Shown here: positions 1 through 64,000 of the stretch, one piece after another
Layout: every line of letters starts with the position of its first letter
Numbering within the stretch: position 1 is the first letter of the stretch
Assembly: GCA_002352105.1 (NCBI GenBank)
Contig: DEHV01000080.1
Coordinates: forward strand, 5,231 to 69,230
Direction: 5' to 3'
Length of the DNA: 64,000 nt
Source: Chitinophagaceae bacterium UBA2791
GTDB taxonomy: Bacteria; Bacteroidota; Bacteroidia; Chitinophagales; Chitinophagaceae
The notes under the pieces: model-generated
Database searches by the model: none
What the model saw: the letters and a program-made list of their open reading frames with translations, nothing else
What the model was told of the DNA's origin: nothing
Position numbers and translations under genes: made by a program

Positions 1-1
1 C

Positions 2-1069
2 GGAACTGTTTACCCGGTAAAAGTAACCCCTTACAACGGCTATGGCTGCGTAGATACTTTTTACGCGAGGTTATCGGATACGCTTACTATCCTGGCCAAT
101 GCCGGTCCGGATATGCTCTCCTGCAACAGCGACCCTGTAGCGTTGGGGACCATTCCAAAACCCGGACTGTCCTACAGCTGGCGGCCGGGAGAGGGGCTGT
201 CCAACCCTCATATGGCGAATCCCTTTGCCGCTCCCGCGCAAACAACCGCTTATATTCTTACTACTTCAAGCGATGGCGGGGGATGTTCGGCAGAAGACAC
301 GGTAATCGTAAGGGCCTCCCATATCGACAATACCATACAATTGACAGGAAGCGACCGGTATTGTTCCGACAGCGGGGACAGCGCGCTGCTAAACGTTCAG
401 CCCATGCGGCATATTCAATGGTTCAGGGACAATGAAATAATCAGTCTTGCCAACCGAACGGAATACAGGGTTCCAAGGACCGGCGTTTACCATGCGCTGT
501 TAGAAAACAGCGACGGGTGCGTGACCACTACAAACAGACAGGAGATTATCATTGACGACCCCCAGCCTGGCATCAGGTACCCGATGGAATATGCGGTCAT
601 CGACCATCCGCTGGCGCTGAAAGCAAGGCAATCGGGCGATAGTATTTTATGGAGCCCCGGGACCTGGTTAAATACCCAGACCAGTTTTACTCCGGAATTC
701 ATTGGAAAATCAGACCAGGAGTATACCATGGAGATCAGGACAAGAGGCAACTGCCTGATCGTAGATACCGTAATGGTGAAAGCCATATCGAAAGTAGATA
801 TCCATGTGCCGAATGCATTTACGCCCAACGGCGACGGCCGGAATGATTTTTTACGCCCCGTATTAATGGGGATCAGGGAACTTCGCTATTTCCGGGTATT
901 CAACCGCTGGGGAAAGCTGTTGTTTGATATAAGAACCGACCAGCCCGGTTGGGATGGAACCATTAACGGCATACCGCAGCCCACGCAGACGGTCGTCTGG
1001 ATGCTGGAAGGGATCGGCCTTGATGGCGCCATCCACCGGCGAAAGGGCGCAACGGTATTGATCCGGTAA
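2..1069 (+). CDS. T9SS type B sorting / gliding-motility-associated C-terminal (CHU_C-like) domain protein; 5' end lies outside the window
   Basis: The frame is open from nt 2 with no stop. The C-terminus carries VPNAFTPNGDGRNDFL...FRVFNRWGKLLF...WDG, the signature of the Bacteroidota type B C-terminal sorting domain. Confidence 0.75.
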   Translation, partial: GTVYPVKVTPYNGYGCVDTFYARLSDTLTILANAGPDMLSCNSDPVALGTIPKPGLSYSWRPGEGLSNPHMANPFAAPAQTTAYILTTSSDGGGCSAEDTVIVRASHIDNTIQLTGSDRYCSDSGDSALLNVQPMRHIQWFRDNEIISLANRTEYRVPRTGVYHALLENSDGCVTTTNRQEIIIDDPQPGIRYPMEYAVIDHPLALKARQSGDSILWSPGTWLNTQTSFTPEFIGKSDQEYTMEIRTRGNCLIVDTVMVKAISKVDIHVPNAFTPNGDGRNDFLRPVLMGIRELRYFRVFNRWGKLLFDIRTDQPGWDGTINGIPQPTQTVVWMLEGIGLDGAIHRRKGATVLIR

Positions 1070-1163
1070 ATAACGGAATCGACCTATCCCTGACCGTCGG
1101 TCCCTCCGGTACAACGTTAGCATAGTTAAATGTATTTGACAGCGTCCAAAAACATTTACTCAT

Positions 1164-2033
1164 ATGCAAAAAGCAGGAACAAAAAAACAGATCCGCCGGC
1201 CGCAGCGCCAGCAAAGGCCCGGAGCCGAAAGAAAAATGGACCCAAGGCCAGTCTTTGACCACCCCGAAATAAAAGGCTCCAACAAATTAAAAAACAAAGT
1301 AGCGCTGATTACCGGAGGCGACAGCGGCATCGGGAAAGCCACAGCCATATTATTCGCGAAAGAAGGGGCCGACATCGCTATTGCCTATCTGAATGAAAAA
1401 GGCGATGCGCGGCAAACCAAAAGCATCATAGAGGAAACCTACGGCAGGAAATGTCTGCTTATCAAGGGCGATCTATCCAGGGAAAGTCATTGCCAGGCAA
1501 CGGTAAAAAAAACTGCCCGGCAATTCGGCCGTATTGATATCCTCGTTAACAATATTGCCATTCATTATGAAAACGAAAGCATAACAACACTCACTACAAA
1601 AGAGCTTACGAAAACCTTTCATACAAATATTTTCTCTTTTTTCTGGGTCACCCGCGCAGCCCTTGCTTATATGAAAAAAGGAAGTTGCATTATCAATTCT
1701 TCTTCCGTGACCGCCTACCGCGGGAGCGCCTCATTGATAGATTATGCCTCAACCAAGGGAGCTATTGTTTCCTTTACCCGAAGTCTCTCTGCAAACCTGG
1801 TTAAAAAAGGCATACGGGTCAACGGCGTGGCGCCGGGGCCCGTATGGACGCCCCTGATACCCTCCAGCTTCACGGCAAAAAGAACCGCGCAGCATGGCAG
1901 CGACGCTCCCTTACAACGGGCGGCGCAGCCGGTGGAGATCGCGCCAAGCTATCTTTTTCTAGCCTGCAATGACTCCAGCTATATGACCGGGCAATTCCTC
2001 CACCCCAACGGCGGGGAGATCATCAACGGATGA
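1164..2033 (+). CDS. SDR family oxidoreductase (YghA/YdaD general-stress type)
   Basis: Contains KVALITGGDSGIGKA (TGxxxGIG Rossmann motif), NNIA, S...YxxxK (YASTKGA) and RVNGVAPGPVWTP. It is collinear with E. coli YghA over the whole length, including the N-terminal extension. Confidence 0.9.
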   Translation: MQKAGTKKQIRRPQRQQRPGAERKMDPRPVFDHPEIKGSNKLKNKVALITGGDSGIGKATAILFAKEGADIAIAYLNEKGDARQTKSIIEETYGRKCLLIKGDLSRESHCQATVKKTARQFGRIDILVNNIAIHYENESITTLTTKELTKTFHTNIFSFFWVTRAALAYMKKGSCIINSSSVTAYRGSASLIDYASTKGAIVSFTRSLSANLVKKGIRVNGVAPGPVWTPLIPSSFTAKRTAQHGSDAPLQRAAQPVEIAPSYLFLACNDSSYMTGQFLHPNGGEIING

Positions 2034-2183
2034 TGCTGCCGGATCCGGATCTCATACGTACGCCTGGCCGTTTGGGAAAGCATCAATAGATGGTAAAACT
2101 TTCGAGCCCAGCGATATACTTATGCTATTTCGATAACAAGGCGAATCACAGGAATGACGTTCCCATGCCTTTCACTAAGCGCT

Positions 2184-2570
2184 TCAGGACCTCTTTCTTG
2201 CGCCGGACTTCTTTGGCGCCGATTTTTTCGCAACCGGCTTTTTCGACGGCGCCCGCTTTGAAACGGTCTTCCTCGCAGTCGACTTCCCCGACGCTGATTT
2301 CTTTGCAGATGATCTTCCTGAAGTTGATCGCTTCGATGCAGCCTTTTTCGAAGCCGATCCTTTTGAAGCGCGCTTTCCCGCGCCTGCTGTACCTTCTTCA
2401 GGCGGAGGCGGGACTTTGGCCCCTTTCTTTCTTGCTTCTGACAAGCCTATGGCAATAGCCTGTTTCCTGCTTTTTACCATAGCTCCGCTTCCTGACCTCA
2501 GCGCTCCTTTTTTCTTTCGGCGCATAGCGCTTTCCACTGCTTTGCCGGCGGCTTTCGAATATCTGGGCAT
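2184..2570 (-). CDS. Small basic protein, DUF6496-like N-terminus with a Lys/Ala/Ser-rich histone-H1-like tail
   Basis: The N-terminal MPRYSK...LRSGSGAMVKSRKQAIAIGLSEARKKGAKVP matches a conserved small-protein family recalled from memory. The C-terminal half is low-complexity K/A/S-rich. Confidence 0.6.
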   Translation of the reverse strand: MPRYSKAAGKAVESAMRRKKKGALRSGSGAMVKSRKQAIAIGLSEARKKGAKVPPPPEEGTAGAGKRASKGSASKKAASKRSTSGRSSAKKSASGKSTARKTVSKRAPSKKPVAKKSAPKKSGARKRS

Positions 2571-2823
2571 AACGATAGATTAAAATATGTGGAATAGATA
2601 CCTATTTGCACAGCCGCGCCAATCATACGGCTGACAACAATAATAAGACCGTCTAATTTTTATGCCAGGAAATTCCATACGCGCTTTACGAATACCGCGT
2701 ATAATCTTCCACAGTTTATCCCGTATACGGAGAGCAGATCGCCGCCCGGGCTTTCTGCCTGAAAACTATTTCTGGCGCTATTTTTTTGACGTATGAATAT
2801 TTATCATCTTAAAACACTAAGTT

Positions 2824-3306
2824 ATGCGACACAACAATGAAGAGCTGATAACGGTCCTGAACGATTTGATTCGCATCAACAACGACCGGATCCTCGGCTA
2901 CGAAAAAGCCATAAAAGAAACCGAAGGAATTGACCTTGACCTTAAAACAGTTTTTAATCGTATGATCGATGAAAGCAACCAATATAAAAATGAATTGGCT
3001 ACAGAAGCGCTAAAGAGAGGAGGCAGCGCCGACATCGAAAGCTCCACCAATTCGGGAAAGATCTATCGAGCCTGGATGGGATTAAAAGCCAGCTTTACGG
3101 GGAAAGACCGCCACGCTATGCTGGCAGCCTGCGAATATGGGGAAGATGCTGCGCAAAAAGCTTATAAAGACGCTTTAGAATCTGATGCTACTACGGATTC
3201 GGAAATTCGCCAGATGATCCTCAGGCAAAAATCAACGCTGAAAGAATCGCACGATCTCATTAAACAATACCGGGACATGGAGGAGCCCGCAAAAGCCAAT
3301 ACCTGA
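2824..3306 (+). CDS. PA2169-family four-helix-bundle (ferritin-like, DUF2383) protein
   Basis: LNDLIRINNDRILGYEKAI ... ACEYGEDAAQKAYKDAL is the typical PA2169/DUF2383 pattern. The size of 160 aa also fits. Confidence 0.7.
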   Translation: MRHNNEELITVLNDLIRINNDRILGYEKAIKETEGIDLDLKTVFNRMIDESNQYKNELATEALKRGGSADIESSTNSGKIYRAWMGLKASFTGKDRHAMLAACEYGEDAAQKAYKDALESDATTDSEIRQMILRQKSTLKESHDLIKQYRDMEEPAKANT

Positions 3307-3357
3307 GGCTGACGATCAATTCATGCTCTCCCATATAATACATGCTCATTAACGATC

Positions 3358-3404
3358 GATGCTCAAAGGCAAACAGGACATGGACTTGTTTGCCTCTGAG
3401 CATC
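3358..3404. terminator. Long hairpin between convergent genes (candidate bidirectional terminator)
   Basis: GATGCTCAAAGGCAAACA (3358-3375) and TGTTTGCCTCTGAGCATC (3387-3404) form an ~18-bp stem with one mismatch, followed by CTTCTTTTG. Confidence 0.5.
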
Positions 3405-3602
3405 TTCTTTTGTGCTCGCTGATCGATATCGTCGAAAATTCCAGGTCGCTAAATGCGCAAGCCCTGATAGAAGTAGCGCTTCAATGGGCAATTCGTAAGC
3501 GACATATTATGGAATAAGCAAGAAAAACGCCCAACGAAAATATGCGCGTGATCATAATGATCAAGCCATGCCGGTTGCTATATGCAAGCAGCAAAACTGT
3601 TC

Positions 3603-5270
3603 TTAGTTCCCTGTCCGTTGTTTCTCCCTGATCGCTTTAAACTCGGAGCCATCCTTCCACTGCGGCCAGTGCGTATCAAAAGCAAGGCGCCTGCCTACCT
3701 TAAACAACCTGCCGAGATCTTGCACGGCGCCTTCCATGTTCCAATCATCCGTTAACTCGTCGGAAGGACGATGATAATGTTTGGAAATAAAATCATCTTT
3801 CAGGCGCTGTCCCTCCGCTTTCCCCTTGCCAATAAGATCAATGCCGCTTCCTGCGTATAAGGCCGGGATACCCGCTTTCGCAAAATTAAAATGGTCCGAT
3901 CTAAAATAACCGCCGCTTTCAGGAGAGGGTTCTCCTACAACATATCCTCCCTCCTTCTTCACCTCCTCTTTCAGATAGTCCTCCAGCTCTGATTGGCCAA
4001 GGCCCACTACCACGGCGTCCCTGGTCGCCCCAAAATTATTCAGCACATCGATATTTATCACAGCAACCGTTTTCTCCGCCGGATAAACCGGGTTCGCGAT
4101 ATAATACTCAGACCCCAGCAAGCCCTGCTCTTCCCCGGTTACCGCAAGGAAAACGATGGATCGCTCAGGCTTTGACCCGAGGCTGTTAAAAGCCCTTGCC
4201 AACTCGATCAGCCCGGCGGTTCCCGACGCATTATCGAGCGCCCCATTGTAAATTGAGTCGCCTTTTTCATCCGGCGTACCCGTTCCCAGGTGATCCCAGT
4301 GAGCCATATAAATGATCGCTTCATCAGGTCTTTTTGATCCTTCTATTTTTCCGATCACATTCACTGATTTATCATAAACAGATTGAACGCGCATCGAAGT
4401 GGAAAAACCCATGTTCAGCGGCATGGCTTTAAATCCGCGCTGATTGGCCTTTTCAAATAAGGCGGCATCCAAACCCGCCGCAGCAAACAATCGTTCTGCA
4501 ACCGTATCTTTTATCCATCCGATCGCATCGCAGACGCTGATGTTTTCTCCCCGGCTATCCAATTGTAGTCTTGCCGCATTGAATCCATTCTGAACCACTG
4601 AGAATGGATAGCCAGCCGCTGATGTTCTATGAATCACCAGGCAACCCTTGGCGCCCTGCCTTGCAGCTTCTTCAAACTTATACGTCCAACGCCCGTAGTA
4701 GGTCATGGTTCTGCCTTTAAAAAGCGTAGTGTCATTGTTCCAAAAGCCGGGATCATTCACCATTACCAGCGCTATCTTTCCTTTCATATCAATGCCTTCG
4801 TAATCATTCCAGCCATACTCCGGAGCAACAACGCCATATCCTGCGAAGACAACCGGCGTATTATCGAGACTGATATGTTCATCCGTTTTATCCGTCCATA
4901 CCACATAGTCATCCGGCGCGTGCAGTAAAAAATTGTTTTTAGGCGTTTTCACCCGTATAGACAATTCTGCTTTCGAAACAATATTCGCCATCGGAACGTC
5001 CTGGGTATAGCTGCCGCCATTACCCGGAGCCAATCCCACAGACCTGAATGCGCCCTCAAGAAAATCCACCGTCATCTTTTCGCCAGGCGTAAAGGGCATG
5101 CGTCCGAGAAAGGAGTCCGACGCAAGAATAGATATATTGCGGAGAAGGCTGTCGGCATTTATTGCATTCACGCCCTCTCGCCTTGCATCGCCGGCGCAGG
5201 AGGCCAACAAGATCAACCATATAGGCGCTAAAAAATATCTGTACATAAGCATGTATTTAAAAAGAACCAT
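3603..5270 (-). CDS. M28 family metallopeptidase with PA domain (secreted or lipoprotein)
   Basis: Signal/lipobox LLASCAG. Zn-ligand motifs HWDHLG, GALDNASG, TGEEQGLLGS and RSDHFNFAKAGIPAL. Confidence 0.85.
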   Translation of the reverse strand: MVLFKYMLMYRYFLAPIWLILLASCAGDARREGVNAINADSLLRNISILASDSFLGRMPFTPGEKMTVDFLEGAFRSVGLAPGNGGSYTQDVPMANIVSKAELSIRVKTPKNNFLLHAPDDYVVWTDKTDEHISLDNTPVVFAGYGVVAPEYGWNDYEGIDMKGKIALVMVNDPGFWNNDTTLFKGRTMTYYGRWTYKFEEAARQGAKGCLVIHRTSAAGYPFSVVQNGFNAARLQLDSRGENISVCDAIGWIKDTVAERLFAAAGLDAALFEKANQRGFKAMPLNMGFSTSMRVQSVYDKSVNVIGKIEGSKRPDEAIIYMAHWDHLGTGTPDEKGDSIYNGALDNASGTAGLIELARAFNSLGSKPERSIVFLAVTGEEQGLLGSEYYIANPVYPAEKTVAVINIDVLNNFGATRDAVVVGLGQSELEDYLKEEVKKEGGYVVGEPSPESGGYFRSDHFNFAKAGIPALYAGSGIDLIGKGKAEGQRLKDDFISKHYHRPSDELTDDWNMEGAVQDLGRLFKVGRRLAFDTHWPQWKDGSEFKAIREKQRTGN

Positions 5271-5279
5271 CGTTTTTTC

Positions 5280-5894
5280 TTATCGCGATATAAATTTATC
5301 TACCCTTACTATTTCATCCACCGACAAGGTCCAAAAAGTAGCCTGTATAGATTTGGATGCTTTCGGACAGGTATGATAGGGATCGCTAAAATCCATATCA
5401 AGCGTCCTATCCCAACTTTTAATAATAGTGTTCCGAATGTCTTTGGGCAGCTCCTCCAGTTTTTTTGTATCAAGGCCTTTATCTTCCAACATCTTTTCAA
5501 AAGCCATGCTCTCTTCCTCATTTTGTCCGATAAAACCGCGATAGCTGAAAGGGAAATGCCAAAGTATAAAATCTGACAATAAAACATCCTTATCGTCTTT
5601 GTTGATCTCTACCCGAACGCCTTTCGTGCCCCTGGGTAAAAATCCCGCCCTGCGCAGATCGGGCTTTCGTCTTTTACTATCCATGTGCTGATACCAGGCC
5701 CAGACAGGATAACATGCCGGGAAAGGCCGCCGGCCAATGCTATCCTCCATCTTATCCATCAGCCAGTGATAACCGAATAAGTCAGGCTTCCCATCCCGTA
5801 CGATATGTTTTCTTGTTCCATAAATGATCCCTTTTTGCAATAATTCGTTATACCAGGCCTCGCTTTGTATGGTCCAAACTGTCATTGGTTTCAA
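5280..5894 (-). CDS. DUF3841 domain protein
   Basis: The N-terminus MTVWTIQSEAWYNELLQKGIIYG and the overall size fit DUF3841. Confidence 0.55.
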   Translation of the reverse strand: MKPMTVWTIQSEAWYNELLQKGIIYGTRKHIVRDGKPDLFGYHWLMDKMEDSIGRRPFPACYPVWAWYQHMDSKRRKPDLRRAGFLPRGTKGVRVEINKDDKDVLLSDFILWHFPFSYRGFIGQNEEESMAFEKMLEDKGLDTKKLEELPKDIRNTIIKSWDRTLDMDFSDPYHTCPKASKSIQATFWTLSVDEIVRVDKFISR

Positions 5895-6021
5895 TTATAG
5901 CAATGCTTGTTTAGCGATATTCTTAATTGCCATCCGCAATGGCTTTATGTCGAGGCGTAACTGCCACGGATAAAATTACGAAAGACGACAGGAATCAGCC
6001 TGCCTTTATTTATCTTAAAAA

Positions 6022-8265
6022 TTGAAAATTCCGTCGACACCAGCATTCTTTTTATACCTTGTTGTACTAAACCCGAACCGATCTATCGTGCGCATACTTC
6101 CCGGATTTGTATTCCTTTGCCTGTTGTGTTTACAGCTTGCAGCGCAAAAAAAGAACGACGCCTATCAATTACATATCCGCAAAGCCAGGTCTCCCGTGAA
6201 AGTTGATGGCAGGTCGGATGACGACGCCTGGCAGGATGCCGACAAGGCGACAGATTTCTATATGATCCTGCCCATGGATACCGGCTTTGCCAGGGTGCGC
6301 ACCGAAGTGCGTATGACCTACGATCAACAGCATATCTATCTACTGGCGATAAACTATAATGGGGCGCCGGGCCCATATATGGTTGAATCGCTGCGCCGTG
6401 ATTTTGCTTTTCTCAAGAACGATAACTTCCTGCTGTTCATGGATCCCTTCGACGACCAGACCAACGGTTTTTCCTTCGGCGCCAATGCGGCAGGAGCGCA
6501 GTGGGACGGGCTGATGTATGATGGCGGGAAGGTAGACCTCAGTTGGGATAACAAATGGCGCTCCGTGGTGAAGAATGACGCCGATAAATGGGTTTTCGAA
6601 GCAATGATCCCCTTCAAGTCCATCCGTTATAAAAAAGGCATTACCAAATGGGGCGTCAATTTTGGGAGAAACGATCTGAAGACCTCGGAGAAAAGCAGCT
6701 GGGCCCCGGTGCCCCGGCAATTCCCTTCCGCATCGCTGGCTTATACCGGCGCGCTGATATGGGATACTCCCCCGCCCGACCCCGGCCCCAATATCTCGCT
6801 GATACCTTATCTGCTTGGCGGCGTCAATAAAGACTATTCGACGGGGAAACCTGCAAAATGGCAAAAGGATATAGGGCTGGACGCAAAGATTGCCATCACT
6901 TCTTCGCTTAACCTGGACCTTACCGTAAACCCGGACTTCTCGCAGGTGGACGTAGACAAGCAAGTTACCAACCTGGATCGCTTTGAACTCTTCTTCCCGG
7001 AAAGAAGGCAGTTCTTTCTTGAAAACGGAGACCAGTTCACGAATTTTGGCTACGCAAACATCCGCCCATTCTTTTCCCGACGCATAGGACTGGATGCGCC
7101 TATCCAGTTTGGGGCGCGGCTGAGCGGGAAACTGAATAAGGACTGGCGGCTGGGCTTCATGAATATGCAAACAGGGAAACAGGCTGCCAGCTCCCTGCCA
7201 GCCCAAAACTTTACCGTGGCCGCTCTGCAACGAAGAATATTTACCCGCTCCAACCTGGGGTTCCTCTTGGTCAACAAGGAATCGCTCGGTTATCATCCTG
7301 CAGATCAGAACCCCAATGCTCCTCTGTATTCCCGTTATAACCGGAACCTGGGCTTTGAATACAACCTGGCTTCTTCAAATAATTTCTGGACAGGAAAAGC
7401 CGTAGCGCTAAAATCTTTTAGCCCGGGCAAGAACGGTCATGACTGGACGCATGCCGCCAACCTGAGATACGTCAGCCGTAAATGGAATATAGGCTGGCAG
7501 CATGAATATGTCGGGCGCAACTATACCGCGGAAGCGGGTTATACGCCCAGGACCGGTTACATTAAGCTGATGCCCGAGATCACGCAGCTCTTCTTTCCGA
7601 AGAAGGGCCCTCTGCTGAGCCATGGTCCAAAACTGGTATCAACCAACATCTTCGACGAGAAGATGCAACGCACCGATAATGAGCTGATGGTTTCGTATGC
7701 ATTCGTTTTCCGGAACATCAACACGCTGACCGTCTGGGAGTCTAACATGTTTATCAAGCTGCTAAAACCGTTTAACCCGGTAAATATAGGCATGGATAGT
7801 CTTGCCGCTTTTAGCGAGCATTCCTGGAACTCCGTTGGCTTGGACTATGCGTCCAAGCCCCAGCGCCTTTTTACTTACGCGCTCAGCGCGCAGTATGGCG
7901 GATATTTTGCGAATGGAAAAAGGTTTCGGATCGGCGGAGAACTGGGGTATCGCTTTCAGCCCTATGTAAGTATTGCGCTCAGCGCCAACTATGATAGGCT
8001 GAACCTGCCGCTGCCCTGGGGGGAAAATGATTTCTGGCTTGTCGGGCCCAGGCTGGATATAACAATGACCAATAAACTATTTTTCACCGGGTTTATGCAA
8101 TACAACGAACAGATGAAGAACATAAATCTGAACACTCGGTTTCAATGGCGGTACAGGCCGGCTTCCGATCTGTTTATCGTGTACACGGACAACTATCTTC
8201 CCGAACCCTTTTTTGTTAAGAACAGGGCGTTCGTGTTAAAACTGGTTTACTGGTTAAACATGTAA
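6022..8265 (+). CDS. Carbohydrate-binding family 9-like / DUF5916 domain protein (outer-membrane or secreted)
   Basis: VDGRSDDDAWQDADKATDFY...YDQQHIYLLAI is a CBM9-like N-domain, followed by a long beta-rich C-domain. The real start is probably the in-frame GTG at 6088, which gives the signal peptide (V/M)RILPGFVFLCLLCLQLAAQ. Confidence 0.75.
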   Translation: MKIPSTPAFFLYLVVLNPNRSIVRILPGFVFLCLLCLQLAAQKKNDAYQLHIRKARSPVKVDGRSDDDAWQDADKATDFYMILPMDTGFARVRTEVRMTYDQQHIYLLAINYNGAPGPYMVESLRRDFAFLKNDNFLLFMDPFDDQTNGFSFGANAAGAQWDGLMYDGGKVDLSWDNKWRSVVKNDADKWVFEAMIPFKSIRYKKGITKWGVNFGRNDLKTSEKSSWAPVPRQFPSASLAYTGALIWDTPPPDPGPNISLIPYLLGGVNKDYSTGKPAKWQKDIGLDAKIAITSSLNLDLTVNPDFSQVDVDKQVTNLDRFELFFPERRQFFLENGDQFTNFGYANIRPFFSRRIGLDAPIQFGARLSGKLNKDWRLGFMNMQTGKQAASSLPAQNFTVAALQRRIFTRSNLGFLLVNKESLGYHPADQNPNAPLYSRYNRNLGFEYNLASSNNFWTGKAVALKSFSPGKNGHDWTHAANLRYVSRKWNIGWQHEYVGRNYTAEAGYTPRTGYIKLMPEITQLFFPKKGPLLSHGPKLVSTNIFDEKMQRTDNELMVSYAFVFRNINTLTVWESNMFIKLLKPFNPVNIGMDSLAAFSEHSWNSVGLDYASKPQRLFTYALSAQYGGYFANGKRFRIGGELGYRFQPYVSIALSANYDRLNLPLPWGENDFWLVGPRLDITMTNKLFFTGFMQYNEQMKNINLNTRFQWRYRPASDLFIVYTDNYLPEPFFVKNRAFVLKLVYWLNM

Positions 8266-8465
8266 ATGCAGGAGCCGGGGAATAACTGGATTAAAATGAA
8301 TAGCCGCGGCTTACCGTGACAGAAAGATATTTCGATCAGGCCGGCGCATAACACTGGCTTGAAATCCATCTTTATCCCCGGCCGCACAATATGCCAGGCT
8401 GAGTAATCGTTGCAAGGCGAATCATTGACGATCAAGTTCCAAAAGAAGCTAAGTTTGCAATCTAT

Positions 8466-8987
8466 ATGCGAAATGTTCTTTTACGAAAAATCTCCCAACT
8501 GGTAATCTTTCAGGCAGCGCTATGCGCCCTGGCAACCTACCTGATCTCCCGGATATCCCTAATGGGGCGTATCGGTATCGCGACATTTTACAAGGAATAT
8601 AAATTCCTCCGTTCGCCATGGCAAACCTATCTTTCCATATTCATTATACAACTGCTGATCATTTTATTGCTGTATGCGCTGCACAAGCGATTTCTTGGGA
8701 GGATAACCATACGTGCATCTGTTATTGTACTGATCCTTTCCGCAATAGGGCTCTGGGCTACCTATTATGATTTCCAGCACACTTTTTCCCATAGGGTTCT
8801 CCGGGAGAGATTTCATCTCGGGTTCTATCTTTTCTGGATCGGGCTCATGATCACGAGCCTGTTTTTCATGATTGCCGCCCCTGCGAAAAAGGAAAAAGAT
8901 ATACAAACCCCGTTTCCTGAGGATCCATTGTCCCCAGGCCCTGAGCCATATAAAACCGGAAATAACAACAATACGGGTCTATCCTAA
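8466..8987 (+). CDS. Hypothetical integral membrane protein (4-5 TM helices)
   Basis: Several hydrophobic helices are present. No family was recognised. Confidence 0.45.
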   Translation: MRNVLLRKISQLVIFQAALCALATYLISRISLMGRIGIATFYKEYKFLRSPWQTYLSIFIIQLLIILLLYALHKRFLGRITIRASVIVLILSAIGLWATYYDFQHTFSHRVLRERFHLGFYLFWIGLMITSLFFMIAAPAKKEKDIQTPFPEDPLSPGPEPYKTGNNNNTGLS

Positions 8988-9827
8988 AATAGACCTGCGA
9001 ATCTCGTTGACAAAGGAAAAGGAAACATTAAGCGTAGAAGCAATTTTAGCATCGTCATAATCCGTATGCTGTATCAGACATTTTACAAAATCGGCATTCC
9101 TTTCAGAGGTCGCTTTTTTATAACCCATTTGCATTCCTTCTTCCAGCCCTTGCCGGTAACGCAAATCATTTTTTAAATTGTAAGTAATGGCCATATATTG
9201 TTCCTCCTCCAGAATGATTTGTTGCACACTTCTTAATTCACCAAACACTTCCAATTGCATAAGCTTTTGGTTTAGCTTCTGCAGATCTTTACTTAACAAC
9301 AGCTGCAATTTATATAAAATATTTCTAATAACATCTCTTTTCCTTTCAGGTGTTGATACGCCTGTAAATAAAGCCAGCATTATCTCCTCCGGCACTTCAG
9401 AGTCCAAAAACATCGAAGGATCCAATTCCTTGAAATCTATAATCTTATACCGATAAAACAAGTTGTCAAAGCTTATCTCCTTAGTCATTTTCATCCTTTC
9501 TTCTCCTATATAAATAACAGCTCCAATCACCGGAATCTTATATTTATTCCAGATCATTGCATGATACAAAAGCATCCGGCTACACATATCCATGTCATTT
9601 GAAGCCTGCCATTCTATATGAAGAATGCATTCTTCTTTTTGAGGAGAGCCTATCTTAAATAACATATCCGTTTCTCTCTCAAGCGTACGCTGCAGTTTAC
9701 GCGGGAGTTTAACGATATCCGATACCTCGACTCCCATAACCCTCCTTAACAAAGAAATGGTGGGGCCGTAAAAGCTTTCCTGAATAATTCTGTCGAATTT
9801 ATTAGCCATACCTCTTTCGGCAGTCAA
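8979..9827 (-). CDS. Rpn/YhgA-like PD-(D/E)XK recombination-promoting nuclease / putative transposase family protein
   Basis: ETDMLFKI...ILHIEWQASNDMDMCSRMLLYHAMIW...PVIGAVIYIG matches the aD...hiEfQs..d..m..Rm..Y core of the family. The gene is visibly AT-richer than its neighbours. Confidence 0.6.
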   Translation of the reverse strand: MTAERGMANKFDRIIQESFYGPTISLLRRVMGVEVSDIVKLPRKLQRTLERETDMLFKIGSPQKEECILHIEWQASNDMDMCSRMLLYHAMIWNKYKIPVIGAVIYIGEERMKMTKEISFDNLFYRYKIIDFKELDPSMFLDSEVPEEIMLALFTGVSTPERKRDVIRNILYKLQLLLSKDLQKLNQKLMQLEVFGELRSVQQIILEEEQYMAITYNLKNDLRYRQGLEEGMQMGYKKATSERNADFVKCLIQHTDYDDAKIASTLNVSFSFVNEIRRSILG

Positions 9828-9936
9828 ATTACCAAAAGGGTGAAATAGGCATACAGTGTTCTAACGGCAAAAAAAGGGTATTTTAACGAGGGCAACAGCC
9901 TCACATCAGCATTTTAATGTATCGCGTATCCGGCTT

Positions 9937-10677
9937 CTATTTTTTCAATATATCCCTGACCCAGGTCTCTTTTATAGGATCGCCTTTGGAACTTAATCCG
10001 GAGTGGAGCCACTCGCCGTTTTTAAGACCGGCATCAAAACTAAGGCTTGCCCCCACCCTTTCGCTATCGCGCGAGAAAAATTCGATATGTTCAACGTATT
10101 TGCCATTCTCAAAATCATAAGAGCCGCCGCCTGTTCCGAAAAACTCCTTTGTTTCGGTATTAATAGCAAACCATTGAAACCTTGTAGAAGAAAGTATTTT
10201 GATGGTTTTCCTGGGCGACAGTTTTATCGGATTCATTTTAGATCCATCCCATCTTCCATTGATCCGCCAGCAGCCTGCCAGTCCTTTGTCGCCACGGTCT
10301 ATGCGCGTCCATTCCTGCTTTACACCGTTAAAATGGGTTGTCAGTTTATCCCCCGATATCTCGATCTTCGTAGACAGGGTCTTGCCTACCTTATCCTTCT
10401 CCGCCGAGTTAAATTCTATCTGGATAGTAAGCGTATTACCGGCGAAAGAAGTTACCCCTCCATAGGTATAGTCAAACTTTTTCTGGTCTTTGTTATAGCT
10501 TGTATACGAGGTATAATCATCCTGGAAAACCAACACCTGCTCGCCGGCGCCGGAGGATGATTTCCATGCGCCCTGCAAAGGATTGCTCTGCGCCTGGCTG
10601 CTGGCCAGGAATGGAATAAACGCCAGGGCCAATAAACCGAAGATCGAAAGGGTTGATGTTTTTTTCATATGCGACAA
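9937..10677 (-). CDS. Secreted protein with two lipocalin-like repeats
   Basis: Signal peptide MKKTSTLSIFGLLALAFIPFLASSQA. Two internally similar halves: LQGAWKSS... and LAGCWRINGRW... Confidence 0.55.
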   Translation of the reverse strand: MSHMKKTSTLSIFGLLALAFIPFLASSQAQSNPLQGAWKSSSGAGEQVLVFQDDYTSYTSYNKDQKKFDYTYGGVTSFAGNTLTIQIEFNSAEKDKVGKTLSTKIEISGDKLTTHFNGVKQEWTRIDRGDKGLAGCWRINGRWDGSKMNPIKLSPRKTIKILSSTRFQWFAINTETKEFFGTGGGSYDFENGKYVEHIEFFSRDSERVGASLSFDAGLKNGEWLHSGLSSKGDPIKETWVRDILKK

Positions 10678-10739
10678 TAGTTTTGTTATGCAGTGAATGG
10701 TTCCACAATTTACTTATTATATCGCTTATCCTGCAATTA

Positions 10740-11162
10740 TCATTCCCTTTCCAACCGGAATACTATGGGCTGTTTTTTATACGATTTAACCGGGCGACCA
10801 TTCTGAATCGCCGCCGACCATTTGCCGCTTCTGCGGATAACGCGCTCCGCCTCCTCCCTGAGCTCGTCCGGCCCGCTGATGGCGACCACTTCCGACACCC
10901 TGCCGTTATTGTCGACAATAAACTGCACTACCACGGTTCCTTCTATGCGTGTTTCAATAGCCGCTTCGGGATACCTCAGCGTTTTGCCCAGGTAACGCCT
11001 CCAGGCCTCAATGCCTCCGGGATACGCAGATTCTATTTCCACTGGTATCATTCCCTGGCTCTCGCCGGCGCCAGGCTCCGCGGGCGATTCGATCACGCCG
11101 GTTCCATATGCGGTCGGCGGAGCGGTGATCAGGTCGTCGTCCGGCCCTTCCAGGTTTTCCAA
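10740..11162 (-). CDS. TonB C-terminal domain protein, apparently 5'-truncated (possible pseudogene)
   Basis: YPGGIEAWRRYLGKTLRYPEAAIETRIEGTVVVQFIVDNNGRVSEV...GKWSAAIQNGRPV is a TonB_C fold signature. The only start is a TTG. The frame stays open upstream to ~11300 but has no ATG, signal peptide or TM anchor. Confidence 0.6.
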   Translation of the reverse strand: MENLEGPDDDLITAPPTAYGTGVIESPAEPGAGESQGMIPVEIESAYPGGIEAWRRYLGKTLRYPEAAIETRIEGTVVVQFIVDNNGRVSEVVAISGPDELREEAERVIRRSGKWSAAIQNGRPVKSYKKQPIVFRLERE

Positions 11163-11409
11163 TCCTATCCTCGCATGCGCTAACTCATCTATTTCGGGAG
11201 GTCTGTCTTCCTTACTTGTTTCTTTGTCGGGAACAATAAGAAAAGAAGCATATTTCCTTATCTGGGTTTTCGGCAGCGAAGAACGATGCTTCGGCGGCGG
11301 ATCTCAAAATCCACAGCATCCGGCCCGAAACTACAAGAAGGCAGACCCCATAGCGGGATTATTCTTTATATTGTATCCATTATTTAACCCCTCAAACCAC
11401 GTCTTTTAT

Positions 11410-14040
11410 ATGTCCTCTTCGCAAAGAACTATTATTGCGCATAGTGGTCATCGTGATCTTATAGAAAACGATCTCCAACGCATCTCGGATGCTGTAACGG
11501 AGAAGCTTCTAAAAATATCTTCGGAACAATACGACCGGTTTGTATTGCTCACGGGTATTGCATCGGGAGCCGATTGGCTGGCGGCAAATGCGGCTGCGGG
11601 CCTGGGCATGTCTGTTGTTTTACTAACGCTTTCCGAGCCTGACGAGAACGCCCGTATAGAACAGCTGAAGCGGCAATTCGGCTCCCGCATAACCGTTCGT
11701 CCGGTCCGCCCGGCCCCTGAAGCCCAGTCGTCTTTAGCCGCTTACGAAGCGCTTGCGCAAATACTCGCAGAGGAAGCCGACCATCTGATACTGCTATGGG
11801 ACGGAGTAGATACCGCTAAAGCCGGCGGCTGCTCGGAAGTAGCAAGAAAAGTCATGAATATGCCCGGCAAGGAAAAAGGGTTTCGCGGGCAGCTGCATCA
11901 ACTGATCGTACCCAGGCTTTCCAATAAATATCCGCTATGCAGCAATATCTTCCACGACAACTACAAATTTCCCCCTCCCGGAATTTTTGAATGGGCCACA
12001 ACCGTATTCCCCAAACAGTCGTACCAGGACCGGGTTTCCTGGGCTAACCGATACATTATGTACAATGAAAACTTCTGGCGCTTCCTGCTACCGAGTTTTT
12101 TAGTACTGTTCACCATGGGTCTCGGATACATCGGCTTTCTCCAGTTGGAAAAGACCCTGAACGGCAATGGCGCAGGACCCGTCGCCGCCAATGCCAGGCT
12201 GGACGCATTTTTCAATGCCGCCAACCTGATCACCCTCAACGCATCGGCGCTAAACGTAACGGAAAAGGTCCCGCTGATGCTGAATATCGCGCGATTCACC
12301 GGGCTGCTTTTTATCCTCAACGCCTTTATCGTGGCCTTCATGCTGGCCATCGGCAGCAACAACAAAAACCTGATCCGCTTTTTCCTTTGGAAGCTGGCGG
12401 GATATCACAATATTCATTTGGTCATCGGATTAAACAGTCTCAGCTACCCGCTGGCCATTGCCCTGAAACAACAAGGCGCTAAGATCATCGTGGTAGACAA
12501 AGATCCGGATCCAAATCTCAAAACCGAAGCTTCAAAGCGAGGCGTACGCGTCATGAACGGCAGCGCTCATTCTGCTGCATTCCTGAAACGCATCGGGGCC
12601 CATCGCGCCAGGAATACCTATATTCTTGAAACGGAGGATATGGAAAACATCAGAACCCTTCATGAACTGGACCAGCTATGGGCCCAATTTCCGGATACGG
12701 AAAAGCAATGTTATGTTCAGCTCAAAACATCGCGCGCCGCTGAATTCATAGGAAGACCAGGCAGGCTCTCCAGCCATGTTAATGTCAGAAGATTTAATTT
12801 TCATGAAACGATCAGCCGCAAGCTGCTGATCCGATACCCGGCGGACCGGTTCCGGCCTGGCTCGCATTCAGGCGCCGAAATACTCCTGTTCGGTTTTGGA
12901 GAGATGGGCAGACAACTCCTGCTCAGCCTGTTACAGGTCCTGCAACCGGATGCTTCCCGCCGCATCAATATTACCGTTTTCTGTAAGGATGCTGCGGCAG
13001 AGAAGGACTCGTTCTTTCAGCAGTACCCCTGCTTATGGCACGACGCTGTTCACAACCCTCTTTATGAAAAATCCTATGCTAAAAAAATAAGAGCATTGAT
13101 TTTCCCGGAAGACATGGTGGTATTCAAAGAACTTCCCTTATCAGACGCGCTTTATTTCAACGATACATCCCTGGTAAGAGCGCTCTCCGGGAACTGCGCG
13201 GCAACCTTCTATTTCTGCCTGGAAGAAGCGGCGCTAAACGCCGCCTATCTTCATGGACTATTGGGTAAAATCGGTCAGCGCGATCTGGACCTTCAACTTT
13301 TCTGTTATTTCAACCTTCCGGGAGAAAAGGAGACGGACCATGTCGCTTATATACTGAACAACCAGATCCCGCATACTCCTGTAATATTATTCGGACGCAT
13401 GGAAGAAGAATGCCGGGCCCTGGCTGCGGAAGATTTCACCATTGACGACCTGGCCGCGCTCATCAACTACTGGTACGCCTATAAAACGCCGGCCAGGGAA
13501 TGGATCGCAAAACCCCGAACAGTGATCCGACTGGCCCGGGAGGACTGGAAAGTATTGCCCTATGCCCATCAGGAAAGCAGCCGTCAGGCAGCAGATCATA
13601 TTTGGCCAAAGCTTCGTCATATCGGCGTCTCGCCGGATCAGCTGCGCCGCTCTTTAGCAGATAGCGACAAAAGAAAACAACTGCTCGCCGAAGCTGCGGA
13701 ATCTGACAATGAAAAATACCTGCAACTCTCGCGAATGGAGCAACGGCGCTGGTGCGCAGAGAAACTGCTCAGCGGTTTCCTTCCTTTACAGGATGTATAC
13801 CCCGACAGTATTGAAAATATCCGGGGATGGATCTCGAAATGGAACGACCCCGATGATCCTGGCTTTAAGAAAAAATACCAATCGCAAAAATTACATATCG
13901 ACCTGGTTCCATTCGATGAGTTGTTTGACGGCGTTATCAACATCAGGGGATCTGCGAGGGCCCATTCCGAAAAAAACAAGGACAGCGCACAGATCGAAGG
14001 CATTCCGTATTTTCTGTATGTGTTGTTCAACAGCAAATAA
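11410..14040 (+). CDS. Multidomain membrane protein: SLOG (YpsA/LOG-like), 2 TM helices, two Rossmann/TrkA_N-like domains and a RyR domain
   Basis: The first ATG in the long ORF lies beyond the antisense overlap with the TonB fragment, giving 876 aa. Domain motifs are listed in the sub-features. A 35-nt gap separates it from the downstream TIR-STING gene. Confidence 0.8.
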   Translation: MSSSQRTIIAHSGHRDLIENDLQRISDAVTEKLLKISSEQYDRFVLLTGIASGADWLAANAAAGLGMSVVLLTLSEPDENARIEQLKRQFGSRITVRPVRPAPEAQSSLAAYEALAQILAEEADHLILLWDGVDTAKAGGCSEVARKVMNMPGKEKGFRGQLHQLIVPRLSNKYPLCSNIFHDNYKFPPPGIFEWATTVFPKQSYQDRVSWANRYIMYNENFWRFLLPSFLVLFTMGLGYIGFLQLEKTLNGNGAGPVAANARLDAFFNAANLITLNASALNVTEKVPLMLNIARFTGLLFILNAFIVAFMLAIGSNNKNLIRFFLWKLAGYHNIHLVIGLNSLSYPLAIALKQQGAKIIVVDKDPDPNLKTEASKRGVRVMNGSAHSAAFLKRIGAHRARNTYILETEDMENIRTLHELDQLWAQFPDTEKQCYVQLKTSRAAEFIGRPGRLSSHVNVRRFNFHETISRKLLIRYPADRFRPGSHSGAEILLFGFGEMGRQLLLSLLQVLQPDASRRINITVFCKDAAAEKDSFFQQYPCLWHDAVHNPLYEKSYAKKIRALIFPEDMVVFKELPLSDALYFNDTSLVRALSGNCAATFYFCLEEAALNAAYLHGLLGKIGQRDLDLQLFCYFNLPGEKETDHVAYILNNQIPHTPVILFGRMEEECRALAAEDFTIDDLAALINYWYAYKTPAREWIAKPRTVIRLAREDWKVLPYAHQESSRQAADHIWPKLRHIGVSPDQLRRSLADSDKRKQLLAEAAESDNEKYLQLSRMEQRRWCAEKLLSGFLPLQDVYPDSIENIRGWISKWNDPDDPGFKKKYQSQKLHIDLVPFDELFDGVINIRGSARAHSEKNKDSAQIEGIPYFLYVLFNSK
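11425..11859 (+). other. SLOG domain (YpsA/LOG/DprA superfamily) of the 876-aa protein
   Basis: IIAHSGHRDL, VLLTGIASGADWLAANAA (glycine-rich loop after a beta-strand), ADHLILLWDG and AGGCSEVA (compare LOG PGGxGTxEE). Collinear with B. subtilis YpsA motifs ITGYKPHELG / ISGQLGVELWAAEVV / LLLLYD. Confidence 0.6.
12076..12354 (+). other. Two-TM module with an intervening pore-helix-like segment
   Basis: TM1 is FWRFLLPSFLVLFTMGLGYIGFL and TM2 is VPLMLNIARFTGLLFILNAFIVAFMLAI. The connecting LDAFFNAANLITLNAS resembles the K+-channel pore helix and filter (DALYFSVVTLTTVGYG) but lacks GYG. Confidence 0.4.
12409..13404 (+). other. Two tandem Rossmann (TrkA_N/RCK-like) domains
   Basis: The first, IHLVIGLNSLSYPLAIALKQQGAKIIVVDKD, has a degenerate GxGxxG. 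The second, ILLFGFGEMGRQLL, has an intact GxGxxG. Confidence 0.5.
13447..14019 (+). other. RyR (ryanodine-receptor repeat) domain region
   Basis: W..LPYAHQESSRQAADHIWPKLRHIG and EQRRWCAEKLLSGF...KLHIDLVPFDEL...EKNKDSAQIEGIP match the bacterial RyR-domain pattern (He.W..ek...GW...hp.lvpydeL...eK..dr..v..ip). Confidence 0.55.
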
Positions 14041-14075
14041 ACATTGATAAGAATGCTCAACCTAAAACCTTAGCA

Positions 14076-14540
14076 ATGAAACCAGAGATCATCCTGTTCT
14101 CTTCTTCCGGAAGTTATGTTATTGCAGAAAGCATTTATACTAACCTGAAAGACAACCATTCAGTTACCTTATGGAGGCAGTTTTTCGGAGAGAACAGGAC
14201 TACTCCGCTCTGGACCTTCTTCAAAAAACTGTTTCACTACGACTACGCGATCCTTGTGCTGGCTAACGACAGCATTATCTATGATAAGGTAAGCGAAAAC
14301 CATCAAGCCTGGATACCAAAAGACAATGTGATATTTGAGCTCGGCGCCACAATGGCAAGACTGGGCCCTCAGAAAACCATCTTGCTCGTTCCCGATCAGC
14401 CGCAGGTGCGCCTACCCGGCTATTTCGACGATGTACAACCCCTGCTTTTCACCTATCATAACCAGGAACACTTTACCGAAGAAGAGAAAATTGCCGCCAC
14501 AGCCGAAGCCGCCCGCAGCATATCAGCAACACTCGACAAC
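14076..14540 (+). other. TIR-like (CAP12/PF10137-type) domain
   Basis: IILFSSSGSYVIAESIYTNL, DYAILVLANDS and PKDNVIFELGATMARLGPQKTILLV match vFIgSSse...fDfAvfvltpDD...aRdNVifElGlf.G.LG..rv.ll. The putative catalytic Glu88 is encoded at nt 14337-14339. Confidence 0.8.
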
Positions 14541-15104
14541 GCTGGATCAGAGGCATTTCATGCAGAACTGCCGGCGCAGGGCCTGGCTCATGCCTACCTC
14601 AATAATTTTTTCTTCCCGGTGCGTCTCTCCAATATCCCCCAGGAATTAAACATTGACGGGCAAACGCTTTTATGGGCCCCCGAAGCGGGAATGAGTTTTA
14701 CCATTATCATACCGGAAGAGATCATGGGAAGAGAAAAGGCCAACCGCTATTTCGAAAACCTGTCGCAATGCCGCCGGGTCAGTTTCCGGGCAAACGACGG
14801 CAGGGACCTGGGCTTGTATGTTTTGCCGAGAAAAACCGAAAATGATCCCCTTCATATTCTCGACATACCCACTACGCTGCTGACTGCCGAAAACATCATT
14901 GAACGTATTGAAAGGTTCTGGAGGGATAAGGACAAAGAAAGGGTATTACAGACAGATAATGAGTTTACAGCCGCGTTGAAAACAAGAGAGATCCTGAACT
15001 TTGAACGAACGCTGCACAGTATGGTAGACGGCAGGTTCGATAACGTCTATATTGTCGCCGGCAAAGATCTTCCGGAGCATCTTGCCATGCTGCAATCGCT
15101 ATAA
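14076..15104 (+). CDS. TIR-STING fusion protein (CBASS-type NADase effector architecture)
   Basis: 342 aa. It combines an N-terminal TIR-like domain with a C-terminal STING fold; see the sub-features. Confidence 0.85.
   Translation: MKPEIILFSSSGSYVIAESIYTNLKDNHSVTLWRQFFGENRTTPLWTFFKKLFHYDYAILVLANDSIIYDKVSENHQAWIPKDNVIFELGATMARLGPQKTILLVPDQPQVRLPGYFDDVQPLLFTYHNQEHFTEEEKIAATAEAARSISATLDNAGSEAFHAELPAQGLAHAYLNNFFFPVRLSNIPQELNIDGQTLLWAPEAGMSFTIIIPEEIMGREKANRYFENLSQCRRVSFRANDGRDLGLYVLPRKTENDPLHILDIPTTLLTAENIIERIERFWRDKDKERVLQTDNEFTAALKTREILNFERTLHSMVDGRFDNVYIVAGKDLPEHLAMLQSL
14568..15101 (+). other. STING cyclic-dinucleotide-binding domain
   Basis: QGLAHAYLNNFFFPV aligns with human HGLAWSYYIGYLRLILP, FTIIIPEE with LYILLPLD, GRDLGLYVL with DRVYSNSIYEL and HILDIPTTLLT with CVLEYATPLQTL. 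Confidence 0.75.
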
Positions 15105-15142
15105 ACCATTTGCCGCATCGGAATAATACTTACCTGTAACGG

Positions 15143-16729
15143 TTAGCTCCACCGGTCGGGATCCGCCATCGCATAGTCCTGTTCATATTTTTCCGGAATA
15201 TTATTGTTTATCATACAGCCCTCTTCCAACGAGGGGAAGATATCTTCCAGCGTGGTCACTTCGTTCCTGAATATCCGGCGATAGATATGCGACCGGGTAA
15301 GATTAGACGAGCGATCGATCCCTGCGGAACCCATTAGCTCGACAAAATTCTTAACCGTCTCCCGGTGATAGTTTGCCACGCGTGTTTTTTTATCGGCCAC
15401 TACCAGTCCCACGCTTAGCGATGGATTTTGCGTAGCCACTCCCGTAGGGCACTTATTGGTATGGCATTGTAGCGCCTGAATGCATCCGAGGGCCATCATC
15501 ATGGCGCGGGCGCTGTTACAACAATCTGCCCCCAAAGCGATAGCCCTCAACAGGTGAAAACCCGTTAATATTTTTCCCGATGCAATGATACGGATATGCT
15601 TACGGATCCCGAAGCCTACCAGCATATTCTGCACGAAGGCAAGTCCATCCATCATGGGCGCGCCCACATGGTTGGAAAATTCCTGCGGCGCGGCCCCGGT
15701 TCCGCCCTCGCCGCCGTCTACCGTAATAAAATCGGGGTATATATCCAGCGCTATCATCGCTTTGCAAATACCGATGAATTCACTTTTTCTACCTACGCAT
15801 AATTTTATTCCCACCGGTTTTCCATTCGACAATTTGCGCAGCTGATGAAGAAACAATACCAGCTCGCGGGGCGTATTAAAAGCAGTGTGATAGGGGGGCG
15901 AATAAACCGCAGTATAGGGTTGCACATGGCGAATGGCCGCAATCTCAGGCGTATTTTTCCTGGCAGGCAGGATCCCCCCATGCCCCGGTTTAGCGCCTTG
16001 CGACAATTTCAGCTCGATCATTTTTATCTGCGGTATCGAAGCGTTTTTGGCAAACAGCTCAGGAGAAAAATTTCCCTGCTCATCGCGACAGCCAAAATAG
16101 CCCGTTCCTATCTGCCAGATGATATCGCCGCCGGGCTTCAGATGATAGGGGCTGATCCCTCCCTCGCCGGTATTGTGCGCAAAACCGCCCAGCCTGGCGC
16201 CTGCGTTAAGCGCTTCAATTGCGTTGCTGCTAAGGGAGCCGAAGCTCATCCCCGACACATTAAAAATACTGGCGCTATAGGGTTGGGTACAATCTTTATT
16301 GCCTATAAGCGCTCGGGGGTTATGGTCCAGCTGATGAAAATCTTTGGGAGCGATAGAATGGCTCAACCACTCATAGCCTTCTTCATATACGTCCAGCTGC
16401 GTTCCAAAAGGCATGGTATCCAGCTCGCTCTTTGCGCGTTGATAGATCGTTGACCTGTCGATCCGGTTAACGGGTCGTCCGTCGATATCAGACTCTATAA
16501 AATACTGGTACAGCTTGGGACGAAGCGTCTCCATCCAATACCGCATACGCCCCACGATCGGGAAGGTCCGCATAAGAGAGTGTTTGGTCTGCGTCATATC
16601 AAAAACGCCCATCGCTCCTAAGATCAATGCAATAACCAGCAATATGTACCAGGCGCCGTTCACAAAATAACCCAGCAGCGCGCCAGCCAATATGGCAATA
16701 ATTTCGAATACGATAAACTCCTTTCGCAT
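15143..16729 (-). CDS. FMN-binding glutamate synthase family protein (GltB domain-2-like) with N-terminal TM helices
   Basis: LKLSQGAKPGHGGILP, ITVDGGEGGTGAAP, ASGKI and CNSARAMMMALGCIQA..CHTNKCPTGVATQ. Confidence 0.9.
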   Translation of the reverse strand: MRKEFIVFEIIAILAGALLGYFVNGAWYILLVIALILGAMGVFDMTQTKHSLMRTFPIVGRMRYWMETLRPKLYQYFIESDIDGRPVNRIDRSTIYQRAKSELDTMPFGTQLDVYEEGYEWLSHSIAPKDFHQLDHNPRALIGNKDCTQPYSASIFNVSGMSFGSLSSNAIEALNAGARLGGFAHNTGEGGISPYHLKPGGDIIWQIGTGYFGCRDEQGNFSPELFAKNASIPQIKMIELKLSQGAKPGHGGILPARKNTPEIAAIRHVQPYTAVYSPPYHTAFNTPRELVLFLHQLRKLSNGKPVGIKLCVGRKSEFIGICKAMIALDIYPDFITVDGGEGGTGAAPQEFSNHVGAPMMDGLAFVQNMLVGFGIRKHIRIIASGKILTGFHLLRAIALGADCCNSARAMMMALGCIQALQCHTNKCPTGVATQNPSLSVGLVVADKKTRVANYHRETVKNFVELMGSAGIDRSSNLTRSHIYRRIFRNEVTTLEDIFPSLEEGCMINNNIPEKYEQDYAMADPDRWS

Positions 16730-16923
16730 ATCCCTGTTTTTAATCTCTGTCAGAAATATACAAAGTTAAAGGCTTATCTCATATTCGATCGATATGTTCG
16801 TTGGCGAACGCTATCCGGTTAAATTTCTTTTGGGAACACACGGATATTATCAAAATATGAATATGACAGGCCCATGTTATTCTCACGTTCCATTAACATC
16901 TTCTCATGTTTTAATGATTATTT

Positions 16924-17295
16924 TTGACCGTTATGCTCGCGTTAATCGCCGGCATGCGCAACCTTCGTTCACCAGCCAATAATAACCTGTTAATGATAAA
17001 CATCAATGCGTTAAGAAACCCTGTAGAGAGACTAAGGATAACGGCAATACTGGAAGGATGGTCATTAATTATCTTACTAGCCATTGCGATGCCCTTAAAA
17101 TACCTGGCCGACAAGCCAGAAGCCGTGCAGGTTATAGGGATGATCCATGGCTTGCTCTTCATCGCTTATATCCTCCTCGTTGTCCAGATAAAATTCATTC
17201 TCGGGTGGTCTCTGGGCAAAACCCTACTGGCGATGATCGCCTCGACCATTCCCTTCGGCACTTTCTATGTAGAAAGAAAATGGCTGAGAAAATAG
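16924..17295 (+). CDS. DUF3817 family integral membrane protein
   Basis: LRITAILEGWSLIILLAIAMPLKYLADKPEAVQVIGMIHGLLFIAYILLV. The true start may be the ATG at 16993. Confidence 0.65.
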   Translation: MTVMLALIAGMRNLRSPANNNLLMININALRNPVERLRITAILEGWSLIILLAIAMPLKYLADKPEAVQVIGMIHGLLFIAYILLVVQIKFILGWSLGKTLLAMIASTIPFGTFYVERKWLRK

Positions 17296-17658
17296 GATTA
17301 AGAGCACCAGGCACGGTTCCTCCTCAATAGCGCTTAAAGCCGTTTTCGGGGATTCGCTTTTTCCTACCAAATTTCAGCCCCGGTTTTAATGATTCATTTC
17401 CATCTTATGGAATTCCGGACCCATCGTTGTATTTCAATTATTCGTTTATTGATATTCGTCAAATTGTCCGGCGTTACCGTTGCTGTCTGAACGCTGTAAA
17501 CTACATACTACCTGGTTTGGGATCGCAACCTAAGATACGCCGCCGTATAAAATAGGGCAAAAGCGTACCTCCTAAATCGTTAATTTTAATAAAGCGGATA
17601 TTATAAAAGACACGCCGCATGGCTTGCTTATCCTGCATCGTTTTCTACCTGAATAAAC

Positions 17659-18519
17659 ATGATTAAAAAAGCGCTAATGGGAAAAATTATATATCCTTAT
17701 CAGAATACTTCTCTAAAAGATTTATCGCAAGAGAAATGGAAAGATATTCCCGGCTTTGAGGGTCTATATCAGCTATCAAATTATGGCCGGATAAAATCCC
17801 TGGAAAGATGGATTGATACGGGCCGGTTTGATTCGCTAAAATCTGAAAGGATTGTTAAACCACGAATAGTTATATCTCCTAAGGGAGATGTTAGTTTACA
17901 GATGAAACTACATAAGGAACGAAAACGATATTGCTTTTCTGTAGCCCGATATGTATATTTTCTTTTTATAAATCCTTTTGATTTGGACGATCAGTCGCTC
18001 GTTGTCACTTTCAGGAATGGCGATCATTTATTCTTGCGCCATAAAAATCTGAAATTACAAACGCGCAGTGAAGTAGCCAAATCGGTCATTTATACCGGCA
18101 AACGCATAAGAAGATCCCAGTCAAACATCAAACCGGTAACGCAATACGATATGCAGGGGAAAAGAGTAGCCGTTTTTGAAAGTACCGTGGCTGCCGCGCA
18201 AGCGACCGGACATCACAAAAGCCTTATAAGCGGCGCTTTGTCTGGCTCCCTGCTCACCGCCGGAGGCTTTATCTGGAGAAAAGGCAAGGGGAAGTCCCGC
18301 ATTGACGCATCTGCTGTTCGGAAAAGGCTTGCTAAAAGACATCAGAGTAGCAGCAAAAAGGTAGCCCAATTCACCCTGAGAGGCCGGAAAATAGCCGTCT
18401 TCGCCAGTTTCGTAGAAGCGGCGAAAAAAGTGGGTGGAAGTCCCAAACAAATATCCCATGCCGCAAGAGGAATATCCTGGACTTCCTATGGGTATAAATG
18501 GGAACTAGAAGATGATTAA
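17659..18519 (+). CDS. NUMOD4 + 2x NUMOD1-like homing-endonuclease-related DNA-binding protein (HNH apparently degenerate)
   Basis: WKDIPGFEGLYQLSNYGRIKS is a NUMOD4 motif. Two C-terminal repeats, VTQYDMQGKRVAVFESTVAAAQATG..GGFIWRK and VAQFTLRGRKIAVFASFVEAAKKVG..YGYKWE, look NUMOD1/IENR-like. The gene is AT-rich. Confidence 0.55.
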   Translation: MIKKALMGKIIYPYQNTSLKDLSQEKWKDIPGFEGLYQLSNYGRIKSLERWIDTGRFDSLKSERIVKPRIVISPKGDVSLQMKLHKERKRYCFSVARYVYFLFINPFDLDDQSLVVTFRNGDHLFLRHKNLKLQTRSEVAKSVIYTGKRIRRSQSNIKPVTQYDMQGKRVAVFESTVAAAQATGHHKSLISGALSGSLLTAGGFIWRKGKGKSRIDASAVRKRLAKRHQSSSKKVAQFTLRGRKIAVFASFVEAAKKVGGSPKQISHAARGISWTSYGYKWELEDD

Positions 18520-18579
18520 TTTAAATAGTGAAAAAAGATTACGGCCTACCCTTTAGAATTTAGCCGTCGATCCGTTTCC

Positions 18580-19755
18580 CTATTTATTAAAATACTCCTT
18601 CAAAACTTCCTCCAAGACCGTTAGGTCATCATCATACCCCAATTGAACCGACTGAACATTATGGTAGATGAGAACCCCTTGCTTATCGATTAAAAAGTAC
18701 TGCGGAGAATAAGATATATTATACAGCGATTTCAGCGATGTTGTGTCCCGGTACGCTTCAATATCGCATGTCTGAAGCCATGGCATCGGGAGAGACTCCA
18801 ACCTTCGCCTCCATGTTGCTTCCTGAAGGTCAGTAGATATCCACAACAACTGCAACCCCTTGGCTGCATATGTTTTCGCGATTTCCCTGATATGTGGAAT
18901 ATGCCTGATACACGGAGCACAGCCGGAATGCCAGAACCCGATCAGCGCTAAGCCGGAACGATTAAGTTCAGATACGCGGTATAGCTTATGGTCGCTCGAA
19001 CGAAACCAGAAATCCGGCATCTTTCGACCGATACTCAAGCTTTTTAATATATCAAAATATTCCGAAACTTTACCTCCCAGTTGAGTCTTTCGAAGACTGG
19101 GATCAAATACAGAGAAAAGAGCGGACAGACTATCGGTGCTTATTAAAAAGTCATACATTACCCTCTCTTCGAAAATGGTCAAAGCGTAATAAGATGAAGC
19201 ATTTTCTTTTATAAAGTCAATTCTTCTTTTCTTCTCCTCGATATAAAGCCGATCATAAACTTCCTGCAAATAGTTTGTATCAAGACTCGTAGTTTTCACC
19301 TTTTTTGCGTACCGAAGGAGATTAAATATTTTTCGAGCAGAATCCTCAATGGATACAACAGTCTGCTGATAGTCGCGCTGCTCCTTCAGAAAGGGTATAT
19401 TTATAAATCTCGCTGCAGACCCTATCTGATCGCCGGCGACGCTTGAATCGATTGAAACTTCTGAGTTGCCCGGTTGAACAAAAAAAGTAAAAGACCATAA
19501 CGGTTCGCTCCCCTGGCGAATATCTAGATATACTTTCTCGTATTCCTGTTCCAGGTTTCCAGAAAAACTGAAAGCGCCATTTTTTATGCTAGTTATCGTA
19601 CGCTCTTTGTTCACAAAACGATACAGCGACGCTTCGGCGTTTTCGAAACGTTGAGGCGTCGCTCCATTAATAACAAACGACGATTGAGAGTACAACTCGA
19701 AATCCCATCCCAGCAATAATGTCGAGAGCAATAGCAGACGTAGGATCTTTTGCAT
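18580..19755 (-). CDS. TlpA-family thiol:disulfide oxidoreductase (thioredoxin fold) with N-terminal DUF4369-like domain
   Basis: Signal peptide, then the CxxC motif FWHSGCAPCIRHIP in a C-terminal redoxin domain. Confidence 0.75.
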   Translation of the reverse strand: MQKILRLLLLSTLLLGWDFELYSQSSFVINGATPQRFENAEASLYRFVNKERTITSIKNGAFSFSGNLEQEYEKVYLDIRQGSEPLWSFTFFVQPGNSEVSIDSSVAGDQIGSAARFINIPFLKEQRDYQQTVVSIEDSARKIFNLLRYAKKVKTTSLDTNYLQEVYDRLYIEEKKRRIDFIKENASSYYALTIFEERVMYDFLISTDSLSALFSVFDPSLRKTQLGGKVSEYFDILKSLSIGRKMPDFWFRSSDHKLYRVSELNRSGLALIGFWHSGCAPCIRHIPHIREIAKTYAAKGLQLLWISTDLQEATWRRRLESLPMPWLQTCDIEAYRDTTSLKSLYNISYSPQYFLIDKQGVLIYHNVQSVQLGYDDDLTVLEEVLKEYFNK

Positions 19756-19924
19756 TCGAGATGGTTTTTACATGATAAGGCGAATTATTACTGAAGCCTG
19801 ACGATGCATTTCTATCAAAACATCCCGATATACCTTTTGGGGCAACAGAGGACTAATATGCTCCGCCCCCGATTTTACAGGCTATAACAAAGCCATCGCC
19901 ATCATGAGATGCTATACCGTCTCC

Positions 19925-21289
19925 TTATCCCAATGCCGCTTTCGCCACGCGGAGGGTGTTGCCTCCGATAATTTTGCGGATGGTTTCGTCGGAGTAGCCC
20001 ATCTGCACCATGCCTACGGTGAACAGGGGCCAGTTGGTCCAGGCCATACTTTGCCGCATGGCTTCGGTTTCCTTATAATCATCGGGGGGCCAGAGGGCTT
20101 CCCACCGGGTTCTTGAAGAAGGCCTTGGAGCGGTTATTTTCTTTCCTTCTTCCGCTGCATACTGGGAACGATGACCATAATCTGTGCCTATCGCGACATG
20201 ATCGCTTCCGAATTTTTTTACGACATAATCGATATGTTTCATCATCGCGGCGATATCGCCGGAACCGCCAAGAAAACGCGGTATGCAGCAAATGCCGATA
20301 TAGCCGCCGGTATCGGCGATCGCGCGGATCACATTATCGGGTTTGGAGCGGATATGTTTGTTTATGGAAGCTACCGTAGTATGGCTCGCAACCATTGGCC
20401 GCTGCGATACCTGAGCGGCTTCCAGGCTGGTCTGCCAGCCGGAGTGCGCGATGTCGACGATCACGCCCACCTTGTTCATCTCTTTTACCACGGCGCGGCC
20501 GAAATCGCTGAGCCCGCCATTGGCAGGCTCAGCACAACCGTCGCCGATCACATTGCGGCGATTATAGGTAAGATGCATCATCCGGATGCCAAGCTGGAAA
20601 AATATACGGATATACCGCAGCTCTTCTTCTACTGAAACCCATTCCTGCGGCAGGGGAACGCCATTGCCCGTAAAATACAGCGCATGACGATTCTCTTTTT
20701 TTGCGTGCAGGATATCATCCGGAGTTGCCGCCTTGCTGAGAAAGCCGCGCAGCATATCCGTGGTATAGGTAAACCGCGCAAGGCGTTTGAGCAGGCGCTT
20801 GATCTCGTTGCCTTCTTCGCCTGCATTCTGGATAACGCAGGTAACGCCCGAAGCCTTGAACGCGTTCTCCAGCTCCTCTCTTTCCCGCTGGCTGATCACG
20901 TACCGGGTCATAGACATTTCTTCCTGCAGGTCCTGCATTTCGAGCTGAGAAGCATGATCGCCAAGCGCTTTATTGAGGATGGCGCCATCATGGGCGGCGG
21001 TGGGTATAAATCCATAGGTATCGATCACCACGGAGTTCCGGTGCAATTCCAACCCATGCTCTAATTGTCTTTTTGTAGGCTTTAAAATATTTAATCCCCT
21101 GTCAAATGCTTCCTTGATCTTATCGGTCATCTTAAACGGGCTATCGGTAATATTTTGGGAGGCGACGGGCTGACGAAGCTTGCTTTTATCATTGTCCGTG
21201 GCTAATGTAAATCCGCTCAGCGCTCCGCCGGCCGCGGTCAGGCCAGCCAAACCAGTCAATTTTAGAAAATCTCTTCTTTTGTTTTTCAT
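19925..21289 (-). CDS. Membrane dipeptidase (peptidase M19) with Tat signal
   Basis: The twin-arginine signal is MKNKRRDFLKLTGLAGLTAAGG. M19 motifs are HLTYNRRN, DIAHSG, ASHTT and IGTDYG. Confidence 0.85.
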   Translation of the reverse strand: MKNKRRDFLKLTGLAGLTAAGGALSGFTLATDNDKSKLRQPVASQNITDSPFKMTDKIKEAFDRGLNILKPTKRQLEHGLELHRNSVVIDTYGFIPTAAHDGAILNKALGDHASQLEMQDLQEEMSMTRYVISQREREELENAFKASGVTCVIQNAGEEGNEIKRLLKRLARFTYTTDMLRGFLSKAATPDDILHAKKENRHALYFTGNGVPLPQEWVSVEEELRYIRIFFQLGIRMMHLTYNRRNVIGDGCAEPANGGLSDFGRAVVKEMNKVGVIVDIAHSGWQTSLEAAQVSQRPMVASHTTVASINKHIRSKPDNVIRAIADTGGYIGICCIPRFLGGSGDIAAMMKHIDYVVKKFGSDHVAIGTDYGHRSQYAAEEGKKITAPRPSSRTRWEALWPPDDYKETEAMRQSMAWTNWPLFTVGMVQMGYSDETIRKIIGGNTLRVAKAALG

Positions 21290-21334
21290 GACATTGACAG
21301 GGGATTAAAATTGGTTGATCCGGATATAGGCAGA

Positions 21335-22411
21335 TTAATATTTCGCGGCAAAATCGCTCTGATATTCGTTGATCTCAGCATCTGTCAGGTGCTTGCCGGA
21401 GCTGATGATTATCCTGTACCTGAGAGTCAGCGAGCCTCCTGCGGGAAGGCTGAAATTCAGCTCTTCCTTACCCTTGGTAAAATCCTTGGCGCCAAAGGGG
21501 TTTGCAGAAAACAACCCGTATCCGCGGGCATGCCAGAATGTAGGATAGTTAAGGTTCTTGGGATGATCGCAGATGACCACGGAAATGTTCTCAGCGCCGA
21601 TATTGCCATAGAGATCCATCCATTTGGCGCGTGTGCTCCACACCGCATCGCCCTGGACGCCTTCGCTGCTCCTGTAATTTCCGGACACTCCGTCATTATT
21701 CATGGCTTTTACTACAGTAGGGTTGCCCTGCGCATCGCTGAGCGTGACTTCTTCCTTGGAAGGAAGCTCAAGCTGGCGCGCAACGCGAAGACCGAAGCTG
21801 CCTTCCTTGGTGTCCTTAAAAGATACCGCTTCGCCCTTGGCGGTCAGGGTAGCCACCCTATCGATGATACGAATTGAATCCTTCGCAATAAAATAGAATA
21901 CCGTCTTTTCATCCAATACTTCCTTTCCTGTGGAGTCCAACCAAACAGAGGTAGTCGTCATGTGTCCCTCTCCGTTACCTTCAGTCAGCTCGCCGATGCT
22001 AAGCGGTTTTATTTCGCCGCCATTGGCGTTTCTTTTTCCATTGGAACCATTACCCCAGAAATCGGTTCCATTCACATCGCCATAGGTAAGCCAGTTCCCG
22101 GCCTGATGGCGGTGGTCATTACGCTCGCCATCCCTGGGCTGCAGCGGGTAACCGCGGGTGATCTCTGTTCCGGAGGCGGCATTGATCGGGTAGAGCACCG
22201 GCTTATATATCGAATCGGACAGGGGCTGCCGGTAAGAGGTAAACAATTTGCCATCTACCAGAACATCGACCTTGAGACTGGCATCATCCTTTACAAAACT
22301 GATCTTCGGTCCCCCGGCATTGGCGTCCTCTGCAGAAGAATTGGCGGCGTCTCCGCAGGCTCCGAGCAAAACGCTGCCAGACAATAATGCGGAAACAACA
22401 ACCGACTTCAT
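21335..22411 (-). CDS. PmoA-like (DUF6807) family protein, lipoprotein
   Basis: The start is taken at the internal ATG, giving MKSVVVSALLSGSVLLGACGD (lipobox). YPLQPRDGERNDHRHQAGNW and HPKNLNYPTFWHARGYGLFSANPFG are typical of the family, which usually sits next to Gfo/Idh/MocA genes. Confidence 0.7.
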   Translation of the reverse strand: MKSVVVSALLSGSVLLGACGDAANSSAEDANAGGPKISFVKDDASLKVDVLVDGKLFTSYRQPLSDSIYKPVLYPINAASGTEITRGYPLQPRDGERNDHRHQAGNWLTYGDVNGTDFWGNGSNGKRNANGGEIKPLSIGELTEGNGEGHMTTTSVWLDSTGKEVLDEKTVFYFIAKDSIRIIDRVATLTAKGEAVSFKDTKEGSFGLRVARQLELPSKEEVTLSDAQGNPTVVKAMNNDGVSGNYRSSEGVQGDAVWSTRAKWMDLYGNIGAENISVVICDHPKNLNYPTFWHARGYGLFSANPFGAKDFTKGKEELNFSLPAGGSLTLRYRIIISSGKHLTDAEINEYQSDFAAKY

Positions 22412-22558
22412 TGCAAAATATCTTTCTGACGAACGGACATACGACGCGATAGCGCCCCGTTGTTCATCTCCCTGGGTATTTAATTGTTCAATGCTGGATC
22501 TCATAATTAATTTTTAAAAATGAAAATCTAAAAATAAGAAATATTTAACCAGTATGGG

Positions 22559-23938
22559 CTATACTTCATTCGGAACAACATAGGGCGGGCGATAAGAACG
22601 GGTCAGCATAGCGTCGGCCTGCGGATCGTTTACAAATCGCTCCGTATCCAGGTCGCCGCCCATGAAACCAAGGCTACGCTTAAGCCTGTAGGATATGTTC
22701 GCCATCAGTGGTAACGCGGAGGAATAAACGCCCTCGTGGATATCGCAGGTCAGCGTTTCGTTTTTCCCGTCGCGGATAGCTTCTATAAAATTCTGGTAAT
22801 GGCCGCCGCCGCCCGGCGCAGCCCGGAATGAGGGATCGGCCGGCTGGTCCGCTTTCTTTTTCGATCCGGCAAAAGGTTCGGTTTCGCGTTTCCGGAAAGC
22901 TTTCCAGGTTTCGCCATTCAATTCGAGATATCCCTCCGTTCCAAAAAACAGGTTCCCTACCCGGATATCAAGGCTCGACTCTCCATTGGAATAACGGCCG
23001 CGGGTTTCAAACTCCAGGGTTTTGCCGTCTTCATAGGTAAACAGGGAAGTTTGCGTATTGGGCGTTTCCTGGGCGCATTCTTTCGGATCGATGCCATAAA
23101 CCCCGCCGGTGGAATAGACAGAGACCGGGTGTTCATTTTTATTCAACCCCCAACGGGCGATATCAAACTGGTGAGGACCCTGGTTGCCAGTGTCTCCATT
23201 ACCGGTATCCCAGAACCAATGCCAGTTATAATGACCGCGTTTTTCGTTGTAGGGGCGATAACTGGCGGGCCCCAACCACCTGTCGTAGTGAAGCGTAGGC
23301 GGCGGCGCGCTGTCCTTCGCAATACCAAAAGAATCGCGAGGCTTTATACAAAGTCCTCTGGCCATGTACACATCTCCAATGCCTCCGTCATGCAGGAACT
23401 TAATGGCTTCCCTAACGCCGGTCAGCGAGCGGTTCTGAAATCCTACCTGTACGCGCACATTGTATTTACGGGCGGCTTCGATCATCTTACGTCCTTCCCA
23501 GATATTGTGATTGGAAGGTTTTTCCACATATACATGCTTGCCGGCCTGGCAGGCCCATATCGTTCCCAAAGCATGCCAGTGGTTAGGCGTAGCCATAGAA
23601 ACCGCGTCGATCTCTTTGTCGTCAAACACTTTTCGCATATCCCATTCCATTACCGGTTTGGTTCCGGTTTTGGCCGTTACGGTTTTAACGCCCTCGGCCC
23701 AGAATTTCTCATCCACATCGCACAATGTTTTTAAACGCACATTCTGGTTGTCCTTCATCGAGCAGAAACTGCTGATATGCGAGGTTCCCCTTCCGCTAAT
23801 GCCGATAACGGCAACTGTCAGCCGCGCATTAGCGCCCATTATGGAACCATACGATTTGGCGCTGAAGCCCATTCCGCCGATCATTACGCCGGCGGTTCCC
23901 AGAACGCTTTTCCTGATAAAGTTTCTTCTATCTTGCAT
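22559..23938 (-). CDS. Gfo/Idh/MocA family oxidoreductase with Tat signal
   Basis: The twin-arginine signal is MQDRRNFIRKSVLGTAGVMIGG. The Rossmann motif is VAVIGISGRG. EKP and NWHWFWDTGNGD motifs fit the secreted Gfo/Idh/MocA subgroup. Confidence 0.9.
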   Translation of the reverse strand: MQDRRNFIRKSVLGTAGVMIGGMGFSAKSYGSIMGANARLTVAVIGISGRGTSHISSFCSMKDNQNVRLKTLCDVDEKFWAEGVKTVTAKTGTKPVMEWDMRKVFDDKEIDAVSMATPNHWHALGTIWACQAGKHVYVEKPSNHNIWEGRKMIEAARKYNVRVQVGFQNRSLTGVREAIKFLHDGGIGDVYMARGLCIKPRDSFGIAKDSAPPPTLHYDRWLGPASYRPYNEKRGHYNWHWFWDTGNGDTGNQGPHQFDIARWGLNKNEHPVSVYSTGGVYGIDPKECAQETPNTQTSLFTYEDGKTLEFETRGRYSNGESSLDIRVGNLFFGTEGYLELNGETWKAFRKRETEPFAGSKKKADQPADPSFRAAPGGGGHYQNFIEAIRDGKNETLTCDIHEGVYSSALPLMANISYRLKRSLGFMGGDLDTERFVNDPQADAMLTRSYRPPYVVPNEV

Positions 23939-23986
23939 TTTACATATTTTATATGATGAATGTCTGAACGCTGCCGCCCATTCCGC

Positions 23987-26170
23987 CTACTGAGCCCAGC
24001 TGCGCAGCATATCGGCAACGCTTTTATCAGAAGCCTCTACAATAATGTTTAATTGATTATCGGCATTTTTACCGGCATAGGCCGACCTGACAATGCTATA
24101 TGCTTCTTTCGCTTTTTCCGCATCGATGGCCTTCCCTTCTCCATCTTTCACATTCACGATGCTCAACTTTCTCGGAGCGAGGCTTGCAGCCAGATCAGGA
24201 AGATCATAAGCTTTTAACGCCCCGGCAACGCTGCTGTACACATACCGGGCGTTATAAAAACGATTAGATACCATTGAGTGATAAGATGAGTAGGGCGATA
24301 CCAGCGCAACGCGTGAGATGGTTTGATCAAAAGCGGCGGCATGCAACAACACGGGCGACAGTTCATTGTCTGCCAGCGCATACACATCCGTGATCGCCGT
24401 ATTATTTTTTAGGGTCTGCGCCAGCCTCACAACATCCCCGGCCCGCAACCCCACAATGCTCCTGTTTACCAGGATCGATGCAAACCATATATTGTAAGAG
24501 ATACCCTTGATGAAGGCATCGCCGCGGAAATCGCCCGCCCCCGTTTCTCCGATACCCAGCAGATCCGGGGCGAGTACGGTAAACCCCTGCTGAACAAAGG
24601 ATTCTATTTCGCCCCCCTCGCCCGCTGCTGCTGCTTTTCCTGCGGAGTGCAGATAGAGCAGCGCCTTATTGTTTGGTTTGTCGGGAATCATCAGCACGTA
24701 GGGAATAGTATAGTCGCCATATCCTTTGATAAAATATTTCTCCATCACATAGCCCCCGGGTTTACGCGTTCTCCCGGCAAATGCAGGTTCATTGGCATTT
24801 CCGGGAGCCTGGTATCCTGAGAGTTCCTTTGCTGCCGCTACTATGGAAGGCAAATGTGTTGCAAGGTCTTTTCTTGAGGCGTTAAGACGTTCTTCGCGTT
24901 CCATCGCCTGTCGGCGGGTCAGCGTAAAAATGGTTTCTGCATTTTTAATAGAAGTATGTACCTGACCCGTAGCGGTAACCTGGAGTTCCCTGGTTAAGGG
25001 TTCAATAGGAATATCTGCATTACTGCCGGGATTCTTTAAGTGTTTTTGGAAAAACGCGTACATCGCCATCCTGTTTTTTTCGGTAGAAGCATGGCCTTCG
25101 TCATCCTCCGCAATGCCCAGGTTCTCTTCTTTACCGTAAGCCTTAAATGCTGCAGAAGCTTCTTTCACCGCTTCCCTGGCGCCCTGTATGCTAAAAAAAT
25201 CGCGGGTAGGCGCAATTACCAGCGTAGGTTTTGGCGCGCGAACCGCTAAAAAATCGGCATGGTCTATCCCACGCGCGATCTCATGCGTAAAATTCTGCTC
25301 GGCGTCTTGCGGGCCAATCGTATTCATCAACCGCGAAAAGCTGGTGATATACGATTCAGGCGCAGCCGCATATACCCTTTCATCTATGGCGGCGATATAG
25401 GCAGACTGCGTTCCGCCGCCGGAGCGTCCGGTGATGCCGATCCTGGAGGGATCTACTTCTTTACGGGTAACCACATAATCGATGGCCCTGATGCCATCCC
25501 ATATCATATGCATGGCCTGGGAAGAGCCCGCGATAAAGGCCTGGGCGCCCGGGTAAGAATGCCCTGTAGTGGCGCCGCCGGCGCCCGATTTGGCCGCAGC
25601 TTCATCGGCATATTCCAAACGCTCGCCCTGCGCTACCGGGTCAAAGGCAAACACCACAAATCCTTTTTTTACGAGGTTGGTATACATTTGCTGGTATGCT
25701 TTTACGCGATACCCTTCATTGGAATGCCCGCTGCAAAAGATGATGACCGGCGCCTTGCCTTTCAGTTTTGCGGGAATAAACAATGAAGAACTAACATAAA
25801 AACCAGGTTGCGACTCATAAAGGATATTTTCGATCCTGTAATCGCCCTTATCGAATTTACCGGTGATCTTGGCGTTTAAAGGCGTTCGCTGCGGAAAGGG
25901 CCCCACGATCTCTTCAAAGATCTTACGCAGGCTTTGCTGCCGCTGCTGCCAATCGGACAAACTGCTTAACGCTTCTACCTCCGCCTTTCTTTTGGCCAGC
26001 ATCGCATCGGCCTCGCGCAGGAAATAATGATACAGGGAGTTTTTAGCGTCGGTAAACCCTAACCAGCCGCGTATTACATCGGCATCCTGCTGCTGAGCCT
26101 GTGTGGGGCCGACACATATCAACCCTGTCAGTACAAGGCAACAAACTGCTTTCACTGCCCTTGCAGACAT
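23987..26170 (-). CDS. Secreted alpha/beta hydrolase (acetylxylan-esterase / prolyl-oligopeptidase-like)
   Basis: A signal peptide follows the internal ATG at 26170. The nucleophile elbow is GITGRSGGG, and a second alpha/beta-like half lies at the C-terminus. Confidence 0.7.
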   Translation of the reverse strand: MSARAVKAVCCLVLTGLICVGPTQAQQQDADVIRGWLGFTDAKNSLYHYFLREADAMLAKRKAEVEALSSLSDWQQRQQSLRKIFEEIVGPFPQRTPLNAKITGKFDKGDYRIENILYESQPGFYVSSSLFIPAKLKGKAPVIIFCSGHSNEGYRVKAYQQMYTNLVKKGFVVFAFDPVAQGERLEYADEAAAKSGAGGATTGHSYPGAQAFIAGSSQAMHMIWDGIRAIDYVVTRKEVDPSRIGITGRSGGGTQSAYIAAIDERVYAAAPESYITSFSRLMNTIGPQDAEQNFTHEIARGIDHADFLAVRAPKPTLVIAPTRDFFSIQGAREAVKEASAAFKAYGKEENLGIAEDDEGHASTEKNRMAMYAFFQKHLKNPGSNADIPIEPLTRELQVTATGQVHTSIKNAETIFTLTRRQAMEREERLNASRKDLATHLPSIVAAAKELSGYQAPGNANEPAFAGRTRKPGGYVMEKYFIKGYGDYTIPYVLMIPDKPNNKALLYLHSAGKAAAAGEGGEIESFVQQGFTVLAPDLLGIGETGAGDFRGDAFIKGISYNIWFASILVNRSIVGLRAGDVVRLAQTLKNNTAITDVYALADNELSPVLLHAAAFDQTISRVALVSPYSSYHSMVSNRFYNARYVYSSVAGALKAYDLPDLAASLAPRKLSIVNVKDGEGKAIDAEKAKEAYSIVRSAYAGKNADNQLNIIVEASDKSVADMLRSWAQ

Positions 26171-26286
26171 TCTTATCGGCCGGGAAAAGGAGTATATCAT
26201 TTCATCATTTTTTTGGCTAAATCAGTTAAAGAACAAAGCCTCTCCGAAAATAAATTTTCGAAAGAGGCCTTGTAAGATAACTAAAA

Positions 26287-28011
26287 CTAATTATAGCCGG
26301 GATTTTGAACAAGGAGCGGGTTCTTCTCTATTTCCGATTGCGGAATCGGCACCAGGTAGTTCCGTTCAAAGAACGCCCTTGGGTTAAAATCCGAAACCGT
26401 ATAGGTTTTAGTAGACCCCGTTTTCTGAATGTTCATTTTCTTCCCGGGAATATTCAATACCTCGGGAGCGATCTTCCAGCGACGCACATCATGATACCTA
26501 TGTCCTTCAAATACCAGTTCTACACGACGTTCCTGGATGATCCTATCCATCAATGCGGGACCAGACTCAGTTATATCGGGCATTTCCACGCCGGGGCGGC
26601 TTCTGATCAGGTTCAGGTATTGCCGGCAGGTGGGCTCGTCTCCCAGGTTATACATGGCTTCCGCATAATTCAGCAACACTTCCGCATAACGGAAATAGAT
26701 ATAGGGAACGCTGCTATGGTTATTGCCGCTGGGATTGGTGACGGTTTCATCCAGGAATTTGCGAACATAGTATCCTGTGAGCGTAGCATTCCAGGCCGAC
26801 AAGGGACCTTCATTAGAATCCATACCTCCGGGTAAGAACGTTTCCACTGGCCTGCCTTTAAATGGCGCCCCATCAAAAAGAATGGTTGCATAAAAACGGG
26901 GATCCCTGTTCACATAAGGATTCTGGGGATCGTATCCCGCAGCGGGGTTGATGATCTGCGAACCATCAGAATTATATCCTAAAATAGGCTTTTGTCCATT
27001 AGTCATCTCGAACTCATCCACAATATTCTGCAAAGGATGGATCTGTCCGAACCCGTTATATCCGTTCGGGTACAAGCTCAGGTCGACATAGGTTTGTTCA
27101 GGATCGGCCAAACGATCAAAGGGCCTGGACCAGATCACTTCCGAATTGTAGGAGTTCCCCCTGAAAAACAGCGAAGCATAATCTGAATACAGGGAATATT
27201 TGTTAAGGTCCATCACCGCCTTCGCAGCATCGGCGGCTTTTTGCCATTTCGCCTGGTCGTTGCCGGGGTTATGGAGAACGCTCGCGTCATACAATAAGGC
27301 TCTTGCCTTTGCCGCCAGCGCAGCGCCCTTGGTGATCCTTCCCTGATCTTTTGCCGCGTACTCAGCAGGCAGCAAGGCAGCCGCTGCATCCAACTCATCT
27401 ATAACAAATTTAAAACAAGTCTCGTAGGTATCCCTGGGCACATTAAAGTCATCCGTCAACGCGAATGGTTTGGTGACCAACGGCACTCCCCCGTAAAGAG
27501 AGATCATATTGAAATAAGCAAACGCCCTCAGGAACTTCATTTCACCCGACATTTGGTCCTTAGCTGATTGAGAAATAGGGGCGTCTCCAATACGGTCAAA
27601 GAAAAGGTTGCATTTGGTAATAGCAGCCCAGTAGCCCGAGCTATTTACCGCCGTATTCCAGAAATCCAGTATTCCCAGGTTAGAAGGCGTCAGGTTTCCT
27701 GAGTTGATAAAATCTGCCCCTCCTCCACGCTTATAACACTCATCGGTAACGCAGCCCAGGCCCAAAGCCCGACTGGGGTTACCCACAAAATCATGGGGCA
27801 TGATCCGGTAGGTATTGCTGACAAAGGTGCCGATCAGGGCTTCATCCCTCCATACGGCAGGATCAGAGAAACTGCCTAGGGGCTCTATATCCAGCGCATT
27901 TTTTTTGCAAGAAGAAAAAATAAATACACAACTGATTATCAATGATATATATATATATATATATGATATTCGATTTCGTTCTTTTGTAAACATGCAATAT
28001 TTTGATATCAT
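26287..28011 (-). CDS. RagB/SusD family nutrient-uptake outer-membrane lipoprotein
   Basis: Lipobox FSSCKKN and the C-terminal ERRVELVFEGHRYHDVRRW motif. The gene begins 12 nt downstream of the SusC stop. Confidence 0.9.
   Translation of the reverse strand: MISKYCMFTKERNRISYIYIYISLIISCVFIFSSCKKNALDIEPLGSFSDPAVWRDEALIGTFVSNTYRIMPHDFVGNPSRALGLGCVTDECYKRGGGADFINSGNLTPSNLGILDFWNTAVNSSGYWAAITKCNLFFDRIGDAPISQSAKDQMSGEMKFLRAFAYFNMISLYGGVPLVTKPFALTDDFNVPRDTYETCFKFVIDELDAAAALLPAEYAAKDQGRITKGAALAAKARALLYDASVLHNPGNDQAKWQKAADAAKAVMDLNKYSLYSDYASLFFRGNSYNSEVIWSRPFDRLADPEQTYVDLSLYPNGYNGFGQIHPLQNIVDEFEMTNGQKPILGYNSDGSQIINPAAGYDPQNPYVNRDPRFYATILFDGAPFKGRPVETFLPGGMDSNEGPLSAWNATLTGYYVRKFLDETVTNPSGNNHSSVPYIYFRYAEVLLNYAEAMYNLGDEPTCRQYLNLIRSRPGVEMPDITESGPALMDRIIQERRVELVFEGHRYHDVRRWKIAPEVLNIPGKKMNIQKTGSTKTYTVSDFNPRAFFERNYLVPIPQSEIEKNPLLVQNPGYN
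27945..27964. repeat. Perfect (AT)10 dinucleotide microsatellite inside the 5' end of the susD-like CDS
   Basis: ATATATATATATATATATAT was read directly. It encodes YIYIYI between the start codon and the lipobox Cys. Confidence 0.95.
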
Positions 28012-28022
28012 GGTTCGCAGTT

Positions 28023-31000
28023 TTAAAAAGTTAGGTTTACGCCAAAATTGAAGATCCTGGTCTGAGGATAAGCATCTCCACGCGAAGTACCGCCGTCCAG
28101 ATTAACAATTTCAGGATCGAACATTTTGGCCAGTTTGGAAATCGTAAACAGGTTGCTTCCGCTGACAAAAAATCTTAATGAATTCAGCTTTGCCTTAGAA
28201 ACAATACTGGAGGGCACTGTGTATCCCAATTGCAGGGTTTTTAACCTGAAGAAAGAAGTATTCATTAACCAGAAATCTGATTTTTGTCCATCTACCTCTC
28301 CGCTGGTAGTCGTTTCAATGGTAGGCAGAATGGGATATTTGGAATCCATGCTTCCGGGCTTATAGCGATTGTCCACCACTTCGGCAAAACCATTGATCGC
28401 ATTTCTTACATTAAGAATATATTGCTGCCATGCTCTGGCATGCCCGGCAAAATTGGCATAGAGAGAGAAATTCTTGTATTCCAGGTTAATATTTGTACCA
28501 AAAGATAACTGGGGAATACTAGATTTATCCATCATCACCATATCTGCCGCCGATATTATGCCATCGCCGTTCACATCCTCATACTGCAGGTTTCCTACTA
28601 TGGTTCCGGGGAATACCGCCGCCTTGTCCACCTCATCCTGTGTCCGGAATATGCCTATTGCCTTGTAAAATCTTTGAGCGCCGACCACGCGTCCTTTTGC
28701 TTTCTGGTATTCCGGAACGTTTTGCGCCTCGCTGAGATCGATCACCTTACTTTTTGCATAGGCTATGTTCACGCCCACGCGATAAAAGACCTGTCCGATG
28801 GTTTTCTGACTGGTCAGCGACAACTCGACCCCCCTGTTCTGCACAACGCCTATATTTTCGGCAGGCAGTCGTAAACCGGTATACAGGGGAACGGCCAGAT
28901 CGCGGGTGGTTAAGATATTGGATCTTTTTTGCTGGAACACATCAATGGAGAATCCGAATAGATCGTTCCATAGAGCGCCATCCAGGCCGATATTGGTAGT
29001 AGTAAGCACTTCCCAGGTAATATTGGGGTTGGGGCTAACGCCGGCCACCAATCCCTGCGAAGAAGCGGAAGGCCATCCAAAATTATACCCGGTATTACCT
29101 AAACTATACAATACCAGATCCTGAAATGCGGCAATATTATCGTTCCCTATCTTACCATAAGAAGCCCTCAGTTTCAGCTCGTTCACGAAGCCCAGGTTCT
29201 CGCTGATAAAGTTTTCCTGGGAAAGTCGCCAGGCCGCTGAAGCGCCGGGGAAGAACCCATATCGATTACCCTTGGGAAAGTTAGAAGAGCCATCGTACCT
29301 GAAATTCAAATCCAATAAGTATTTGCTTTGGTAATCGTAACTAATCCTACCAAAAAGATTGTTTCTTCTACTCTCGGATTTGTTACCGGTTGTTTGCTGG
29401 TTGGTTAACCCTCCTGCAAACAATTCGTCCAGCGCCGAGGAGAGATAACCCTGGCGGAATGCCTGGAAGAAAGTATAGGTAGAAAGCGACTGTTCGCCAG
29501 CGATGAAGGCGCCGAGATGGTGATCGCCAAGATTTGTATCATACTTCAATCGAAGGTTAACCAGGCTGGTCCTGGTAGTAGCTAATGATTGCGTCAACTG
29601 GGGAGCATTTATACGCCCTCCGCCGATAGGCGTATAGGTATCCGTAGAAGCAGTATAGGAATATACCGTCCAGGGCGTCTGCCAGTTTTTAATATTTGTA
29701 TTGAGATCGTTGTAAGCAAAATATCCGTCTACGCCCAGGCCTTTCACAAAGGGGATGGCGATATCAATGGAAGCCTTACCCATCAGGCGTTGAGCCCTGT
29801 TGTTATTATTCCCGGTGGCATCAGTAGCCATTATAGCCGGATTTTCTCCCTGTTCAATGCCTGGGGAAGGCAGTCCGTTGGCCCAGTAAACCGGGATATA
29901 GGGCACCTGTTTCAGGGCTCCAAAGATAGTGCTGGTACTATAGGCAGGATAGTTGCCATTATTCAAACCGCCGTTTAAATCCAGCCCCACCTTAACGTAT
30001 TCATTCACCTTAATATCCATGTTTGAACGGACGGTATAGGTCTTGAAATTATGGCTACCATTCTTGAACATACCCTGCTGGTTGGCGAAAGAACCGGAAA
30101 TGGAATATTTGATATCATCGTTTCCCCCCCTGACATTCAGGTTATGCTGGCTTTGAGGGGTCGTGGGCCTTACCACTTCCCTGAACCAGTCTACATTGGG
30201 ATAGTTAACCGGATCGCTGCCATCCCGGAATTTCTGGATCTCCTCCTCCGTAAATCTTGGCGCCTGGCCGGCTACTTCCTGTAAATAGTTTACATACTCG
30301 GCAAAGGAAGCGGAGCTGGCCATTTTGGGAATTACGGCCGCCTGGGTAAGGCCCTGGTTGAATGTATAGCTGACAATGGGTTTCCCCCTGCTTCCTCTTT
30401 TGGTTGTGATCAGGATAACCCCATTTGCCGCGCGGGCGCCGTAGATGGCAGCCGAAGCGTCTTTTAATACGGATACCGATTCAATATCATTGGAATTGAT
30501 ATTCTGCCATCCGCCATCGTCGGGCACTCCATCCACCACTACAAGAGGCGCAGTACTTCCCGTGGTACTCTTGCCCCGGATCAACACGGCGGGATTGTCC
30601 CTGCCCGGTTCTCCCGAGATATTCATGGCAATCGCGCCGGGTAGAATACCTTCTATGGTATTACCGATATTGATGGCGGGGCTGCGTTGCAGTTCCCTGC
30701 CCACCACGCTGGCAACAGAACCGGTGAGGGTGGCTTTTTTCTGGGAACCATACCCCACATTCACCACTACTTCGCCCAGGCTGGTGGCGCTCAATAGCAT
30801 GGTAATATTGAATACGGTGCGGTCTCCTACCACAAGTTCCTGGGTTTCGTAGCCGATATAGGAAATTTCAAGCACATCGTTTCTCTCCACGGAAAGGGAA
30901 AAATTTCCCTGGCTATTGGTGGATGTTCCCGAAGAAGAGCCTTTGACCTTTATCGACACGCCTTCCAGTGGCGAGCCATCCTCATTGACCACCCTGCCGG

Positions 31001-31349
31001 TGATGACGAAAAAAGGTTTGATCTCCTTAATGACCGGGGTTGTCGCTGTAACGAGCGCCGATCTGGTAAGCACCACCATATCGCCCTCGAAGCGATAATT
31101 GAACTCGGTTCCCTTCAGGCATTTGGAGATCACTTCCGCAATAGAAGCTCTCCTCACCTGAAGCGTAATGGGTTTTATCCCTTCAAACAGAGTTTCTTCG
31201 TAAACAATGGAAACGCCGGTCTGGCGAATCACTTCCTTAAATACTTTTTGAACCGACGCGTTTCGAACCGAAAGCGTTACTGTCTGCGTACTTGCCCTGG
31301 CCGCGACATGCAGGCTGGCAACAAGCAATAAAAATGCCGTTAGCCTCAT
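28023..31349 (-). CDS. SusC/RagA family TonB-linked outer-membrane protein with N-terminal STN signalling domain
   Basis: The start at the internal ATG gives MRLTAFLLLVASLHVAA. The domains in order are STN (VTLSVRNASVQKVFKEVIRQTGVSIVYEE), CarboxypepD_reg (ITGRVVNEDGSPLEGVSIKVKG), plug and barrel, ending in a C-terminal F. Confidence 0.9.
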   Translation of the reverse strand: MRLTAFLLLVASLHVAARASTQTVTLSVRNASVQKVFKEVIRQTGVSIVYEETLFEGIKPITLQVRRASIAEVISKCLKGTEFNYRFEGDMVVLTRSALVTATTPVIKEIKPFFVITGRVVNEDGSPLEGVSIKVKGSSSGTSTNSQGNFSLSVERNDVLEISYIGYETQELVVGDRTVFNITMLLSATSLGEVVVNVGYGSQKKATLTGSVASVVGRELQRSPAINIGNTIEGILPGAIAMNISGEPGRDNPAVLIRGKSTTGSTAPLVVVDGVPDDGGWQNINSNDIESVSVLKDASAAIYGARAANGVILITTKRGSRGKPIVSYTFNQGLTQAAVIPKMASSASFAEYVNYLQEVAGQAPRFTEEEIQKFRDGSDPVNYPNVDWFREVVRPTTPQSQHNLNVRGGNDDIKYSISGSFANQQGMFKNGSHNFKTYTVRSNMDIKVNEYVKVGLDLNGGLNNGNYPAYSTSTIFGALKQVPYIPVYWANGLPSPGIEQGENPAIMATDATGNNNNRAQRLMGKASIDIAIPFVKGLGVDGYFAYNDLNTNIKNWQTPWTVYSYTASTDTYTPIGGGRINAPQLTQSLATTRTSLVNLRLKYDTNLGDHHLGAFIAGEQSLSTYTFFQAFRQGYLSSALDELFAGGLTNQQTTGNKSESRRNNLFGRISYDYQSKYLLDLNFRYDGSSNFPKGNRYGFFPGASAAWRLSQENFISENLGFVNELKLRASYGKIGNDNIAAFQDLVLYSLGNTGYNFGWPSASSQGLVAGVSPNPNITWEVLTTTNIGLDGALWNDLFGFSIDVFQQKRSNILTTRDLAVPLYTGLRLPAENIGVVQNRGVELSLTSQKTIGQVFYRVGVNIAYAKSKVIDLSEAQNVPEYQKAKGRVVGAQRFYKAIGIFRTQDEVDKAAVFPGTIVGNLQYEDVNGDGIISAADMVMMDKSSIPQLSFGTNINLEYKNFSLYANFAGHARAWQQYILNVRNAINGFAEVVDNRYKPGSMDSKYPILPTIETTTSGEVDGQKSDFWLMNTSFFRLKTLQLGYTVPSSIVSKAKLNSLRFFVSGSNLFTISKLAKMFDPEIVNLDGGTSRGDAYPQTRIFNFGVNLTF

Positions 31350-31568
31350 AATCCGTAGCAATTTAGCTTGGTTTCTCCATGCAATATGCACGTCTTGATA
31401 AACACCCAATAAATGCATAACTTTGGTTTGTTTTGGTTAATGAATAAGCATCCTTCCAGATTGCCTTAAAGATTTAGCCCAAACGTTCAGCCAGAAATGT
31501 TCGCAGCATTCCTGGCTTTTTTTTGGATCATTGGTATTACTATGTCTTCATAAAAGCGCTATTTGTTT

Positions 31569-32792
31569 TTAAATTATTTTCAACAGCTTTCCTTCCAGCG
31601 TAAACTTTACGCCATAGGCTTCCAGCATCTCCAGCAGGTTGCGTATCGGAAGGTTTCTGCTGATGCCGCCGCCGAATTTCTTCTCCATATATTTTTTTTC
31701 CATTACCACGTCCACATCATACCACCGGCTTACCTGCCTCATGATCGCTTCCAGGTTGATATTGCTAAATTCAAAAAGTCCTCTTTTCCAAGCCATCACC
31801 TGGTCAATATCCACGTCGTCAGCAATCCTGATCACGCCGCTGTTCCTTACCTTCCATTGCGCCTGCTGCCCCGGTTTTATGATAGATGATTCGCCGGATC
31901 TCATTAACTGGATACCTCCTTCCAGCAAGGTGGTCCGGGAAAGCTCTTCATCGTCATAAGCGTTAACATTAAAATGAGTGCCCAATACTTTTATATCCAC
32001 TTCGCCGGTTGTCACATGAAACGGCGCTTCTGCATTTTTCGCTACCTCGAAATAGGCTTCTCCGGTGATGGAGACCCTTCTGTCCTTCCCCGCAAAGACT
32101 GTCGGATAAGTAATCGATGAAGCGGCATTCAGCCAGACCTTGGTGCCATCCGGCAAAACGATCTGGTATTGTCCGCCCCTGGGCGTCCTCATGGTATTGT
32201 AGGCTACGGCAGCGGGAACAACCTCTTTGACCGCTTTTTGGTATTCTATCTGCCCGTCAGCGCGCTTCCTGATCTCGGTCCCGCCCTGTTTGGCAAGCGT
32301 GCCATTGGCCGCCGCATCCAGCACGATCGAGGAGCCGTCGGACAAGGTCAGGATGGCCCGGTCGCCCCCGGGAGGCAGATCAGGAATCGGCGCCTGTATG
32401 GGTTCCGGGGACTGGCTGACCTGGGTTTCCGCAGATCTGTCGAACCAGAAATACAATCCTGCCCCGGCTACTAAAAGTATAATTGCCGCAGCATAACGGA
32501 GCCATGCTGTTCTAAGCAATTGGGTACGATGAACGGGCGGCTGCGACCCGTTGTTTTTGCCAACGGCAGAGGATTTATCCACCTCAACCGCCGCGCGGAT
32601 CAGGGGCTCCCATTTTTTCTCATCAAAATCTGTAATTGCCGTTTCCCCGATACCTAACTCCATCGCCGCCTCAATAAAACGCTCCCTGTTGTATTCAGAA
32701 GAAACAAAAGTTCTTAGCTCGTCCTTTTCCGAAAAAGACAAGCGCCCCGCCGCCAGCCGGTCCAGTAAATAGAGTAACCTTTTTTTGTCCAT
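31569..32792 (-). CDS. FecR family anti-sigma factor / transmembrane sensor
   Basis: There is a single TM helix (AAIILLVAGAGLYFW). The FecR domain motif is GEAYFEV...PFHV.T....I.VLGTHFNV. It lies upstream of the STN-SusC gene. Confidence 0.9.
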   Translation of the reverse strand: MDKKRLLYLLDRLAAGRLSFSEKDELRTFVSSEYNRERFIEAAMELGIGETAITDFDEKKWEPLIRAAVEVDKSSAVGKNNGSQPPVHRTQLLRTAWLRYAAAIILLVAGAGLYFWFDRSAETQVSQSPEPIQAPIPDLPPGGDRAILTLSDGSSIVLDAAANGTLAKQGGTEIRKRADGQIEYQKAVKEVVPAAVAYNTMRTPRGGQYQIVLPDGTKVWLNAASSITYPTVFAGKDRRVSITGEAYFEVAKNAEAPFHVTTGEVDIKVLGTHFNVNAYDDEELSRTTLLEGGIQLMRSGESSIIKPGQQAQWKVRNSGVIRIADDVDIDQVMAWKRGLFEFSNINLEAIMRQVSRWYDVDVVMEKKYMEKKFGGGISRNLPIRNLLEMLEAYGVKFTLEGKLLKII

Positions 32793-32964
32793 GGAGCCTT
32801 CGCTTATTTAATAAAGAATGTTAAAATTGAAAAGGGTAACTATCGTAGTAAACATTTTTTTTGAGAAATCTCTGTGGAAACTAAAATTAGTCGCTCCGGA
32901 TAAACACATCAATTAAACCGTTTAACAACAATTGTTTTTAAAGTTTTGATTTATAAGTTCGGAA

Positions 32965-33357
32965 ATGGATAAGAAATTTACAGACATTATACGACTTATA
33001 CAGCAATCCCGAAACAATTCTATAAAGGCGGTTAATGCTGAGCTTATTAACCTGTACTGGAACGTCGGGGCATATATTAAACAAAAACTGTCGGTGGCAG
33101 AATGGGGCGAAAGAACGGTGGATGAATTGGCAAATTTTATTCAGAAAAACAGCCCTGAGCTGAAAGGGTTTAATCGCAGAGGAATTTACAGAATGATACA
33201 ATTCTATGAAACTTATGTCGACGCCAAATTTGCGACCCCAGCCAGGATAAAATCACAAGTGGCTGATAACCAAATAAATGAAATTGTGTCACCAGTGGTG
33301 TCACAATTTGAACCGCAGGATATTAGCGCTACAATTTTAGTTCATCGGCATGATTGA
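32965..33357 (+). pseudogene. YhcG/DUF1016 N-terminal fragment (PD-(D/E)XK nuclease domain missing)
   Basis: IIRLIQQSRNNSIKAVNAELINLYWNVGAYI...KGFNRRGIYRMIQFYETY matches the DUF1016 N-domain. The ORF stops after 130 aa, whereas family members as I recall them are ~340-370 aa. Confidence 0.55.
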
Positions 33358-33527
33358 CAAGACCAAGACCCGTCCTTCAAACTTAGTTCTTTGAAAATAT
33401 GTCCGCAATGGAAACACAACTTTGAAGATGGCTCAAACCGTCCAAAATGCAACTTTTAAAAAAGATGAAGGAATGTTTGAACAATATACAAATGTATATT
33501 ATATTTGTGTTGCAAAACGATTAAGAC

Positions 33528-33689
33528 ATGAACAACGAAAACAAAGAACTAATAGAGCTGGTAAAGCTAGAGCTGGCCGCCTATTTAAGAATCGCCGAAA
33601 AACTGAACTTCCCAGCGGCAGAAGTCGAAAAGCAGGTTAATATGTATCTTGAAGAGATATACGAACTGCTAAAACCAAAGAGTAATTAA
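33528..33689 (+). CDS. Small hypothetical protein (53 aa), phage/ICE-like
   Basis: ATG-initiated ORF MNNENKELIELVKLELAAYLRIAEKLNFPAAEVEKQVNMYLEEIYELLKPKSN, read manually. It is immediately followed by a GC hairpin and is absent from the track because it is shorter than 60 aa. Confidence 0.3.
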   Translation: MNNENKELIELVKLELAAYLRIAEKLNFPAAEVEKQVNMYLEEIYELLKPKSN

Positions 33690-33692
33690 CCG

Positions 33693-33711
33693 GGAGGGGC
33701 TTTGCCCCTCC
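33693..33711 (+). terminator. GC-rich hairpin (candidate terminator)
   Basis: GGAGGGGC-TTT-GCCCCTCC is a perfect 8-bp stem. Confidence 0.4.
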
Positions 33712-33726
33712 TTAAAACACGCAATA

Positions 33727-34119
33727 ATGAAAAACAGAATTGATGAACTAATAAAGCTGAGCATTAAAGATCCCGCCGCATTTGAAAAGGAATCAGATGC
33801 ATTAGCGGATCGCGCAAAAAAGGACAAAAAGTTGAAAGCTGAGTTAAAAAAGGAATTTCAGGAAAGTCTGGATAGAAAGGGTAAGCAAATCAAGGAGCTT
33901 TCAATCAAAATGCAATTGCAGTCCATATCCGACATGATCAACATGTCTTATATTGCAAAAACATATTTTGGCAAAACCAGGCAATGGCTTACGCATCGCG
34001 TTAATGGTCATGTCGTAAATGGTAAGCCCGCAAAGTTTACTGAAAAGCAGATTCAAACCTTAAACGTCGCGTTAAAGGATATTGGCAAAAGAATTGGTTC
34101 AATTAGTGTTCATCACTAG
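33727..34119 (+). CDS. DUF5053-like protein (common in Bacteroidota mobile or phage-derived regions)
   Basis: SYIAKTYFGKTRQWLTHRVNGHVVNGKPAKFTEKQIQTLNVALKDIGKRI resembles the DUF5053 C-terminal motif. Confidence 0.5.
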   Translation: MKNRIDELIKLSIKDPAAFEKESDALADRAKKDKKLKAELKKEFQESLDRKGKQIKELSIKMQLQSISDMINMSYIAKTYFGKTRQWLTHRVNGHVVNGKPAKFTEKQIQTLNVALKDIGKRIGSISVHH

Positions 34120-34131
34120 TCGTTTTGCACC

Positions 34132-34158
34132 GCCCCGCATCCGAGCCAAGTGCGGGGC
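34132..34158 (+). terminator. Hairpin after the DUF5053-like gene (candidate terminator)
   Basis: GCCCCGCA-(11 nt)-TGCGGGGC, followed by ATCTTTAAA. Confidence 0.4.
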
Positions 34159-34255
34159 ATCTTTAAACGCAAATGCCTCCGACGCAGGAGGATAAAGAAA
34201 AATAAATGCAATTCGCCAGACCGTGTCTGGCAAATCTGAAAAAAGCCCGGCGCCT

Positions 34256-34843
34256 TCAACAGAGAAACAATAAAAGCCCTATTAATTTACCGGAAGCGGC
34301 CAGGCTCTGGCGAATCGACTCCAATGCCGCGCTTAAGGCATTTTTTACATATCCGTTGGACAGGTTAAGTTTTTCTGCTATTTCTTTCGATTTAATGCCT
34401 TCTATCCTGTTCATCTGGAAGATCAGCTTTCGCTGAGGAGGTAATTGCGCAATGGCTTTTTCCAACAAAAGCGCCGTTTCCCGGAATGCGAGGTTATCCA
34501 ATCCCGTCGCGGCAAAATCCACTGCAATATCGTCGGCTACCTCATTGAATAGTTTTGACGTCGAAGCATTTTTTCTAAGCCAGGTAAAGGTTTCATTTAA
34601 CGCCACCCTTTTAAACCAGGCAGGCGGGTTTTCCAATCCCGGAAGTTTATCGCGATTCAGCCATATCCTGATAAAACATTCCTGTAATACCTCCTTGCAG
34701 GGTTCCGGCGAGCGGACGATCCTCATCACCAATGGCTCAAGATAACGCGCTATTCTTCCGACAAGGGAAGCAAAAGCTTTTTCGTCGCCTTCTGCCACCA
34801 GATAAAGCAGTTCTGATTCCTGGTATGTTTTGGTTGTTATCAC
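34256..34843 (-). CDS. RNA polymerase ECF-type sigma-70 factor (Bacteroidota FecI-like)
   Basis: Region 2 is ECFIRIWLNRDKL and region 4 is LPPQRKLIFQMNRIEGIKSKEIAEKLNLSNGYVKNAL. Confidence 0.9.
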   Translation of the reverse strand: MITTKTYQESELLYLVAEGDEKAFASLVGRIARYLEPLVMRIVRSPEPCKEVLQECFIRIWLNRDKLPGLENPPAWFKRVALNETFTWLRKNASTSKLFNEVADDIAVDFAATGLDNLAFRETALLLEKAIAQLPPQRKLIFQMNRIEGIKSKEIAEKLNLSNGYVKNALSAALESIRQSLAASGKLIGLLLFLC

Positions 34844-35111
34844 TTATGATGTGAAATAAATAATAAATGGCATGATCATTTATTCAAAGTTACGCCTCCT
34901 GGACAATTCCTTTCTAAACTAAAGTAACAAAAATCGGCGTAAGTCCGCGATGTTATATTCAAACTCATGATCACATATCTCATCAGGGAAGCTTTTGCCC
35001 GGTTCAAAAAACAATTCTATGACATATAAAAAAGAGCTGTGATTTAAGTATTCTGTAATAATTTGCAGGCGATAGTTCTGCCAATGATCCTCACTAACTA
35101 TAAATAATGAT

Positions 35112-37541
35112 ATGAAGCTTTTTAGCGCCGTGACAGAGGGGGTATCCTTTCTTCTTTTTTTTCTTTTTCTTTCTATTGGCGGATCAGCGCAGGCTCCTGG
35201 AAAATCGTTGATAAAGGGAGTGATAATCGATTCTTCCAGCTCCCAACCATTAGGCTATGCCACCATAAAATTAATTGCAAGCGGCGACCAATCTCTACAG
35301 CAGGAATATATCTCGAATGAAAAGGGCGAGTTTCGTGCAGAAGTTGCGCCGGGAACTTATCATATAGAAGTGAGCTTTATGGGCTTCCGGCCGCATACTA
35401 CCCCTTTGTTTTCGGCAGATAAACCGGAAACTGACCTGGGCCGGATCTTGCTCGCGGACATTGCCAATACCCTGGAGGAAGTGATCGTACAGGCAGAAAA
35501 AAGTTCCATGCAACTGTCGCTGGATAAAAAAATATTTAACGTGGGGCTCGACCTGGCGAACGCAGGCGGCTCGGCTGTTGACATTCTTTCCAATGTTCCT
35601 TCTGTTTCCGTCGACCCGGAGGGAACAGTAAAATTAAGAGGAAGCGCCAATGTAAGGATACTGATCGACGGCAAACCATCGGGGCTTGTCAGCTTTAAAG
35701 GCAGCGGAGGTCTGCAGCAACTGCAGGCCAATATGATCGAAAGGGTCGAGATCATCACCAATCCTTCGGCCCGGTATGAGGCGGAAGGTATGGCGGGGAT
35801 TATCAATATTGTGCTCCGGAAAGAGAAAAAGCAGGGTTTTAACGGTTCCCTGGAGATCATTGCAGGCGATCCCGCCAATTTCGGCGGCGCCGCCAACCTG
35901 AATTACCGTCATAAAAAAATCAATTTTTTTATCAATTACGGGATTGCCTATCGCCGAACGCCAGGCATCGGCTCCCTGTACCAGGAGGTTTATGGAGCCG
36001 ATACGACCTTTATCCTGAAACAAAATACAAAAGGAAGGGTAACGGGCTTAAATAACAATATCCGGGGCGGACTGGATTTTTATTTTAATGAGAAAAGCGT
36101 TCTCACCGCCGCTTACCTGTTCCGCAGAAGCGATGCTGACCGGCTCACCAATATCCGTTATGCCGATTTTTATTTTGACGAGTCGAACCCCGCGGCCTTG
36201 ACCACCCGGCGGCAGGATGAAACAGAACAGGAACCCAATTCAGAATATTCCCTGATCTATAAAAGATCTTTTGAAGAAAAAGGTCATGAACTGGTAGCCG
36301 AAATAAGGTACCTCGATAACTGGGAAAACTCCGATCAGTTGTTTACGCAAACGCAACTGGAGCTGGACGGCTCCGAGCGACCTTATAAGACCAGCTTACA
36401 AAACTCGTTGAATGACGAATGGGAAAAACATTTCCTCGTGCAGGCGGATTATACAAAACCTATCGGCAAGGAAGGGAAGTTTGAAACCGGTTTAAGAAGC
36501 AGCTTCCGGAACATGACCAATGATTATGTGGTGAATGATATTGACGATTCTGGCGCGGAAACGCCTTTAGAGGGACTGGACAATATTTTCGTGTACAACG
36601 AAAACATCCACGCCGTTTACGGCATACTCGGAAATAAACAGCGCAAAATATCTTACCAGGCGGGACTGCGCGCAGAATGGACCGACGTAAAGACCACTCT
36701 TAAAAAAACCGATGAAACCAATCCGCGGAATTATGTAAACCTGTTTCCCAGTGCGCATTTCACGCTGGACCTGCCCCAGGAGAACGCCATCCAGCTCAGC
36801 TATAGCCGAAGGGTAACCAGGCCGTTCTATAACGAGCTGAGCCCATTCTTTACTTTTTCCGATAGCCGCAATTTTTCCAGCGGCAATCCCGACCTGGACC
36901 CCGAGTTCAGCGATGTAATTGAGCTGGGGCATATCAAGTATCTCGACAAAGGCTCTCTATCTTCATCTGTCTATTACCGATATACCAATGGAAAAATAAG
37001 CCATATCCGGACGGTGGATGACAAAGGTATGTCGATCAACAGACCAGAGAATCTTTTATCGGAGCAGTCGTTCGGAACCGAATTCATCGCCGATTATTCC
37101 GCATTTAAATGGTGGAAACTGAATGTCAACCTCAATTTCTTTTACGCCGATATAGATGGAAGCAATCTCGTTAAAACATATAAAACGTCTACCTATAGCT
37201 GGTTTGCCCGCCAAACCTCAAGATTTACAGTTGCCGGCAATACGGATATACAATTGCGGCTGAATTACGAGGCGCCGCAGAAAACCGTTCAGGGAACCAG
37301 GAGATCTCTTTATTATGCCGACCTCTCGGCAAGCAGGGACGTGCTTAAAGGCAAGGGCACCATTAACCTGAACCTGCTCGACATTTTTAATACGCGCAAA
37401 TCAAGATCGTTGACAGAAGGGCCTAACTTCTTTACCCGAAGCGAGTACCAGTACAGAAGAAGACAGATCAACGCTACATTCAGCTACCGTATCAAACAGG
37501 CAAAGGCGGCCAAGCCGAAAAAAGAAGCCGGCGAAGAATAA
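35112..37541 (+). CDS. TonB-dependent receptor / outer-membrane beta-barrel family protein
   Basis: Signal peptide, CarboxypepD_reg-like N-domain (IKGVIIDSSSSQPLGYATIKL), plug (VDILSNVPSVSVDPEGTVKLRGS) and a C-terminal barrel containing ATFSYR. Confidence 0.85.
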   Translation: MKLFSAVTEGVSFLLFFLFLSIGGSAQAPGKSLIKGVIIDSSSSQPLGYATIKLIASGDQSLQQEYISNEKGEFRAEVAPGTYHIEVSFMGFRPHTTPLFSADKPETDLGRILLADIANTLEEVIVQAEKSSMQLSLDKKIFNVGLDLANAGGSAVDILSNVPSVSVDPEGTVKLRGSANVRILIDGKPSGLVSFKGSGGLQQLQANMIERVEIITNPSARYEAEGMAGIINIVLRKEKKQGFNGSLEIIAGDPANFGGAANLNYRHKKINFFINYGIAYRRTPGIGSLYQEVYGADTTFILKQNTKGRVTGLNNNIRGGLDFYFNEKSVLTAAYLFRRSDADRLTNIRYADFYFDESNPAALTTRRQDETEQEPNSEYSLIYKRSFEEKGHELVAEIRYLDNWENSDQLFTQTQLELDGSERPYKTSLQNSLNDEWEKHFLVQADYTKPIGKEGKFETGLRSSFRNMTNDYVVNDIDDSGAETPLEGLDNIFVYNENIHAVYGILGNKQRKISYQAGLRAEWTDVKTTLKKTDETNPRNYVNLFPSAHFTLDLPQENAIQLSYSRRVTRPFYNELSPFFTFSDSRNFSSGNPDLDPEFSDVIELGHIKYLDKGSLSSSVYYRYTNGKISHIRTVDDKGMSINRPENLLSEQSFGTEFIADYSAFKWWKLNVNLNFFYADIDGSNLVKTYKTSTYSWFARQTSRFTVAGNTDIQLRLNYEAPQKTVQGTRRSLYYADLSASRDVLKGKGTINLNLLDIFNTRKSRSLTEGPNFFTRSEYQYRRRQINATFSYRIKQAKAAKPKKEAGEE

Positions 37542-37555
37542 AGCCGCGACGCTAT

Positions 37556-39484
37556 CTATATGGGAACAATAACCGTAAATGAAGCGCCCTCGTTCAATTT
37601 ACTCCTGGCAAAGATCACGCCCCCATGATTCTCTACGATCTTTTTACAGATGGCCAGCCCTATTCCGGCGCCGTCGTATTCCGATCTGCTATGAAGACGC
37701 TGGAAGATGACAAATATCTTATCCGCAAACTTCTCTTCGAAGCCAATTCCATTATCCGTGAACGTTAGCTGCAGATAGCGGCTAGCCTTAGCGAGATTAG
37801 ACAGGATCTGACGCGAAATCTCTTCCTGCTCCAGTATGGCATGGCTGATATTGATAACCGGATGGGTTCCGTCTTTTCTCGAAAATTTAAGGGAATTACT
37901 GACGAGGTTCTGGAATAATTGCCTGAATTGGGATACAACAATGTTAGCGACGGGCAGGCCGTCGGTCTTTACAATGGCCTTGCTTGTCTCCAGCTTGCAT
38001 TCCAGGGTCTGCAATACTTCTTCCAACAGGCGCTGAAGACTGTGCTGGCTGTATTCCTTATCGCCCGAGAGGGTAGAAATCGAAAGCAGGTCATTGATCA
38101 TCTGCTGCATTCTCATGGATGAATGCACGATCTTTTCCAGATAAGCCCTTCCCTCCTCCTGCAAGCTTTCACGGTGTTTCAACAAAAGCCGGTCGCCGAA
38201 AGTAGATATCTTACGCAAGGGCTCCTGCAGGTCGTGACTGGCTACATACGCAAACTCTTCAAGACTGGTATTGGATTGTTGCAGCGCTATCGTTTTTTGA
38301 AACAGCTCCTCTTCGATGTTTTTTCTATCTGTGATGTCCAATACCGCTCCCAGCACCTCCATGATGTATTGATCGGCGGTCGCGCTGAATACGATCTCCC
38401 GGGCCAGCATCCATCGCCAGGAGCCGTTCTTGTGTTTCATCCGGCACTCGACATTAAACAATAATTTCTCCGGCTTAATTCCTCTTTTGTATTTCCCGAA
38501 TCGCTCAGCGATCCTTTTAAAATCATCGGGATGATAGATCTCCCGTATCACTTTTTCCCCCATTTCCAATATCTCCGCAGGCGTATAACCTAAAACATTT
38601 TCTATTTCATTGTTGACGTATACAATACGGCCTATCCTCGCGTCAAAAAGATAAAGAACGGTAGGAGAAGCGTCGGCAATATGTTTGATGAACTGCTCGC
38701 TTCTTTCGAGCCTTTCAATCAAAAGCTGTTTCTCGGTAATGTCCTGGCAGGTCCCAATAACCTTGTAGATATCTCCATTTTCATCCAGCAACGGCTCTCT
38801 CCTGACCTGGAGTATCTTCATGCTGCCGTCGTCGAGGGTGATCCTGCTCAGGTATTCCTGCGCTTTCTTTTCCTTTAGCAGCTCTTGGTAATTTTGTTCG
38901 TAGAACTCCCTGTCTTCTTCACAAATAAACGACATGAAACGCTCCATCGTAATGACCTCCGATTGGGGAGCAAGGCCATAGATGCGGTATAATTCATCCG
39001 ACCAATTGATCTTGTCGCTTGCCTTTTCCCAGGACCAGTTGCCGACATGCGCCGCAGCCTGGGCCTGCGTATACAATTCCTGGCTCCGTTGCAGTTTGCG
39101 CAGCATATGATGGCGGCCGGTGATATCCATCACAACGCCATGTATGCTTACCGCCGCATCATCTTTAAAACTTACTTTGCCGCGCGACCATAAAACCTTT
39201 TCAGCAGGCCCGGGCTGGTAACGAAATTCAAAATCATAGTCGCCGCTTACGGACAGCGCATGATCAATGGCCGCCCGTAAGCCGGGCCTGTCAGAAGGAT
39301 GCACATTCAACATTAATGCCTCAAACGAAATGACGCCGGAAATGTTCAGTATCTTTTCAAAATGAGGCGTTCCCGAAATGCTGTTATCAGGAAGACGCCA
39401 GGTATAACTGCCCATATCGGCAAGCTCCTGGGCTTCCAATAATTCTTTACAATAGTCGTCATATGTGCGGGGTTGAGAATACAC
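37556..39484 (-). CDS. Multi-PAS sensor histidine kinase
   Basis: At least three PAS/PAC repeats are present (for example WMLAREIVF). The HisKA H-box is FAYVASHDLQEPLRKI. HATPase_c motifs are NLVSNSLKF, DNGIGF and GAGIGLAICKKI. Confidence 0.9.
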   Translation of the reverse strand: MYSQPRTYDDYCKELLEAQELADMGSYTWRLPDNSISGTPHFEKILNISGVISFEALMLNVHPSDRPGLRAAIDHALSVSGDYDFEFRYQPGPAEKVLWSRGKVSFKDDAAVSIHGVVMDITGRHHMLRKLQRSQELYTQAQAAAHVGNWSWEKASDKINWSDELYRIYGLAPQSEVITMERFMSFICEEDREFYEQNYQELLKEKKAQEYLSRITLDDGSMKILQVRREPLLDENGDIYKVIGTCQDITEKQLLIERLERSEQFIKHIADASPTVLYLFDARIGRIVYVNNEIENVLGYTPAEILEMGEKVIREIYHPDDFKRIAERFGKYKRGIKPEKLLFNVECRMKHKNGSWRWMLAREIVFSATADQYIMEVLGAVLDITDRKNIEEELFQKTIALQQSNTSLEEFAYVASHDLQEPLRKISTFGDRLLLKHRESLQEEGRAYLEKIVHSSMRMQQMINDLLSISTLSGDKEYSQHSLQRLLEEVLQTLECKLETSKAIVKTDGLPVANIVVSQFRQLFQNLVSNSLKFSRKDGTHPVINISHAILEQEEISRQILSNLAKASRYLQLTFTDNGIGFEEKFADKIFVIFQRLHSRSEYDGAGIGLAICKKIVENHGGVIFARSKLNEGASFTVIVPI

Positions 39485-39592
39485 CGTACCTGGCCTTAAC
39501 CTTTACCGTTTAAATTTAACCATTAATAGCGGATAGCGACATGATATTTGTCATCTTCCCCACAAATGGATAAGATTCAGGCTATGGGAGGT

Positions 39593-40780
39593 CTACCTAT
39601 TGTATTCGGCCAGGGCTTTTTCTAGGCAATCCATGGCCCGGGACAGGTCTTCCGTATTCAGCACATAGGCGAGCCGAACTTCGTTCGCTCCCCTGCTCCG
39701 GTCGGCATAAAACCCGCTTGCCGGCGCAAGCATTACCGTTTGGTTGTTGTCAGCAAAGGATTCCAGCAGCCATTGGCAGAACGTATCGGCATCATCGACG
39801 GGCAGTCGCGCCATCGCATAAAACGCGCCCCCGGGGTTTGGGCAGAAAACGCCGGGCATGGCATTCAGCCTGGAGACCAGCAGATCCCTTCTTTTTTGAT
39901 ATTCGGCCTTTGTAGCGTCAAAATAATCAGAAGGAAGATCTACCGCCGCTTCAGCCAGGATCTGGCCGTATGTAGGCGGACTAAGCCTCGCCTGCGCAAA
40001 CTTCATAGCGGTATCCAAGATTTGTTTGTTCCTGGTAATAAAAGCGCCGATCCTGGCGCCGCAGGCGCTGTATCTTTTAGATACGGTATCCATCAGCACA
40101 ACATGTTCATCAACGCCGGTCAGTTTCATGGCGCTAAAATGTTCGCCGGCATAGCAGAACTCACGATAAGCCTCATCCGCAAAAAGATAAAGGCCATGTT
40201 TAATGATCAGCTGCTTTAACACTTCCAGCTCTTCGCGCGAATAAAGATAACCCGTAGGATTATTGGGGTTGCAGATCATGATGGCCCTTGTCCGGGGAGT
40301 GATGGCTTTTTCGAATGCTTCTATCGGGGGAAGCGCAAAACCTGATTCAATGGAGGAGCCCGCCGTTTTAACAGTTATACCGGCTTCCACCGCAAACCCG
40401 TTATAATTGGCATAGAAGGGTTCGGGAATGACCACCTCATCGCCGGCGTCCAAACAGCTCATGAATCCGAAACGGATCGCTTCAGAGCCGCCGGTGGTAA
40501 CAATGATCTGGTCGTAGCGTATATCAATGCCCGATCTTTGGTAGTACTCGGCCAGTTTACGGCGATACGTTTCATGACCGGCGCTATGGCTGTATTCCAG
40601 CACTTTGAAATCAGCGCGCCTCACAGCATCCAGGATCGCCGGAGCGGTTTCTATATCCGGCTGTCCAATATTCAGATGATATACCTTAATTCCTTTTTTT
40701 CTTGCCGCTTCCGCATAGGGAACCAGTTTCCTGATGGGGGAAGAGGGCATCTGCAGGCCGCGCTGACTTATTGATAACAT
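39593..40780 (-). CDS. Pyridoxal-phosphate-dependent aminotransferase (class I/II, aspartate/aromatic type)
   Basis: The start is at the internal ATG (MLSISQRGLQMPSSPIRKL). NPNNPTG, the PLP-Lys region SVSKRYSACGARIG and the C-terminal RLAY are present. Confidence 0.9.
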   Translation of the reverse strand: MLSISQRGLQMPSSPIRKLVPYAEAARKKGIKVYHLNIGQPDIETAPAILDAVRRADFKVLEYSHSAGHETYRRKLAEYYQRSGIDIRYDQIIVTTGGSEAIRFGFMSCLDAGDEVVIPEPFYANYNGFAVEAGITVKTAGSSIESGFALPPIEAFEKAITPRTRAIMICNPNNPTGYLYSREELEVLKQLIIKHGLYLFADEAYREFCYAGEHFSAMKLTGVDEHVVLMDTVSKRYSACGARIGAFITRNKQILDTAMKFAQARLSPPTYGQILAEAAVDLPSDYFDATKAEYQKRRDLLVSRLNAMPGVFCPNPGGAFYAMARLPVDDADTFCQWLLESFADNNQTVMLAPASGFYADRSRGANEVRLAYVLNTEDLSRAMDCLEKALAEYNR

Positions 40781-40874
40781 ATCCGTAAAGATAAGAAGGA
40801 GCAAAAATAAAATCCCTGCAAGTTAAGGTTGCAGGGATAAATATTGAATTAAATAACGATGAGTCCTATATGGA

Positions 40875-41318
40875 TTATTTAGCTGTCTTGGCCGTTTTGC
40901 CCTCTTTCTCAAATTTAGCGTATTCCTCGGCGTTCAATACCTCGCCCTTGATCGTGATCTGGGCAGGAATATCTATGCCGGCAACCTTGATGGTGATCTG
41001 CTTGCTAAATGTTCCCAAGGCTGCGGCATTAAATCCTGCAGTAATGATCTCCTCCTTCCCTTTGGCAACAGGGGCCTGCGGCCAGGAAGGCGTAGTGCAT
41101 CCGCAGGAGGCGGTGGCATTCTCAATAATAACGGGTTTATCGCTTATATTGGTAAAGGCAAAATCATGGGTCACGGGAACGCCTTGCTTGATCTTACCAA
41201 AATCATACACATTCTCCTTGAACTTGATCACATTATCCGCCTTTTTCAGGGTCGCTTCCTGCGCAAATGCGGTAACGGCAATAAACATTACGGAAAAGGC
41301 GAGCATTATTTTTTTCAT
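40875..41318 (-). CDS. DUF1573 domain protein
   Basis: Signal peptide, then F.F.N.G..PL.I....aSCGCTtP.W...P...G in the form FAFTNISDKPVIIENATASCGCTTPSWPQAPV. Confidence 0.8.
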   Translation of the reverse strand: MKKIMLAFSVMFIAVTAFAQEATLKKADNVIKFKENVYDFGKIKQGVPVTHDFAFTNISDKPVIIENATASCGCTTPSWPQAPVAKGKEEIITAGFNAAALGTFSKQITIKVAGIDIPAQITIKGEVLNAEEYAKFEKEGKTAKTAK

Positions 41319-41330
41319 ATCTTATTGGTT

Positions 41331-41768
41331 TTAGTTTGATTTGATCAATGATAAGGATGCGTTCAGCGGAGCCGAGGTTGCAGGGGTTTTATAAACATCT
41401 CCCGAAATCTCTATGGTCTTGGTAAGATTGCCATTATAGGAAATGGTGATCGTTTTTGAAAAATGACCCTCTGAAGCGGCGTTAAAACCCACTTTTATGG
41501 AAGAGGAAGCGCCGGGAGCAATAGGTTCCTGGCTCCATTCCGGGGTGGTACAGCCGCATGTAGCGTGCACATGCCGGATCAGCAACAGCCCTTTCCCCTT
41601 GTTTACCAACTCAAATACATGTTCTACCGGGCGTCCCTGGGGGATCTTTCCAAAATTATAGCTAAGCTCCTTAAAATGAAGGCTTTCATCAGCCTGCTGA
41701 AGAGAAGACTGTGCAAAGCCTGCCATCATTGCAGATAGCCCGAATACCAGTAGCAGAAATTTCTTCAT
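41331..41768 (-). CDS. DUF1573 domain protein (tandem paralogue)
   Basis: The start is at the internal ATG (MKKFLLLVFGLSAMMAGFA). Core motif HVHATCGCTTPEWSQEPIAPG. Confidence 0.8.
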   Translation of the reverse strand: MKKFLLLVFGLSAMMAGFAQSSLQQADESLHFKELSYNFGKIPQGRPVEHVFELVNKGKGLLLIRHVHATCGCTTPEWSQEPIAPGASSSIKVGFNAASEGHFSKTITISYNGNLTKTIEISGDVYKTPATSAPLNASLSLIKSN

Positions 41769-41916
41769 TTCTTTGAAAATTAATTTCCTGTTCCAAAAAT
41801 ACCTATTTAACGTTCTATATGCCAACAAAATTTGATGTTTAAATGTTTTTTTAACATCCGGAGCATTTTTTCCGCATATTAAAAAGCTATTTATAAAATT
41901 CATGTAGGTTTGCGAC

Positions 41917-44304
41917 ATGGAAAAAGTTGAACTAACCTCTTCAACCGCCACCGAAAAGCTGTCTTTTAATAAGTTTCGCGAGGAAGTATTAAGGGATTAC
42001 CAGTTATGCTGCGAAAGTCGCGAAGCCAGCCTTCTCGGCCGAAAAGAAGTGTTAACGGGAAAGGCCAAATTCGGAATATTCGGCGACGGAAAGGAGGTTG
42101 CCCAGGTAGCTGCGGCCAAATTTTTTCAACCGGGCGATTTTCTATCCGGGTATTATCGCGATCAGACGATCGCTTTTGCCACGGGTCAGGCGACCATGGA
42201 AGAATTTTTCTCTCAGCTATATGCAGATCCGGATTCAACGCATGACCCTCATAGTTCAGGGAGACAGATGAATTCTCATTTTGCCACCGCTTTTGTGGAT
42301 GAAACTGGCGATTGGCTGGATCTTGTCAACCGCAAGAACCTCGCCGCCCCCCTTGCGCCGACAGCATCCCAGATGCCGCGCTCCCTCGGGCTGGCGCTGG
42401 CCTCCAAGCTATTCCGGCATAGTCCTGCATTAAAACCATATAAACGCCTCAGCAACCAGGGCAACGAGGTTTGCTTTTGCACCATCGGAGACGCTTCTAC
42501 CTCGGAGGGGCATTTCTGGGAAACGGTCAACGCCGCCGGCGTTATGCAGATACCGCTGGCCATTTTTATCTGGGACGACGGGTACGGCATTTCCGTGCCC
42601 AAGGAGATCCAAACGACCAAGGGCTCCATATCGGAAGCGTTGAGCGGTATGGAAAAAAAAGAGGGCGCCAACGGCTTTCGCATTTATAAAGTGAAGGCAT
42701 GGGATTATGCAGGCATGTGCGAAGTCTTCGAACAAGGGATCCGCGTGATGAGAGAAACGCATGTGCCCGCCATTTTTCATGTGGAAGAAGTTACGCAGCC
42801 CCAGGGCCATTCTACTTCAGGCAGCCATGAGCGTTACAAGACGCCCGAGAGGCTCGAATGGGAAAGGGACTGGGACGCCAATAAGAAACTGCGGCAATGG
42901 ATATTGGAAAACGCGCTGGCCAGCGAAGAAGAGCTGAACGATATCCAGGCTGCGGCAAAGGAGTACGTTAAAAAAAGTCGCCTGGCCGCCTGGAACAAAT
43001 TCAACGGCAACATGGTATCCCTGGTCAACCGCTCCGTGGAAGCTATGGACGAACTGATCCGGGGCGGCGCCGATATCCAGGGGAATATCGCCAAGGTCAA
43101 AAACGAATTGCTTGCCAACAAGGAACCGCAACGAAGACATATATTAAGGGCCCTGCATGCCATTTTGCTCGACGCCGGCGATTCCCCGCTGGCGCAGCAG
43201 GCCAGGACCTGCTATGAAGAGATACGGCAGGAAGGATATAAGCTTTATTCCGCCCAGCTATACGACGAATCCGATAAAAGCCCCCTCCTCGTCGCCTCCA
43301 ATAAGGTTGAGTATACCGATCAATGGATCAACGGCTTTGAAATACTGAACAGGTATTTCGACGGATTGTTCGCCAAAAATCCATTGGTGATCGCCTATGG
43401 CGAGGATGTGGGAAAGATCGGAGACGTAAACCAGGGATTTGCCGGACTGCAACACAAATATTCCGATCTGCGCATCTTCGATACCGGTATCCGCGAGCTG
43501 ACCATTATCGGGCAGGGAATAGGCCTGGCCTTGCGGGGATTAAGGCCTATCGCTGAAATACAATACCTGGATTATATACTCTATTGCATTCAAATGCTTA
43601 GCGATGACGCCGCCAGCCTGAGCTGGAGGACAAAGGGGAAACAACGCTGCCCGTTGATCGTCAGGACCCGTGGGCATCGCCTCGAAGGCATCTGGCATAG
43701 CGGCTCGCCCCTGGGATTAATGATCCACGCCCTCAGAGGATTCCATATCTGCGTGCCTCGTAATATGACGCAGGCAGCGGGACTATACAATACCCTGCTT
43801 ACCGGAAATGATCCGGCTATCGTGATAGAACCCCTGAATGGCTACCGGCTAAAAGAACGCCTTCCTTCCAACCTCTCCGACTATCGCGTGGCGTTAGGCG
43901 AACCGGAGATCATCAGGGAAGGGACCGATATTACCATCGTTTCTTATGGCTCTACCCTGCGCATCGTGGAAGAATCCTGTAATATTCTTTCCCGGCACGG
44001 CATCAGCGGGGAAATAATCGATGTGCAAACGCTGCTTCCCTTCGACGTCAGGCATACCATTCTTGATTCCCTGAAGAAAACCAACCGGATCGTATTCATC
44101 GATGAAGATGTTCCCGGCGGGGCCGCAGGATATATGTTTACCATGGTCATGGAAAAACAGGGAGGATACCGCTGGCTGGATACCGCCCCCAGAACCATTA
44201 CCGGCAAGGATCACCGCCCCAGCTACGGCAGCGATGGCGATTATTTCAGCAAACCCAATACCGAAGAGATCGTCAGCGTCATCATGGAAATGATGAAAGA
44301 ATAA
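41917..44304 (+). CDS. Fused alpha/beta E1 component of a 2-oxoacid (branched-chain type) dehydrogenase, TPP-dependent
   Basis: 795 aa. The N-terminal half has the E1-alpha TPP motif (GDASTSEGHFWE). The C-terminal half is E1-beta/transketolase-like (DTGIRELTIIGQGIGLALRGLRPIAEIQYLDY). Confidence 0.85.
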   Translation: MEKVELTSSTATEKLSFNKFREEVLRDYQLCCESREASLLGRKEVLTGKAKFGIFGDGKEVAQVAAAKFFQPGDFLSGYYRDQTIAFATGQATMEEFFSQLYADPDSTHDPHSSGRQMNSHFATAFVDETGDWLDLVNRKNLAAPLAPTASQMPRSLGLALASKLFRHSPALKPYKRLSNQGNEVCFCTIGDASTSEGHFWETVNAAGVMQIPLAIFIWDDGYGISVPKEIQTTKGSISEALSGMEKKEGANGFRIYKVKAWDYAGMCEVFEQGIRVMRETHVPAIFHVEEVTQPQGHSTSGSHERYKTPERLEWERDWDANKKLRQWILENALASEEELNDIQAAAKEYVKKSRLAAWNKFNGNMVSLVNRSVEAMDELIRGGADIQGNIAKVKNELLANKEPQRRHILRALHAILLDAGDSPLAQQARTCYEEIRQEGYKLYSAQLYDESDKSPLLVASNKVEYTDQWINGFEILNRYFDGLFAKNPLVIAYGEDVGKIGDVNQGFAGLQHKYSDLRIFDTGIRELTIIGQGIGLALRGLRPIAEIQYLDYILYCIQMLSDDAASLSWRTKGKQRCPLIVRTRGHRLEGIWHSGSPLGLMIHALRGFHICVPRNMTQAAGLYNTLLTGNDPAIVIEPLNGYRLKERLPSNLSDYRVALGEPEIIREGTDITIVSYGSTLRIVEESCNILSRHGISGEIIDVQTLLPFDVRHTILDSLKKTNRIVFIDEDVPGGAAGYMFTMVMEKQGGYRWLDTAPRTITGKDHRPSYGSDGDYFSKPNTEEIVSVIMEMMKE

Positions 44305-44326
44305 TTTTCATTCAAAAATCTCGCAA

Positions 44327-44659
44327 ATGCTCTCTCCGGAGGAAAAAAGATTTATCCGTTCCTGGGATGAACAAAGAAAGGGCGGACGCTGGTCATACTA
44401 CCTGCTCTATATTCCCGTCGGCGCCTTCATTTGCAGCCTGATACTATCGGTATTCCTCTACCTGTTTTTCCAGATAACCCTGGGCGCGCCGTTTTTATGG
44501 TTTGTTTTCGCCGCCAGCCTGGCGCTCAGCCTGATCCTGACGCTTGGCTCCTGGCACAATAACGAAAGAAAATTCAAAAGGATCATTCAACGGGAGATTG
44601 AGGAAGGGCGCGAGAGAGACCGGGAACAGGCAGCCGAAAAGGGGCCGGACAATGTCTAG
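44327..44659 (+). CDS. Small hypothetical membrane protein (2 TM)
   Basis: Two hydrophobic helices. No family was recognised. Confidence 0.45.
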   Translation: MLSPEEKRFIRSWDEQRKGGRWSYYLLYIPVGAFICSLILSVFLYLFFQITLGAPFLWFVFAASLALSLILTLGSWHNNERKFKRIIQREIEEGRERDREQAAEKGPDNV

Positions 44660-44761
44660 TTCGCCAAATAAACCCTTATGATTGAATAGGAAGCGCCCGC
44701 AGGGAACTGCTTTTTATAAGACCCAGGGATACAGATCAAACCTTATGATCGAATAGAAGCC

Positions 44762-45484
44762 CTACTGAAGATTATGAAACACTTTCTGTACGTCTTCATC
44801 TTGCTCCAGCTTATCCACCAGCTTTAACACTTCCTGGGCCTGGTCTTCGGGTAATTGCACGGTCGTGCCGGGAATCCATTCCAGTTCCGCGCTTATCGGG
44901 ATAATACCTTTCTCCTCCAGGGCCTTCTGCATGTTGCCGAAATCGCTGAAACCGGTTCTCAGCACCAAAACAGTTTCATCGTTCTCTCCGGAGCCCTCTC
45001 CCATTTCCTCAAGCCCGGCGTCGATCAGTTCCAATTCCAGTTCCTCTTCTTTCAGTCCCTCGGGCTTTAATTTAAAAACGCCCATCTTCCTGAACTGAAA
45101 ACTAACGCTGCCGCTGGTTCCCAACGAGCCGTTCCCCTTATTAAAATGAGCGCGCAGGTTGGCTACCGTACGCGTCGGGTTATCCGTAGCCGTCTCCGTC
45201 AGTATGGCCACTCCATGAGGCCCATACCCCTCGTACAGGATCTCTTCAAAATTAACCATCTCCTTACCCATAGCCCTTTTGATCGCCGCTTCCACGCGAT
45301 CCTTGGGCATGTTCACGCTCTTGGCATTCTGCATGCACCTTCTCAGCGCCGGATTGGTATCGGGATCGGGCCCTCCGGCCTTCACCGCAATAGCAATTTC
45401 CTTCCCAATCCTGGAAAACTGTTTTGCCATCTTATCCCAACGGGCAAACATCGTGGCTTTTCTAACTTCAAATATGCGCCCCAT
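44762..45484 (-). CDS. YebC/PmpR family DNA-binding transcriptional regulator
   Basis: [48 protein letters not shown]...[11 protein letters not shown] is family-diagnostic. Confidence 0.95.
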
Positions 45485-45514
45485 ATCAACTCAGGTATTA
45501 TTATTTGTCCATTA

Positions 45515-47161
45515 TCAGGACCTTGAACCAATGTATTTTTTTAAAAAGAACAATAAATGTACAGCGGAAAAAACAAGCGAGAAATAAAACAGGCCCGCAT
45601 CTGTGCCGTTGGTAACGTCGTGATGGATAAAGGCGACTATGACCAACAAGGCAACCAGGCCCATGCCGGACAACGACACGATCCGGTTGTTCCGGGCATA
45701 AGTGGCCGGCTGATGATCAGACAAGCCGCTATATTTCATGCTGTATATAAGATAAACATCAAATCCGATCAGCATCCATACGATCAACCTGATCCAGGTA
45801 TCCAGCGGGAGGAAGATCATCATGAACAAACAGGTCGCAATACCCAGGATCGGGATCAACGGCACCAGCGGAGTTTTAAAAGCCCGTGGCAGATCAGGTT
45901 GTTTAACGCGCAATACCCATATGCCAATACATACCAGGATAAAGGCAAACAGAGTTCCTATGCTGGTCATTTCTCCCACCACCCTGGCAGGCACAAATGC
46001 CGCAAACAGGCTCACAAATATCATGAACAGGAAATTTGATTTTGCCGGGGTTCTGAACTTTGAATGAACCCTTGAAAAAACAGGCGGCAGTAAACCATCG
46101 CGGCTCATGGAAAAGAAAACCCTCGACTGTCCCATGAGCATTACCAGGATCACCGAAGCATATCCAGCCAGTATAGCCACCAAAATAGCGCGATTAAGCC
46201 AGGGATAATCCGGATGGATCACTCCGCTTGCATCGGCCGTTCCCATGCTTTCAATGGCTACGGCCACAGGAGCTATACCATCTTTGCCGGCAAAGCTCGT
46301 ATAACTGGTAACGCCTGTCATCACATGCGCAAACAGGATATACAATATGGTACAGATGGCTAGCGAGCCCAGGATGCCGATCGGCATATCTCGTTTCGGA
46401 TTCTTGGCTTCCTGCGCAGCGGTGGACACCGCGTCAAAGCCGATATAGGCGAAGAAGACGATCGCTGCAGCCCGGATCACGCCGCTAAAACCGAATTCTC
46501 CGAAAACGCCGGTGTTATCAGGAATATAAGGCACATAGTTAGAGGAATCTATATATCGCCATCCCAGGAAAATAAAAATAAGCACCAGGCCCACTTTAAG
46601 CGCTACGATCGCCATATTCACGCCTGCGCTTTCCCTGGTTCCCTTGATCAGCAATAAGCTGGCCAATATCACGATAAAAACAGCAGGGAGATTAAAGAGA
46701 CCGCCATCCCAGGGGCCTGTGGCAAGCCAGGCGGGAAGATGAATATCAAAACCTTCAAGGAACTTGACCAGGTAACGACTCCAGCTGATCGCCACCGTAG
46801 CGGCCCCCACTGCGTACTCCAATACCAGGTCCCAGCCGATGATCCAGGCTATAAATTCGCCCATGGTAGCATAAGAATACGTATAAGCGCTCCCCGCCAC
46901 AGGGATCATAGAAGCAAACTCAGCATAACAAAGGCCGGCAAAAGCGCATCCTAGCGCCGCCACGATAAACGAAATGGTAATGGCGGGCCCGGCATTATTA
47001 GCTGCAGCAAGGCCCGTGATGGAAAATAATCCTGCCCCGACGATAGCGCCGATGCCTAAGGCAACCAAAGAATAAGCGCTCAATGTTTTCTTTAATCCCT
47101 TCTCCGAATCTGCGCTCTCTTTGATCAACATGCTAATCGGCTTCCTGGCAAATAAACTCAT
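45515..47161 (-). CDS. APC-family amino acid permease (cationic amino acid transporter-like)
   Basis: The start is at the internal ATG (MSLFARKPISML). About 12-14 TM helices, with GIGAIVGAGLF and AELASMIPVAGSAYTY-like motifs. Confidence 0.9.
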   Translation of the reverse strand: MSLFARKPISMLIKESADSEKGLKKTLSAYSLVALGIGAIVGAGLFSITGLAAANNAGPAITISFIVAALGCAFAGLCYAEFASMIPVAGSAYTYSYATMGEFIAWIIGWDLVLEYAVGAATVAISWSRYLVKFLEGFDIHLPAWLATGPWDGGLFNLPAVFIVILASLLLIKGTRESAGVNMAIVALKVGLVLIFIFLGWRYIDSSNYVPYIPDNTGVFGEFGFSGVIRAAAIVFFAYIGFDAVSTAAQEAKNPKRDMPIGILGSLAICTILYILFAHVMTGVTSYTSFAGKDGIAPVAVAIESMGTADASGVIHPDYPWLNRAILVAILAGYASVILVMLMGQSRVFFSMSRDGLLPPVFSRVHSKFRTPAKSNFLFMIFVSLFAAFVPARVVGEMTSIGTLFAFILVCIGIWVLRVKQPDLPRAFKTPLVPLIPILGIATCLFMMIFLPLDTWIRLIVWMLIGFDVYLIYSMKYSGLSDHQPATYARNNRIVSLSGMGLVALLVIVAFIHHDVTNGTDAGLFYFSLVFSAVHLLFFLKKYIGSRS

Positions 47162-47318
47162 AAACAGATGGTTAATGATAATATAAAATACCTTAAAGAA
47201 AATTACGAGGCGGGAAGATAAGAATTTCCTGAATTCCATCAACCACGCATTTTATATGAACTCTTTCAGGAGATTATTTTATAAATATTATATTGCAGGG
47301 ATTATCTATGACGATTAT

Positions 47319-48692
47319 ATGAGAAAGGGCAATCGGCTAACTACATACATTCTTATTGCCCTGGCTGCGGGCATTATTCTTGGTTTTATCCTCAATATCA
47401 GCTACCTGAATAATGAAAATATGCGTCTGACGGACGCCAGCGCCAGGATCAGCGAGATCGATCAGGCGTTAAATCATATACGCGACCCTGCTTCTGCCCA
47501 ATTCCTGCAACTGTCTGCCGAAAGAGAAGAGCAGGCAAATATCCGCGAAGAAGCGCTGAAAGCGGCAAACAAAAAAGTTGAACCGTTTTCCCTGATGGGA
47601 GACGTCTTCATCAGGATGATCAAGATGATCGTCGCCCCCCTTGTTTTTTTTACGCTGGTCGTGGGAGTGGCTAAACTGGGCGATATAAAAGCCGTTGGAA
47701 GGATCGGCGGAAAGACCCTGCTTTGGTTCCTCAGCGCCTCGCTGGTAAGCCTGGTGTTGGGAATGATCCTCGTAAATTTGTTCAAGCCGGGCATCGCCAT
47801 GAACCTGCCCCTTCCCGCTGAAGGAACAAGCGTCGGCATCGGCAAGGCCACGCTTACCTTAAGGGATTTTCTCTATCATGTATTTCCTACCAGCGTTATA
47901 GACGCCATGGCCAAAAACGAGATCCTGCAGATCGTCGTATTCTCCCTGTTCTTCGGCATCGCCACCGCGGCCATTGGCGAACCGGGAGAAAAGATCATTA
48001 AGGCTTTTGACGCCATCGCGCATGTCATTCTGAAAGTAACCGGCTATGTAATGAACTTTGCGCCGCTTGCCGTGTTCGGCGCTATGACCGCGGTCATAGC
48101 CACCCAAGGCATCGGCATACTTAAAACCTATTCCCTTTTTCTGACTGAGTTTTACCTGGGATTGCTGATCCTTTGGGTAATATTGATAGCGGCCGGCAGC
48201 CTGTTTATCAAAAAAAGGGTGTTCAAATTGCTGAGGCATATAAAAGAACCCGTTCTTTTAGCATTCAGCGCGTCCAGCAGCGAAGCCGCCTTTCCCAAAA
48301 CGATGCTCGAGCTGGAACGGTTTGGATGCCGCGACAAGATCGTAAGCTTTGTGCTTCCTTTGGGGTATTCCTTCAACCTCGACGGCAGCATGATGTATAT
48401 GACCTTTGCCTCGCTGTTCATTGCGCAGTCTTACGGCATCCAGCTCGACTTTGCCACCCAGATCAGCATGCTGCTGGTGCTGATGCTCACCAGCAAGGGG
48501 ATAGCCGGAGTGCCGAGAGCGTCGCTGGTGGTCATTGCCGGAACCCTTGCCACTTTTAATATTCCCGAAGCGGGGTTGGCCCTGTTGTTGGGAATAGATC
48601 CCCTGCTGGATATGGGCAGAAGCGCTACCAACGTGGTAGGCAATAGCATTGCCACCGCCGTGGTCAGCAAACTGGAAGGGGAATTGACATAA
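47319..48692 (+). CDS. Dicarboxylate/amino acid:cation symporter (DAACS, GltP-like)
   Basis: The start is at the internal ATG (MRKGNRLTTYILIALAAG). MIVAPLVFFTLVVG, SSSEAAFP and LTSKGIAGVPRASLVVIA are present. Confidence 0.9.
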   Translation: MRKGNRLTTYILIALAAGIILGFILNISYLNNENMRLTDASARISEIDQALNHIRDPASAQFLQLSAEREEQANIREEALKAANKKVEPFSLMGDVFIRMIKMIVAPLVFFTLVVGVAKLGDIKAVGRIGGKTLLWFLSASLVSLVLGMILVNLFKPGIAMNLPLPAEGTSVGIGKATLTLRDFLYHVFPTSVIDAMAKNEILQIVVFSLFFGIATAAIGEPGEKIIKAFDAIAHVILKVTGYVMNFAPLAVFGAMTAVIATQGIGILKTYSLFLTEFYLGLLILWVILIAAGSLFIKKRVFKLLRHIKEPVLLAFSASSSEAAFPKTMLELERFGCRDKIVSFVLPLGYSFNLDGSMMYMTFASLFIAQSYGIQLDFATQISMLLVLMLTSKGIAGVPRASLVVIAGTLATFNIPEAGLALLLGIDPLLDMGRSATNVVGNSIATAVVSKLEGELT

Positions 48693-48743
48693 CCATTTTT
48701 TTAACCATTTAGTCAACTTTACGTTTACCGAATTCAACCACAT

Positions 48744-49439
48744 GTGATGTTCTTAATAGACGCTTTTAACTGGACCCAATTATTACAACCTCAGTTTTAT
48801 ATTGATAATGGAGGGCTATGGCTGGTGCTTTTTATCATTTTTGCAGAGACCGGTTTGTTTGCAGGTTTTTTTCTGCCCGGCGATTCCCTGTTATTTGTTG
48901 CGGGCATCTTCAGCTCCCAACTCGCCGCCTCATTCTACGATACCCAAAGCGATTTTCTGAACCTGCTGCTGATCATAGCCCTTACTTCCGTTGCCGGCAT
49001 TCTTGGTAATACGGTAGGCTATTGGTTCGGCAGAAAAATAGGTCCGTCGATGTTTACCTGGAGGGACAGGTTTCTTTTTAAACAGCGCTACCTGTACCAG
49101 GCCAGGGACTTTTACGACAAGCACGGGGGCGGAGCTATCGTGTTTGCGAGGTTTTTGCCCGTAGTCCGTACTTTTGCGCCCATCGTTGCAGGGATCGTCA
49201 ATATGGATAGAAAAAAATTCGGCTTTTATAATATTATAGGCTGCATTGCATGGACCACTTCCATGCTCGGCGCCGGGCATTATCTCCAACGTTTTTTTCT
49301 TGATAAATTTAATTACGATCTCAAGGAACACCTTGAGGTGATCGTGCTGGGCATTGTGCTGGTCACTACGGCCCCCGTCATTTTTAAAATGTTCTTCAGT
49401 AAAAGAAAAGACCCTTCACCACCACCAAACCCCTCATAA
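48744..49439 (+). CDS. DedA family (VTT domain) membrane protein
   Basis: FAETGLFAGFFLPGDSLLFVAG and GGGAIVFARFLPVVRTFAPIVAG. Confidence 0.85.
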   Translation: MMFLIDAFNWTQLLQPQFYIDNGGLWLVLFIIFAETGLFAGFFLPGDSLLFVAGIFSSQLAASFYDTQSDFLNLLLIIALTSVAGILGNTVGYWFGRKIGPSMFTWRDRFLFKQRYLYQARDFYDKHGGGAIVFARFLPVVRTFAPIVAGIVNMDRKKFGFYNIIGCIAWTTSMLGAGHYLQRFFLDKFNYDLKEHLEVIVLGIVLVTTAPVIFKMFFSKRKDPSPPPNPS

Positions 49440-49441
49440 GT

Positions 49442-50671
49442 ATGAGTCAAAAACAGTATGGCATTTTATCCATCCCGGTAATTGTCGCCGCCCTGGGCTA
49501 TTTCGTAGACATCTACGACCTGCTTTTATTTGGCATCATCCGCGTTCCCAGTCTCACGTCGTTGGGGCTCACGGGAGAACAGATCATGATCGACGGCGAA
49601 AAAATTATTATGTGGCAGATGGGCGGCCTGCTGGTCGGCGGTATCCTGTGGGGAGTAATGGGCGATCGCCGCGGAAGGCTCAGCGTTCTATTCGGCTCGA
49701 TCGTGCTGTATTCGCTGGCCAATATTGCCAATGGTTTTGTGCAGACGGTGGAACAATACGCCTGGATACGGTTTATCGCCGGAATAGGCCTCGCAGGAGA
49801 ACTCGGCGCCGGCATTACCCTGGTATCGGAGATCACTTCCCGCGAAAAAAGAGGGATCGCCACCTCGCTGGTGGCGGGGATCGGACTTACGGGAGCGATC
49901 GCCGCCTTTATCATGAAAGAGAACTTCCATTGGCGCACCTGTTATTTTATCGGAGGGGGGCTGGGACTGTTATTGCTGATATTGCGGATCTCTGTTTTTG
50001 AATCGGGCATGTTTCATCATGTAAAGACCATGAAGGTGCAGCGCGGCAATTTTTTAATGCTCTTCAATAAGGCCGAACGTTTTAAAAGATATCTCACCAG
50101 CATCCTCATCGGCCTGCCGACCTGGTTCGTTATTGGCGTACTGGTCACTTTCTCGGGCGAGTTTGGCGAGCAGATGGGCATCGTTGAAAAAATTGATCCC
50201 GGTAAATCGATCATGTATGCTTATGTGGGCATCTCTATCGGAGACGTGCTGATCGGGTTCATCAGCCAGTGGCTGCGAAGCCGCAAAAAGGCGCTATATG
50301 TTTTTTATACCATCACCTGCATATTCATGCTCCTGTTCTTTACCATCCAGTGGAATGGTTCAGCGGCAAGAATGTATTGGATATGCGGAGGGCTTGGTTT
50401 CGGCACCGGGTTTTGGGCCATATTCGTGACCATGGGCGCGGAACAGTTTGGCACCAACCTGCGCGCAACGGCCGCCACTACCATACCTAATATGGTCCGG
50501 GGCATGTTGACCGTATTCATTTTACCCTTATTCCAGGGGCTGCGATTTATAACCGGAGATTATATAACAGGCGGATGGATCACGGCCATTATCCTCATGG
50601 CAATAACCCTGACCGCCATGATCTCCGCGAAGGAAACATTTGGAAAGGACCTGAACTTTGTAGAAGAATAA
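49442..50671 (+). CDS. MFS transporter
   Basis: Twelve predicted TM helices, with the GVMGDRRGR motif (MFS loop 2-3). Confidence 0.85.
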   Translation: MSQKQYGILSIPVIVAALGYFVDIYDLLLFGIIRVPSLTSLGLTGEQIMIDGEKIIMWQMGGLLVGGILWGVMGDRRGRLSVLFGSIVLYSLANIANGFVQTVEQYAWIRFIAGIGLAGELGAGITLVSEITSREKRGIATSLVAGIGLTGAIAAFIMKENFHWRTCYFIGGGLGLLLLILRISVFESGMFHHVKTMKVQRGNFLMLFNKAERFKRYLTSILIGLPTWFVIGVLVTFSGEFGEQMGIVEKIDPGKSIMYAYVGISIGDVLIGFISQWLRSRKKALYVFYTITCIFMLLFFTIQWNGSAARMYWICGGLGFGTGFWAIFVTMGAEQFGTNLRATAATTIPNMVRGMLTVFILPLFQGLRFITGDYITGGWITAIILMAITLTAMISAKETFGKDLNFVEE

Positions 50672-50755
50672 GCAATTTGCGGGATCCGGCTTACTGATCG
50701 CCAATTGCACGGAAACTTAGCGGGGAATAAAGTCCAATAACAAAATGATCAAAGA

Positions 50756-51922
50756 ATGAAATTCCTGGTAATCCGCTTTTCATCCATTGGAGATATCGTA
50801 CTGGCCACGCCGGTAGTGCGGTGTTTAAAAAAGCAGATCATTACCGCGGAAGTGCATTTTCTCACCAAATCTTCTTTCAGGATCGTCACAGAAAGCAATC
50901 CGTATATCGATAAGTTCTTTTACTACGACGACAATCTTTCCGGGCTGATCACGGAACTGAAAAAAGAGCAATATGATTATGTCATCGACCTGCATAACAA
51001 TATCCGGTCGATAAAAATAAAAAGAGCGCTAGGCGTAAAATACTATACGATCAGCAAACTGAACTTCCGGAAACTGCTGCTCACCAAATTCCGGATCAAT
51101 ATCATGCCAGGCCGGCATATTACCTTAAGAAGCCTGGATACGGTAAAAGCTTTTGGCGTGCAGGACGATGGATCGGGGCTGGATTATTTTATTCCCGAAA
51201 AAGACAGGATAAAAGAAGAGGACCTGCCTGCCTCGCACCTGGCAGGTTATATTGCCATTGTCATCGGCGCGTCCTACCACACCAAGAAACTGCCGCCTCA
51301 TAAACTGAAAGCGCTCTGCGAAAGCATCGATCATCCGATCATTCTTGTAGGAGGGAAGGAAGACCGGGAAGCAGGGGAATACGCTGCAGAGTCGGACCGG
51401 ATCAGGATCTATAACGCCTGCGGTAAATTCAACCTGAATGAATCGGCTGATATCGTGCGAAGGGCAAAGCTGGTGATCTCACACGATACCGGTCTGCAAT
51501 ACATTGCCGCAGCATTTAACAAACCCATCCTGGCTATCTGGGGAAGCACCTCCCCCAAGCTTGATGTAGAACCCTGGTATGGAAGCGGTTACCTGTCGGC
51601 TTTCCGGCAGATCGCAGCATCGCAAATGCGCCCTGACGCAGAAACGGCTCAGCCGCCGCAAACCACGCATGCGCAGGAAGCAAAGACGCAGGGAAACCGC
51701 TCAGCCGTTTCGGAAGCCGGGATGCCATCCGGAGAGGCGGGCATCCCGGACGTTGATACCAGGATGCTAAAGCCTTATGAGAATATTATGGTTCCGGGCT
51801 TGCGCTGTCAGCCCTGCAGCAAATTCGGCAATCACAGGTGTCCCCTGGGCCATTTCAACTGCATGGAAAAAATGGATATCGCGCATATAGCAGAAAGGGT
51901 CAGGATAAGGTTAGGAAGATGA
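50756..51922 (+). CDS. Glycosyltransferase family 9 (heptosyltransferase-like) protein with an internal low-complexity insertion
   Basis: MKFLVIRFSSIGDIVLATPVVRCLK, SHDTGLQYIAAAFNKPILAIWG and the C-terminal CQPCSKFGNHRCPLGHFNCM. Confidence 0.8.
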   Translation: MKFLVIRFSSIGDIVLATPVVRCLKKQIITAEVHFLTKSSFRIVTESNPYIDKFFYYDDNLSGLITELKKEQYDYVIDLHNNIRSIKIKRALGVKYYTISKLNFRKLLLTKFRINIMPGRHITLRSLDTVKAFGVQDDGSGLDYFIPEKDRIKEEDLPASHLAGYIAIVIGASYHTKKLPPHKLKALCESIDHPIILVGGKEDREAGEYAAESDRIRIYNACGKFNLNESADIVRRAKLVISHDTGLQYIAAAFNKPILAIWGSTSPKLDVEPWYGSGYLSAFRQIAASQMRPDAETAQPPQTTHAQEAKTQGNRSAVSEAGMPSGEAGIPDVDTRMLKPYENIMVPGLRCQPCSKFGNHRCPLGHFNCMEKMDIAHIAERVRIRLGR

Positions 51923-51987
51923 GCCGGCCGCCCGGATCCCCGTAAGCGGTCGGGAAAGCAATATGGCCGGCCCGATCCTTCAATACA

Positions 51988-52917
51988 TTATAAGGTCTTC
52001 AGCACGTCATTCATCGCCCTCACCGCGGCGGCGCTCTTATCAAACAGCGCCTGTTCGTCGGCATTCAGTTTAAAATCAATGATCTTTTCCCAGCCATTTT
52101 TACCGAGGGTAACGGGCACGCCGAGACAGATATCTTTCTGGCCATATTCGCCTTCCAGCGATACGCAGCAGCTGAATAATTTCTTCTCATCCCGGATAAT
52201 GCTTTCTACCATAGCGGCTCCTGCGGCGCCGGGGGCATACCATGCGGAAGTGCCGATCAGTTTGGTCAGCGTAGCGCCGCCCACCATGGTATCCGCTACG
52301 ATCCTGGCTTGTTGCTCAGCGCTCAGCAATTCGGTTACGGGAACGCTGTTCCAGGTAGCAAAACGAATCAGGGGGATCATGGTAGTATCTCCATGCCCGC
52401 CGATCACCAGCGCATTCAGGTCGGCCGGGCTGCATCCGAGATGCTGGCTAAGCTGGTAACGGAAACGTGCGCTATCCAATGCCCCGCCCATGCCTATGAT
52501 CCGGTTCTTGGGAAGTCCTGTGGCCTGCAATGCCAGGTAGGTCATTGTATCCATGGGGTTGCTGATCACGATGATGATCGCATCAGGGGAATGTTTGAGA
52601 ATATTTTCTGCCACGCCCTTAACGATGCCCGCGTTTACGCCAATAAGCTCTTCGCGGGTCATGCCGGGTTTACGGGGCAATCCGGAAGTGATGACCACCA
52701 CCTTGCTGCCTGCCGTTTTGGAATAATCGTTGGTAGATCCGGTGATGCGGGTATCAAACCCCAAAAGCGCGGCCGACTGCATGATATCTTGCGCCTTTCC
52801 TTCGGATACGCCTTCCTTTATATCCAATAAAACCAATTCTTCCGCCAGTTCTTTACGGGCAATATTATCTGCGCAGGTCGCCCCAACAGCGCCAGCTCCA
52901 ACTACAGTTACTTTCAT
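51988..52917 (-). CDS. mdh: Malate dehydrogenase (LDH-like type)
   Basis: The start is at the internal ATG: MKVTVVGAGAVGATCA. ITSGLPRKPGMTREEL, VISNPMD and GGHGDTMIP-like motifs are present. Confidence 0.95.
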   Translation of the reverse strand: MKVTVVGAGAVGATCADNIARKELAEELVLLDIKEGVSEGKAQDIMQSAALLGFDTRITGSTNDYSKTAGSKVVVITSGLPRKPGMTREELIGVNAGIVKGVAENILKHSPDAIIIVISNPMDTMTYLALQATGLPKNRIIGMGGALDSARFRYQLSQHLGCSPADLNALVIGGHGDTTMIPLIRFATWNSVPVTELLSAEQQARIVADTMVGGATLTKLIGTSAWYAPGAAGAAMVESIIRDEKKLFSCCVSLEGEYGQKDICLGVPVTLGKNGWEKIIDFKLNADEQALFDKSAAAVRAMNDVLKTL

Positions 52918-52999
52918 GTACTTTGTTTTGAAATGAAAAATAATTTGCGGAGCAAAGGTAGTTGTGTTAAGCATGCAGGCAAACTATTTTGCCTTCCCC

Positions 53000-53686
53000 T
53001 CAGGATTTTGCTTCGTCGAGGATGCCATTTTTCACCGCATACATGACCAGGCCGGCCATAGATTTTGCGCCGGTTTTGGTCTTCAGTTTATCGCGGATGG
53101 CTTCCACCGTACGGGGGCTGATCTCGACGATATCGGCGATCTCCTTGGTTGTTTTTTCTTCGCACATCAGCTTTAACACCCGGAGTTCTTTTTCAGAAAG
53201 CTCGGCTTCCTGAACGCCAAAAACATCGGTTCTTTTTGTCCTGAGACCCGTAAGCAGGGCCTTATTGGTAAGCTCATTAAAGAAAAACTCGTTTTCGTAG
53301 CAGGTCTTTATCGCCTGGTAGATGGTTTCTGAATCGGAGTTTTTGGTGAGATAACTGTTCGCGCCTATTTCCATCAACCGGGAGATCATGGAATGATCGT
53401 TATGCATGGACAGGATGATCACTTTGGCTTCGGGTCGTATTTTTTTGATTTCCGGGAGCGCCTGGATCCCATCCATAACAGGCATCTGAATATCTAGTAG
53501 AATTACGTCGGGCTCCATATGGCGAAGGAGGTTAAGCAATTGCATTCCATTGTCGGCTTCAGCAATCAGTTCCACATCTTTTTTTGCGGATAATGCTGTT
53601 TTAACGCCAGCCCGAAAAAGCGCATGATCGTCTGCAATAGCTACTTTAATAGGAGTTTCTGCCTCATTTGGTCTCATGGGTTGCAT
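53000..53686 (-). CDS. Response regulator, NarL/LuxR family (REC + HTH_LuxR)
   Basis: IKVAIADDH, DVILLDIQMPVMDG, LSEKELRVLKLMCEEKTTKEIADIVEISPRTVEAIRDKL. The start is uncertain (ATG at 53686 or 53677, or further upstream at 53740). Confidence 0.85.
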   Translation of the reverse strand: MQPMRPNEAETPIKVAIADDHALFRAGVKTALSAKKDVELIAEADNGMQLLNLLRHMEPDVILLDIQMPVMDGIQALPEIKKIRPEAKVIILSMHNDHSMISRLMEIGANSYLTKNSDSETIYQAIKTCYENEFFFNELTNKALLTGLRTKRTDVFGVQEAELSEKELRVLKLMCEEKTTKEIADIVEISPRTVEAIRDKLKTKTGAKSMAGLVMYAVKNGILDEAKS

Positions 53687-53963
53687 TTTAGGTTCAAATA
53701 GGGTATCAAGCCCACGCAAGATGGTAATTTTTCCTGACAAATACCATAGGAAATTTACGAAATTATACTATTTCGGAATATACTATAACGCAGCAGGAGA
53801 TAGGAAGAACGCGGATTCCGGAATAGTAAACAGCGCAGCCCGACCGGCAAAAAACACATGACCCGAAACCGTTGTTGTACGAGTCGTCGCGTAATTGCTG
53901 AAGCAAGTAAATCAGGGATTTATGCTATTGTTAACATTATGTTCAAAAATTATATTTGTTAAT

Positions 53964-54075
53964 AAGTTGATTGACGAAGATACAGCCGTATAATTCAATA
54001 TCCTTAGAACCGCCGTCCAAAAAGAAATTCCATCTTCCTATGAATCGCAGGCTAAAATCCAATGTCAATCAACTT
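53964..54075. repeat. Inverted repeat AAGTTGATTGAC / GTCAATCAACTT flanking 88 bp (copy 1 of a conserved intergenic element)
   Basis: The 12-bp arms are perfect, at 53964-53975 and 54064-54075. The element is homologous to 57632-57735. Confidence 0.85.
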
Positions 54076-54452
54076 CCTTTTTCAATATCGTATTTCGCCG
54101 AATCCCGTTTGCACGGGATATTCGCCTGATGAAAAGCTTCCTGTTTTAATATCACACCTCCACGTGTTATCGGCAATGAAGCTGCGTTTTCGCTTCCGTT
54201 GATGGTTCCTTTAAAAAGATCATCCATTTCTTATTATCCGCTTTGTTATTCCCAGAATCCCAGTGTTCCTGAAAAGGCCGGAGTCGTCGTCTGCGGAAAT
54301 ACAGGTTGATCCTGTGCAGGCCTGCCCGGCAGAACCAAACGAAAAACAACGGTTTTTTACCGCTTTTTTCTTGTGCAACACGCGCTTGCATACCGTGCGG
54401 CAGGTTTGTGAATGATCTACCTTGCTTATTGTCTAACGTAAAACGACCGGAC

Positions 54453-55112
54453 ATGTCGGCCTATTTTGCCAGATGTTATTTTACCATACCGATCCAGCTA
54501 ATGCTCAATATCTTTTTCCTTATTGCGTATGTTCTTCATTATAAAAAGCTAAAAGGTATGGGAGGAATTGCGCTCTATGCTGTTGTTACGCTGGCGCAAT
54601 GCGTTGCCGGGATCTATTTGATCCTATCGCCATCCCGCGGTAGACTGCCGGAAGCTTTCATGGAGATCTTTATGGCGGTAGAATTTATCCTGTTTTACCT
54701 GTTCCTGACCGGCTCGATCCGGGCGCGCCTTTTCAGGTTTATCCTTAAAACGGTCATGATCCTTTTCCCCGCTGCGATACTGTATTTCCAGGCCTTTTCG
54801 CCTTCCTTATATCGCCCGGTTTTTCGGTTTAGCATGACCGAAACATACCTTATTGTCATTCCCTGCCTGTTTTATTACTATGAGCTTTTCATGACAGAAA
54901 CAGCGGTAAATCTATTCAACGAATCCCGCTTATGGGCAGTTTCGGGAATATTTTTTTTCATGCTGCTGTCGTCATTTTTTACACAGGGTTACGGGCCTTA
55001 TGCGGCATTACATGAACCGTCCGGCATTTATGCCGTTGCGCTCTTTGGATATATATTTCTTTTCATCTCTTTTATTATCGCTTTAGCATGTCAAATCCGG
55101 ATACAGAAATGA
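54453..55112 (+). CDS. Multi-TM (about 6-7 TM) membrane protein, likely the split sensor module of the downstream kinase
   Basis: ATG at 54453 (MSAYFARC...). The protein is hydrophobic throughout. Its TGA overlaps the ATG of the next gene (ATGA at 55109-55112). Confidence 0.6.
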   Translation: MSAYFARCYFTIPIQLMLNIFFLIAYVLHYKKLKGMGGIALYAVVTLAQCVAGIYLILSPSRGRLPEAFMEIFMAVEFILFYLFLTGSIRARLFRFILKTVMILFPAAILYFQAFSPSLYRPVFRFSMTETYLIVIPCLFYYYELFMTETAVNLFNESRLWAVSGIFFFMLLSSFFTQGYGPYAALHEPSGIYAVALFGYIFLFISFIIALACQIRIQK

Positions 55113-55882
55113 TCGCTTTTATAATCGGCAATACCGGTTTGATCCTGTTGTTGTCAGGATTCATCATGACCATATTGTTCCTTCATAAAAGAAAACAGTT
55201 CCTGTTCCGGCAGAATATTGAAGACATCAAAGTATCGCACGAAAAAAACCTGCTGAGAACGCAACTGGAGATACAGGAGCAAACCCTAATGAACGTTTCG
55301 CGGGATATTCATGACAACATCTCGCTTTCCCTCACGCTGTCCAAGCTATACCTGAACAGTTTGTCTTATGCAGACCCGGCGGAGATACCTGAAAAGATCA
55401 GCATTTCGGCATCCCTTATCGGCGAAGCCATTCAAAACCTCAGCAATATTTCAAAAAGCCTGAATACCGATATCATCAATCATTTCGGGTTGTTAAAAGC
55501 CATTGAGAACGAGATCGCCGCCCTTAGGAAAACAGGACTGTTTGAAATTCAATACGAGGTTTCTGGCATCCCGGTATTCATGGAATGCCAGAAGGAGCTG
55601 ATATTGTTCCGGATCGTTCAGGAAGCGTTCAACAATATCATAAAACATGCGCAGGCGAAAAAGATATCCCTTCATCTGCGGTATGGCGCCTCCCAACTGG
55701 AATTACAGGTAAGCGACGACGGGATCGGGTTTTCACCAGAACATATCCATACATGTAGAAAGACAAAGCCCACGGCCGGGTTAAACAATATCCGGCAACG
55801 AACCAAAATGCTCAATGGAGCGTGTTGTATCGACAATATTCCCGGCTCGGGAGCCGCCATTAAAATATCTGTTCCATTTTAA
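55109..55882 (+). CDS. Sensor histidine kinase, HisKA_3 (NarX/DesK-like) class, single TM
   Basis: The H-box is VSRDIHDNISLSL. HATPase_c motifs are QEAFNNIIKHA, DDGIGF and GLNNIRQR. Confidence 0.85.
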   Translation: MIAFIIGNTGLILLLSGFIMTILFLHKRKQFLFRQNIEDIKVSHEKNLLRTQLEIQEQTLMNVSRDIHDNISLSLTLSKLYLNSLSYADPAEIPEKISISASLIGEAIQNLSNISKSLNTDIINHFGLLKAIENEIAALRKTGLFEIQYEVSGIPVFMECQKELILFRIVQEAFNNIIKHAQAKKISLHLRYGASQLELQVSDDGIGFSPEHIHTCRKTKPTAGLNNIRQRTKMLNGACCIDNIPGSGAAIKISVPF

Positions 55883-55891
55883 ATCAAGCTC

Positions 55892-56554
55892 ATGAATAAG
55901 GAAACAACAAAAACCAAGATAGCGCTGGCAGACGATCATGTTCTATTAAGAAACGCCCTGGCCGCCCTGATCGGCAATTTCGAAAACTGCAAGATCATTA
56001 TTGAGGCAAGCAATGGCCAGGAACTGGTGAATATGATACGGCAGGGAAATGTTCCCGACATCGTTTTATTAGACCTCAACATGCCCGTACTGGACGGTTA
56101 TGAAACCGCGCAATGGCTTCAGGCAAATCATCCGGCCGTACACGTGCTTATGCTGAGCATGTACGATACGGAGCTTACCATGATCCGGCTATTGCAGGTA
56201 GGGGTGAAGGGATTCCTGAAAAAAGACATCCATCCCACGGAATTAAAATTTGCCATAAATGCAGTAAGGGAACACGGTTACTATTATACCAATAATACCA
56301 CCGGCAAGCTCGTCAACCTGTTTCGCAAAAGCCATGAAAACAGCTCCCTGCTGCGAACAATGCTCAATGAAATGGAAATAAGATTTCTGAGGCTGGCCTG
56401 TACCGAAATGACCTATAAGGAAATAGCCGTGGAAATGCACCTGAACCCAAGGGCGATCGATAACCTGAGGGATAATCTTTTCGGCAAGCTCGACGTAAAG
56501 AGCAGGGTTGGGCTGGTGATGTACTCGATAAAGCACGGGGTTCAAACATTTTAG
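55892..56554 (+). CDS. Response regulator, NarL/LuxR family
   Basis: KIALADDH, DIVLLDLNMPVLDG, HTH EMEIRFLRLACTEMTYKEIAVEMHLNPRAIDNLR. Confidence 0.9.
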   Translation: MNKETTKTKIALADDHVLLRNALAALIGNFENCKIIIEASNGQELVNMIRQGNVPDIVLLDLNMPVLDGYETAQWLQANHPAVHVLMLSMYDTELTMIRLLQVGVKGFLKKDIHPTELKFAINAVREHGYYYTNNTTGKLVNLFRKSHENSSLLRTMLNEMEIRFLRLACTEMTYKEIAVEMHLNPRAIDNLRDNLFGKLDVKSRVGLVMYSIKHGVQTF

Positions 56555-56773
56555 ACAGGCCAGGTTGAAAAGCCCAATAAACCCAAAGCAAGGAATCAGG
56601 GATAAAGCTGGAACGAGGGATCAAGTAGGAACGATTGATGCAAGGCTTGCGCTTTGAATGGAGCCGCCGCTTTTTTACGCTTAATCAAAATCACTTTCTA
56701 TCACAGTTTATTTTACGGATCTCCCGGATGGAAAAGAAGCGCCCGGCAAACAGGTTTTGCCGGCGCGGCAGCC

Positions 56774-57433
56774 TTAATCGATCAGCCTGTTCCGCATCCC
56801 ATACATGATCAACCCGGCGATGGTTTTGGCGCCAACCTTGGTTTTCATGTTCTGGCGAATGGTTTCGACGGTACGGGGGCTTAAAAACACTTCTTTCGAT
56901 ATTTCATCAGTGGTTTTATCCTCCGCAAGCAGCTTGAGTATGCGCACTTCTTTTTCGGAGAATTTAACGGGATTGGGATAAAACTGCCTGACCTGGCGTT
57001 TGGTCTGCAGTTTGGAGAGCACCGCCTTATTCACCAGGTCGTTAAAATAAAAATCATCATTCATACAGCTCAGAATAGCCTGGTAGATCTCTTCGGGATC
57101 GGATGTTTTGGTCAAATAGGCATTCGCTCCCATCTCCATCATTTTCGTGATCATCTCCTGGTCGTCATACATGGTCAGCACGATGATCTTAACGTCGTCA
57201 TACTCCTTTCTCAACAGCCCGATGGCATTTACCCCGTCGACTTCGGGCATCCGGATATCCATTAATAAGACGTCTGGCTTTTTTAATTGCATTTTATGCA
57301 TAAGATCTTTACCGTCCTCGGCCTCCCATAGGATCTTCAGGTACTCTTTTCCTTTCAGGGCCATTTTTATGCCGTCCCTGAAAATCTTATGATCATCTGC
57401 AAGAGAAACTTTAATCATTAATTCAGCGCTCAT
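56774..57433 (-). CDS. Response regulator, NarL/LuxR family
   Basis: KVSLADDH, DVLLMDIRMPEVDG, FSEKEVRILKLLAEDKTTDEISKEVFLSPRTVETIR. It is a close paralogue of 53000-53686. Confidence 0.9.
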   Translation of the reverse strand: MSAELMIKVSLADDHKIFRDGIKMALKGKEYLKILWEAEDGKDLMHKMQLKKPDVLLMDIRMPEVDGVNAIGLLRKEYDDVKIIVLTMYDDQEMITKMMEMGANAYLTKTSDPEEIYQAILSCMNDDFYFNDLVNKAVLSKLQTKRQVRQFYPNPVKFSEKEVRILKLLAEDKTTDEISKEVFLSPRTVETIRQNMKTKVGAKTIAGLIMYGMRNRLID

Positions 57434-57631
57434 AATAATAGCGGGGTTTGACGAAATAATTGATTGATATGCTATCTATTGCATAAGGGTTTTATGATAA
57501 TTACGCCAGCCTGTATAGAAAATCTACCCGGCCGGCCACAGATATTTACGATTCACCGCGTATTTACTGAACGTCAAAAAAAGAGAAAATATTCTCTTCC
57601 AGTATCTTTTGCTTGCCCCTACATTTGTCTG

Positions 57632-57735
57632 GAAGTTGATTGATAGGATCAAATCCCTGAAATGTCCAATTTTACCGTCCAGTAAAATATTCCCAAGATC
57701 CATGAAACCAACCTGCATCCGAATCAATCAACTTC
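57632..57735. repeat. Inverted repeat GAAGTTGATTGAT / ATCAATCAACTTC flanking 78 bp (copy 2 of the conserved intergenic element)
   Basis: The 13-bp arms are perfect, at 57632-57644 and 57723-57735. The interior shares TTCAT.GA and TGGACGG blocks with copy 1. Confidence 0.85.
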
Positions 57736-58168
57736 TTTTTATATTCCGGCAGGATGGCTCCGCCTTTCCATAAGGTTAGCCGACGCGCCAAATCATCCTG
57801 TTTTCAGGAAAATTGAAAACAGATCGAGTTATAGGGAACCGAAACTGCTATAGATACTTCTATCCTTCTCCCGGATAAGGGTAAACACTTATCCACATTA
57901 TATCGCCGGTTGTTCACAATCTCTCAAAAAGCCGATCGCCCCCAACGAAAAAACACTTTTTCAATCACCGTAAAAATACTATTTTAAGATAGTGTTTTTA
58001 CCCTTTTTTTACGGTAAGTTTACCCCGAAAAATCCTTAAAACACCGAACCCGTCTGATTTTCAGGCAAATTACTCCTTTTGCGCAAAGAATCACCTGTTG
58101 GCCAAGTATTTTTTTTAAAGGTCTTTTACCTCATAAACTAACATTTAACACCTCTAAAAACTTACGTT

Positions 58169-58570
58169 ATGGCAAACAATCAAACCCTCGCAAAACAGGT
58201 TTCGGCTATTGGCGAGGAAATTGGCTTTGAGCTGGGAAACCAGATGGTGAAAAATTTTAAGGCTGATAATCAGAACCAGGCCGAATTTTATGTAATCGGC
58301 AGAAATATCCTGGATCAGATACTTGCCCAACCCGGATGCGCTGGCATCAGGTTCTATAACGCCTATAACGAAAACGGCGAACAAACAATGGTTTATGTAG
58401 GCATCAACCAGGAAGGAAAGAACATTCTGGAATACACTTTCGTAACCGTTAACGGCGTTCTTCAGAACAAGGACGGCATCGTGGCCGACAGGATCGATCG
58501 CGGTACTCCTCCCCCCAAACCTCGCGGCGGCGGGATCAGCGCTGACGACTGGAACCTGGATATTGACTAA
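58169..58570 (+). CDS. Hypothetical small soluble protein with Pro/Gly-rich acidic tail
   Basis: ATG-initiated 133-aa ORF. It is the first gene of the second kinase module. No family was recognised. Confidence 0.45.
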   Translation: MANNQTLAKQVSAIGEEIGFELGNQMVKNFKADNQNQAEFYVIGRNILDQILAQPGCAGIRFYNAYNENGEQTMVYVGINQEGKNILEYTFVTVNGVLQNKDGIVADRIDRGTPPPKPRGGGISADDWNLDID

Positions 58571-58633
58571 TAGATTTATTTGAACTTCATTAGGCCTTTT
58601 ATATATTTGAACTAAATTGAGTTCATTATTAAG

Positions 58634-59320
58634 GTGCTACTTCAAAATATCGCATTAGTTTCTCATTTATTACCCTTATTTCTTTTCTTCCTGTTTTTTC
58701 GCAGAAACAACGAGAGAGATATAAGGGTAATTTTATTTTATTGCCTGTACTCCTTTGTCAATGACATCGTTATCACGCATCTCAATACTACAGAGCAGTA
58801 TACATTGACCTTTATTCTGCTGAGCGCCTTCACCCTGATCGAATATGCGCTTTTCTCTTATGTGCTTTACATCAACATAAAAAAAGCCATATTCCGGAAG
58901 CTTATCCTGATCATCTCCCCCTTTTTTATCGTTTTCTCGATTTTCCAGTTTTTAAGATCCGCCGGCAACGGCATCGATTCCATATCCATTACCGTAGAAT
59001 ACATTTTACTGATCATTTACTGCCTGTTCTATTTCTTCGACGAACTAATTGAGCCAAATGCGACCTTCATATACGCCACCTATAAATTTTGGATATTGGT
59101 CGCAATTTTAATATATTCCACTGGCACTTTTTTCCTGTTTTTACAATCCTCCGATCTGACGCCAGAAGAATGGAATAAGTGGTCTATTATAAATCATTTG
59201 TGTACTATTGCAAAAACGGCGTTTTTTAGCGTCGCCGTAATAATGAGAAAAGAGCCCCAGGAAAACCACTTTTTCGATGTCGACGCCGATCATCTATTTG
59301 AAAACCATTATAAACCTTAA
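58634..59320 (+). CDS. Multi-TM membrane protein (paralogue-like of 54453-55112)
   Basis: GTG start and about 6-7 TM helices. It occupies the same position relative to a HisKA_3 kinase gene. Confidence 0.55.
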   Translation: MLLQNIALVSHLLPLFLFFLFFRRNNERDIRVILFYCLYSFVNDIVITHLNTTEQYTLTFILLSAFTLIEYALFSYVLYINIKKAIFRKLILIISPFFIVFSIFQFLRSAGNGIDSISITVEYILLIIYCLFYFFDELIEPNATFIYATYKFWILVAILIYSTGTFFLFLQSSDLTPEEWNKWSIINHLCTIAKTAFFSVAVIMRKEPQENHFFDVDADHLFENHYKP

Positions 59321-59344
59321 TAATATCACCCTTGAACCTTGCTC

Positions 59345-60202
59345 ATGACCTTTCTTCAAGTTAATAGTTCCGGCAATGAGGTTTCTCTTATGTTGTTCTT
59401 CGGAACAATTGGCATGCTGGTCTTGGCTATCGGGATGATCATCTTTATTATATTCCATCAACGAAAAGTAATCCGGTACCAGCTTCGTTTTCAGAAGCTT
59501 GAGTTCCAACAGCAAAAGACCCTTCTGAACGCTTCCATCCGCTTCCAGGAAGAAGAAAGGCAACGTATTGCGGCCGATCTTCACGATGATGCAGGACCGC
59601 TTCTGGCCACCGCCCGGCTATACCTTAACGAGAATCTCGTAAACCTCGATAAAAATGCCCAGTTGCAAAGCATCTATAACGCAAAACAGATCATCGACGA
59701 CACCATACAGCTTATTCGCAATATCTCCCATAGCCTGATGCCGCCGACCCTTAAAAATTTCGGCCTCGAATCGGCGGTAAACGATCTTTTCCAAAAGATC
59801 AGCGGGTCGGGCAGCCTGAACGCCAGCTGCCGCTTCCACGACTACCGTGAAAGACTGATTCCCGACCAGGAGCTGATCATTTTCCGGATCATACAGGAGC
59901 TGATCAACAATATTCTTAAACACAGCAATTCGAGTTTCATTCATCTTACGCAGAATATCAGCGGACCAAAATTGTATATTCGCATGCACCACGATGGACG
60001 CGGTTTAACGCAGGCTGATTTTGAGAAGCTGAACAAAAGCGGGGGAGGCCTGGGTTTAAAGAATATCCAAAGCCGGTTAAAACTACTGCAGGGGCGGATT
60101 TTTTTCGAGAAAGACGCTTCTCAGACCTACTATAAAATAACCATCGAGGCGCCGAGGTCCGAAGAGCAAACATTAAAAGAAGAAAAAGTAATTACTTATT
60201 GA
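59345..60202 (+). CDS. Sensor histidine kinase, HisKA_3 class, single TM
   Basis: The ATG at 59345 gives MTFLQVNSSGNEVSLMLFFGTIGMLVLAIGMIIFIIF. The H-box is RIAADLHDDAGPLL. HATPase_c motifs are QELINNILKHS, HDGRGL and GLKNIQSR. Confidence 0.85.
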   Translation: MTFLQVNSSGNEVSLMLFFGTIGMLVLAIGMIIFIIFHQRKVIRYQLRFQKLEFQQQKTLLNASIRFQEEERQRIAADLHDDAGPLLATARLYLNENLVNLDKNAQLQSIYNAKQIIDDTIQLIRNISHSLMPPTLKNFGLESAVNDLFQKISGSGSLNASCRFHDYRERLIPDQELIIFRIIQELINNILKHSNSSFIHLTQNISGPKLYIRMHHDGRGLTQADFEKLNKSGGGLGLKNIQSRLKLLQGRIFFEKDASQTYYKITIEAPRSEEQTLKEEKVITY

Positions 60203-60283
60203 TTTTAATCATTCATCAAATTAAACCGCGTGATCATTGAGTTGACGATTAATCTGTAAATTTAAAAGCCAATATCATTTTCT

Positions 60284-60940
60284 ATGGGTCCGATCAAAGT
60301 TGCCATCGCAGACGATCATAAGATATTTCGCAAAGGCGTGATCCTTTCGCTGCGACCTTATACAAATATTAAATTTGTGCTGGAAGCTGAAAATGGACAA
60401 GAACTGCTGGACAACCTTCCCACAGTCGCCGAATCGCCGGATGTGATCCTCATGGATCTTCGCATGCCCTTAAAAGACGGCATCGAAACAACGAAGGTGG
60501 TCGCCAAACAATTCCCCCATATCCATATCATTGCGCTGACCATGTATGAAGATGAACGATTCGTAAGCCATATGATGGAAATCGGCGCCAACGGTTACCT
60601 GCTTAAGAGCGCCGATCCCTCAGAAATAAAAAAAGCGATTACGGAAGTAATGTCCAAAGGATATTACCTGAATAATTTCGTGAACCGGATCCTGCTGAAA
60701 AAATCCCACTCCCGTCAGAAAGCGGCCCCCACTATCAACAGCGAAATAACGCTGAGCGACCGGGAGAGAGAGGTGGTCAAATACATTTGCATGGAGTTTA
60801 CCGCATCCGAAATTGCACAGAAACTTGATGTAAGCCCGAGAACGGTGGAGGCGATAAAGGACCGGCTTATGGAGCGTTTCGGCGCAAAGAATACGGCAGG
60901 CCTCGTGTTTTTTGCAGTAAAGAACAACCTGATCGATTAG
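60284..60940 (+). CDS. Response regulator, NarL/LuxR family
   Basis: KVAIADDH, DVILMDLRMPLKDG, LSDREREVVKYICMEFTASEIAQKLDVSPRTVEAIK. Confidence 0.9.
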   Translation: MGPIKVAIADDHKIFRKGVILSLRPYTNIKFVLEAENGQELLDNLPTVAESPDVILMDLRMPLKDGIETTKVVAKQFPHIHIIALTMYEDERFVSHMMEIGANGYLLKSADPSEIKKAITEVMSKGYYLNNFVNRILLKKSHSRQKAAPTINSEITLSDREREVVKYICMEFTASEIAQKLDVSPRTVEAIKDRLMERFGAKNTAGLVFFAVKNNLID

Positions 60941-61013
60941 AGCTGATCCCATTTAATCGATCCTCCCCCGCCCGCCGCTGATCCCCTATGGAAAACCGGT
61001 TTAAAGAACTGTC

Positions 61014-61691
61014 ATGCTTAGAACCGGCAATCAACTGTTGTTTATATTTTCCCTGGTCGCTATCCTGCTGCCGCTGGCGCCCATCGCCATGCTGCTGGTC
61101 AGGGAATCCATTGGCCGCCCCAGGAACATACCGCTTATCATTCTATGCTTTATCGCTTTTATCCGGCAGATCCTGCTAACGGCGATCACGCCAACGCTCG
61201 CCGATAGCCAGTTCATTAACGCGGTTTTTAATATAGCCGAGCTGATCGTTCTTGCCCTGCTGTATCAAACCGTTTTAAGACGTAAACACATTAAGCAGGG
61301 GCTCAGCCTGCTTCTGGCAGTCATCTTGTCTACCATCATTACCATGTACGCGCTGGAAGGGTTGGCGGTCTGGGGCTATTCTATCGAACTGTTCCTTTCA
61401 GCCTTCATGCTGCTGATCAGCCTGGTCGCCATTTATAGCGTGATCGCGGATGAACGGTCGTTTATTCTCCATTCGCCTGTTTTCTGGATTGCCAGCGGAA
61501 CCCTTTGCTACCATTTTATTTTCCTGCTTGGAGAGGGATTAAAGAATTATCAATTACCGTCGGCAAATACAGAAACAGAACGGTTCATCCTGCTTGCGGC
61601 AGTATACATGACGAGATATGTATTTTATATCGTCGCCGCTTATTTCAGCGCAGAGGAAGAAAACAAAGAAGAAATATCAGATATCTATTAG
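61014..61691 (+). CDS. Multi-TM membrane protein (third member of the local membrane-protein set)
   Basis: ATG at 61014 and about 6-7 TM helices, with an acidic C-terminal tail. Confidence 0.55.
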   Translation: MLRTGNQLLFIFSLVAILLPLAPIAMLLVRESIGRPRNIPLIILCFIAFIRQILLTAITPTLADSQFINAVFNIAELIVLALLYQTVLRRKHIKQGLSLLLAVILSTIITMYALEGLAVWGYSIELFLSAFMLLISLVAIYSVIADERSFILHSPVFWIASGTLCYHFIFLLGEGLKNYQLPSANTETERFILLAAVYMTRYVFYIVAAYFSAEEENKEEISDIY

Positions 61692-61812
61692 GCGCCGGAA
61701 GCGGCAGCCCGATCGCTTCTGCTATAATGATTATTGAAACGAAGCGATTAAAGACAGGACGGAAGATCATTGTTCTCCTGCGCATCTCCGGATAAAACGG
61801 AACAGAACCTTG

Positions 61813-62472
61813 TCAAACGGTCATTTCAGGGATCTCTCCCTCCACTTTCAGGCGGCCGGCCGTTTTACCGCGGATCTCTTCAACCGTAACGCCAGGCGCT
61901 CTTTCTATCAACTTAAAACCTCCCTCCGGCAAAACATCGATCACGGCAAGTTCGGTTACCACTCTTTTTACGCATTTCACGCCGGTGAGCGGCAGACTGC
62001 ATTGCGGCAAAAGCTTGGAATCGCCTTTGGGATTCGTGTGCATCATTGCGACAATAATATTCTTGGCGCTGGCTACCAGGTCCATGGCGCCGCCCATGCC
62101 TTTCACCATCTTACCAGGTATCTTCCAGTTGGCAATATCGCCGTTTTCCGAAACCTCCATCGCTCCAAGCACGGTCAGGTCGACCTTTCCGGCCCTGATC
62201 ATTCCAAAGCTTTCCGCGCTGTCAAAAAAAGCGCCTCCCGGAATAACGGTAACCGTTTCTTTGCCCGCGTTGATCAGGTCGGGATCCACTTCCGATTCAA
62301 CGGGATAAGGACCGATGCCCAACAACCCATTTTCTGATTGCAGCATGATGGACAATCCCTCCGGTATATAATTGGCTACCAGGGTGGGAATTCCAATGCC
62401 CAGGTTCACGTACATTCCATCCCTCAGGTCTTTAGCAATGCGCCTGGCAATCCCGAATTTATCAAGTGGCAT
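61813..62472 (-). CDS. 3-oxoacid CoA-transferase subunit B
   Basis: [37 protein letters not shown]...SENGLLG...GGAMDLV. Confidence 0.9.
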
Positions 62473-62544
62473 AATCCTTATTTGATTTAATGAGCAATTA
62501 TCTTATCATCGTTAGTTTGGTTCTATAGCCGCCGTATCCTTCGG

Positions 62545-63240
62545 TTATACTGTTCTTATCGTCTTTTTCTCGATCTTTTTCTCGTAATTTTTGCCTTCGA
62601 AGATCCGGCGCACATAGATGCCCGCGACATGCACATGATCGGGGTCTATCTCCCCCGGCTGCACCAGTTCTTCCACCTCCACGATGGTGATATCCGCGGC
62701 CTTGGCCATAGAAGTGGAAAAATTACGGGTGGTTTTTCTGAATACCAGGTTGCCGTAGGTATCGCCCTTCCAGGCTTTGATCAGCGCAAAATCGGCATGG
62801 AGCGCGCGCTCCATCAGGTGCATCTTTCCATCGAATTCCCTGATCTCCTTGCCTTCCTGGATCTCCGTTCCATATCCCGCCGGCGTATAAAATGCGGGAA
62901 TGCCCATTGCCGCCATCTGGATGCGCGTAGCCAGGGTGCCCTGCGGGTTGAGTTCCACCTCGAGTTCGCCCGATAACAATTGCCTTTCAAACTCAGCGTT
63001 CTCTCCCACATAAGAGCTGATCATCTTTTTTATCTGGCGCGTTTTAAGCAAAAGGCCCAATCCAAAATCGTCTACGCCGGCATTGTTGGAAATGCAGGTA
63101 AGACCGGTAATGCCTTTTTTAACCATTGCCCGGATACAGTTTTCCGGAATACCGCACAGACCAAATCCGCCCAGCATGATCGTAGCGCCATCGCCGATAT
63201 CTTGTATTGCCTCTTCCGCGTTGCTAAAAACTTTCTTCAT
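62545..63240 (-). CDS. 3-oxoacid CoA-transferase subunit A
   Basis: [26 protein letters not shown]...[17 protein letters not shown]. Confidence 0.9.
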
Positions 63241-63357
63241 TATTTCCGGGATTTAATAAGCTAATATCCGATTTTTACGGCATCTTCAATGATTTCAGCG
63301 CGGCTATTCCAACCATCGTCATTTGGTTTTTGCAGGCCATCGACCTTCATCCGCCTG

Positions 63358-63942
63358 TTAGGGTTTGATTCCGTTTCGAGAGCGGGCGCCTAATGTGTCT
63401 GCCTGTTTTCCGGACAGCTTCTTTAGCGTGGAATCGGTCCGGCGTTTTCGAAAGGCTTGCCGGAGCAGGGAGTCTTTTTTTATTGCGAAGGAGTCTTTGA
63501 CCGCTGCGATCGAATCTTCCAGCTGTTCCGGAAGATTTTTTACGTCCATCGAGTCGCGGGCCCTGCTAGCTTTTATTGAATCATTCCTCATTCTTTCCTC
63601 GTAGTATTCATTGCGCCTTCTTTCGCCTAAGGCGGAAACCGAGTCAAAAAGGGCGATGGAAAGATCGGGCCTGCCCATGTAAAAAAGATAGCTTCTCTTA
63701 AATTCCTTTTCGGTTATACGATGAATATCGAACACCTGGCGGTATAAGGTAAAAGTTTCCTGTTTGAGCTGAAGGGAATCCTTGTTGCGGGAAAGAAAAG
63801 AGGAAGCATACCGATCGGCCTGCAGCATATCCAGGAACACCTCTTTCATTTTATCCGGGGGAATAACGCCTGAGGGTATCTTGTTATGGTTCGTGCAGGA
63901 AAACAACGCTAAAACGATCGCGCCGGTCAGCCACTGCTTCAT
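63358..63942 (-). CDS. DUF4296 domain lipoprotein
   Basis: Lipobox LFSCTN, then IPPDKMKEVFLDMLQADRY...FKRSYLFY, which is typical of DUF4296. Confidence 0.6.
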   Translation of the reverse strand: MKQWLTGAIVLALFSCTNHNKIPSGVIPPDKMKEVFLDMLQADRYASSFLSRNKDSLQLKQETFTLYRQVFDIHRITEKEFKRSYLFYMGRPDLSIALFDSVSALGERRRNEYYEERMRNDSIKASRARDSMDVKNLPEQLEDSIAAVKDSFAIKKDSLLRQAFRKRRTDSTLKKLSGKQADTLGARSRNGIKP

Positions 63943-64000
63943 TTCAGTTCCTGTTTATACGTGTTAGCATTGGAGATGTCCAGTCTCTCCATCATCTCCC

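What the first reader, a model, noticed from the sequence alone, without database searches (positions are those of the whole stretch)
11410..15104. Two-gene operon pairing a TIR-STING protein with a SLOG/2TM/TrkA_N/RyR membrane protein and no CD-NTase: candidate CBASS/Thoeris-hybrid defence system
Seen in sequence:
- Two same-strand ORFs lie 35 nt apart (11410-14040 and 14076-15104), bounded by a truncated tonB-like gene upstream and a convergent metabolic gene downstream.
- ORF B is a TIR-like domain fused to a STING fold. The TIR motifs are IILFSSSGS, DYAILVLANDS, PKDNVIFELG and KTILLV. The STING segments QGLAHAYLNNFFFPV / FTIIIPEE / GRDLGLYVL / HILDIPTTLLT line up with human STING HGLAWSYYIGYLRLILP / LYILLPLD / DRVYSNSIYEL / CVLEYATPLQTL.
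- ORF A (876 aa) has an N-terminal YpsA/LOG-type SLOG domain (GHRD; LLTGIASGADWLAANAA; LLWDG..AGGCSEVA, compare LOG PGGxGTxEE). This is followed by two TM helices, two Rossmann/TrkA_N-like domains and a C-terminal RyR domain.

Established knowledge:
- Bacterial TIR-STING proteins are CBASS effectors. They are normally encoded beside a CdnE-type CD-NTase that makes c-di-GMP, and they hydrolyse NAD+ when the ligand binds.
- In type I Thoeris, a TIR protein makes a cyclic-ADPR isomer that is read by the SLOG domain of ThsA.
- The SLOG-like MHR1/2 region of TRPM2 binds ADP-ribose.

Inference: the position normally held by the cyclase is occupied by a SLOG-bearing membrane protein. The TIR moiety of the STING protein may therefore produce an NAD-derived signal (ADPR or a cADPR isomer) that the SLOG domain senses to fire a membrane effector. 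That would combine a CBASS-type effector with Thoeris-type signalling logic. Alternatively, A acts upstream of STING. I do not recall this pairing being described.
Basis: partly seen in the sequence, partly recalled or inferred. Interest (0 to 1): 0.92.

Follow-up and report, generated by a model that had tools for sequence, protein, structure and literature searches.

The report
TIR-STING paired with SLOG-gated channel
A bacterial STING protein that normally works with a cyclic-dinucleotide synthase is instead consistently paired with a large ion-channel-like membrane protein carrying three nucleotide-sensing modules, which points to an undescribed anti-phage signalling cascade that resembles ADP-ribose-gated channels of animals.

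Summary
ORF B (14076-15104) is a TIR-STING protein: both Pfam domains score above threshold, and the catalytic Glu and the STING pocket residues are invariant. ORF A (11410-14040) has an N-terminal SLOG fold, then a K+-channel-like M1-pore-M2 module with a degenerate filter (TLNAS where MthK has TVGYG). Two RCK/TrkA_N Rossmann domains and a C-terminal RyR domain follow.

No CD-NTase was found in the 64-kb window or in any related locus. The pairing is conserved: all 15 loci examined that carry close relatives of B (47% identity or more) hold a SLOG-headed membrane protein, adjacent in 13. That partner is either the A type or a 'SLOG + 4TM' type. More distant B relatives (43% or less) sit beside CD-NTases.

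Independently, A-family genes lie next to TIR proteins with other sensor domains (Sel1/TPR, NB-ARC-TPR, FGE-sulfatase, ankyrin). This holds for 18 of 23 SLOG-bearing loci against 5 of 18 SLOG-less ones (p = 0.002).

Best reading: a Thoeris-like module in which STING-controlled TIR activity on NAD+ gates a membrane channel through SLOG and/or RyR. This is inferred, not shown. The source of the STING ligand is unresolved. I found no prior description in the literature I could search. I rate it a new variant of a known kind.

The parts
11410..14040 (+). Gene A (876 aa): SLOG, M1-P-M2 pore module, RCK1, RCK2 and RyR domains. Predicted ligand-gated membrane effector.
   Evidence: ORF. 15 close homologues and 348 representative clusters at E<1e-30. 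AF2 model pLDDT 75.8, pTM 0.72. Foldseek best hits GsuK, TrkA, MthK and Slo1. NCBI annotates an 876-aa 'NAD-binding protein'.
11410..11943 (+). SLOG domain (aa 1-178). Conserved loops: GHRD (G13, H14, D16), AxGAD (A51, G53, A54, D55), WDG (130-132) and GG (139-140).
   Evidence: AF2 model pLDDT 84. The strongest Foldseek matches are SLOG-superfamily proteins: DprA 3uqz E 4.6e-5, ShosA 8zva, HpDprA; further down the list LOG 1rcu/5wq3/1weh and MoCo carrier 6y01. Pfam YAcAr matches 15 of 28 diverse N-termini, best 1.3e-4, below cut-off. Profile best PDB hit YpsA 2nx2, E 0.0099. Conserved columns.
12073..12147 (+). Outer transmembrane helix M1 (aa 222-246)
   Evidence: Hydropathy and AF2 helix 220-250. 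Aligned to MthK M1 by hhalign.
12187..12252 (+). Pore-helix-like re-entrant segment and degenerate filter (aa 260-281, ARLDAFFNAANLIT-LNASAL). TLNAS aligns to TVGYG of MthK.
   Evidence: Conserved columns A266, F267, F268, N272, L273, T275, N277, S279. No Pfam Ion_trans_2 hit.
12274..12351 (+). Inner transmembrane helix M2 (aa 289-314)
   Evidence: Hydropathy and AF2 helix 289-314. The PDB profile alignment to MthK starts at the end of this helix.
12412..12819 (+). RCK1 / TrkA_N Rossmann domain (aa 335-470). The glycine motif is degenerate (GLNSLS).
   Evidence: Pfam TrkA_N 3e-10, 40.9 bits, cut-off 23.8. PDB RCK domains 1id1, TrkA and MthK. TrkA_N in 50 of 54 family members and Slo-like_RCK in 12.
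12874..13425 (+). Second Rossmann/RCK-like domain (aa 489-672) with an intact GFGEMG (GxGxxG). G495 is invariant in the whole family.
   Evidence: AF2 secondary structure. Foldseek alignments of 420-550 columns to the tandem-RCK proteins GsuK and TrkA. G495 invariant in 54 sequences.
13507..14037 (+). C-terminal RyR domain (aa 700-876). Pocket positions are Q778 (His in most of the family), W781, H829 and D858.
   Evidence: The profile of the last ~110 residues hits the RyR1 chimera 6uhi at 7.5e-8, bacterial RyR 3nrt/6uag at ~5e-4 and RyR3 R12 at ~1e-3, with HxxW, H and D aligned. Pfam RyR in 16 of 54 members, best 2.4e-7. E777, R780 and W781 are invariant; H778, H829, K857 and D858 are nearly invariant. 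The ligand role of these positions is taken from RyDEP (PMC13232231).
14041..14075 (+). 35-nt intergenic spacer. The two genes are probably co-transcribed.
   Evidence: Sequence. In homologous loci the gap runs from 62 nt down to overlapping reading frames by ORF calling; the called genes of L001 are 10 nt apart.
14076..15104 (+). Gene B (342 aa): TIR-STING protein
14076..14480 (+). TIR domain of the CAP12/PycTIR class (aa 1-135), catalytic Glu E88 in DNVIFELG
   Evidence: Pfam PF10137, 43.5 bits. Aligned to the SfSTING NVVFEFG motif holding catalytic residue E84 (PMC9402430). D83-G90 is invariant or nearly so in 62 homologues.
14553..15029 (+). STING cyclic-dinucleotide-binding domain (aa 160-318). 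Y174, N177, F178, lid R243 and D263-IPTTL are conserved.
   Evidence: Pfam PF20300, 51.5 bits. Alignments to SfSTING and 9lmq. Invariance across 62 homologues, cyclase-linked and SLOG-linked alike.

Best explanation
A and B form a two-gene, Thoeris-like abortive-infection module.

B is the sensor and transducer. Its STING domain binds a cyclic dinucleotide, since the pocket is intact, and on the SfSTING precedent would then assemble into filaments that switch on the TIR domain, which cleaves NAD+.

A is the effector. It is probably a tetrameric channel of the MthK/GsuK type: M1-P-M2 pore plus a tandem-RCK gating ring, but with a non-K+-selective filter (TLNAS). Its cytosolic SLOG domain, and/or its RyR domain and second Rossmann domain, bind the NAD+-derived product of the TIR (ADPR or a cADPR isomer). 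Binding opens the pore, collapses the membrane potential or ion gradients, and stops phage replication.

Shown here:
- the domain identities;
- conservation of the catalytic and pocket residues;
- absence of a cyclase in every locus examined;
- the conserved, evolutionarily repeated pairing of TIR proteins with SLOG-headed membrane proteins.

Inferred:
- the direction of signalling;
- the chemical identity of the signal;
- which domain receives it;
- ion conduction;
- the defence phenotype;
- the origin of the STING ligand (an unlinked cyclase, the phage, or another source).
For: 1. B is a complete TIR-STING. TIR E88 and STING Y174/N177/F178/R243/DIPTTL are invariant in 62 homologues.
2. A's N-terminus has a SLOG fold. 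This is the domain that reads 3'cADPR in Thoeris ThsA (background in 10.64898/2025.12.03.692087).
3. A's core is collinear with RCK-gated channels.
4. A's C-terminus is a RyR domain whose pocket residues are the most conserved positions of the family. Phage RyR-domain proteins bind or cleave 2'/3'cADPR through those same positions (PMC13232231).
5. Partner switch within the STING family. All 15 loci examined with B relatives at 47% identity or more hold a SLOG-headed membrane protein:
   - A type adjacent: window, L006-L011, L048, L059, L060;
   - A type within 3.5-7 kb: L012, L025;
   - 'SLOG + 4TM' type adjacent: L049, L062, L063.
   Relatives at 43% identity or less are beside CD-NTases (L050; shared contigs).
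6. A-family genes independently neighbour TIR proteins with other sensor modules: divergent STING proteins in L013 and L022, TIR-Sel1/TPR, TIR-NB-ARC-TPR, TIR-FGE-sulfatase, TIR-ankyrin.
7. A TIR or STING gene lies within 3.6 kb in 18 of 23 SLOG-bearing A-seeded loci, against 5 of 18 SLOG-less relatives (Fisher p = 0.0018).
8. Defence-island neighbours in other genomes: nSTAND1 + CHAT, KAP NTPase + AbiH, LRR-Roc-TIR, STAND NTPases.
9. Precedent for a TIR + ion-channel pair giving phage defence: Thoeris type X.
Against: - B's TIR is of the CAP12/PycTIR class, so far known as NAD+-depleting terminal effectors (mainly ADPR + nicotinamide), not as makers of dedicated signals.
- No source of the STING ligand was found. 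Stand-alone TIR-STING genes also exist (L051, L061).
- Five of 18 SLOG-less relatives still have a TIR gene within 3.6 kb, so SLOG cannot be the only link.
- The selectivity filter is degenerate and Pfam Ion_trans_2 does not match, so conduction is unproven.
- RCK1's glycine motif is degenerate in this clade.
- The window protein has Gln at the RyR position that is catalytic His in RyDEP.
- PADLOC has no model for A, and the window's own flanks are mostly housekeeping genes.
- No promoter was identified.
- Nothing here is experimental.
Confidence: 0.6

Rival explanations
1. NAD+-depletion sensing. No dedicated second messenger exists. B is a terminal NADase as in CBASS, and A's Rossmann/RCK domains hold NAD(H) and keep the pore closed. 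When the TIR empties the NAD+ pool, the ring releases and the channel opens as a second kill switch.
For: TrkA_N/RCK domains bind NAD(H), ADP or ATP, and the top structural match GsuK was crystallised with NAD and ADP. RCK2 has an intact GxGxxG with a family-invariant G495. B's TIR belongs to the NAD+-depleting CAP12 class. SLOG-less relatives are also found next to TIR genes.
Against: It does not explain why TIR-STING is also paired with SLOG + 4TM proteins that have no RCK domain. It does not explain why TIR adjacency is enriched in SLOG-bearing members, nor why the RyR pocket is the family's most conserved feature.
Confidence: 0.13
2. Parallel effectors of a cyclase encoded elsewhere. A and B are two independent receptors of the same cyclic (oligo)nucleotide made by an unlinked CD-NTase. 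A binds it directly through SLOG, RyR or RCK, and the TIR output is irrelevant to A.
For: The STING pocket is intact, so some cyclic dinucleotide must be made somewhere. CBASS operons can carry more than one effector (established knowledge). No cyclase is linked in any locus, so a trans-acting signal is needed in any case.
Against: A-family proteins pair just as regularly with TIR proteins that have no STING domain and no link to cyclic dinucleotides. The common denominator of the partners is therefore TIR. SLOG and RyR domains are known to bind ADPR-type ligands, not cyclic dinucleotides.
Confidence: 0.08
3. A is a regulator, not the killer. Its SLOG and/or RyR domains bind or degrade TIR products, or A senses membrane or ionic disturbance and acts upstream of B. 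It would set the threshold of a system whose lethal activity is NAD+ depletion by B.
For: Most family members keep the His that is catalytic in the RyDEP glycosidase (H778). Some SLOG clades (LOG) are hydrolases.
Against: The window clade has Gln at that His. A has no nucleotide cyclase domain that could make a STING ligand. An 876-aa protein with a channel-like architecture and pore module conserved across phyla is an unlikely buffer. Membrane-spanning partners of signalling enzymes in CBASS and Thoeris are effectors.
Confidence: 0.08
4. Not a defence system. A is a housekeeping ion channel or transporter regulator, and its adjacency to a decayed CBASS remnant is coincidental or serves physiological c-di-GMP signalling.
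For: Databases annotate A as a 'NAD-binding/TrkA family protein'. The window's flanking genes are mostly metabolic or regulatory.
Against: The family is rare and patchy: 15 close homologues among 5.8 billion clustered proteins. The pairing recurs at 26-62% identity across several families of Bacteroidota. Partners are immune-type TIR/STAND proteins within defence islands. The TIR catalytic Glu and STING pocket are under purifying selection.
Confidence: 0.03

Closest known systems
Type I CBASS with a TIR-STING (Cap12) effector, e.g. Sphingobacterium faecium SfSTING with CdnE
   Same: B has the same two-domain architecture over its full length (7un8, E 4e-9). It has the same catalytic Glu, the same lid Arg and the same DIP(S/T)TL guanine-reading motif.
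   Different: No CD-NTase is in the operon, the window or the related loci. B scores far below the NCBIfam Cap12 equivalog cut-off (79.9 against 450 bits). B belongs to a separate clade whose conserved neighbour is a SLOG-headed membrane protein rather than a cyclase.
Thoeris type I (ThsB TIR + ThsA SIR2-SLOG); also types III and IX, which use SLOG effectors
   Same: Same two-gene logic: a TIR protein beside an effector whose SLOG domain is the known receptor of a TIR-made cADPR isomer. TIR partners carry variable sensor modules.
   Different: The TIR is fused to STING and is of the CAP12 class rather than the ThsB class. The effector module is a channel-like membrane protein, not SIR2. The effector carries two further candidate nucleotide sites (RyR, Rossmann). 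A's SLOG matches the YAcAr/YpsA/DprA models only below threshold.
Thoeris type X (ThsB + ThsK 'ion channel'), and the untested 'SLOG and 4TM' candidates of Yirmiya et al. 2025 (bioRxiv 10.64898/2025.12.03.692087)
   Same: A TIR protein is coupled to an ion-channel-type membrane effector. The signal of type X is still unknown. The SLOG + 4TM proteins found here beside TIR-STING (L049, L062, L063) have the domain make-up of the paper's 'SLOG and 4TM' candidates; homology to them was not tested.
   Different: ThsK is a 208-aa Ion_trans_2 protein with no SLOG, RCK or RyR domain and no detectable homology to A (hhalign probability 0.07%). That study discarded TIRs in CBASS contexts, and its supplementary tables do not mention STING, TrkA or RyR.
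RCK-gated 2TM K+ channels GsuK and MthK (and the TrkA gating ring, BK/Slo)
   Same: M1-P-M2 followed directly by RCK domains. Two Rossmann domains per chain, as in GsuK and BK. These are the best structural matches to the whole protein.
   Different: The TVGYG filter is replaced by TLNAS, and Pfam Ion_trans_2 does not match. SLOG is added at the N-terminus and RyR at the C-terminus. The genomic context is immune, not ion homeostasis.
Eukaryotic TRPM2 (SLOG-like MHR1/2 binds ADPR), ryanodine receptors (Repeat12 RyR domain), and phage RyDEP (RyR-domain proteins that bind or cleave 2'/3'cADPR; PMC13232231)
   Same: A carries, on one channel-like polypeptide, the two ligand modules attached in eukaryotes to (c)ADPR-linked Ca2+ channels. 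The RyR pocket residues HxxW/H/D align.
   Different: The pore is of the K+-channel/RCK type, not TRP or RyR. The window protein has Gln at the RyDEP catalytic His. One of 28 N-termini gave a weak LSDAT_prok hit (E 0.12), so no specific relationship to the TRPM SLOG clade is shown.

Membership tests
CBASS (cyclic-oligonucleotide-based anti-phage signalling system) | A CD-NTase (SMODS/cGAS-DncV-like) gene in the operon | tested here: not met
   PADLOC scan of 51 other window ORFs gave no CD-NTase model. phmmer with the L050 CD-NTase against all ORFs of the window and all loci hit only itself. No SMODS gene is beside any A-B pair.
CBASS (cyclic-oligonucleotide-based anti-phage signalling system) | An effector with a cyclic-nucleotide sensor domain fused to a killing domain (here STING + TIR, Cap12) | tested here: met
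   Pfam prok_STING and CAP12-PCTIR_TIR both score above gathering cut-offs. PADLOC CBASS TIR effector 5.7e-33. The NCBIfam Cap12 equivalog is matched only at 79.9 bits against a cut-off of 450.
Thoeris | A TIR-domain gene adjacent to an effector gene in a conserved operon | tested here: met
   The TIR-containing gene B is 35 nt downstream of A. The adjacency is conserved in at least 10 loci at 26-62% identity of A. The TIR is of the CAP12/PycTIR Pfam class, not ThsB_TIR.
Thoeris | The effector carries a receptor domain for a TIR-made ADPR derivative (SLOG or Macro in known types) | tested here: met
   SLOG fold by AF2 + Foldseek and by sub-threshold YAcAr/YpsA/DprA profile hits. In addition, a RyR domain with a conserved pocket. 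Ligand binding itself was not tested.
Thoeris | The TIR produces a signalling molecule on infection, and the pair protects against phage | not testable with these tools
   Needs LC-MS of TIR products and plaque assays.
SLOG superfamily (Smf/DprA-LOG) | Rossmannoid three-layer fold with glycine-rich and GxD-type ligand loops, and similarity to DprA, LOG or YpsA | tested here: met
   Foldseek: DprA 3uqz 4.6e-5, ShosA, LOG 1rcu/5wq3/1weh. Conserved GHRD, AxGAD and GG loops. Sequence profiles stay below curated cut-offs: YAcAr best 1.3e-4 in 15 of 28 members.
RCK-gated K+ channels (MthK/GsuK type) | M1-pore helix-M2 module followed by RCK domain(s) | tested here: met
   hhalign 96.9% over MthK residues 24-203. 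Foldseek GsuK 2.6e-7 and full-length MthK 1.6e-5. Pfam TrkA_N above cut-off.
RCK-gated K+ channels (MthK/GsuK type) | K+ selectivity filter T-V-G-Y/F-G | tested here: not met
   The aligned segment reads T-L-N-A-S (family consensus TLNxS). No Ion_trans_2 match. A should therefore not be filed as a K+ channel.
RyR domain (Pfam PF02026) | Sequence match to the RyR repeat, with the HxxW...H...D pocket | tested here: met
   C-terminal profile against PDB: RyR1 chimera 7.5e-8, RyR2/3 repeats, bacterial 3nrt/6uag ~5e-4. Pfam RyR in 16 of 54 members. The window protein alone does not reach Pfam's threshold and has Q778 in place of the first His.
Thoeris type X effector ThsK | Homology to the ~208-aa Ion_trans_2 protein encoded next to type X ThsB | tested here: not met
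   L052:4358-4984 matches Pfam Ion_trans_2. hhalign against the A family gives probability 0.07%.

The most novel reading that the evidence does not exclude
In this clade STING is not the end of the pathway but its first relay: a cyclic dinucleotide activates a TIR, and the TIR's NAD+-derived product opens a dedicated cation channel. That channel unites on one bacterial protein the SLOG module of TRPM2 and the Repeat12 RyR module of ryanodine receptors. The result would be a complete three-tier cascade (cyclic dinucleotide, then an ADPR-type messenger, then ion flux) and a prokaryotic forerunner of (c)ADPR-gated channels. If no cyclase exists in these genomes, STING would additionally be reading a ligand not made by a CD-NTase.
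Probability: 0.35. Interest if true: 0.9.

Novelty: new variant of a known kind. Interest (0 to 1): 0.78.

Why it matters
- It would show that bacterial STING can be wired to something other than a neighbouring cyclase, and that a CAP12-class TIR can feed a downstream receptor instead of only draining NAD+. That blurs the line between CBASS and Thoeris.
- It supplies a large, conserved family of channel-like effectors. These effectors combine SLOG, RCK and RyR modules and are regularly linked to TIR proteins. They give a direct experimental handle on two open questions:
  - what RyR domains and SLOG domains sense in cellular proteins;
  - where the (c)ADPR-channel coupling seen in TRPM2 and ryanodine receptors came from.
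- Current defence-system finders would report B as an orphan CBASS effector and miss A entirely (no PADLOC model).

Tried and rejected
- Pfam, NCBIfam and PADLOC on A alone gave only TrkA_N. SLOG and RyR needed family profiles and structure prediction.
- PDB profile search with full-length A gave only RCK hits and weak RyR hits.
- tblastn of A's RyR region against 50,697 phage genomes found no match, so RyDEP could not be aligned directly.
- A scan of IMG/VR viral contigs for A relatives found none.
- The Bacteroidota -7 promoter motif TAnnTTTG is absent upstream of A and is not enriched in the window.
- The hypothesis that Thoeris type X ThsK is the same effector family was rejected.
- A search for an unlinked CD-NTase in genomes carrying the pair found no Chitinophagaceae entry among 64 CdnE-like hits. 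Sensitivity and naming are limited, so this is not proof of absence.
- The two Aravind-lab papers most likely to have noted such contexts are not in the library and could not be checked: Burroughs et al. 2015, NAR; Burroughs & Aravind 2020, J Bacteriol.
- 'Coincidental neighbour or decayed CBASS remnant' was rejected because the pairing recurs across divergent loci.
- 'Housekeeping TrkA-like protein' was rejected on rarity and context.
- Not resolved: which window ORF produces the PADLOC PDC-S02 hits.

Full report
**1. What is in the sequence**

Two same-strand ORFs occupy 11410-14040 (A, 876 aa) and 14076-15104 (B, 342 aa), separated by 35 nt. The reading frame of A stays open back to 11011. 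The start at 11410 agrees with the homologue alignment and with the NCBI record for the same protein, HRE51147.1, 'NAD-binding protein', from a Flavitalea sp. MAG. B is HRE51146.1, 'nucleotide-binding protein'.

On the opposite strand upstream lies a 140-aa ORF with only a TonB_C domain. Downstream lies a convergent Glu_synthase/FMN-type gene. G+C content shows nothing unusual.

**2. ORF B is a bona fide TIR-STING protein**

- Pfam CAP12-PCTIR_TIR (aa 10-114) and prok_STING (aa 166-313) both exceed their gathering scores.
- PADLOC's CBASS TIR-effector model matches at 5.7e-33.
- The best solved relative is SfSTING/Cap12 (7un8), aligned over the full length.
- NCBIfam's Cap12 equivalog models are matched far below cut-off (79.9 against 450 bits), so B is a distant member.
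- In an alignment of 62 homologues, several positions are invariant or nearly so: TIR residues D83-G90, including the catalytic Glu E88 (SfSTING E84; PMC9402430), and STING residues Y174, N177, F178, the lid Arg R243 (SfSTING R234) and D263-IPTTL.
- Both the enzyme and the nucleotide pocket are therefore under selection.

**3.

- *First-pass searches.* Alone, A matches only TrkA_N (aa 337-422), and PADLOC has no model for it.
- *Whole-protein model.* An AF2 model built from 15 homologues (pLDDT 75.8, pTM 0.72) finds as best PDB matches the GsuK channel (two RCK domains per chain; crystallised with NAD and ADP), the TrkA ring, full-length MthK and Slo1/BK.
- *N-terminal SLOG.* A separate model of aa 1-183 (pLDDT 84, pTM 0.83) has SLOG-superfamily proteins as its strongest matches: DprA, ShosA, LOG proteins and a MoCo carrier (best E 4.6e-5). 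Of 28 diverse N-termini, 15 hit Pfam YAcAr (a cpYpsA-related SLOG family), three hit DprA and one hits YpsA, all below threshold. The profile's best PDB hit is YpsA. Near-invariant positions fall in the GHRD, AxGAD, WDG and GG loops, the ligand loops of a Rossmannoid fold.
- *Membrane region.* Two hydrophobic helices (aa 222-246 and 289-314) flank a short helix (aa 260-275).
- *Pore alignment.* A profile of 54 family members aligns to MthK residues 24-203 at 96.9% probability. The alignment runs collinearly through M1, pore helix, filter, M2 and RCK. A is thus a P-loop-channel-like protein whose filter is not that of a K+ channel. Pfam Ion_trans_2 does not match.
- *Second Rossmann domain.* Residues 489-672 keep GFGEMG, and G495 is one of only eight columns invariant in all 54 sequences.
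- *C-terminal RyR.* A profile of the last ~110 residues hits ryanodine-receptor repeat domains (7.5e-8), the bacterial RyR-like proteins 3nrt/6uag (~5e-4) and RyR3 Repeat12 (~1e-3). Pfam RyR matches 16 of 54 members.
- *RyR pocket.* The aligned HxxW, H and D correspond to A's Q778 (His in at least 90% of the family), W781, H829 and D858, and these are the most conserved positions of the whole family. [quoted passage not shown]

**4. No cyclase**

- PADLOC on the 51 other window ORFs of 100 aa or more returned no CD-NTase.
- phmmer with a CD-NTase that does partner a B homologue found nothing in the window or in any fetched locus.

**5. The pairing is conserved and marks a partner switch**

The family is uncommon:
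- A has only 15 close homologues in the 5.8-billion-cluster collection.
- An exhaustive profile search finds 348 representative clusters at E<1e-30. Some have the SLOG head and some begin at the pore module.

B relatives at 47% identity or more:
- A TIR-STING gene follows A directly in the window, in L006-L011 (Chitinophaga, Flavihumibacter, Chitinophagaceae MAGs), in Pedobacter L048 (A only 26% identical) and in L060. It is divergently adjacent in L059.
- In L012 and L025 the TIR-STING lies 3.5-7 kb away, with NB-ARC-TPR STAND genes in between.
- Three further TIR-STING genes of the same clade (L049, L062, L063) sit beside a different protein. It has the same SLOG-like head (HMM E-values 2e-36 to 6e-22) followed by four hydrophobic helices. 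This architecture is listed as an untested 'SLOG and 4TM' Thoeris effector candidate by Yirmiya et al..
- In total, all 15 examined loci carry a SLOG-headed membrane protein, and none carries a cyclase.

B relatives at 43% identity or less:
- They sit in canonical CBASS operons (L050: SMODS + E2).
- Several share contig lengths with CdnE-type cyclases: P0240/41/42/49/55 against P0068/65/71/50/57.
- Others stand alone (L051, L061).

**6. The A family is a TIR-associated effector family in its own right**

More distant A relatives are flanked by TIR proteins with other sensor modules:
- divergent STING proteins with a DrHyd/TIR-like head (L013, L022);
- TIR-Sel1/TPR (L014, L021);
- TIR-NB-ARC-TPR (L015, L032);
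- TIR-FGE-sulfatase (L033, L039, L041, L043);
- TIR-ankyrin (L034) and plain TIR proteins.

Others are flanked by STAND NTPases or WD40 proteins.

Among loci found by searching with A, 18 of 23 SLOG-bearing genes have a TIR or STING gene within 3.6 kb, against 5 of 18 SLOG-less relatives (Fisher p = 0.0018).

Neighbouring genes in several genomes are typical of defence islands: nSTAND1 + CHAT, KAP NTPase, AbiH, LRR-Roc-TIR. No relative occurs on IMG/VR viral contigs.

**7. Mechanism**

The common denominator of A's partners is a TIR domain. The common denominator of the partners of this STING clade is a SLOG head on a membrane protein. The simplest model is therefore Thoeris-like:
- STING senses a cyclic dinucleotide and activates the TIR.
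- The TIR's NAD+-derived product is read by A, through SLOG and possibly also RyR or the second Rossmann domain.
- A opens a non-selective pore.

The domain identities, residue conservation and genomic linkage are shown. The direction of signalling, the ligand, the conductance and the defence phenotype are inferred.

Rivals:
- A senses NAD+ depletion through its RCK domains.
- A and B are parallel receptors of a cyclase encoded elsewhere.
- A is a regulator or signal-degrading component.
- The pair has no role in defence.

The first three are not excluded. The linkage data weigh against the second and fourth. The SLOG + 4TM partners, which lack RCK domains, weigh against the first.

**8. Comparison with what is known**

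- *CBASS.* The defining cyclase is missing, so this is not CBASS.
- *Thoeris.* It matches the logic of Thoeris. Eleven types are now described (10.64898/2025.12.03.692087), including SLOG effectors (types I, III, IX) and an ion-channel effector (type X).
- *Thoeris type X.* I fetched a type X locus. Its effector is a 208-aa Ion_trans_2 protein with no detectable homology to A.
- *Gap in the prior survey.* That study removed TIRs in CBASS contexts, and its tables mention neither STING nor TrkA nor RyR.
- *Literature.* Ten full-text searches found no description of TIR-STING with a SLOG/RCK/RyR partner.

**9. Verdict**

This is a real, conserved and apparently undescribed two-gene system, a new variant of TIR-based immune signalling.

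Three features make it interesting:
- STING is placed upstream of a second receptor.
- It defines a new channel-like effector family.
- That family combines the ligand modules of TRPM2 and ryanodine receptors next to the enzyme class that makes (c)ADPR-type signals.

Confidence that the two genes work together is high. Confidence in the specific mechanism is moderate (about 0.6).

Noticed in passing
L049:7208-8989; L062:3238-4773; L063:7231-9030: A second kind of partner of TIR-STING genes: proteins of 511-599 aa with the same SLOG-like head as A, followed by four hydrophobic helices and no RCK or RyR domain. This matches the untested 'SLOG and 4TM' Thoeris effector candidate of Yirmiya et al. 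2025.
   Followed up: partly
L014 and L016 (both from Runella defluvii contig NZ_JACIBY010000014.1): Two A-family paralogues about 19 kb apart, in an island holding at least five TIR-domain genes and large TPR proteins.
   Followed up: partly
L013:8853-9908 and L022:12995-14065: STING-domain proteins whose N-terminal half weakly matches nucleoside 2-deoxyribosyltransferase (DrHyd/TIR-like) instead of CAP12 TIR. They lie directly beside distant A relatives.
   Followed up: partly
L033, L039, L041, L043 (Alphaproteobacteria MAGs): A-family genes bearing SLOG are each followed convergently by a TIR_2 protein fused to an FGE-sulfatase (C-type-lectin-like) domain. This recurs in four genomes.
   Followed up: partly
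window 17659-18519 (+): A NUMOD4/NUMOD1 homing-endonuclease-like ORF (PADLOC HEase 5.6e-21), about 2.5 kb downstream of the pair.
   Followed up: partly
window 8979-9827 (-): A YhgA/Transposase_31-like (Rpn-type) ORF about 1.6 kb upstream of A, in a stretch of lower G+C (0.38 at 9001-10000).
   Followed up: no
window, ORF not identified: One window ORF matches about 20 PADLOC 'PDC-S02' candidate-defence models (best 1.7e-40). It is not 8979-9827, 9937-10677 or 17659-18519.
   Followed up: partly
window 10740-11162 (-) and 11011-11409 (+): A 140-aa ORF consisting only of a TonB C-terminal domain. Some gene callers extend gene A to 11011 (1009 aa), which overlaps this ORF, whereas NCBI uses the 876-aa start.
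   Followed up: partly
L001:11759-18120; one member of alignment A5 (not identified): nSTAND1 NTPase and CHAT protease genes lie directly after the A-B pair in Chitinophaga sp. S165. One A-family representative carries a fused CHAT domain.
   Followed up: no
L059:8029-8832 and L062:4787-5593: A TIR_2-SspB fusion protein (267-268 aa) recurs 1-2 genes downstream of TIR-STING in two unrelated contigs.
   Followed up: no

Follow-up and report, generated by a model that had tools for sequence, protein, structure and literature searches.

A TIR–STING gene with no cyclase nearby is paired with a gene for a predicted SLOG/RCK channel-like protein in Bacteroidota

The window that we analysed (the whole stretch of 64 kb, from a contig of ~114 kb in an incomplete MAG of Chitinophagaceae bacterium UBA2791) contains two neighbouring genes, of which the downstream one encodes a TIR–STING protein and the upstream one a larger protein, called the partner here; their features are listed in Table 1. 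Judged by its sequence, the downstream ORF is an intact-looking TIR–STING. Its two halves are recognised by Pfam over the gathering scores, as CAP12-PCTIR_TIR (PF10137) at residues 10-114 (E=3.7e-11) and prok_STING (PF20300) at residues 166-313 (E=1.3e-13), and its full length is matched by the PADLOC CBASS ‘Effector TIR’ model PDLC00729 (E=5.7e-33). The PDB matches are SfSTING 7UN8 (E=4e-9) and 9LMQ (E=7e-7), and the score with the NCBIfam Cap12 equivalog NF050172 is 79.9 bits, below its cut-off of 450. The identical TIR–STING protein is found on six independent contigs.

Table 1. Features of the two-gene cassette, in window positions (aa, residues of the encoded protein).
Feature	Position	Strand	Evidence
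Partner gene, 876 aa, predicted SLOG – 2TM pore-loop – RCK1 – RCK2 – RyR-like	11410..14040	+	AF2, Foldseek, conservation
SLOG domain of partner, aa 1-200	11410..12009	+	Domain model (pLDDT 83, pTM 0.84), Foldseek
Predicted membrane module of partner, aa 220-314	12067..12351	+	Model DSSP, hydropathy, Foldseek
Tandem RCK/TrkA-N Rossmann domains of partner	12412..13479	+	Pfam, PDB profile, Foldseek
Helical C-terminal region of partner, RyR-repeat-like, aa 700-876	13507..14037	+	PDB profile, sub-threshold Pfam, invariant columns
Intergenic spacer, 35 nt, partner to TIR–STING	14041..14075	+	Sequence, terminator scan
TIR–STING gene, 342 aa, ATG to TAA	14076..15104	+	Pfam, PADLOC, PDB matches
TIR NADase domain, aa 1-160	14076..14555	+	Alignment to 7UN8 read against PMC9402430, invariant columns
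STING cyclic-dinucleotide-binding domain, aa 164-342	14565..15101	+	Pfam, homologue alignment, determinants of PMC8748872

The catalytic and pocket residues of the TIR–STING protein are all invariant among homologues of 34% to 100% identity. The conserved Glu of the TIR domain that an earlier note on this DNA had pointed out, Glu88, is indeed encoded at 14337-14339; it is invariant in 39 homologues and aligns with E84 of SfSTING, for which the catalytic Glu and the residues of the NAD+ pocket have been defined (PMC9402430). In the alignment to 7UN8, the counterparts of that pocket are F8, S10, W33, F37, K82, and N84. For the STING domain, the same note had named an aromatic residue in AYLNNF, an Arg in GRDLGLY, and the motif D-x-P-T-T as likely ligand contacts, and these hold on a proper alignment: F178 (14607-14609), R243 and Y248 of the lid R243-D-L245…Y248 (14802-14819), and D263-x-P-T within D263-I-P-T-T (14862-14876) are invariant across the family. 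F178 corresponds to PcSTING F171, R243 to PcSTING R233 and SfSTING R234, and D263 to PcSTING D252; in PcSTING, these residues serve base stacking (F171), the guanine Hoogsteen edge (R233), and guanine N2 (D252) (PMC8748872). The Arg is thus a pocket residue, but not the R238-like one for which the note took it, since the bacterial specificity Arg (PcSTING R233 / SfSTING R234) is compared with human R232 and not with R238 (PMC8748872), and the R238-like position (PcSTING Y235 / FsSTING R153) is held by Leu245 in this protein.

The lid reads R-D-L, as against R-x-(Y/F) in class I and R-x-R in class II. Its possible role as the mark of a changed ligand in the partner-linked clade was ruled out, because CdnE-linked relatives (e.g., P0048) carry the same R-D-[MLIV]-S-V-Y lid. 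The partner-linked STINGs are set apart by an insertion at aa 283-290, by two substitutions close to the pocket (G173A and S271A), and by the pair D118-D119 close to the site of the TIR dimer mate. The note had considered three origins of the ligand: a cyclase in trans, the invader, or a different ligand altogether. Since the pocket determinants equal those of the CdnE-linked relatives, a radically different STING ligand is disfavoured; G173A and S271A may leave some room for an altered one.

For the partner we use the 876-aa protein that NCBI calls, with its start at the ATG at 11410, where the homologue alignments also start; a 1009-aa ORF with a start at 11011 was rejected. The full partner was modelled by AF2 with pLDDT 75.8 and pTM 0.72. 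The earlier note had mentioned a SLOG-containing neighbour, and structure comparison of the predicted model bears this out: its N-terminal domain has the Rossmannoid fold and the glycine-rich loops of the SLOG superfamily, with the invariant motifs H11-x-G13-H14-R15, G49-x-A-x-G53-A-D55, and W130-D-G-V-D134…K137-x-G139-G140, and Pfam matches to YAcAr SLOG, which are under threshold, recur in three partner members. By Foldseek, the domain matches ShosA 8ZVA (E=1.2e-5), DprA 3UQZ/3MAJ/5MLL (E=3e-5 to 2e-4), and LOG 5WQ3/1RCU (about 5e-3). ThsA and TRPM2/TRPM structures are absent among the best 50 PDB matches listed for the domain; because the closest structures are those of DprA and ShosA, an ADPR-type ligand of this SLOG is proposed by analogy only.

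Behind the SLOG domain, the hydropathy of the partner has two TM peaks, and the model places there TM1 (220-250), a pore-helix-like helix (260-275), a loop (272-279), and TM2 (289-314), followed by the RCK domains; the predicted order of TM1, pore helix, TM2, and RCK is the topology of the GsuK/MthK type. The pore loop N272-L-I-T275-L-N277-A-S279 is conserved in an alignment spanning 26-100% identity. A K+ selectivity filter of the TVGYG type (T-[VI]-G-[YF]-G) was found nowhere in the family: the loop of the partner reads NLITLNASA, and the consensus is NLxT[FL][ND][SA]S in the STING-linked members and GFLVL[SG]MG in the SLOG-less relatives. RCK1 (aa 335-475) has a degenerate glycine motif, G340-L-N342, and RCK2 (aa 489-690) a canonical one, G495-F-G-x-x-G500. 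TrkA_N is recognised in the partner by Pfam (E=4.6e-11), and PDB profile matches to the RCK region include the Kch RCK 1ID1 (2.5e-4), TrkA, and MthK. The best Foldseek matches of the whole partner are GsuK, TrkA, MthK, and Slo channels, with GsuK on top (E=2.6e-7, up to 548 aligned columns, and 545 for 4GX2_B at full length); the GsuK entries 4GX1 and 4GX2 carry titles naming bound ADP and NAD. The C-terminal region contains the motifs A727-A-D-H730-x-W732, R780-W781, and K-L-H829-x-x-L-V-P, and is matched weakly by the RyR2 repeat 4ETV (PDB profile, E=2.3e-3); in two homologues, Pfam RyR (PF02026) is hit at E about 3e-3, with 18 bits against a cut-off of 27.4 bits. From these models we infer that the partner is a channel-like membrane protein with nucleotide-sensing domains, whose predicted pore would conduct ions.

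No CD-NTase is encoded in the same operon as the TIR–STING. The earlier note had seen neither CD-NTase nor GGDEF in the window, and our searches agree: Pfam finds no SMODS, GGDEF, or DisA_N in the 53 non-overlapping ORFs of at least 80 aa in the 64 kb, and no cyclase was found there by iterative HMMs from four cyclase seeds or by a GG[DE]EF regular expression. Seven of the window's ORFs have no Pfam match of any kind, and the absence holds at the sensitivity of Pfam and the HMMs. A CdnE conserved by synteny in relatives, which the note had said would count against its reading, was not seen either: in none of 12 distinct related loci does a recognisable cyclase lie within about 6-10 kb of the cassette, as checked with precomputed Pfam (L005-L008) and with PADLOC on 39 flanking ORFs (six further loci). 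CdnE and an E2-like gene adjoin only TIR–STING relatives of 35-41% identity (L010/11, L027, L028), PADLOC Cyclase matches lie beside L032 and L046, and the cyclase of L075 was found by clustering; L010, L027, L028, L032, and L046 are the positive controls for cyclase detection. Neighbours tested as divergent CD-NTases in L009, L026, L029, L030, L031, L033, L045, and L093 had no PADLOC match. A 555-aa protein of the L013-type operon, a conceivable hidden cyclase, has no Pfam or PDB sequence match.

The missing cyclase could mean that the signal is made by an unlinked CdnE-type enzyme, which would produce c-di-GMP on infection, so that the TIR–STING would be its Cap12 effector and the partner either a second effector that reads this nucleotide too or a neighbour with an unrelated function. 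Pocket and catalytic residues are indistinguishable from those of the CdnE-linked relatives, and the window covers only part of its contig, which speaks for this arrangement; but in nine species the two-gene unit moves into contexts that are unrelated and that lack a cyclase within the distance given above, a mobile effector that needs an unlinked cyclase would usually land where that cyclase is absent, and the score with NF050172 is far below the Cap12 cut-off. We therefore consider this arrangement distinctly unlikely. There are also cyclase-less TIR–STINGs that lack the partner (L157 and L159, the latter truly solitary), so the loss of the cyclase is not specifically tied to the gain of the partner. 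The solitary example, together with the absent cyclase, might also suggest a decaying remnant, that is, a former CBASS operon minus its cyclase, in which the TIR–STING is non-functional or being lost. This is very improbable, nearly to the point of dismissal, given a full-length ORF, the invariance of the catalytic and pocket residues down to 34% identity, an arrangement kept in nine species, and the exact protein on six independent contigs.

The partner is present in all of the distinct loci examined that have a TIR–STING at least 49% identical (12/12), which take in nine GTDB species of Chitinophaga, Flavihumibacter, Pedobacter, and Sphingobacteriaceae. Nine of the 12 loci have it immediately upstream of the TIR–STING and on its strand; in L006, L020, and L023 it lies on the opposite strand, with a gene for a STAND NTPase between the partner and the TIR–STING in L006 and L020. 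Apart from the cassette, the flanks of the loci are unrelated except within the Chitinophaga group. The equivalent gaps in L005, L007, and L008 are ~10-58 nt, and the spacer in our window contains nothing like a terminator, so that the two genes are probably transcribed together. Promoter and terminator scans otherwise gave counts at chance level, and no riboswitch or structured RNA was found in the 250-nt leader or the window (Rfam, E<=1 on 10600-15400 and gathering thresholds on the 64 kb). Pairwise identities of the partner and of the TIR–STING correlate (r=0.93, Mantel p about 2e-4). In addition, partner relatives at 25-30% identity adjoin a different protein, a fusion of a nucleoside-2-deoxyribosyltransferase-like N-glycosidase to STING (L099, L101, L103/L013), and since these distant relatives again adjoin a STING, what is linked is a SLOG/channel-like protein and an N-glycosidase–STING, and not by chance adjacency. 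STAND NTPases sometimes accompany the distant partner/STING loci as well, the variants with such genes being L006, L020, L012, and L013. That the two genes are obligately paired and co-diverge, and that the partner recurs beside a second type of STING fusion, argues against a neighbour with an unrelated function. The label of orphan STING, which the earlier note had given to the protein, fits in so far as no cyclase is found in the window; it is misleading in that the TIR–STING and partner genes make up a conserved cassette and diverge together.

The distribution of the cassette is patchy and rare. In our window it is surrounded by housekeeping genes, and in other genomes its neighbours include the defence genes AbiH, KAP NTPase, PycTM, nSTAND/CHAT, RmrA, and CapP. 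No partner relatives were found in IMG/VR or PLSDB, and where the TIR–STING matches plasmid proteins, these are unrelated ones that share only the TIR domain. RCK channels and c-di-AMP have a classic connection to K+ homeostasis, and the cassette might accordingly have a physiological role, in which the STING would read housekeeping c-di-GMP or c-di-AMP and adjust ion homeostasis by tuning a cation channel gated by RCK domains, with ADPR-type messengers made by the TIR, or NAD+ levels, as the coupling. The housekeeping genes around the cassette are in keeping with this, as is the family of SLOG-less channel homologues, which is large (348 representative clusters at E<=1e-30) and in which no STING neighbour was seen. 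Patchiness, rarity, and varying flanks are, however, typical of mobile defence genes, the neighbours elsewhere are defence genes, some variants have a STAND NTPase, and a filament-forming NADase would be drastic for homeostasis; we hold a physiological role to be quite improbable. The missing cyclase and the constant pairing suggest a STING defence module, of a kind undescribed in the literature searched.

Among known systems, the closest to the 342-aa protein is Cap12 of CBASS (SfSTING 7UN8, PcSTING, MySTING, 9LMQ), which has the same architecture of TIR and STING and counterparts of the catalytic Glu, the NAD+ pocket, the stacking Phe, the lid Arg, and the guanine-N2 Asp. It differs from Cap12 in that its operon has neither CdnE nor a Cap2/E2-like gene, in the R-D-L lid (which the CdnE-linked nearest relatives also have), the insertion and the D118-D119 pair described above, in its constant pairing with the SLOG-channel protein, and in its score far under the equivalog cut-off. 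The layout is also Thoeris-like: a TIR gene adjoins, at 35 nt, a gene with a ligand-sensor-type domain (SLOG), and the pairing is conserved. Type X Thoeris consists of a TIR protein and a predicted ion-channel effector, ThsK, and its defence was verified with the system of Bacillus sp. BH32 (10.64898/2025.12.03.692087). Like our cassette, it is a two-gene operon in which a TIR protein adjoins a channel-like membrane effector; unlike it, our TIR is fused to STING, which points to a gate operated by a cyclic dinucleotide and not to direct sensing of phage, the host belongs to Bacteroidota, and the partner has SLOG, tandem RCK, and RyR-like domains (ThsK being compared here by its description only). 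The study that named the new Thoeris types left out TIRs in CBASS contexts and makes no mention of STING (10.64898/2025.12.03.692087). In type I Thoeris, the SLOG of ThsA binds 3'cADPR made by the TIR (10.64898/2025.12.03.692087), so ThsA (SIR2–SLOG) offers a logical template for coupling a TIR to a SLOG; the output of the partner would be a membrane pore with RCK and not SIR2, of which Pfam finds no domain in it, and its SLOG is closer to ShosA, DprA, and LOG.

The predicted pore and the two RCK domains of the partner resemble those of GsuK (4GX0/1/2), and more broadly MthK, Slo1/Slo2, and the TrkA ring, with TM1, pore helix, loop, and TM2 in the same order. The partner departs from these channels in having no TVGYG-type filter, extra SLOG and RyR-like domains, and the degenerate glycine motif of RCK1. 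In eukaryotes, the SLOG (MHR1-2) of TRPM2 binds ADPR, and ryanodine receptors have RyR repeats and are connected with cADPR-linked Ca2+ release. In the partner, SLOG and RyR-like modules likewise occur together in a single predicted pore protein, encoded beside an NADase; its pore would have 2TM as against 6TM, and its match to RyR repeats is a weak one (E about 2e-3). The resemblance is a lead rather than an established homology of function. Regulation of TRPM and RyR by NAD+-derived nucleotides is also discussed by others (10.64898/2025.12.03.692087). Receptors without a dedicated adjacent cyclase, whose signal is made elsewhere, have precedents: a TIR-SAVED effector senses c-di-AMP of the host and so functions in the absence of its cyclase (10.1101/2025.06.19.660554), and eukaryotic STINGs that lack cGLRs bind 3'3'-c-di-GMP (10.1101/2025.09.04.674280). 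Those are single proteins, whereas the cassette has a second conserved gene and a bacterial host (Bacteroidota).

The reading that we favour, to which we give a little less than an even chance, is that the cassette is a mobile cyclase-less module in which a c-di-GMP-like ligand from outside the cassette is sensed by the STING, and NAD+ cleavage by the TIR then gates the SLOG/RCK channel. The STING dimer would recognise a c-di-GMP-type 3'3' cyclic dinucleotide, supplied by a host enzyme encoded elsewhere or by the invader; binding of the ligand would activate the TIR, as in SfSTING filaments, and the TIR would then cleave NAD+. The SLOG of the partner, RCK2, or both may read an ADPR or cADPR isomer, the fall in NAD+, or both, whereupon a non-K+-selective pore would open, ion gradients would collapse, and the infection would be aborted. 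In these terms, the TIR–STING would be a ligand-gated signal generator like ThsB, and the partner an effector like ThsA or ThsK. There are points against such a relay within the cassette: the assignment of the partner as a channel comes from a predicted fold, and its pore loop has no known selectivity-filter signature; canonical TIR–STING kills through NAD+ depletion alone, which leaves no obvious need for a second effector; and the variants with STAND NTPases (L006, L020, L012, and L013) hint at an upstream protein-based sensor outside the two-gene model. The more specific form of this relay, in which a cyclase-free STING senses a cyclic dinucleotide from the invader or from host metabolism and the TIR makes an NAD+-derived messenger that opens a pore with TRPM-type SLOG and RyR-type modules, we rate as rather unlikely, though a serious candidate.

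Information could also flow in the other direction, the partner being an upstream sensor of infection that activates or releases the TIR–STING, with NAD+ depletion by the TIR as the sole killing step. The partner would detect perturbation of ions or of the membrane through its RCK domains, or incoming DNA or nucleotides through its DprA-like SLOG, and would hand the signal over by direct contact or by a SLOG-derived small molecule. Several observations suit this: the closest SLOG structures are DprA, which binds DNA, and ShosA; RCK domains sense ions and nucleotides; a cassette without a cyclase requires some sensor; the insertion at aa 283-290 and the surface substitutions of the STING could form an interface with the partner; and the partner gene comes first in the operon. 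The guanine-reading pocket, however, is invariant and the same as in the CdnE-linked relatives, which is hard to explain without a cyclic dinucleotide, we know of no SLOG enzyme that makes cyclic dinucleotides, and a P-loop pore that carries a gating ring usually belongs to an effector or output device. On balance, a partner acting upstream appears unlikely.

Bacterial STING has so far been understood as the effector of an adjacently encoded CdnE cyclase. A whole clade departs from this rule, in at least nine species and in distant relatives with a different STING fusion, and in the partner-linked clade a conserved SLOG/RCK channel-like protein stands in the place of the cyclase. No description of a bacterial STING linked with a SLOG, RCK, TrkA-N, or channel partner was found in the literature searched, and an earlier one is possible; defence-system finders would miss the cassette or mis-file it as a partial CBASS. 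If the module is functional, STING signalling in bacteria would extend beyond CBASS, the activator of a cyclase-less STING (a host second messenger, a product of the invader, or the partner protein) would become directly testable, and STING would be joined to TIR messengers and membrane effectors in the style of Thoeris. The mix of domains in the partner (SLOG, RCK, RyR-like, and predicted pore, beside an NADase) bears on the origin of eukaryotic channels gated by NAD+ metabolites; and if the relay is true, the cassette would represent a new class of STING immune pathway and a prokaryotic antecedent of the cation channels gated by ADPR and cADPR (TRPM2, RyR).

The ORF read in the earlier note as a TIR–STING gene proved to be one: both domains scored above the Pfam gathering threshold, the PADLOC CBASS "Effector TIR" model covers the protein end to end (E=5.7e-33), and a PDB sequence search matched, among others, the filament protein SfSTING (7UN8, E=4e-9), a second TIR–STING (9LMQ), a PycTIR, and a STING domain. 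Glu88 (nt 14337-14339), singled out in that note as the conserved TIR glutamate, aligns with the catalytic E84 of SfSTING, and the SfSTING NAD+ pocket residues F6/S10/W33/F37/R78/N80 (PMC9402430) correspond in the alignment to F8/S10/W33/F37/K82/N84. E88, F178, R243, Y248, D263, P265, and T266 are invariant in 39 homologues (34% to 100% identity); decay is a very improbable reading of the locus. The identical protein is encoded on six contigs, one of them 114 kb long and belonging to MAG GCA_035440665.1.

In PcSTING, F171 stacks on the base, R233 reads the guanine Hoogsteen edge, H238 is a lid residue, and D252 reads guanine N2; the bacterial specificity arginine is set beside human R232 (Ko et al., PMC8748872). 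The pocket proposed earlier withstood proper alignment, with F178, R243, and D263 among the invariant positions, but its arginine had been mapped wrongly: R243 is the counterpart of the bacterial specificity arginine (human R232), and the R238-like position is Leu245. Because the pocket determinants, including an unusual R-D-[aliphatic] lid, match those of its CdnE-linked relatives, this STING most likely still binds a guanine-containing 3′3′ cyclic dinucleotide, judging from sequence. Clade-specific features lie outside these determinants: an 8-residue insertion at 283-290; G173A and S271A, close to the floor of the pocket; and D118-D119, adjoining the position aligned with SfSTING D110 (an active-site residue contributed by the dimer mate).

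As had been claimed, no cyclase was found in the window: among 53 non-overlapping ORFs (80 aa or longer), each Pfam-scanned or with precomputed Pfam matches, none matched SMODS/CD-NTase, GGDEF, or DisA_N (seven had no Pfam match at all), and neither iterative HMMs built from four cyclases neighbouring other TIR–STINGs nor a GG[DE]EF regex found a match in the window. The gene content is Bacteroidota-like (SusC/SusD, T9SS signal domain, ECF/FecR).

The gene is not the orphan it was taken for, since it is paired with a partner gene 35 nt upstream, and this pairing is kept in related loci. A ~900-aa TrkA_N gene lies directly upstream of the homologues P0005 (70% identity) and P0013 (Chitinophaga ginsengisoli, 56%), and a ~900-aa partner-family gene (a partner HMM match with no recorded Pfam match) directly upstream of P0024 (Pedobacter, 49%), all three with unrelated flanks; at P0006 (62%) an NB-ARC/TPR STAND gene separates TIR–STING from the partner, which is encoded on the opposite strand. 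When one genome per GTDB species was scanned for TIR–STING and the loci analysed with local HMMs, the partner was present at all nine species loci with a TIR–STING at least 49% identical (four Chitinophaga, Flavihumibacter, Pedobacter, and one MAG each of Chitinophagaceae, Sphingobacteriaceae, and Bacteroidetes). Pairwise identities of the two proteins are correlated across the 12 distinct loci carrying both (r=0.93, Mantel p about 2e-4).

At none of these nine loci was CdnE found in synteny; in the loci analysed, CdnE with an E2-like gene occurs only beside 35-41% relatives (L010/11, a Verrucomicrobia MAG, and Akkermansia), and P0048 (41%) sits in a canonical SMODS, E2-CBASS, and TIR–STING operon. 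A CBASS whose cyclase is encoded elsewhere in the genome would suit the conserved pocket; we consider it rather unlikely. PADLOC detected no cyclase among 39 flanking ORFs of six further loci, and its defence matches there were RmrA, TIR-pAgo-like, CapP, and SAVED-TIR; precomputed Pfam matches near related cassettes include AbiH, KAP NTPase, PycTM, and nSTAND/CHAT. Beside such neighbours, a physiological role for the cassette appears improbable.

Features of the window and of related loci (residue numbers for protein domains)
Feature	Position	Strand	Remarks
TIR–STING ORF	14076-15104	+	342 aa, ATG to TAA
CAP12/Pycsar-type TIR domain	residues 10-114		Pfam E=3.7e-11
Prokaryotic STING domain	residues 166-313		Pfam E=1.3e-13
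Partner gene	11410-14040	+	876 aa
Partner Rossmannoid domain	aa 1-200		AlphaFold2 model
Partner TM1 / short helix / TM2	220-250 / 260-275 / 289-314		AlphaFold2 model; conserved loop before TM2
Partner Rossmann domains	335-475 and 489-690		AlphaFold2 model; helical tail follows
Low-GC patches	8000-11000 and 16000-20000		0.42-0.44 vs about 0.49 elsewhere; either side of cassette
YhgA/Transposase_31-like gene	8979-9827	-	in low-GC flank
NUMOD4/NUMOD1 homing-endonuclease-like DNA-binding protein	17659-18519	+	in low-GC flank
DUF1016_N fragment	32965-33357		isolated, 130 aa; adjoins DUF5053 ORF, between PUL and ECF sigma gene
LuxR-type response regulators and histidine kinases	53000-61700		cluster
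Pfam-less ORFs of this cluster	54306-55112, 58634-59320, 61014-61691		first two each precede a kinase gene
Cassette variants with STAND NTPase	L012 2254-9044, L006 1521-9032, L020 94-11029		~900-1100 aa; NB-ARC/AAA_16 + TPR; cluster C7
Larger system	L013 4591-14975		also L015, L016, L103; 26%-identical partner
P0025 locus	L157 5431-8188		TIR–STING 50% identical
P0032	L159 8001-9005		TIR–STING 40% identical
SLOG-less channel homologue adjoining separate SLOG gene	L108 1614-5353, L114 8701-11440

A longer reading of the partner, a 1009-aa ORF at 11011-14040 (JGI and Logan calls; NCBI has the short form), is unsupported by homologue alignments: its first 133 codons overlap a TonB_C gene at 10740-11162 (reverse strand) and have no homologue counterpart, so the real start is the ATG at 11410. 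The only full Pfam match is TrkA_N, with recurrent sub-threshold matches N-terminally to the SLOG family YAcAr and C-terminally to the RyR domain; against PDB, a 15-homologue profile matched the RCK domains of Kch, TrkA, and MthK and an RyR2 repeat. The AlphaFold2 model (pLDDT 75.8, pTM 0.72) has as top Foldseek PDB matches full-length GsuK (E=2.6e-7, with alignments of up to 548 columns; ADP- and NAD-bound entries), the TrkA ring, MthK, Slo1, and Slo2.2. Modelled alone (pLDDT 83), the N-terminal domain matches ShosA (1.2e-5), DprA (3e-5 to 2e-4), LOG enzymes, and a Moco carrier, all members of the SLOG superfamily, which bears out the SLOG assignment made for this neighbour in the earlier note. 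Hydropathy also gives two TM segments. Between them runs a loop, N272-L-I-T275-L-N277-A-S279, that does not vary across homologues of 26% to 100% identity and contains no K+ filter; the sequence in SLOG-less relatives is GFLVL[SG]MG. GxGxxG is canonical in RCK2 and degenerate in RCK1. The partner is therefore predicted to be a channel-like pore protein, with three modules that could regulate it, and we infer from the model that it may conduct ions.

In the most economical model, held tentatively at somewhat short of an even chance, TIR–STING acts upstream of the partner: a ligand from outside the cassette would activate STING, and NAD+ cleavage products, or NAD+ loss, would gate the pore via SLOG and/or RCK2. 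An effector independent of a cyclase has a precedent in TIR-SAVED, which uses host c-di-AMP (10.1101/2025.06.19.660554), and standalone eukaryotic STINGs bind 3′3′-c-di-GMP (10.1101/2025.09.04.674280). The TIR-to-pore logic is supported by the ThsA SLOG domain, which binds TIR-made 3′cADPR, by "Type X Thoeris", a TIR with an ion-channel effector (both 10.64898/2025.12.03.692087), and by deposited GsuK structures in which the channel carries bound ADP and NAD. The main rival runs the other way, with the partner and its candidate regulatory modules as the sensor; we judge it unlikely, if slightly less so than a split CBASS.

The partner profile retrieved 348 representative clusters at E<=1e-30, and of the 150 best, about one third include the SLOG region; many metagenomic homologues of 600-660 aa have neither SLOG nor a STING neighbour. 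Full-length relatives (25-32% identity) in L099, L101, and L103/L013 have within about 3 kb a STING gene fused to a nucleoside-2-deoxyribosyltransferase-like domain, with TIR absent. In L013, L015, and L016 the partner shares an operon with genes for an nSTAND1 NTPase, a protein of 555 aa, and a TPR/DUF2610 protein (760 aa); a 184-aa protein and the convergent deoxyribosyltransferase-like–STING gene complete this larger system. The 555-aa protein, without Pfam or PDB match, is a candidate unrecognised signal-generating enzyme. In L012 (TIR–STING 47% identical) the partner's place is taken by an upstream 593-aa SLOG–TM protein that lacks the RCK and RyR-like parts; a STAND/TPR gene lies ahead of it, and two small ORFs are added. 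What is constant across these contexts is a SLOG-domain membrane protein and an N-glycosidase–STING fusion. L108 and L114, where no STING was detected, resemble the partner architecture divided between two genes; in L108 the SLOG gene also encodes a fused DUF4231/SLATT-like TM domain.

Elsewhere in the window, the low-GC patches may be separate insertions marking a variable region, the three Pfam-less ORFs of the LuxR/kinase cluster may encode membrane sensor subunits, and the DUF1016_N fragment is probably a truncated YhcG-like nuclease gene.

Downstream of P0025 lies a 535-aa protein that ends in a CAP12-type TIR and has an uncharacterised N-terminal region, and P0032 is solitary among housekeeping genes (between an MFS transporter and a sulfatase), both without a cyclase; for several 24-27%-identity TIR–STINGs, the recurrent neighbours tested by PADLOC are not recognised as cyclases. 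Those neighbours (clusters C12/C13 in L030, L062, and L093; C23-C25 in L033 and L036) may represent further STING-associated systems or very divergent CD-NTases. These contexts indicate that loss or absence of a cis-cyclase is common on this branch of the TIR–STING family.

STING fusions were reportedly catalogued by Burroughs & Aravind 2020. Full-text searches found no paper linking bacterial STING to SLOG, RCK, or channel partners, and a prior in-silico mention is possible; the Thoeris survey left out TIRs in CBASS contexts and nowhere mentions STING (10.64898/2025.12.03.692087). The original observation is confirmed and its first interpretation partly supported; the real finding is a conserved SLOG-channel and TIR–STING cassette, which would be classed as STING-based defence in which the partner is new and the cyclase is missing.
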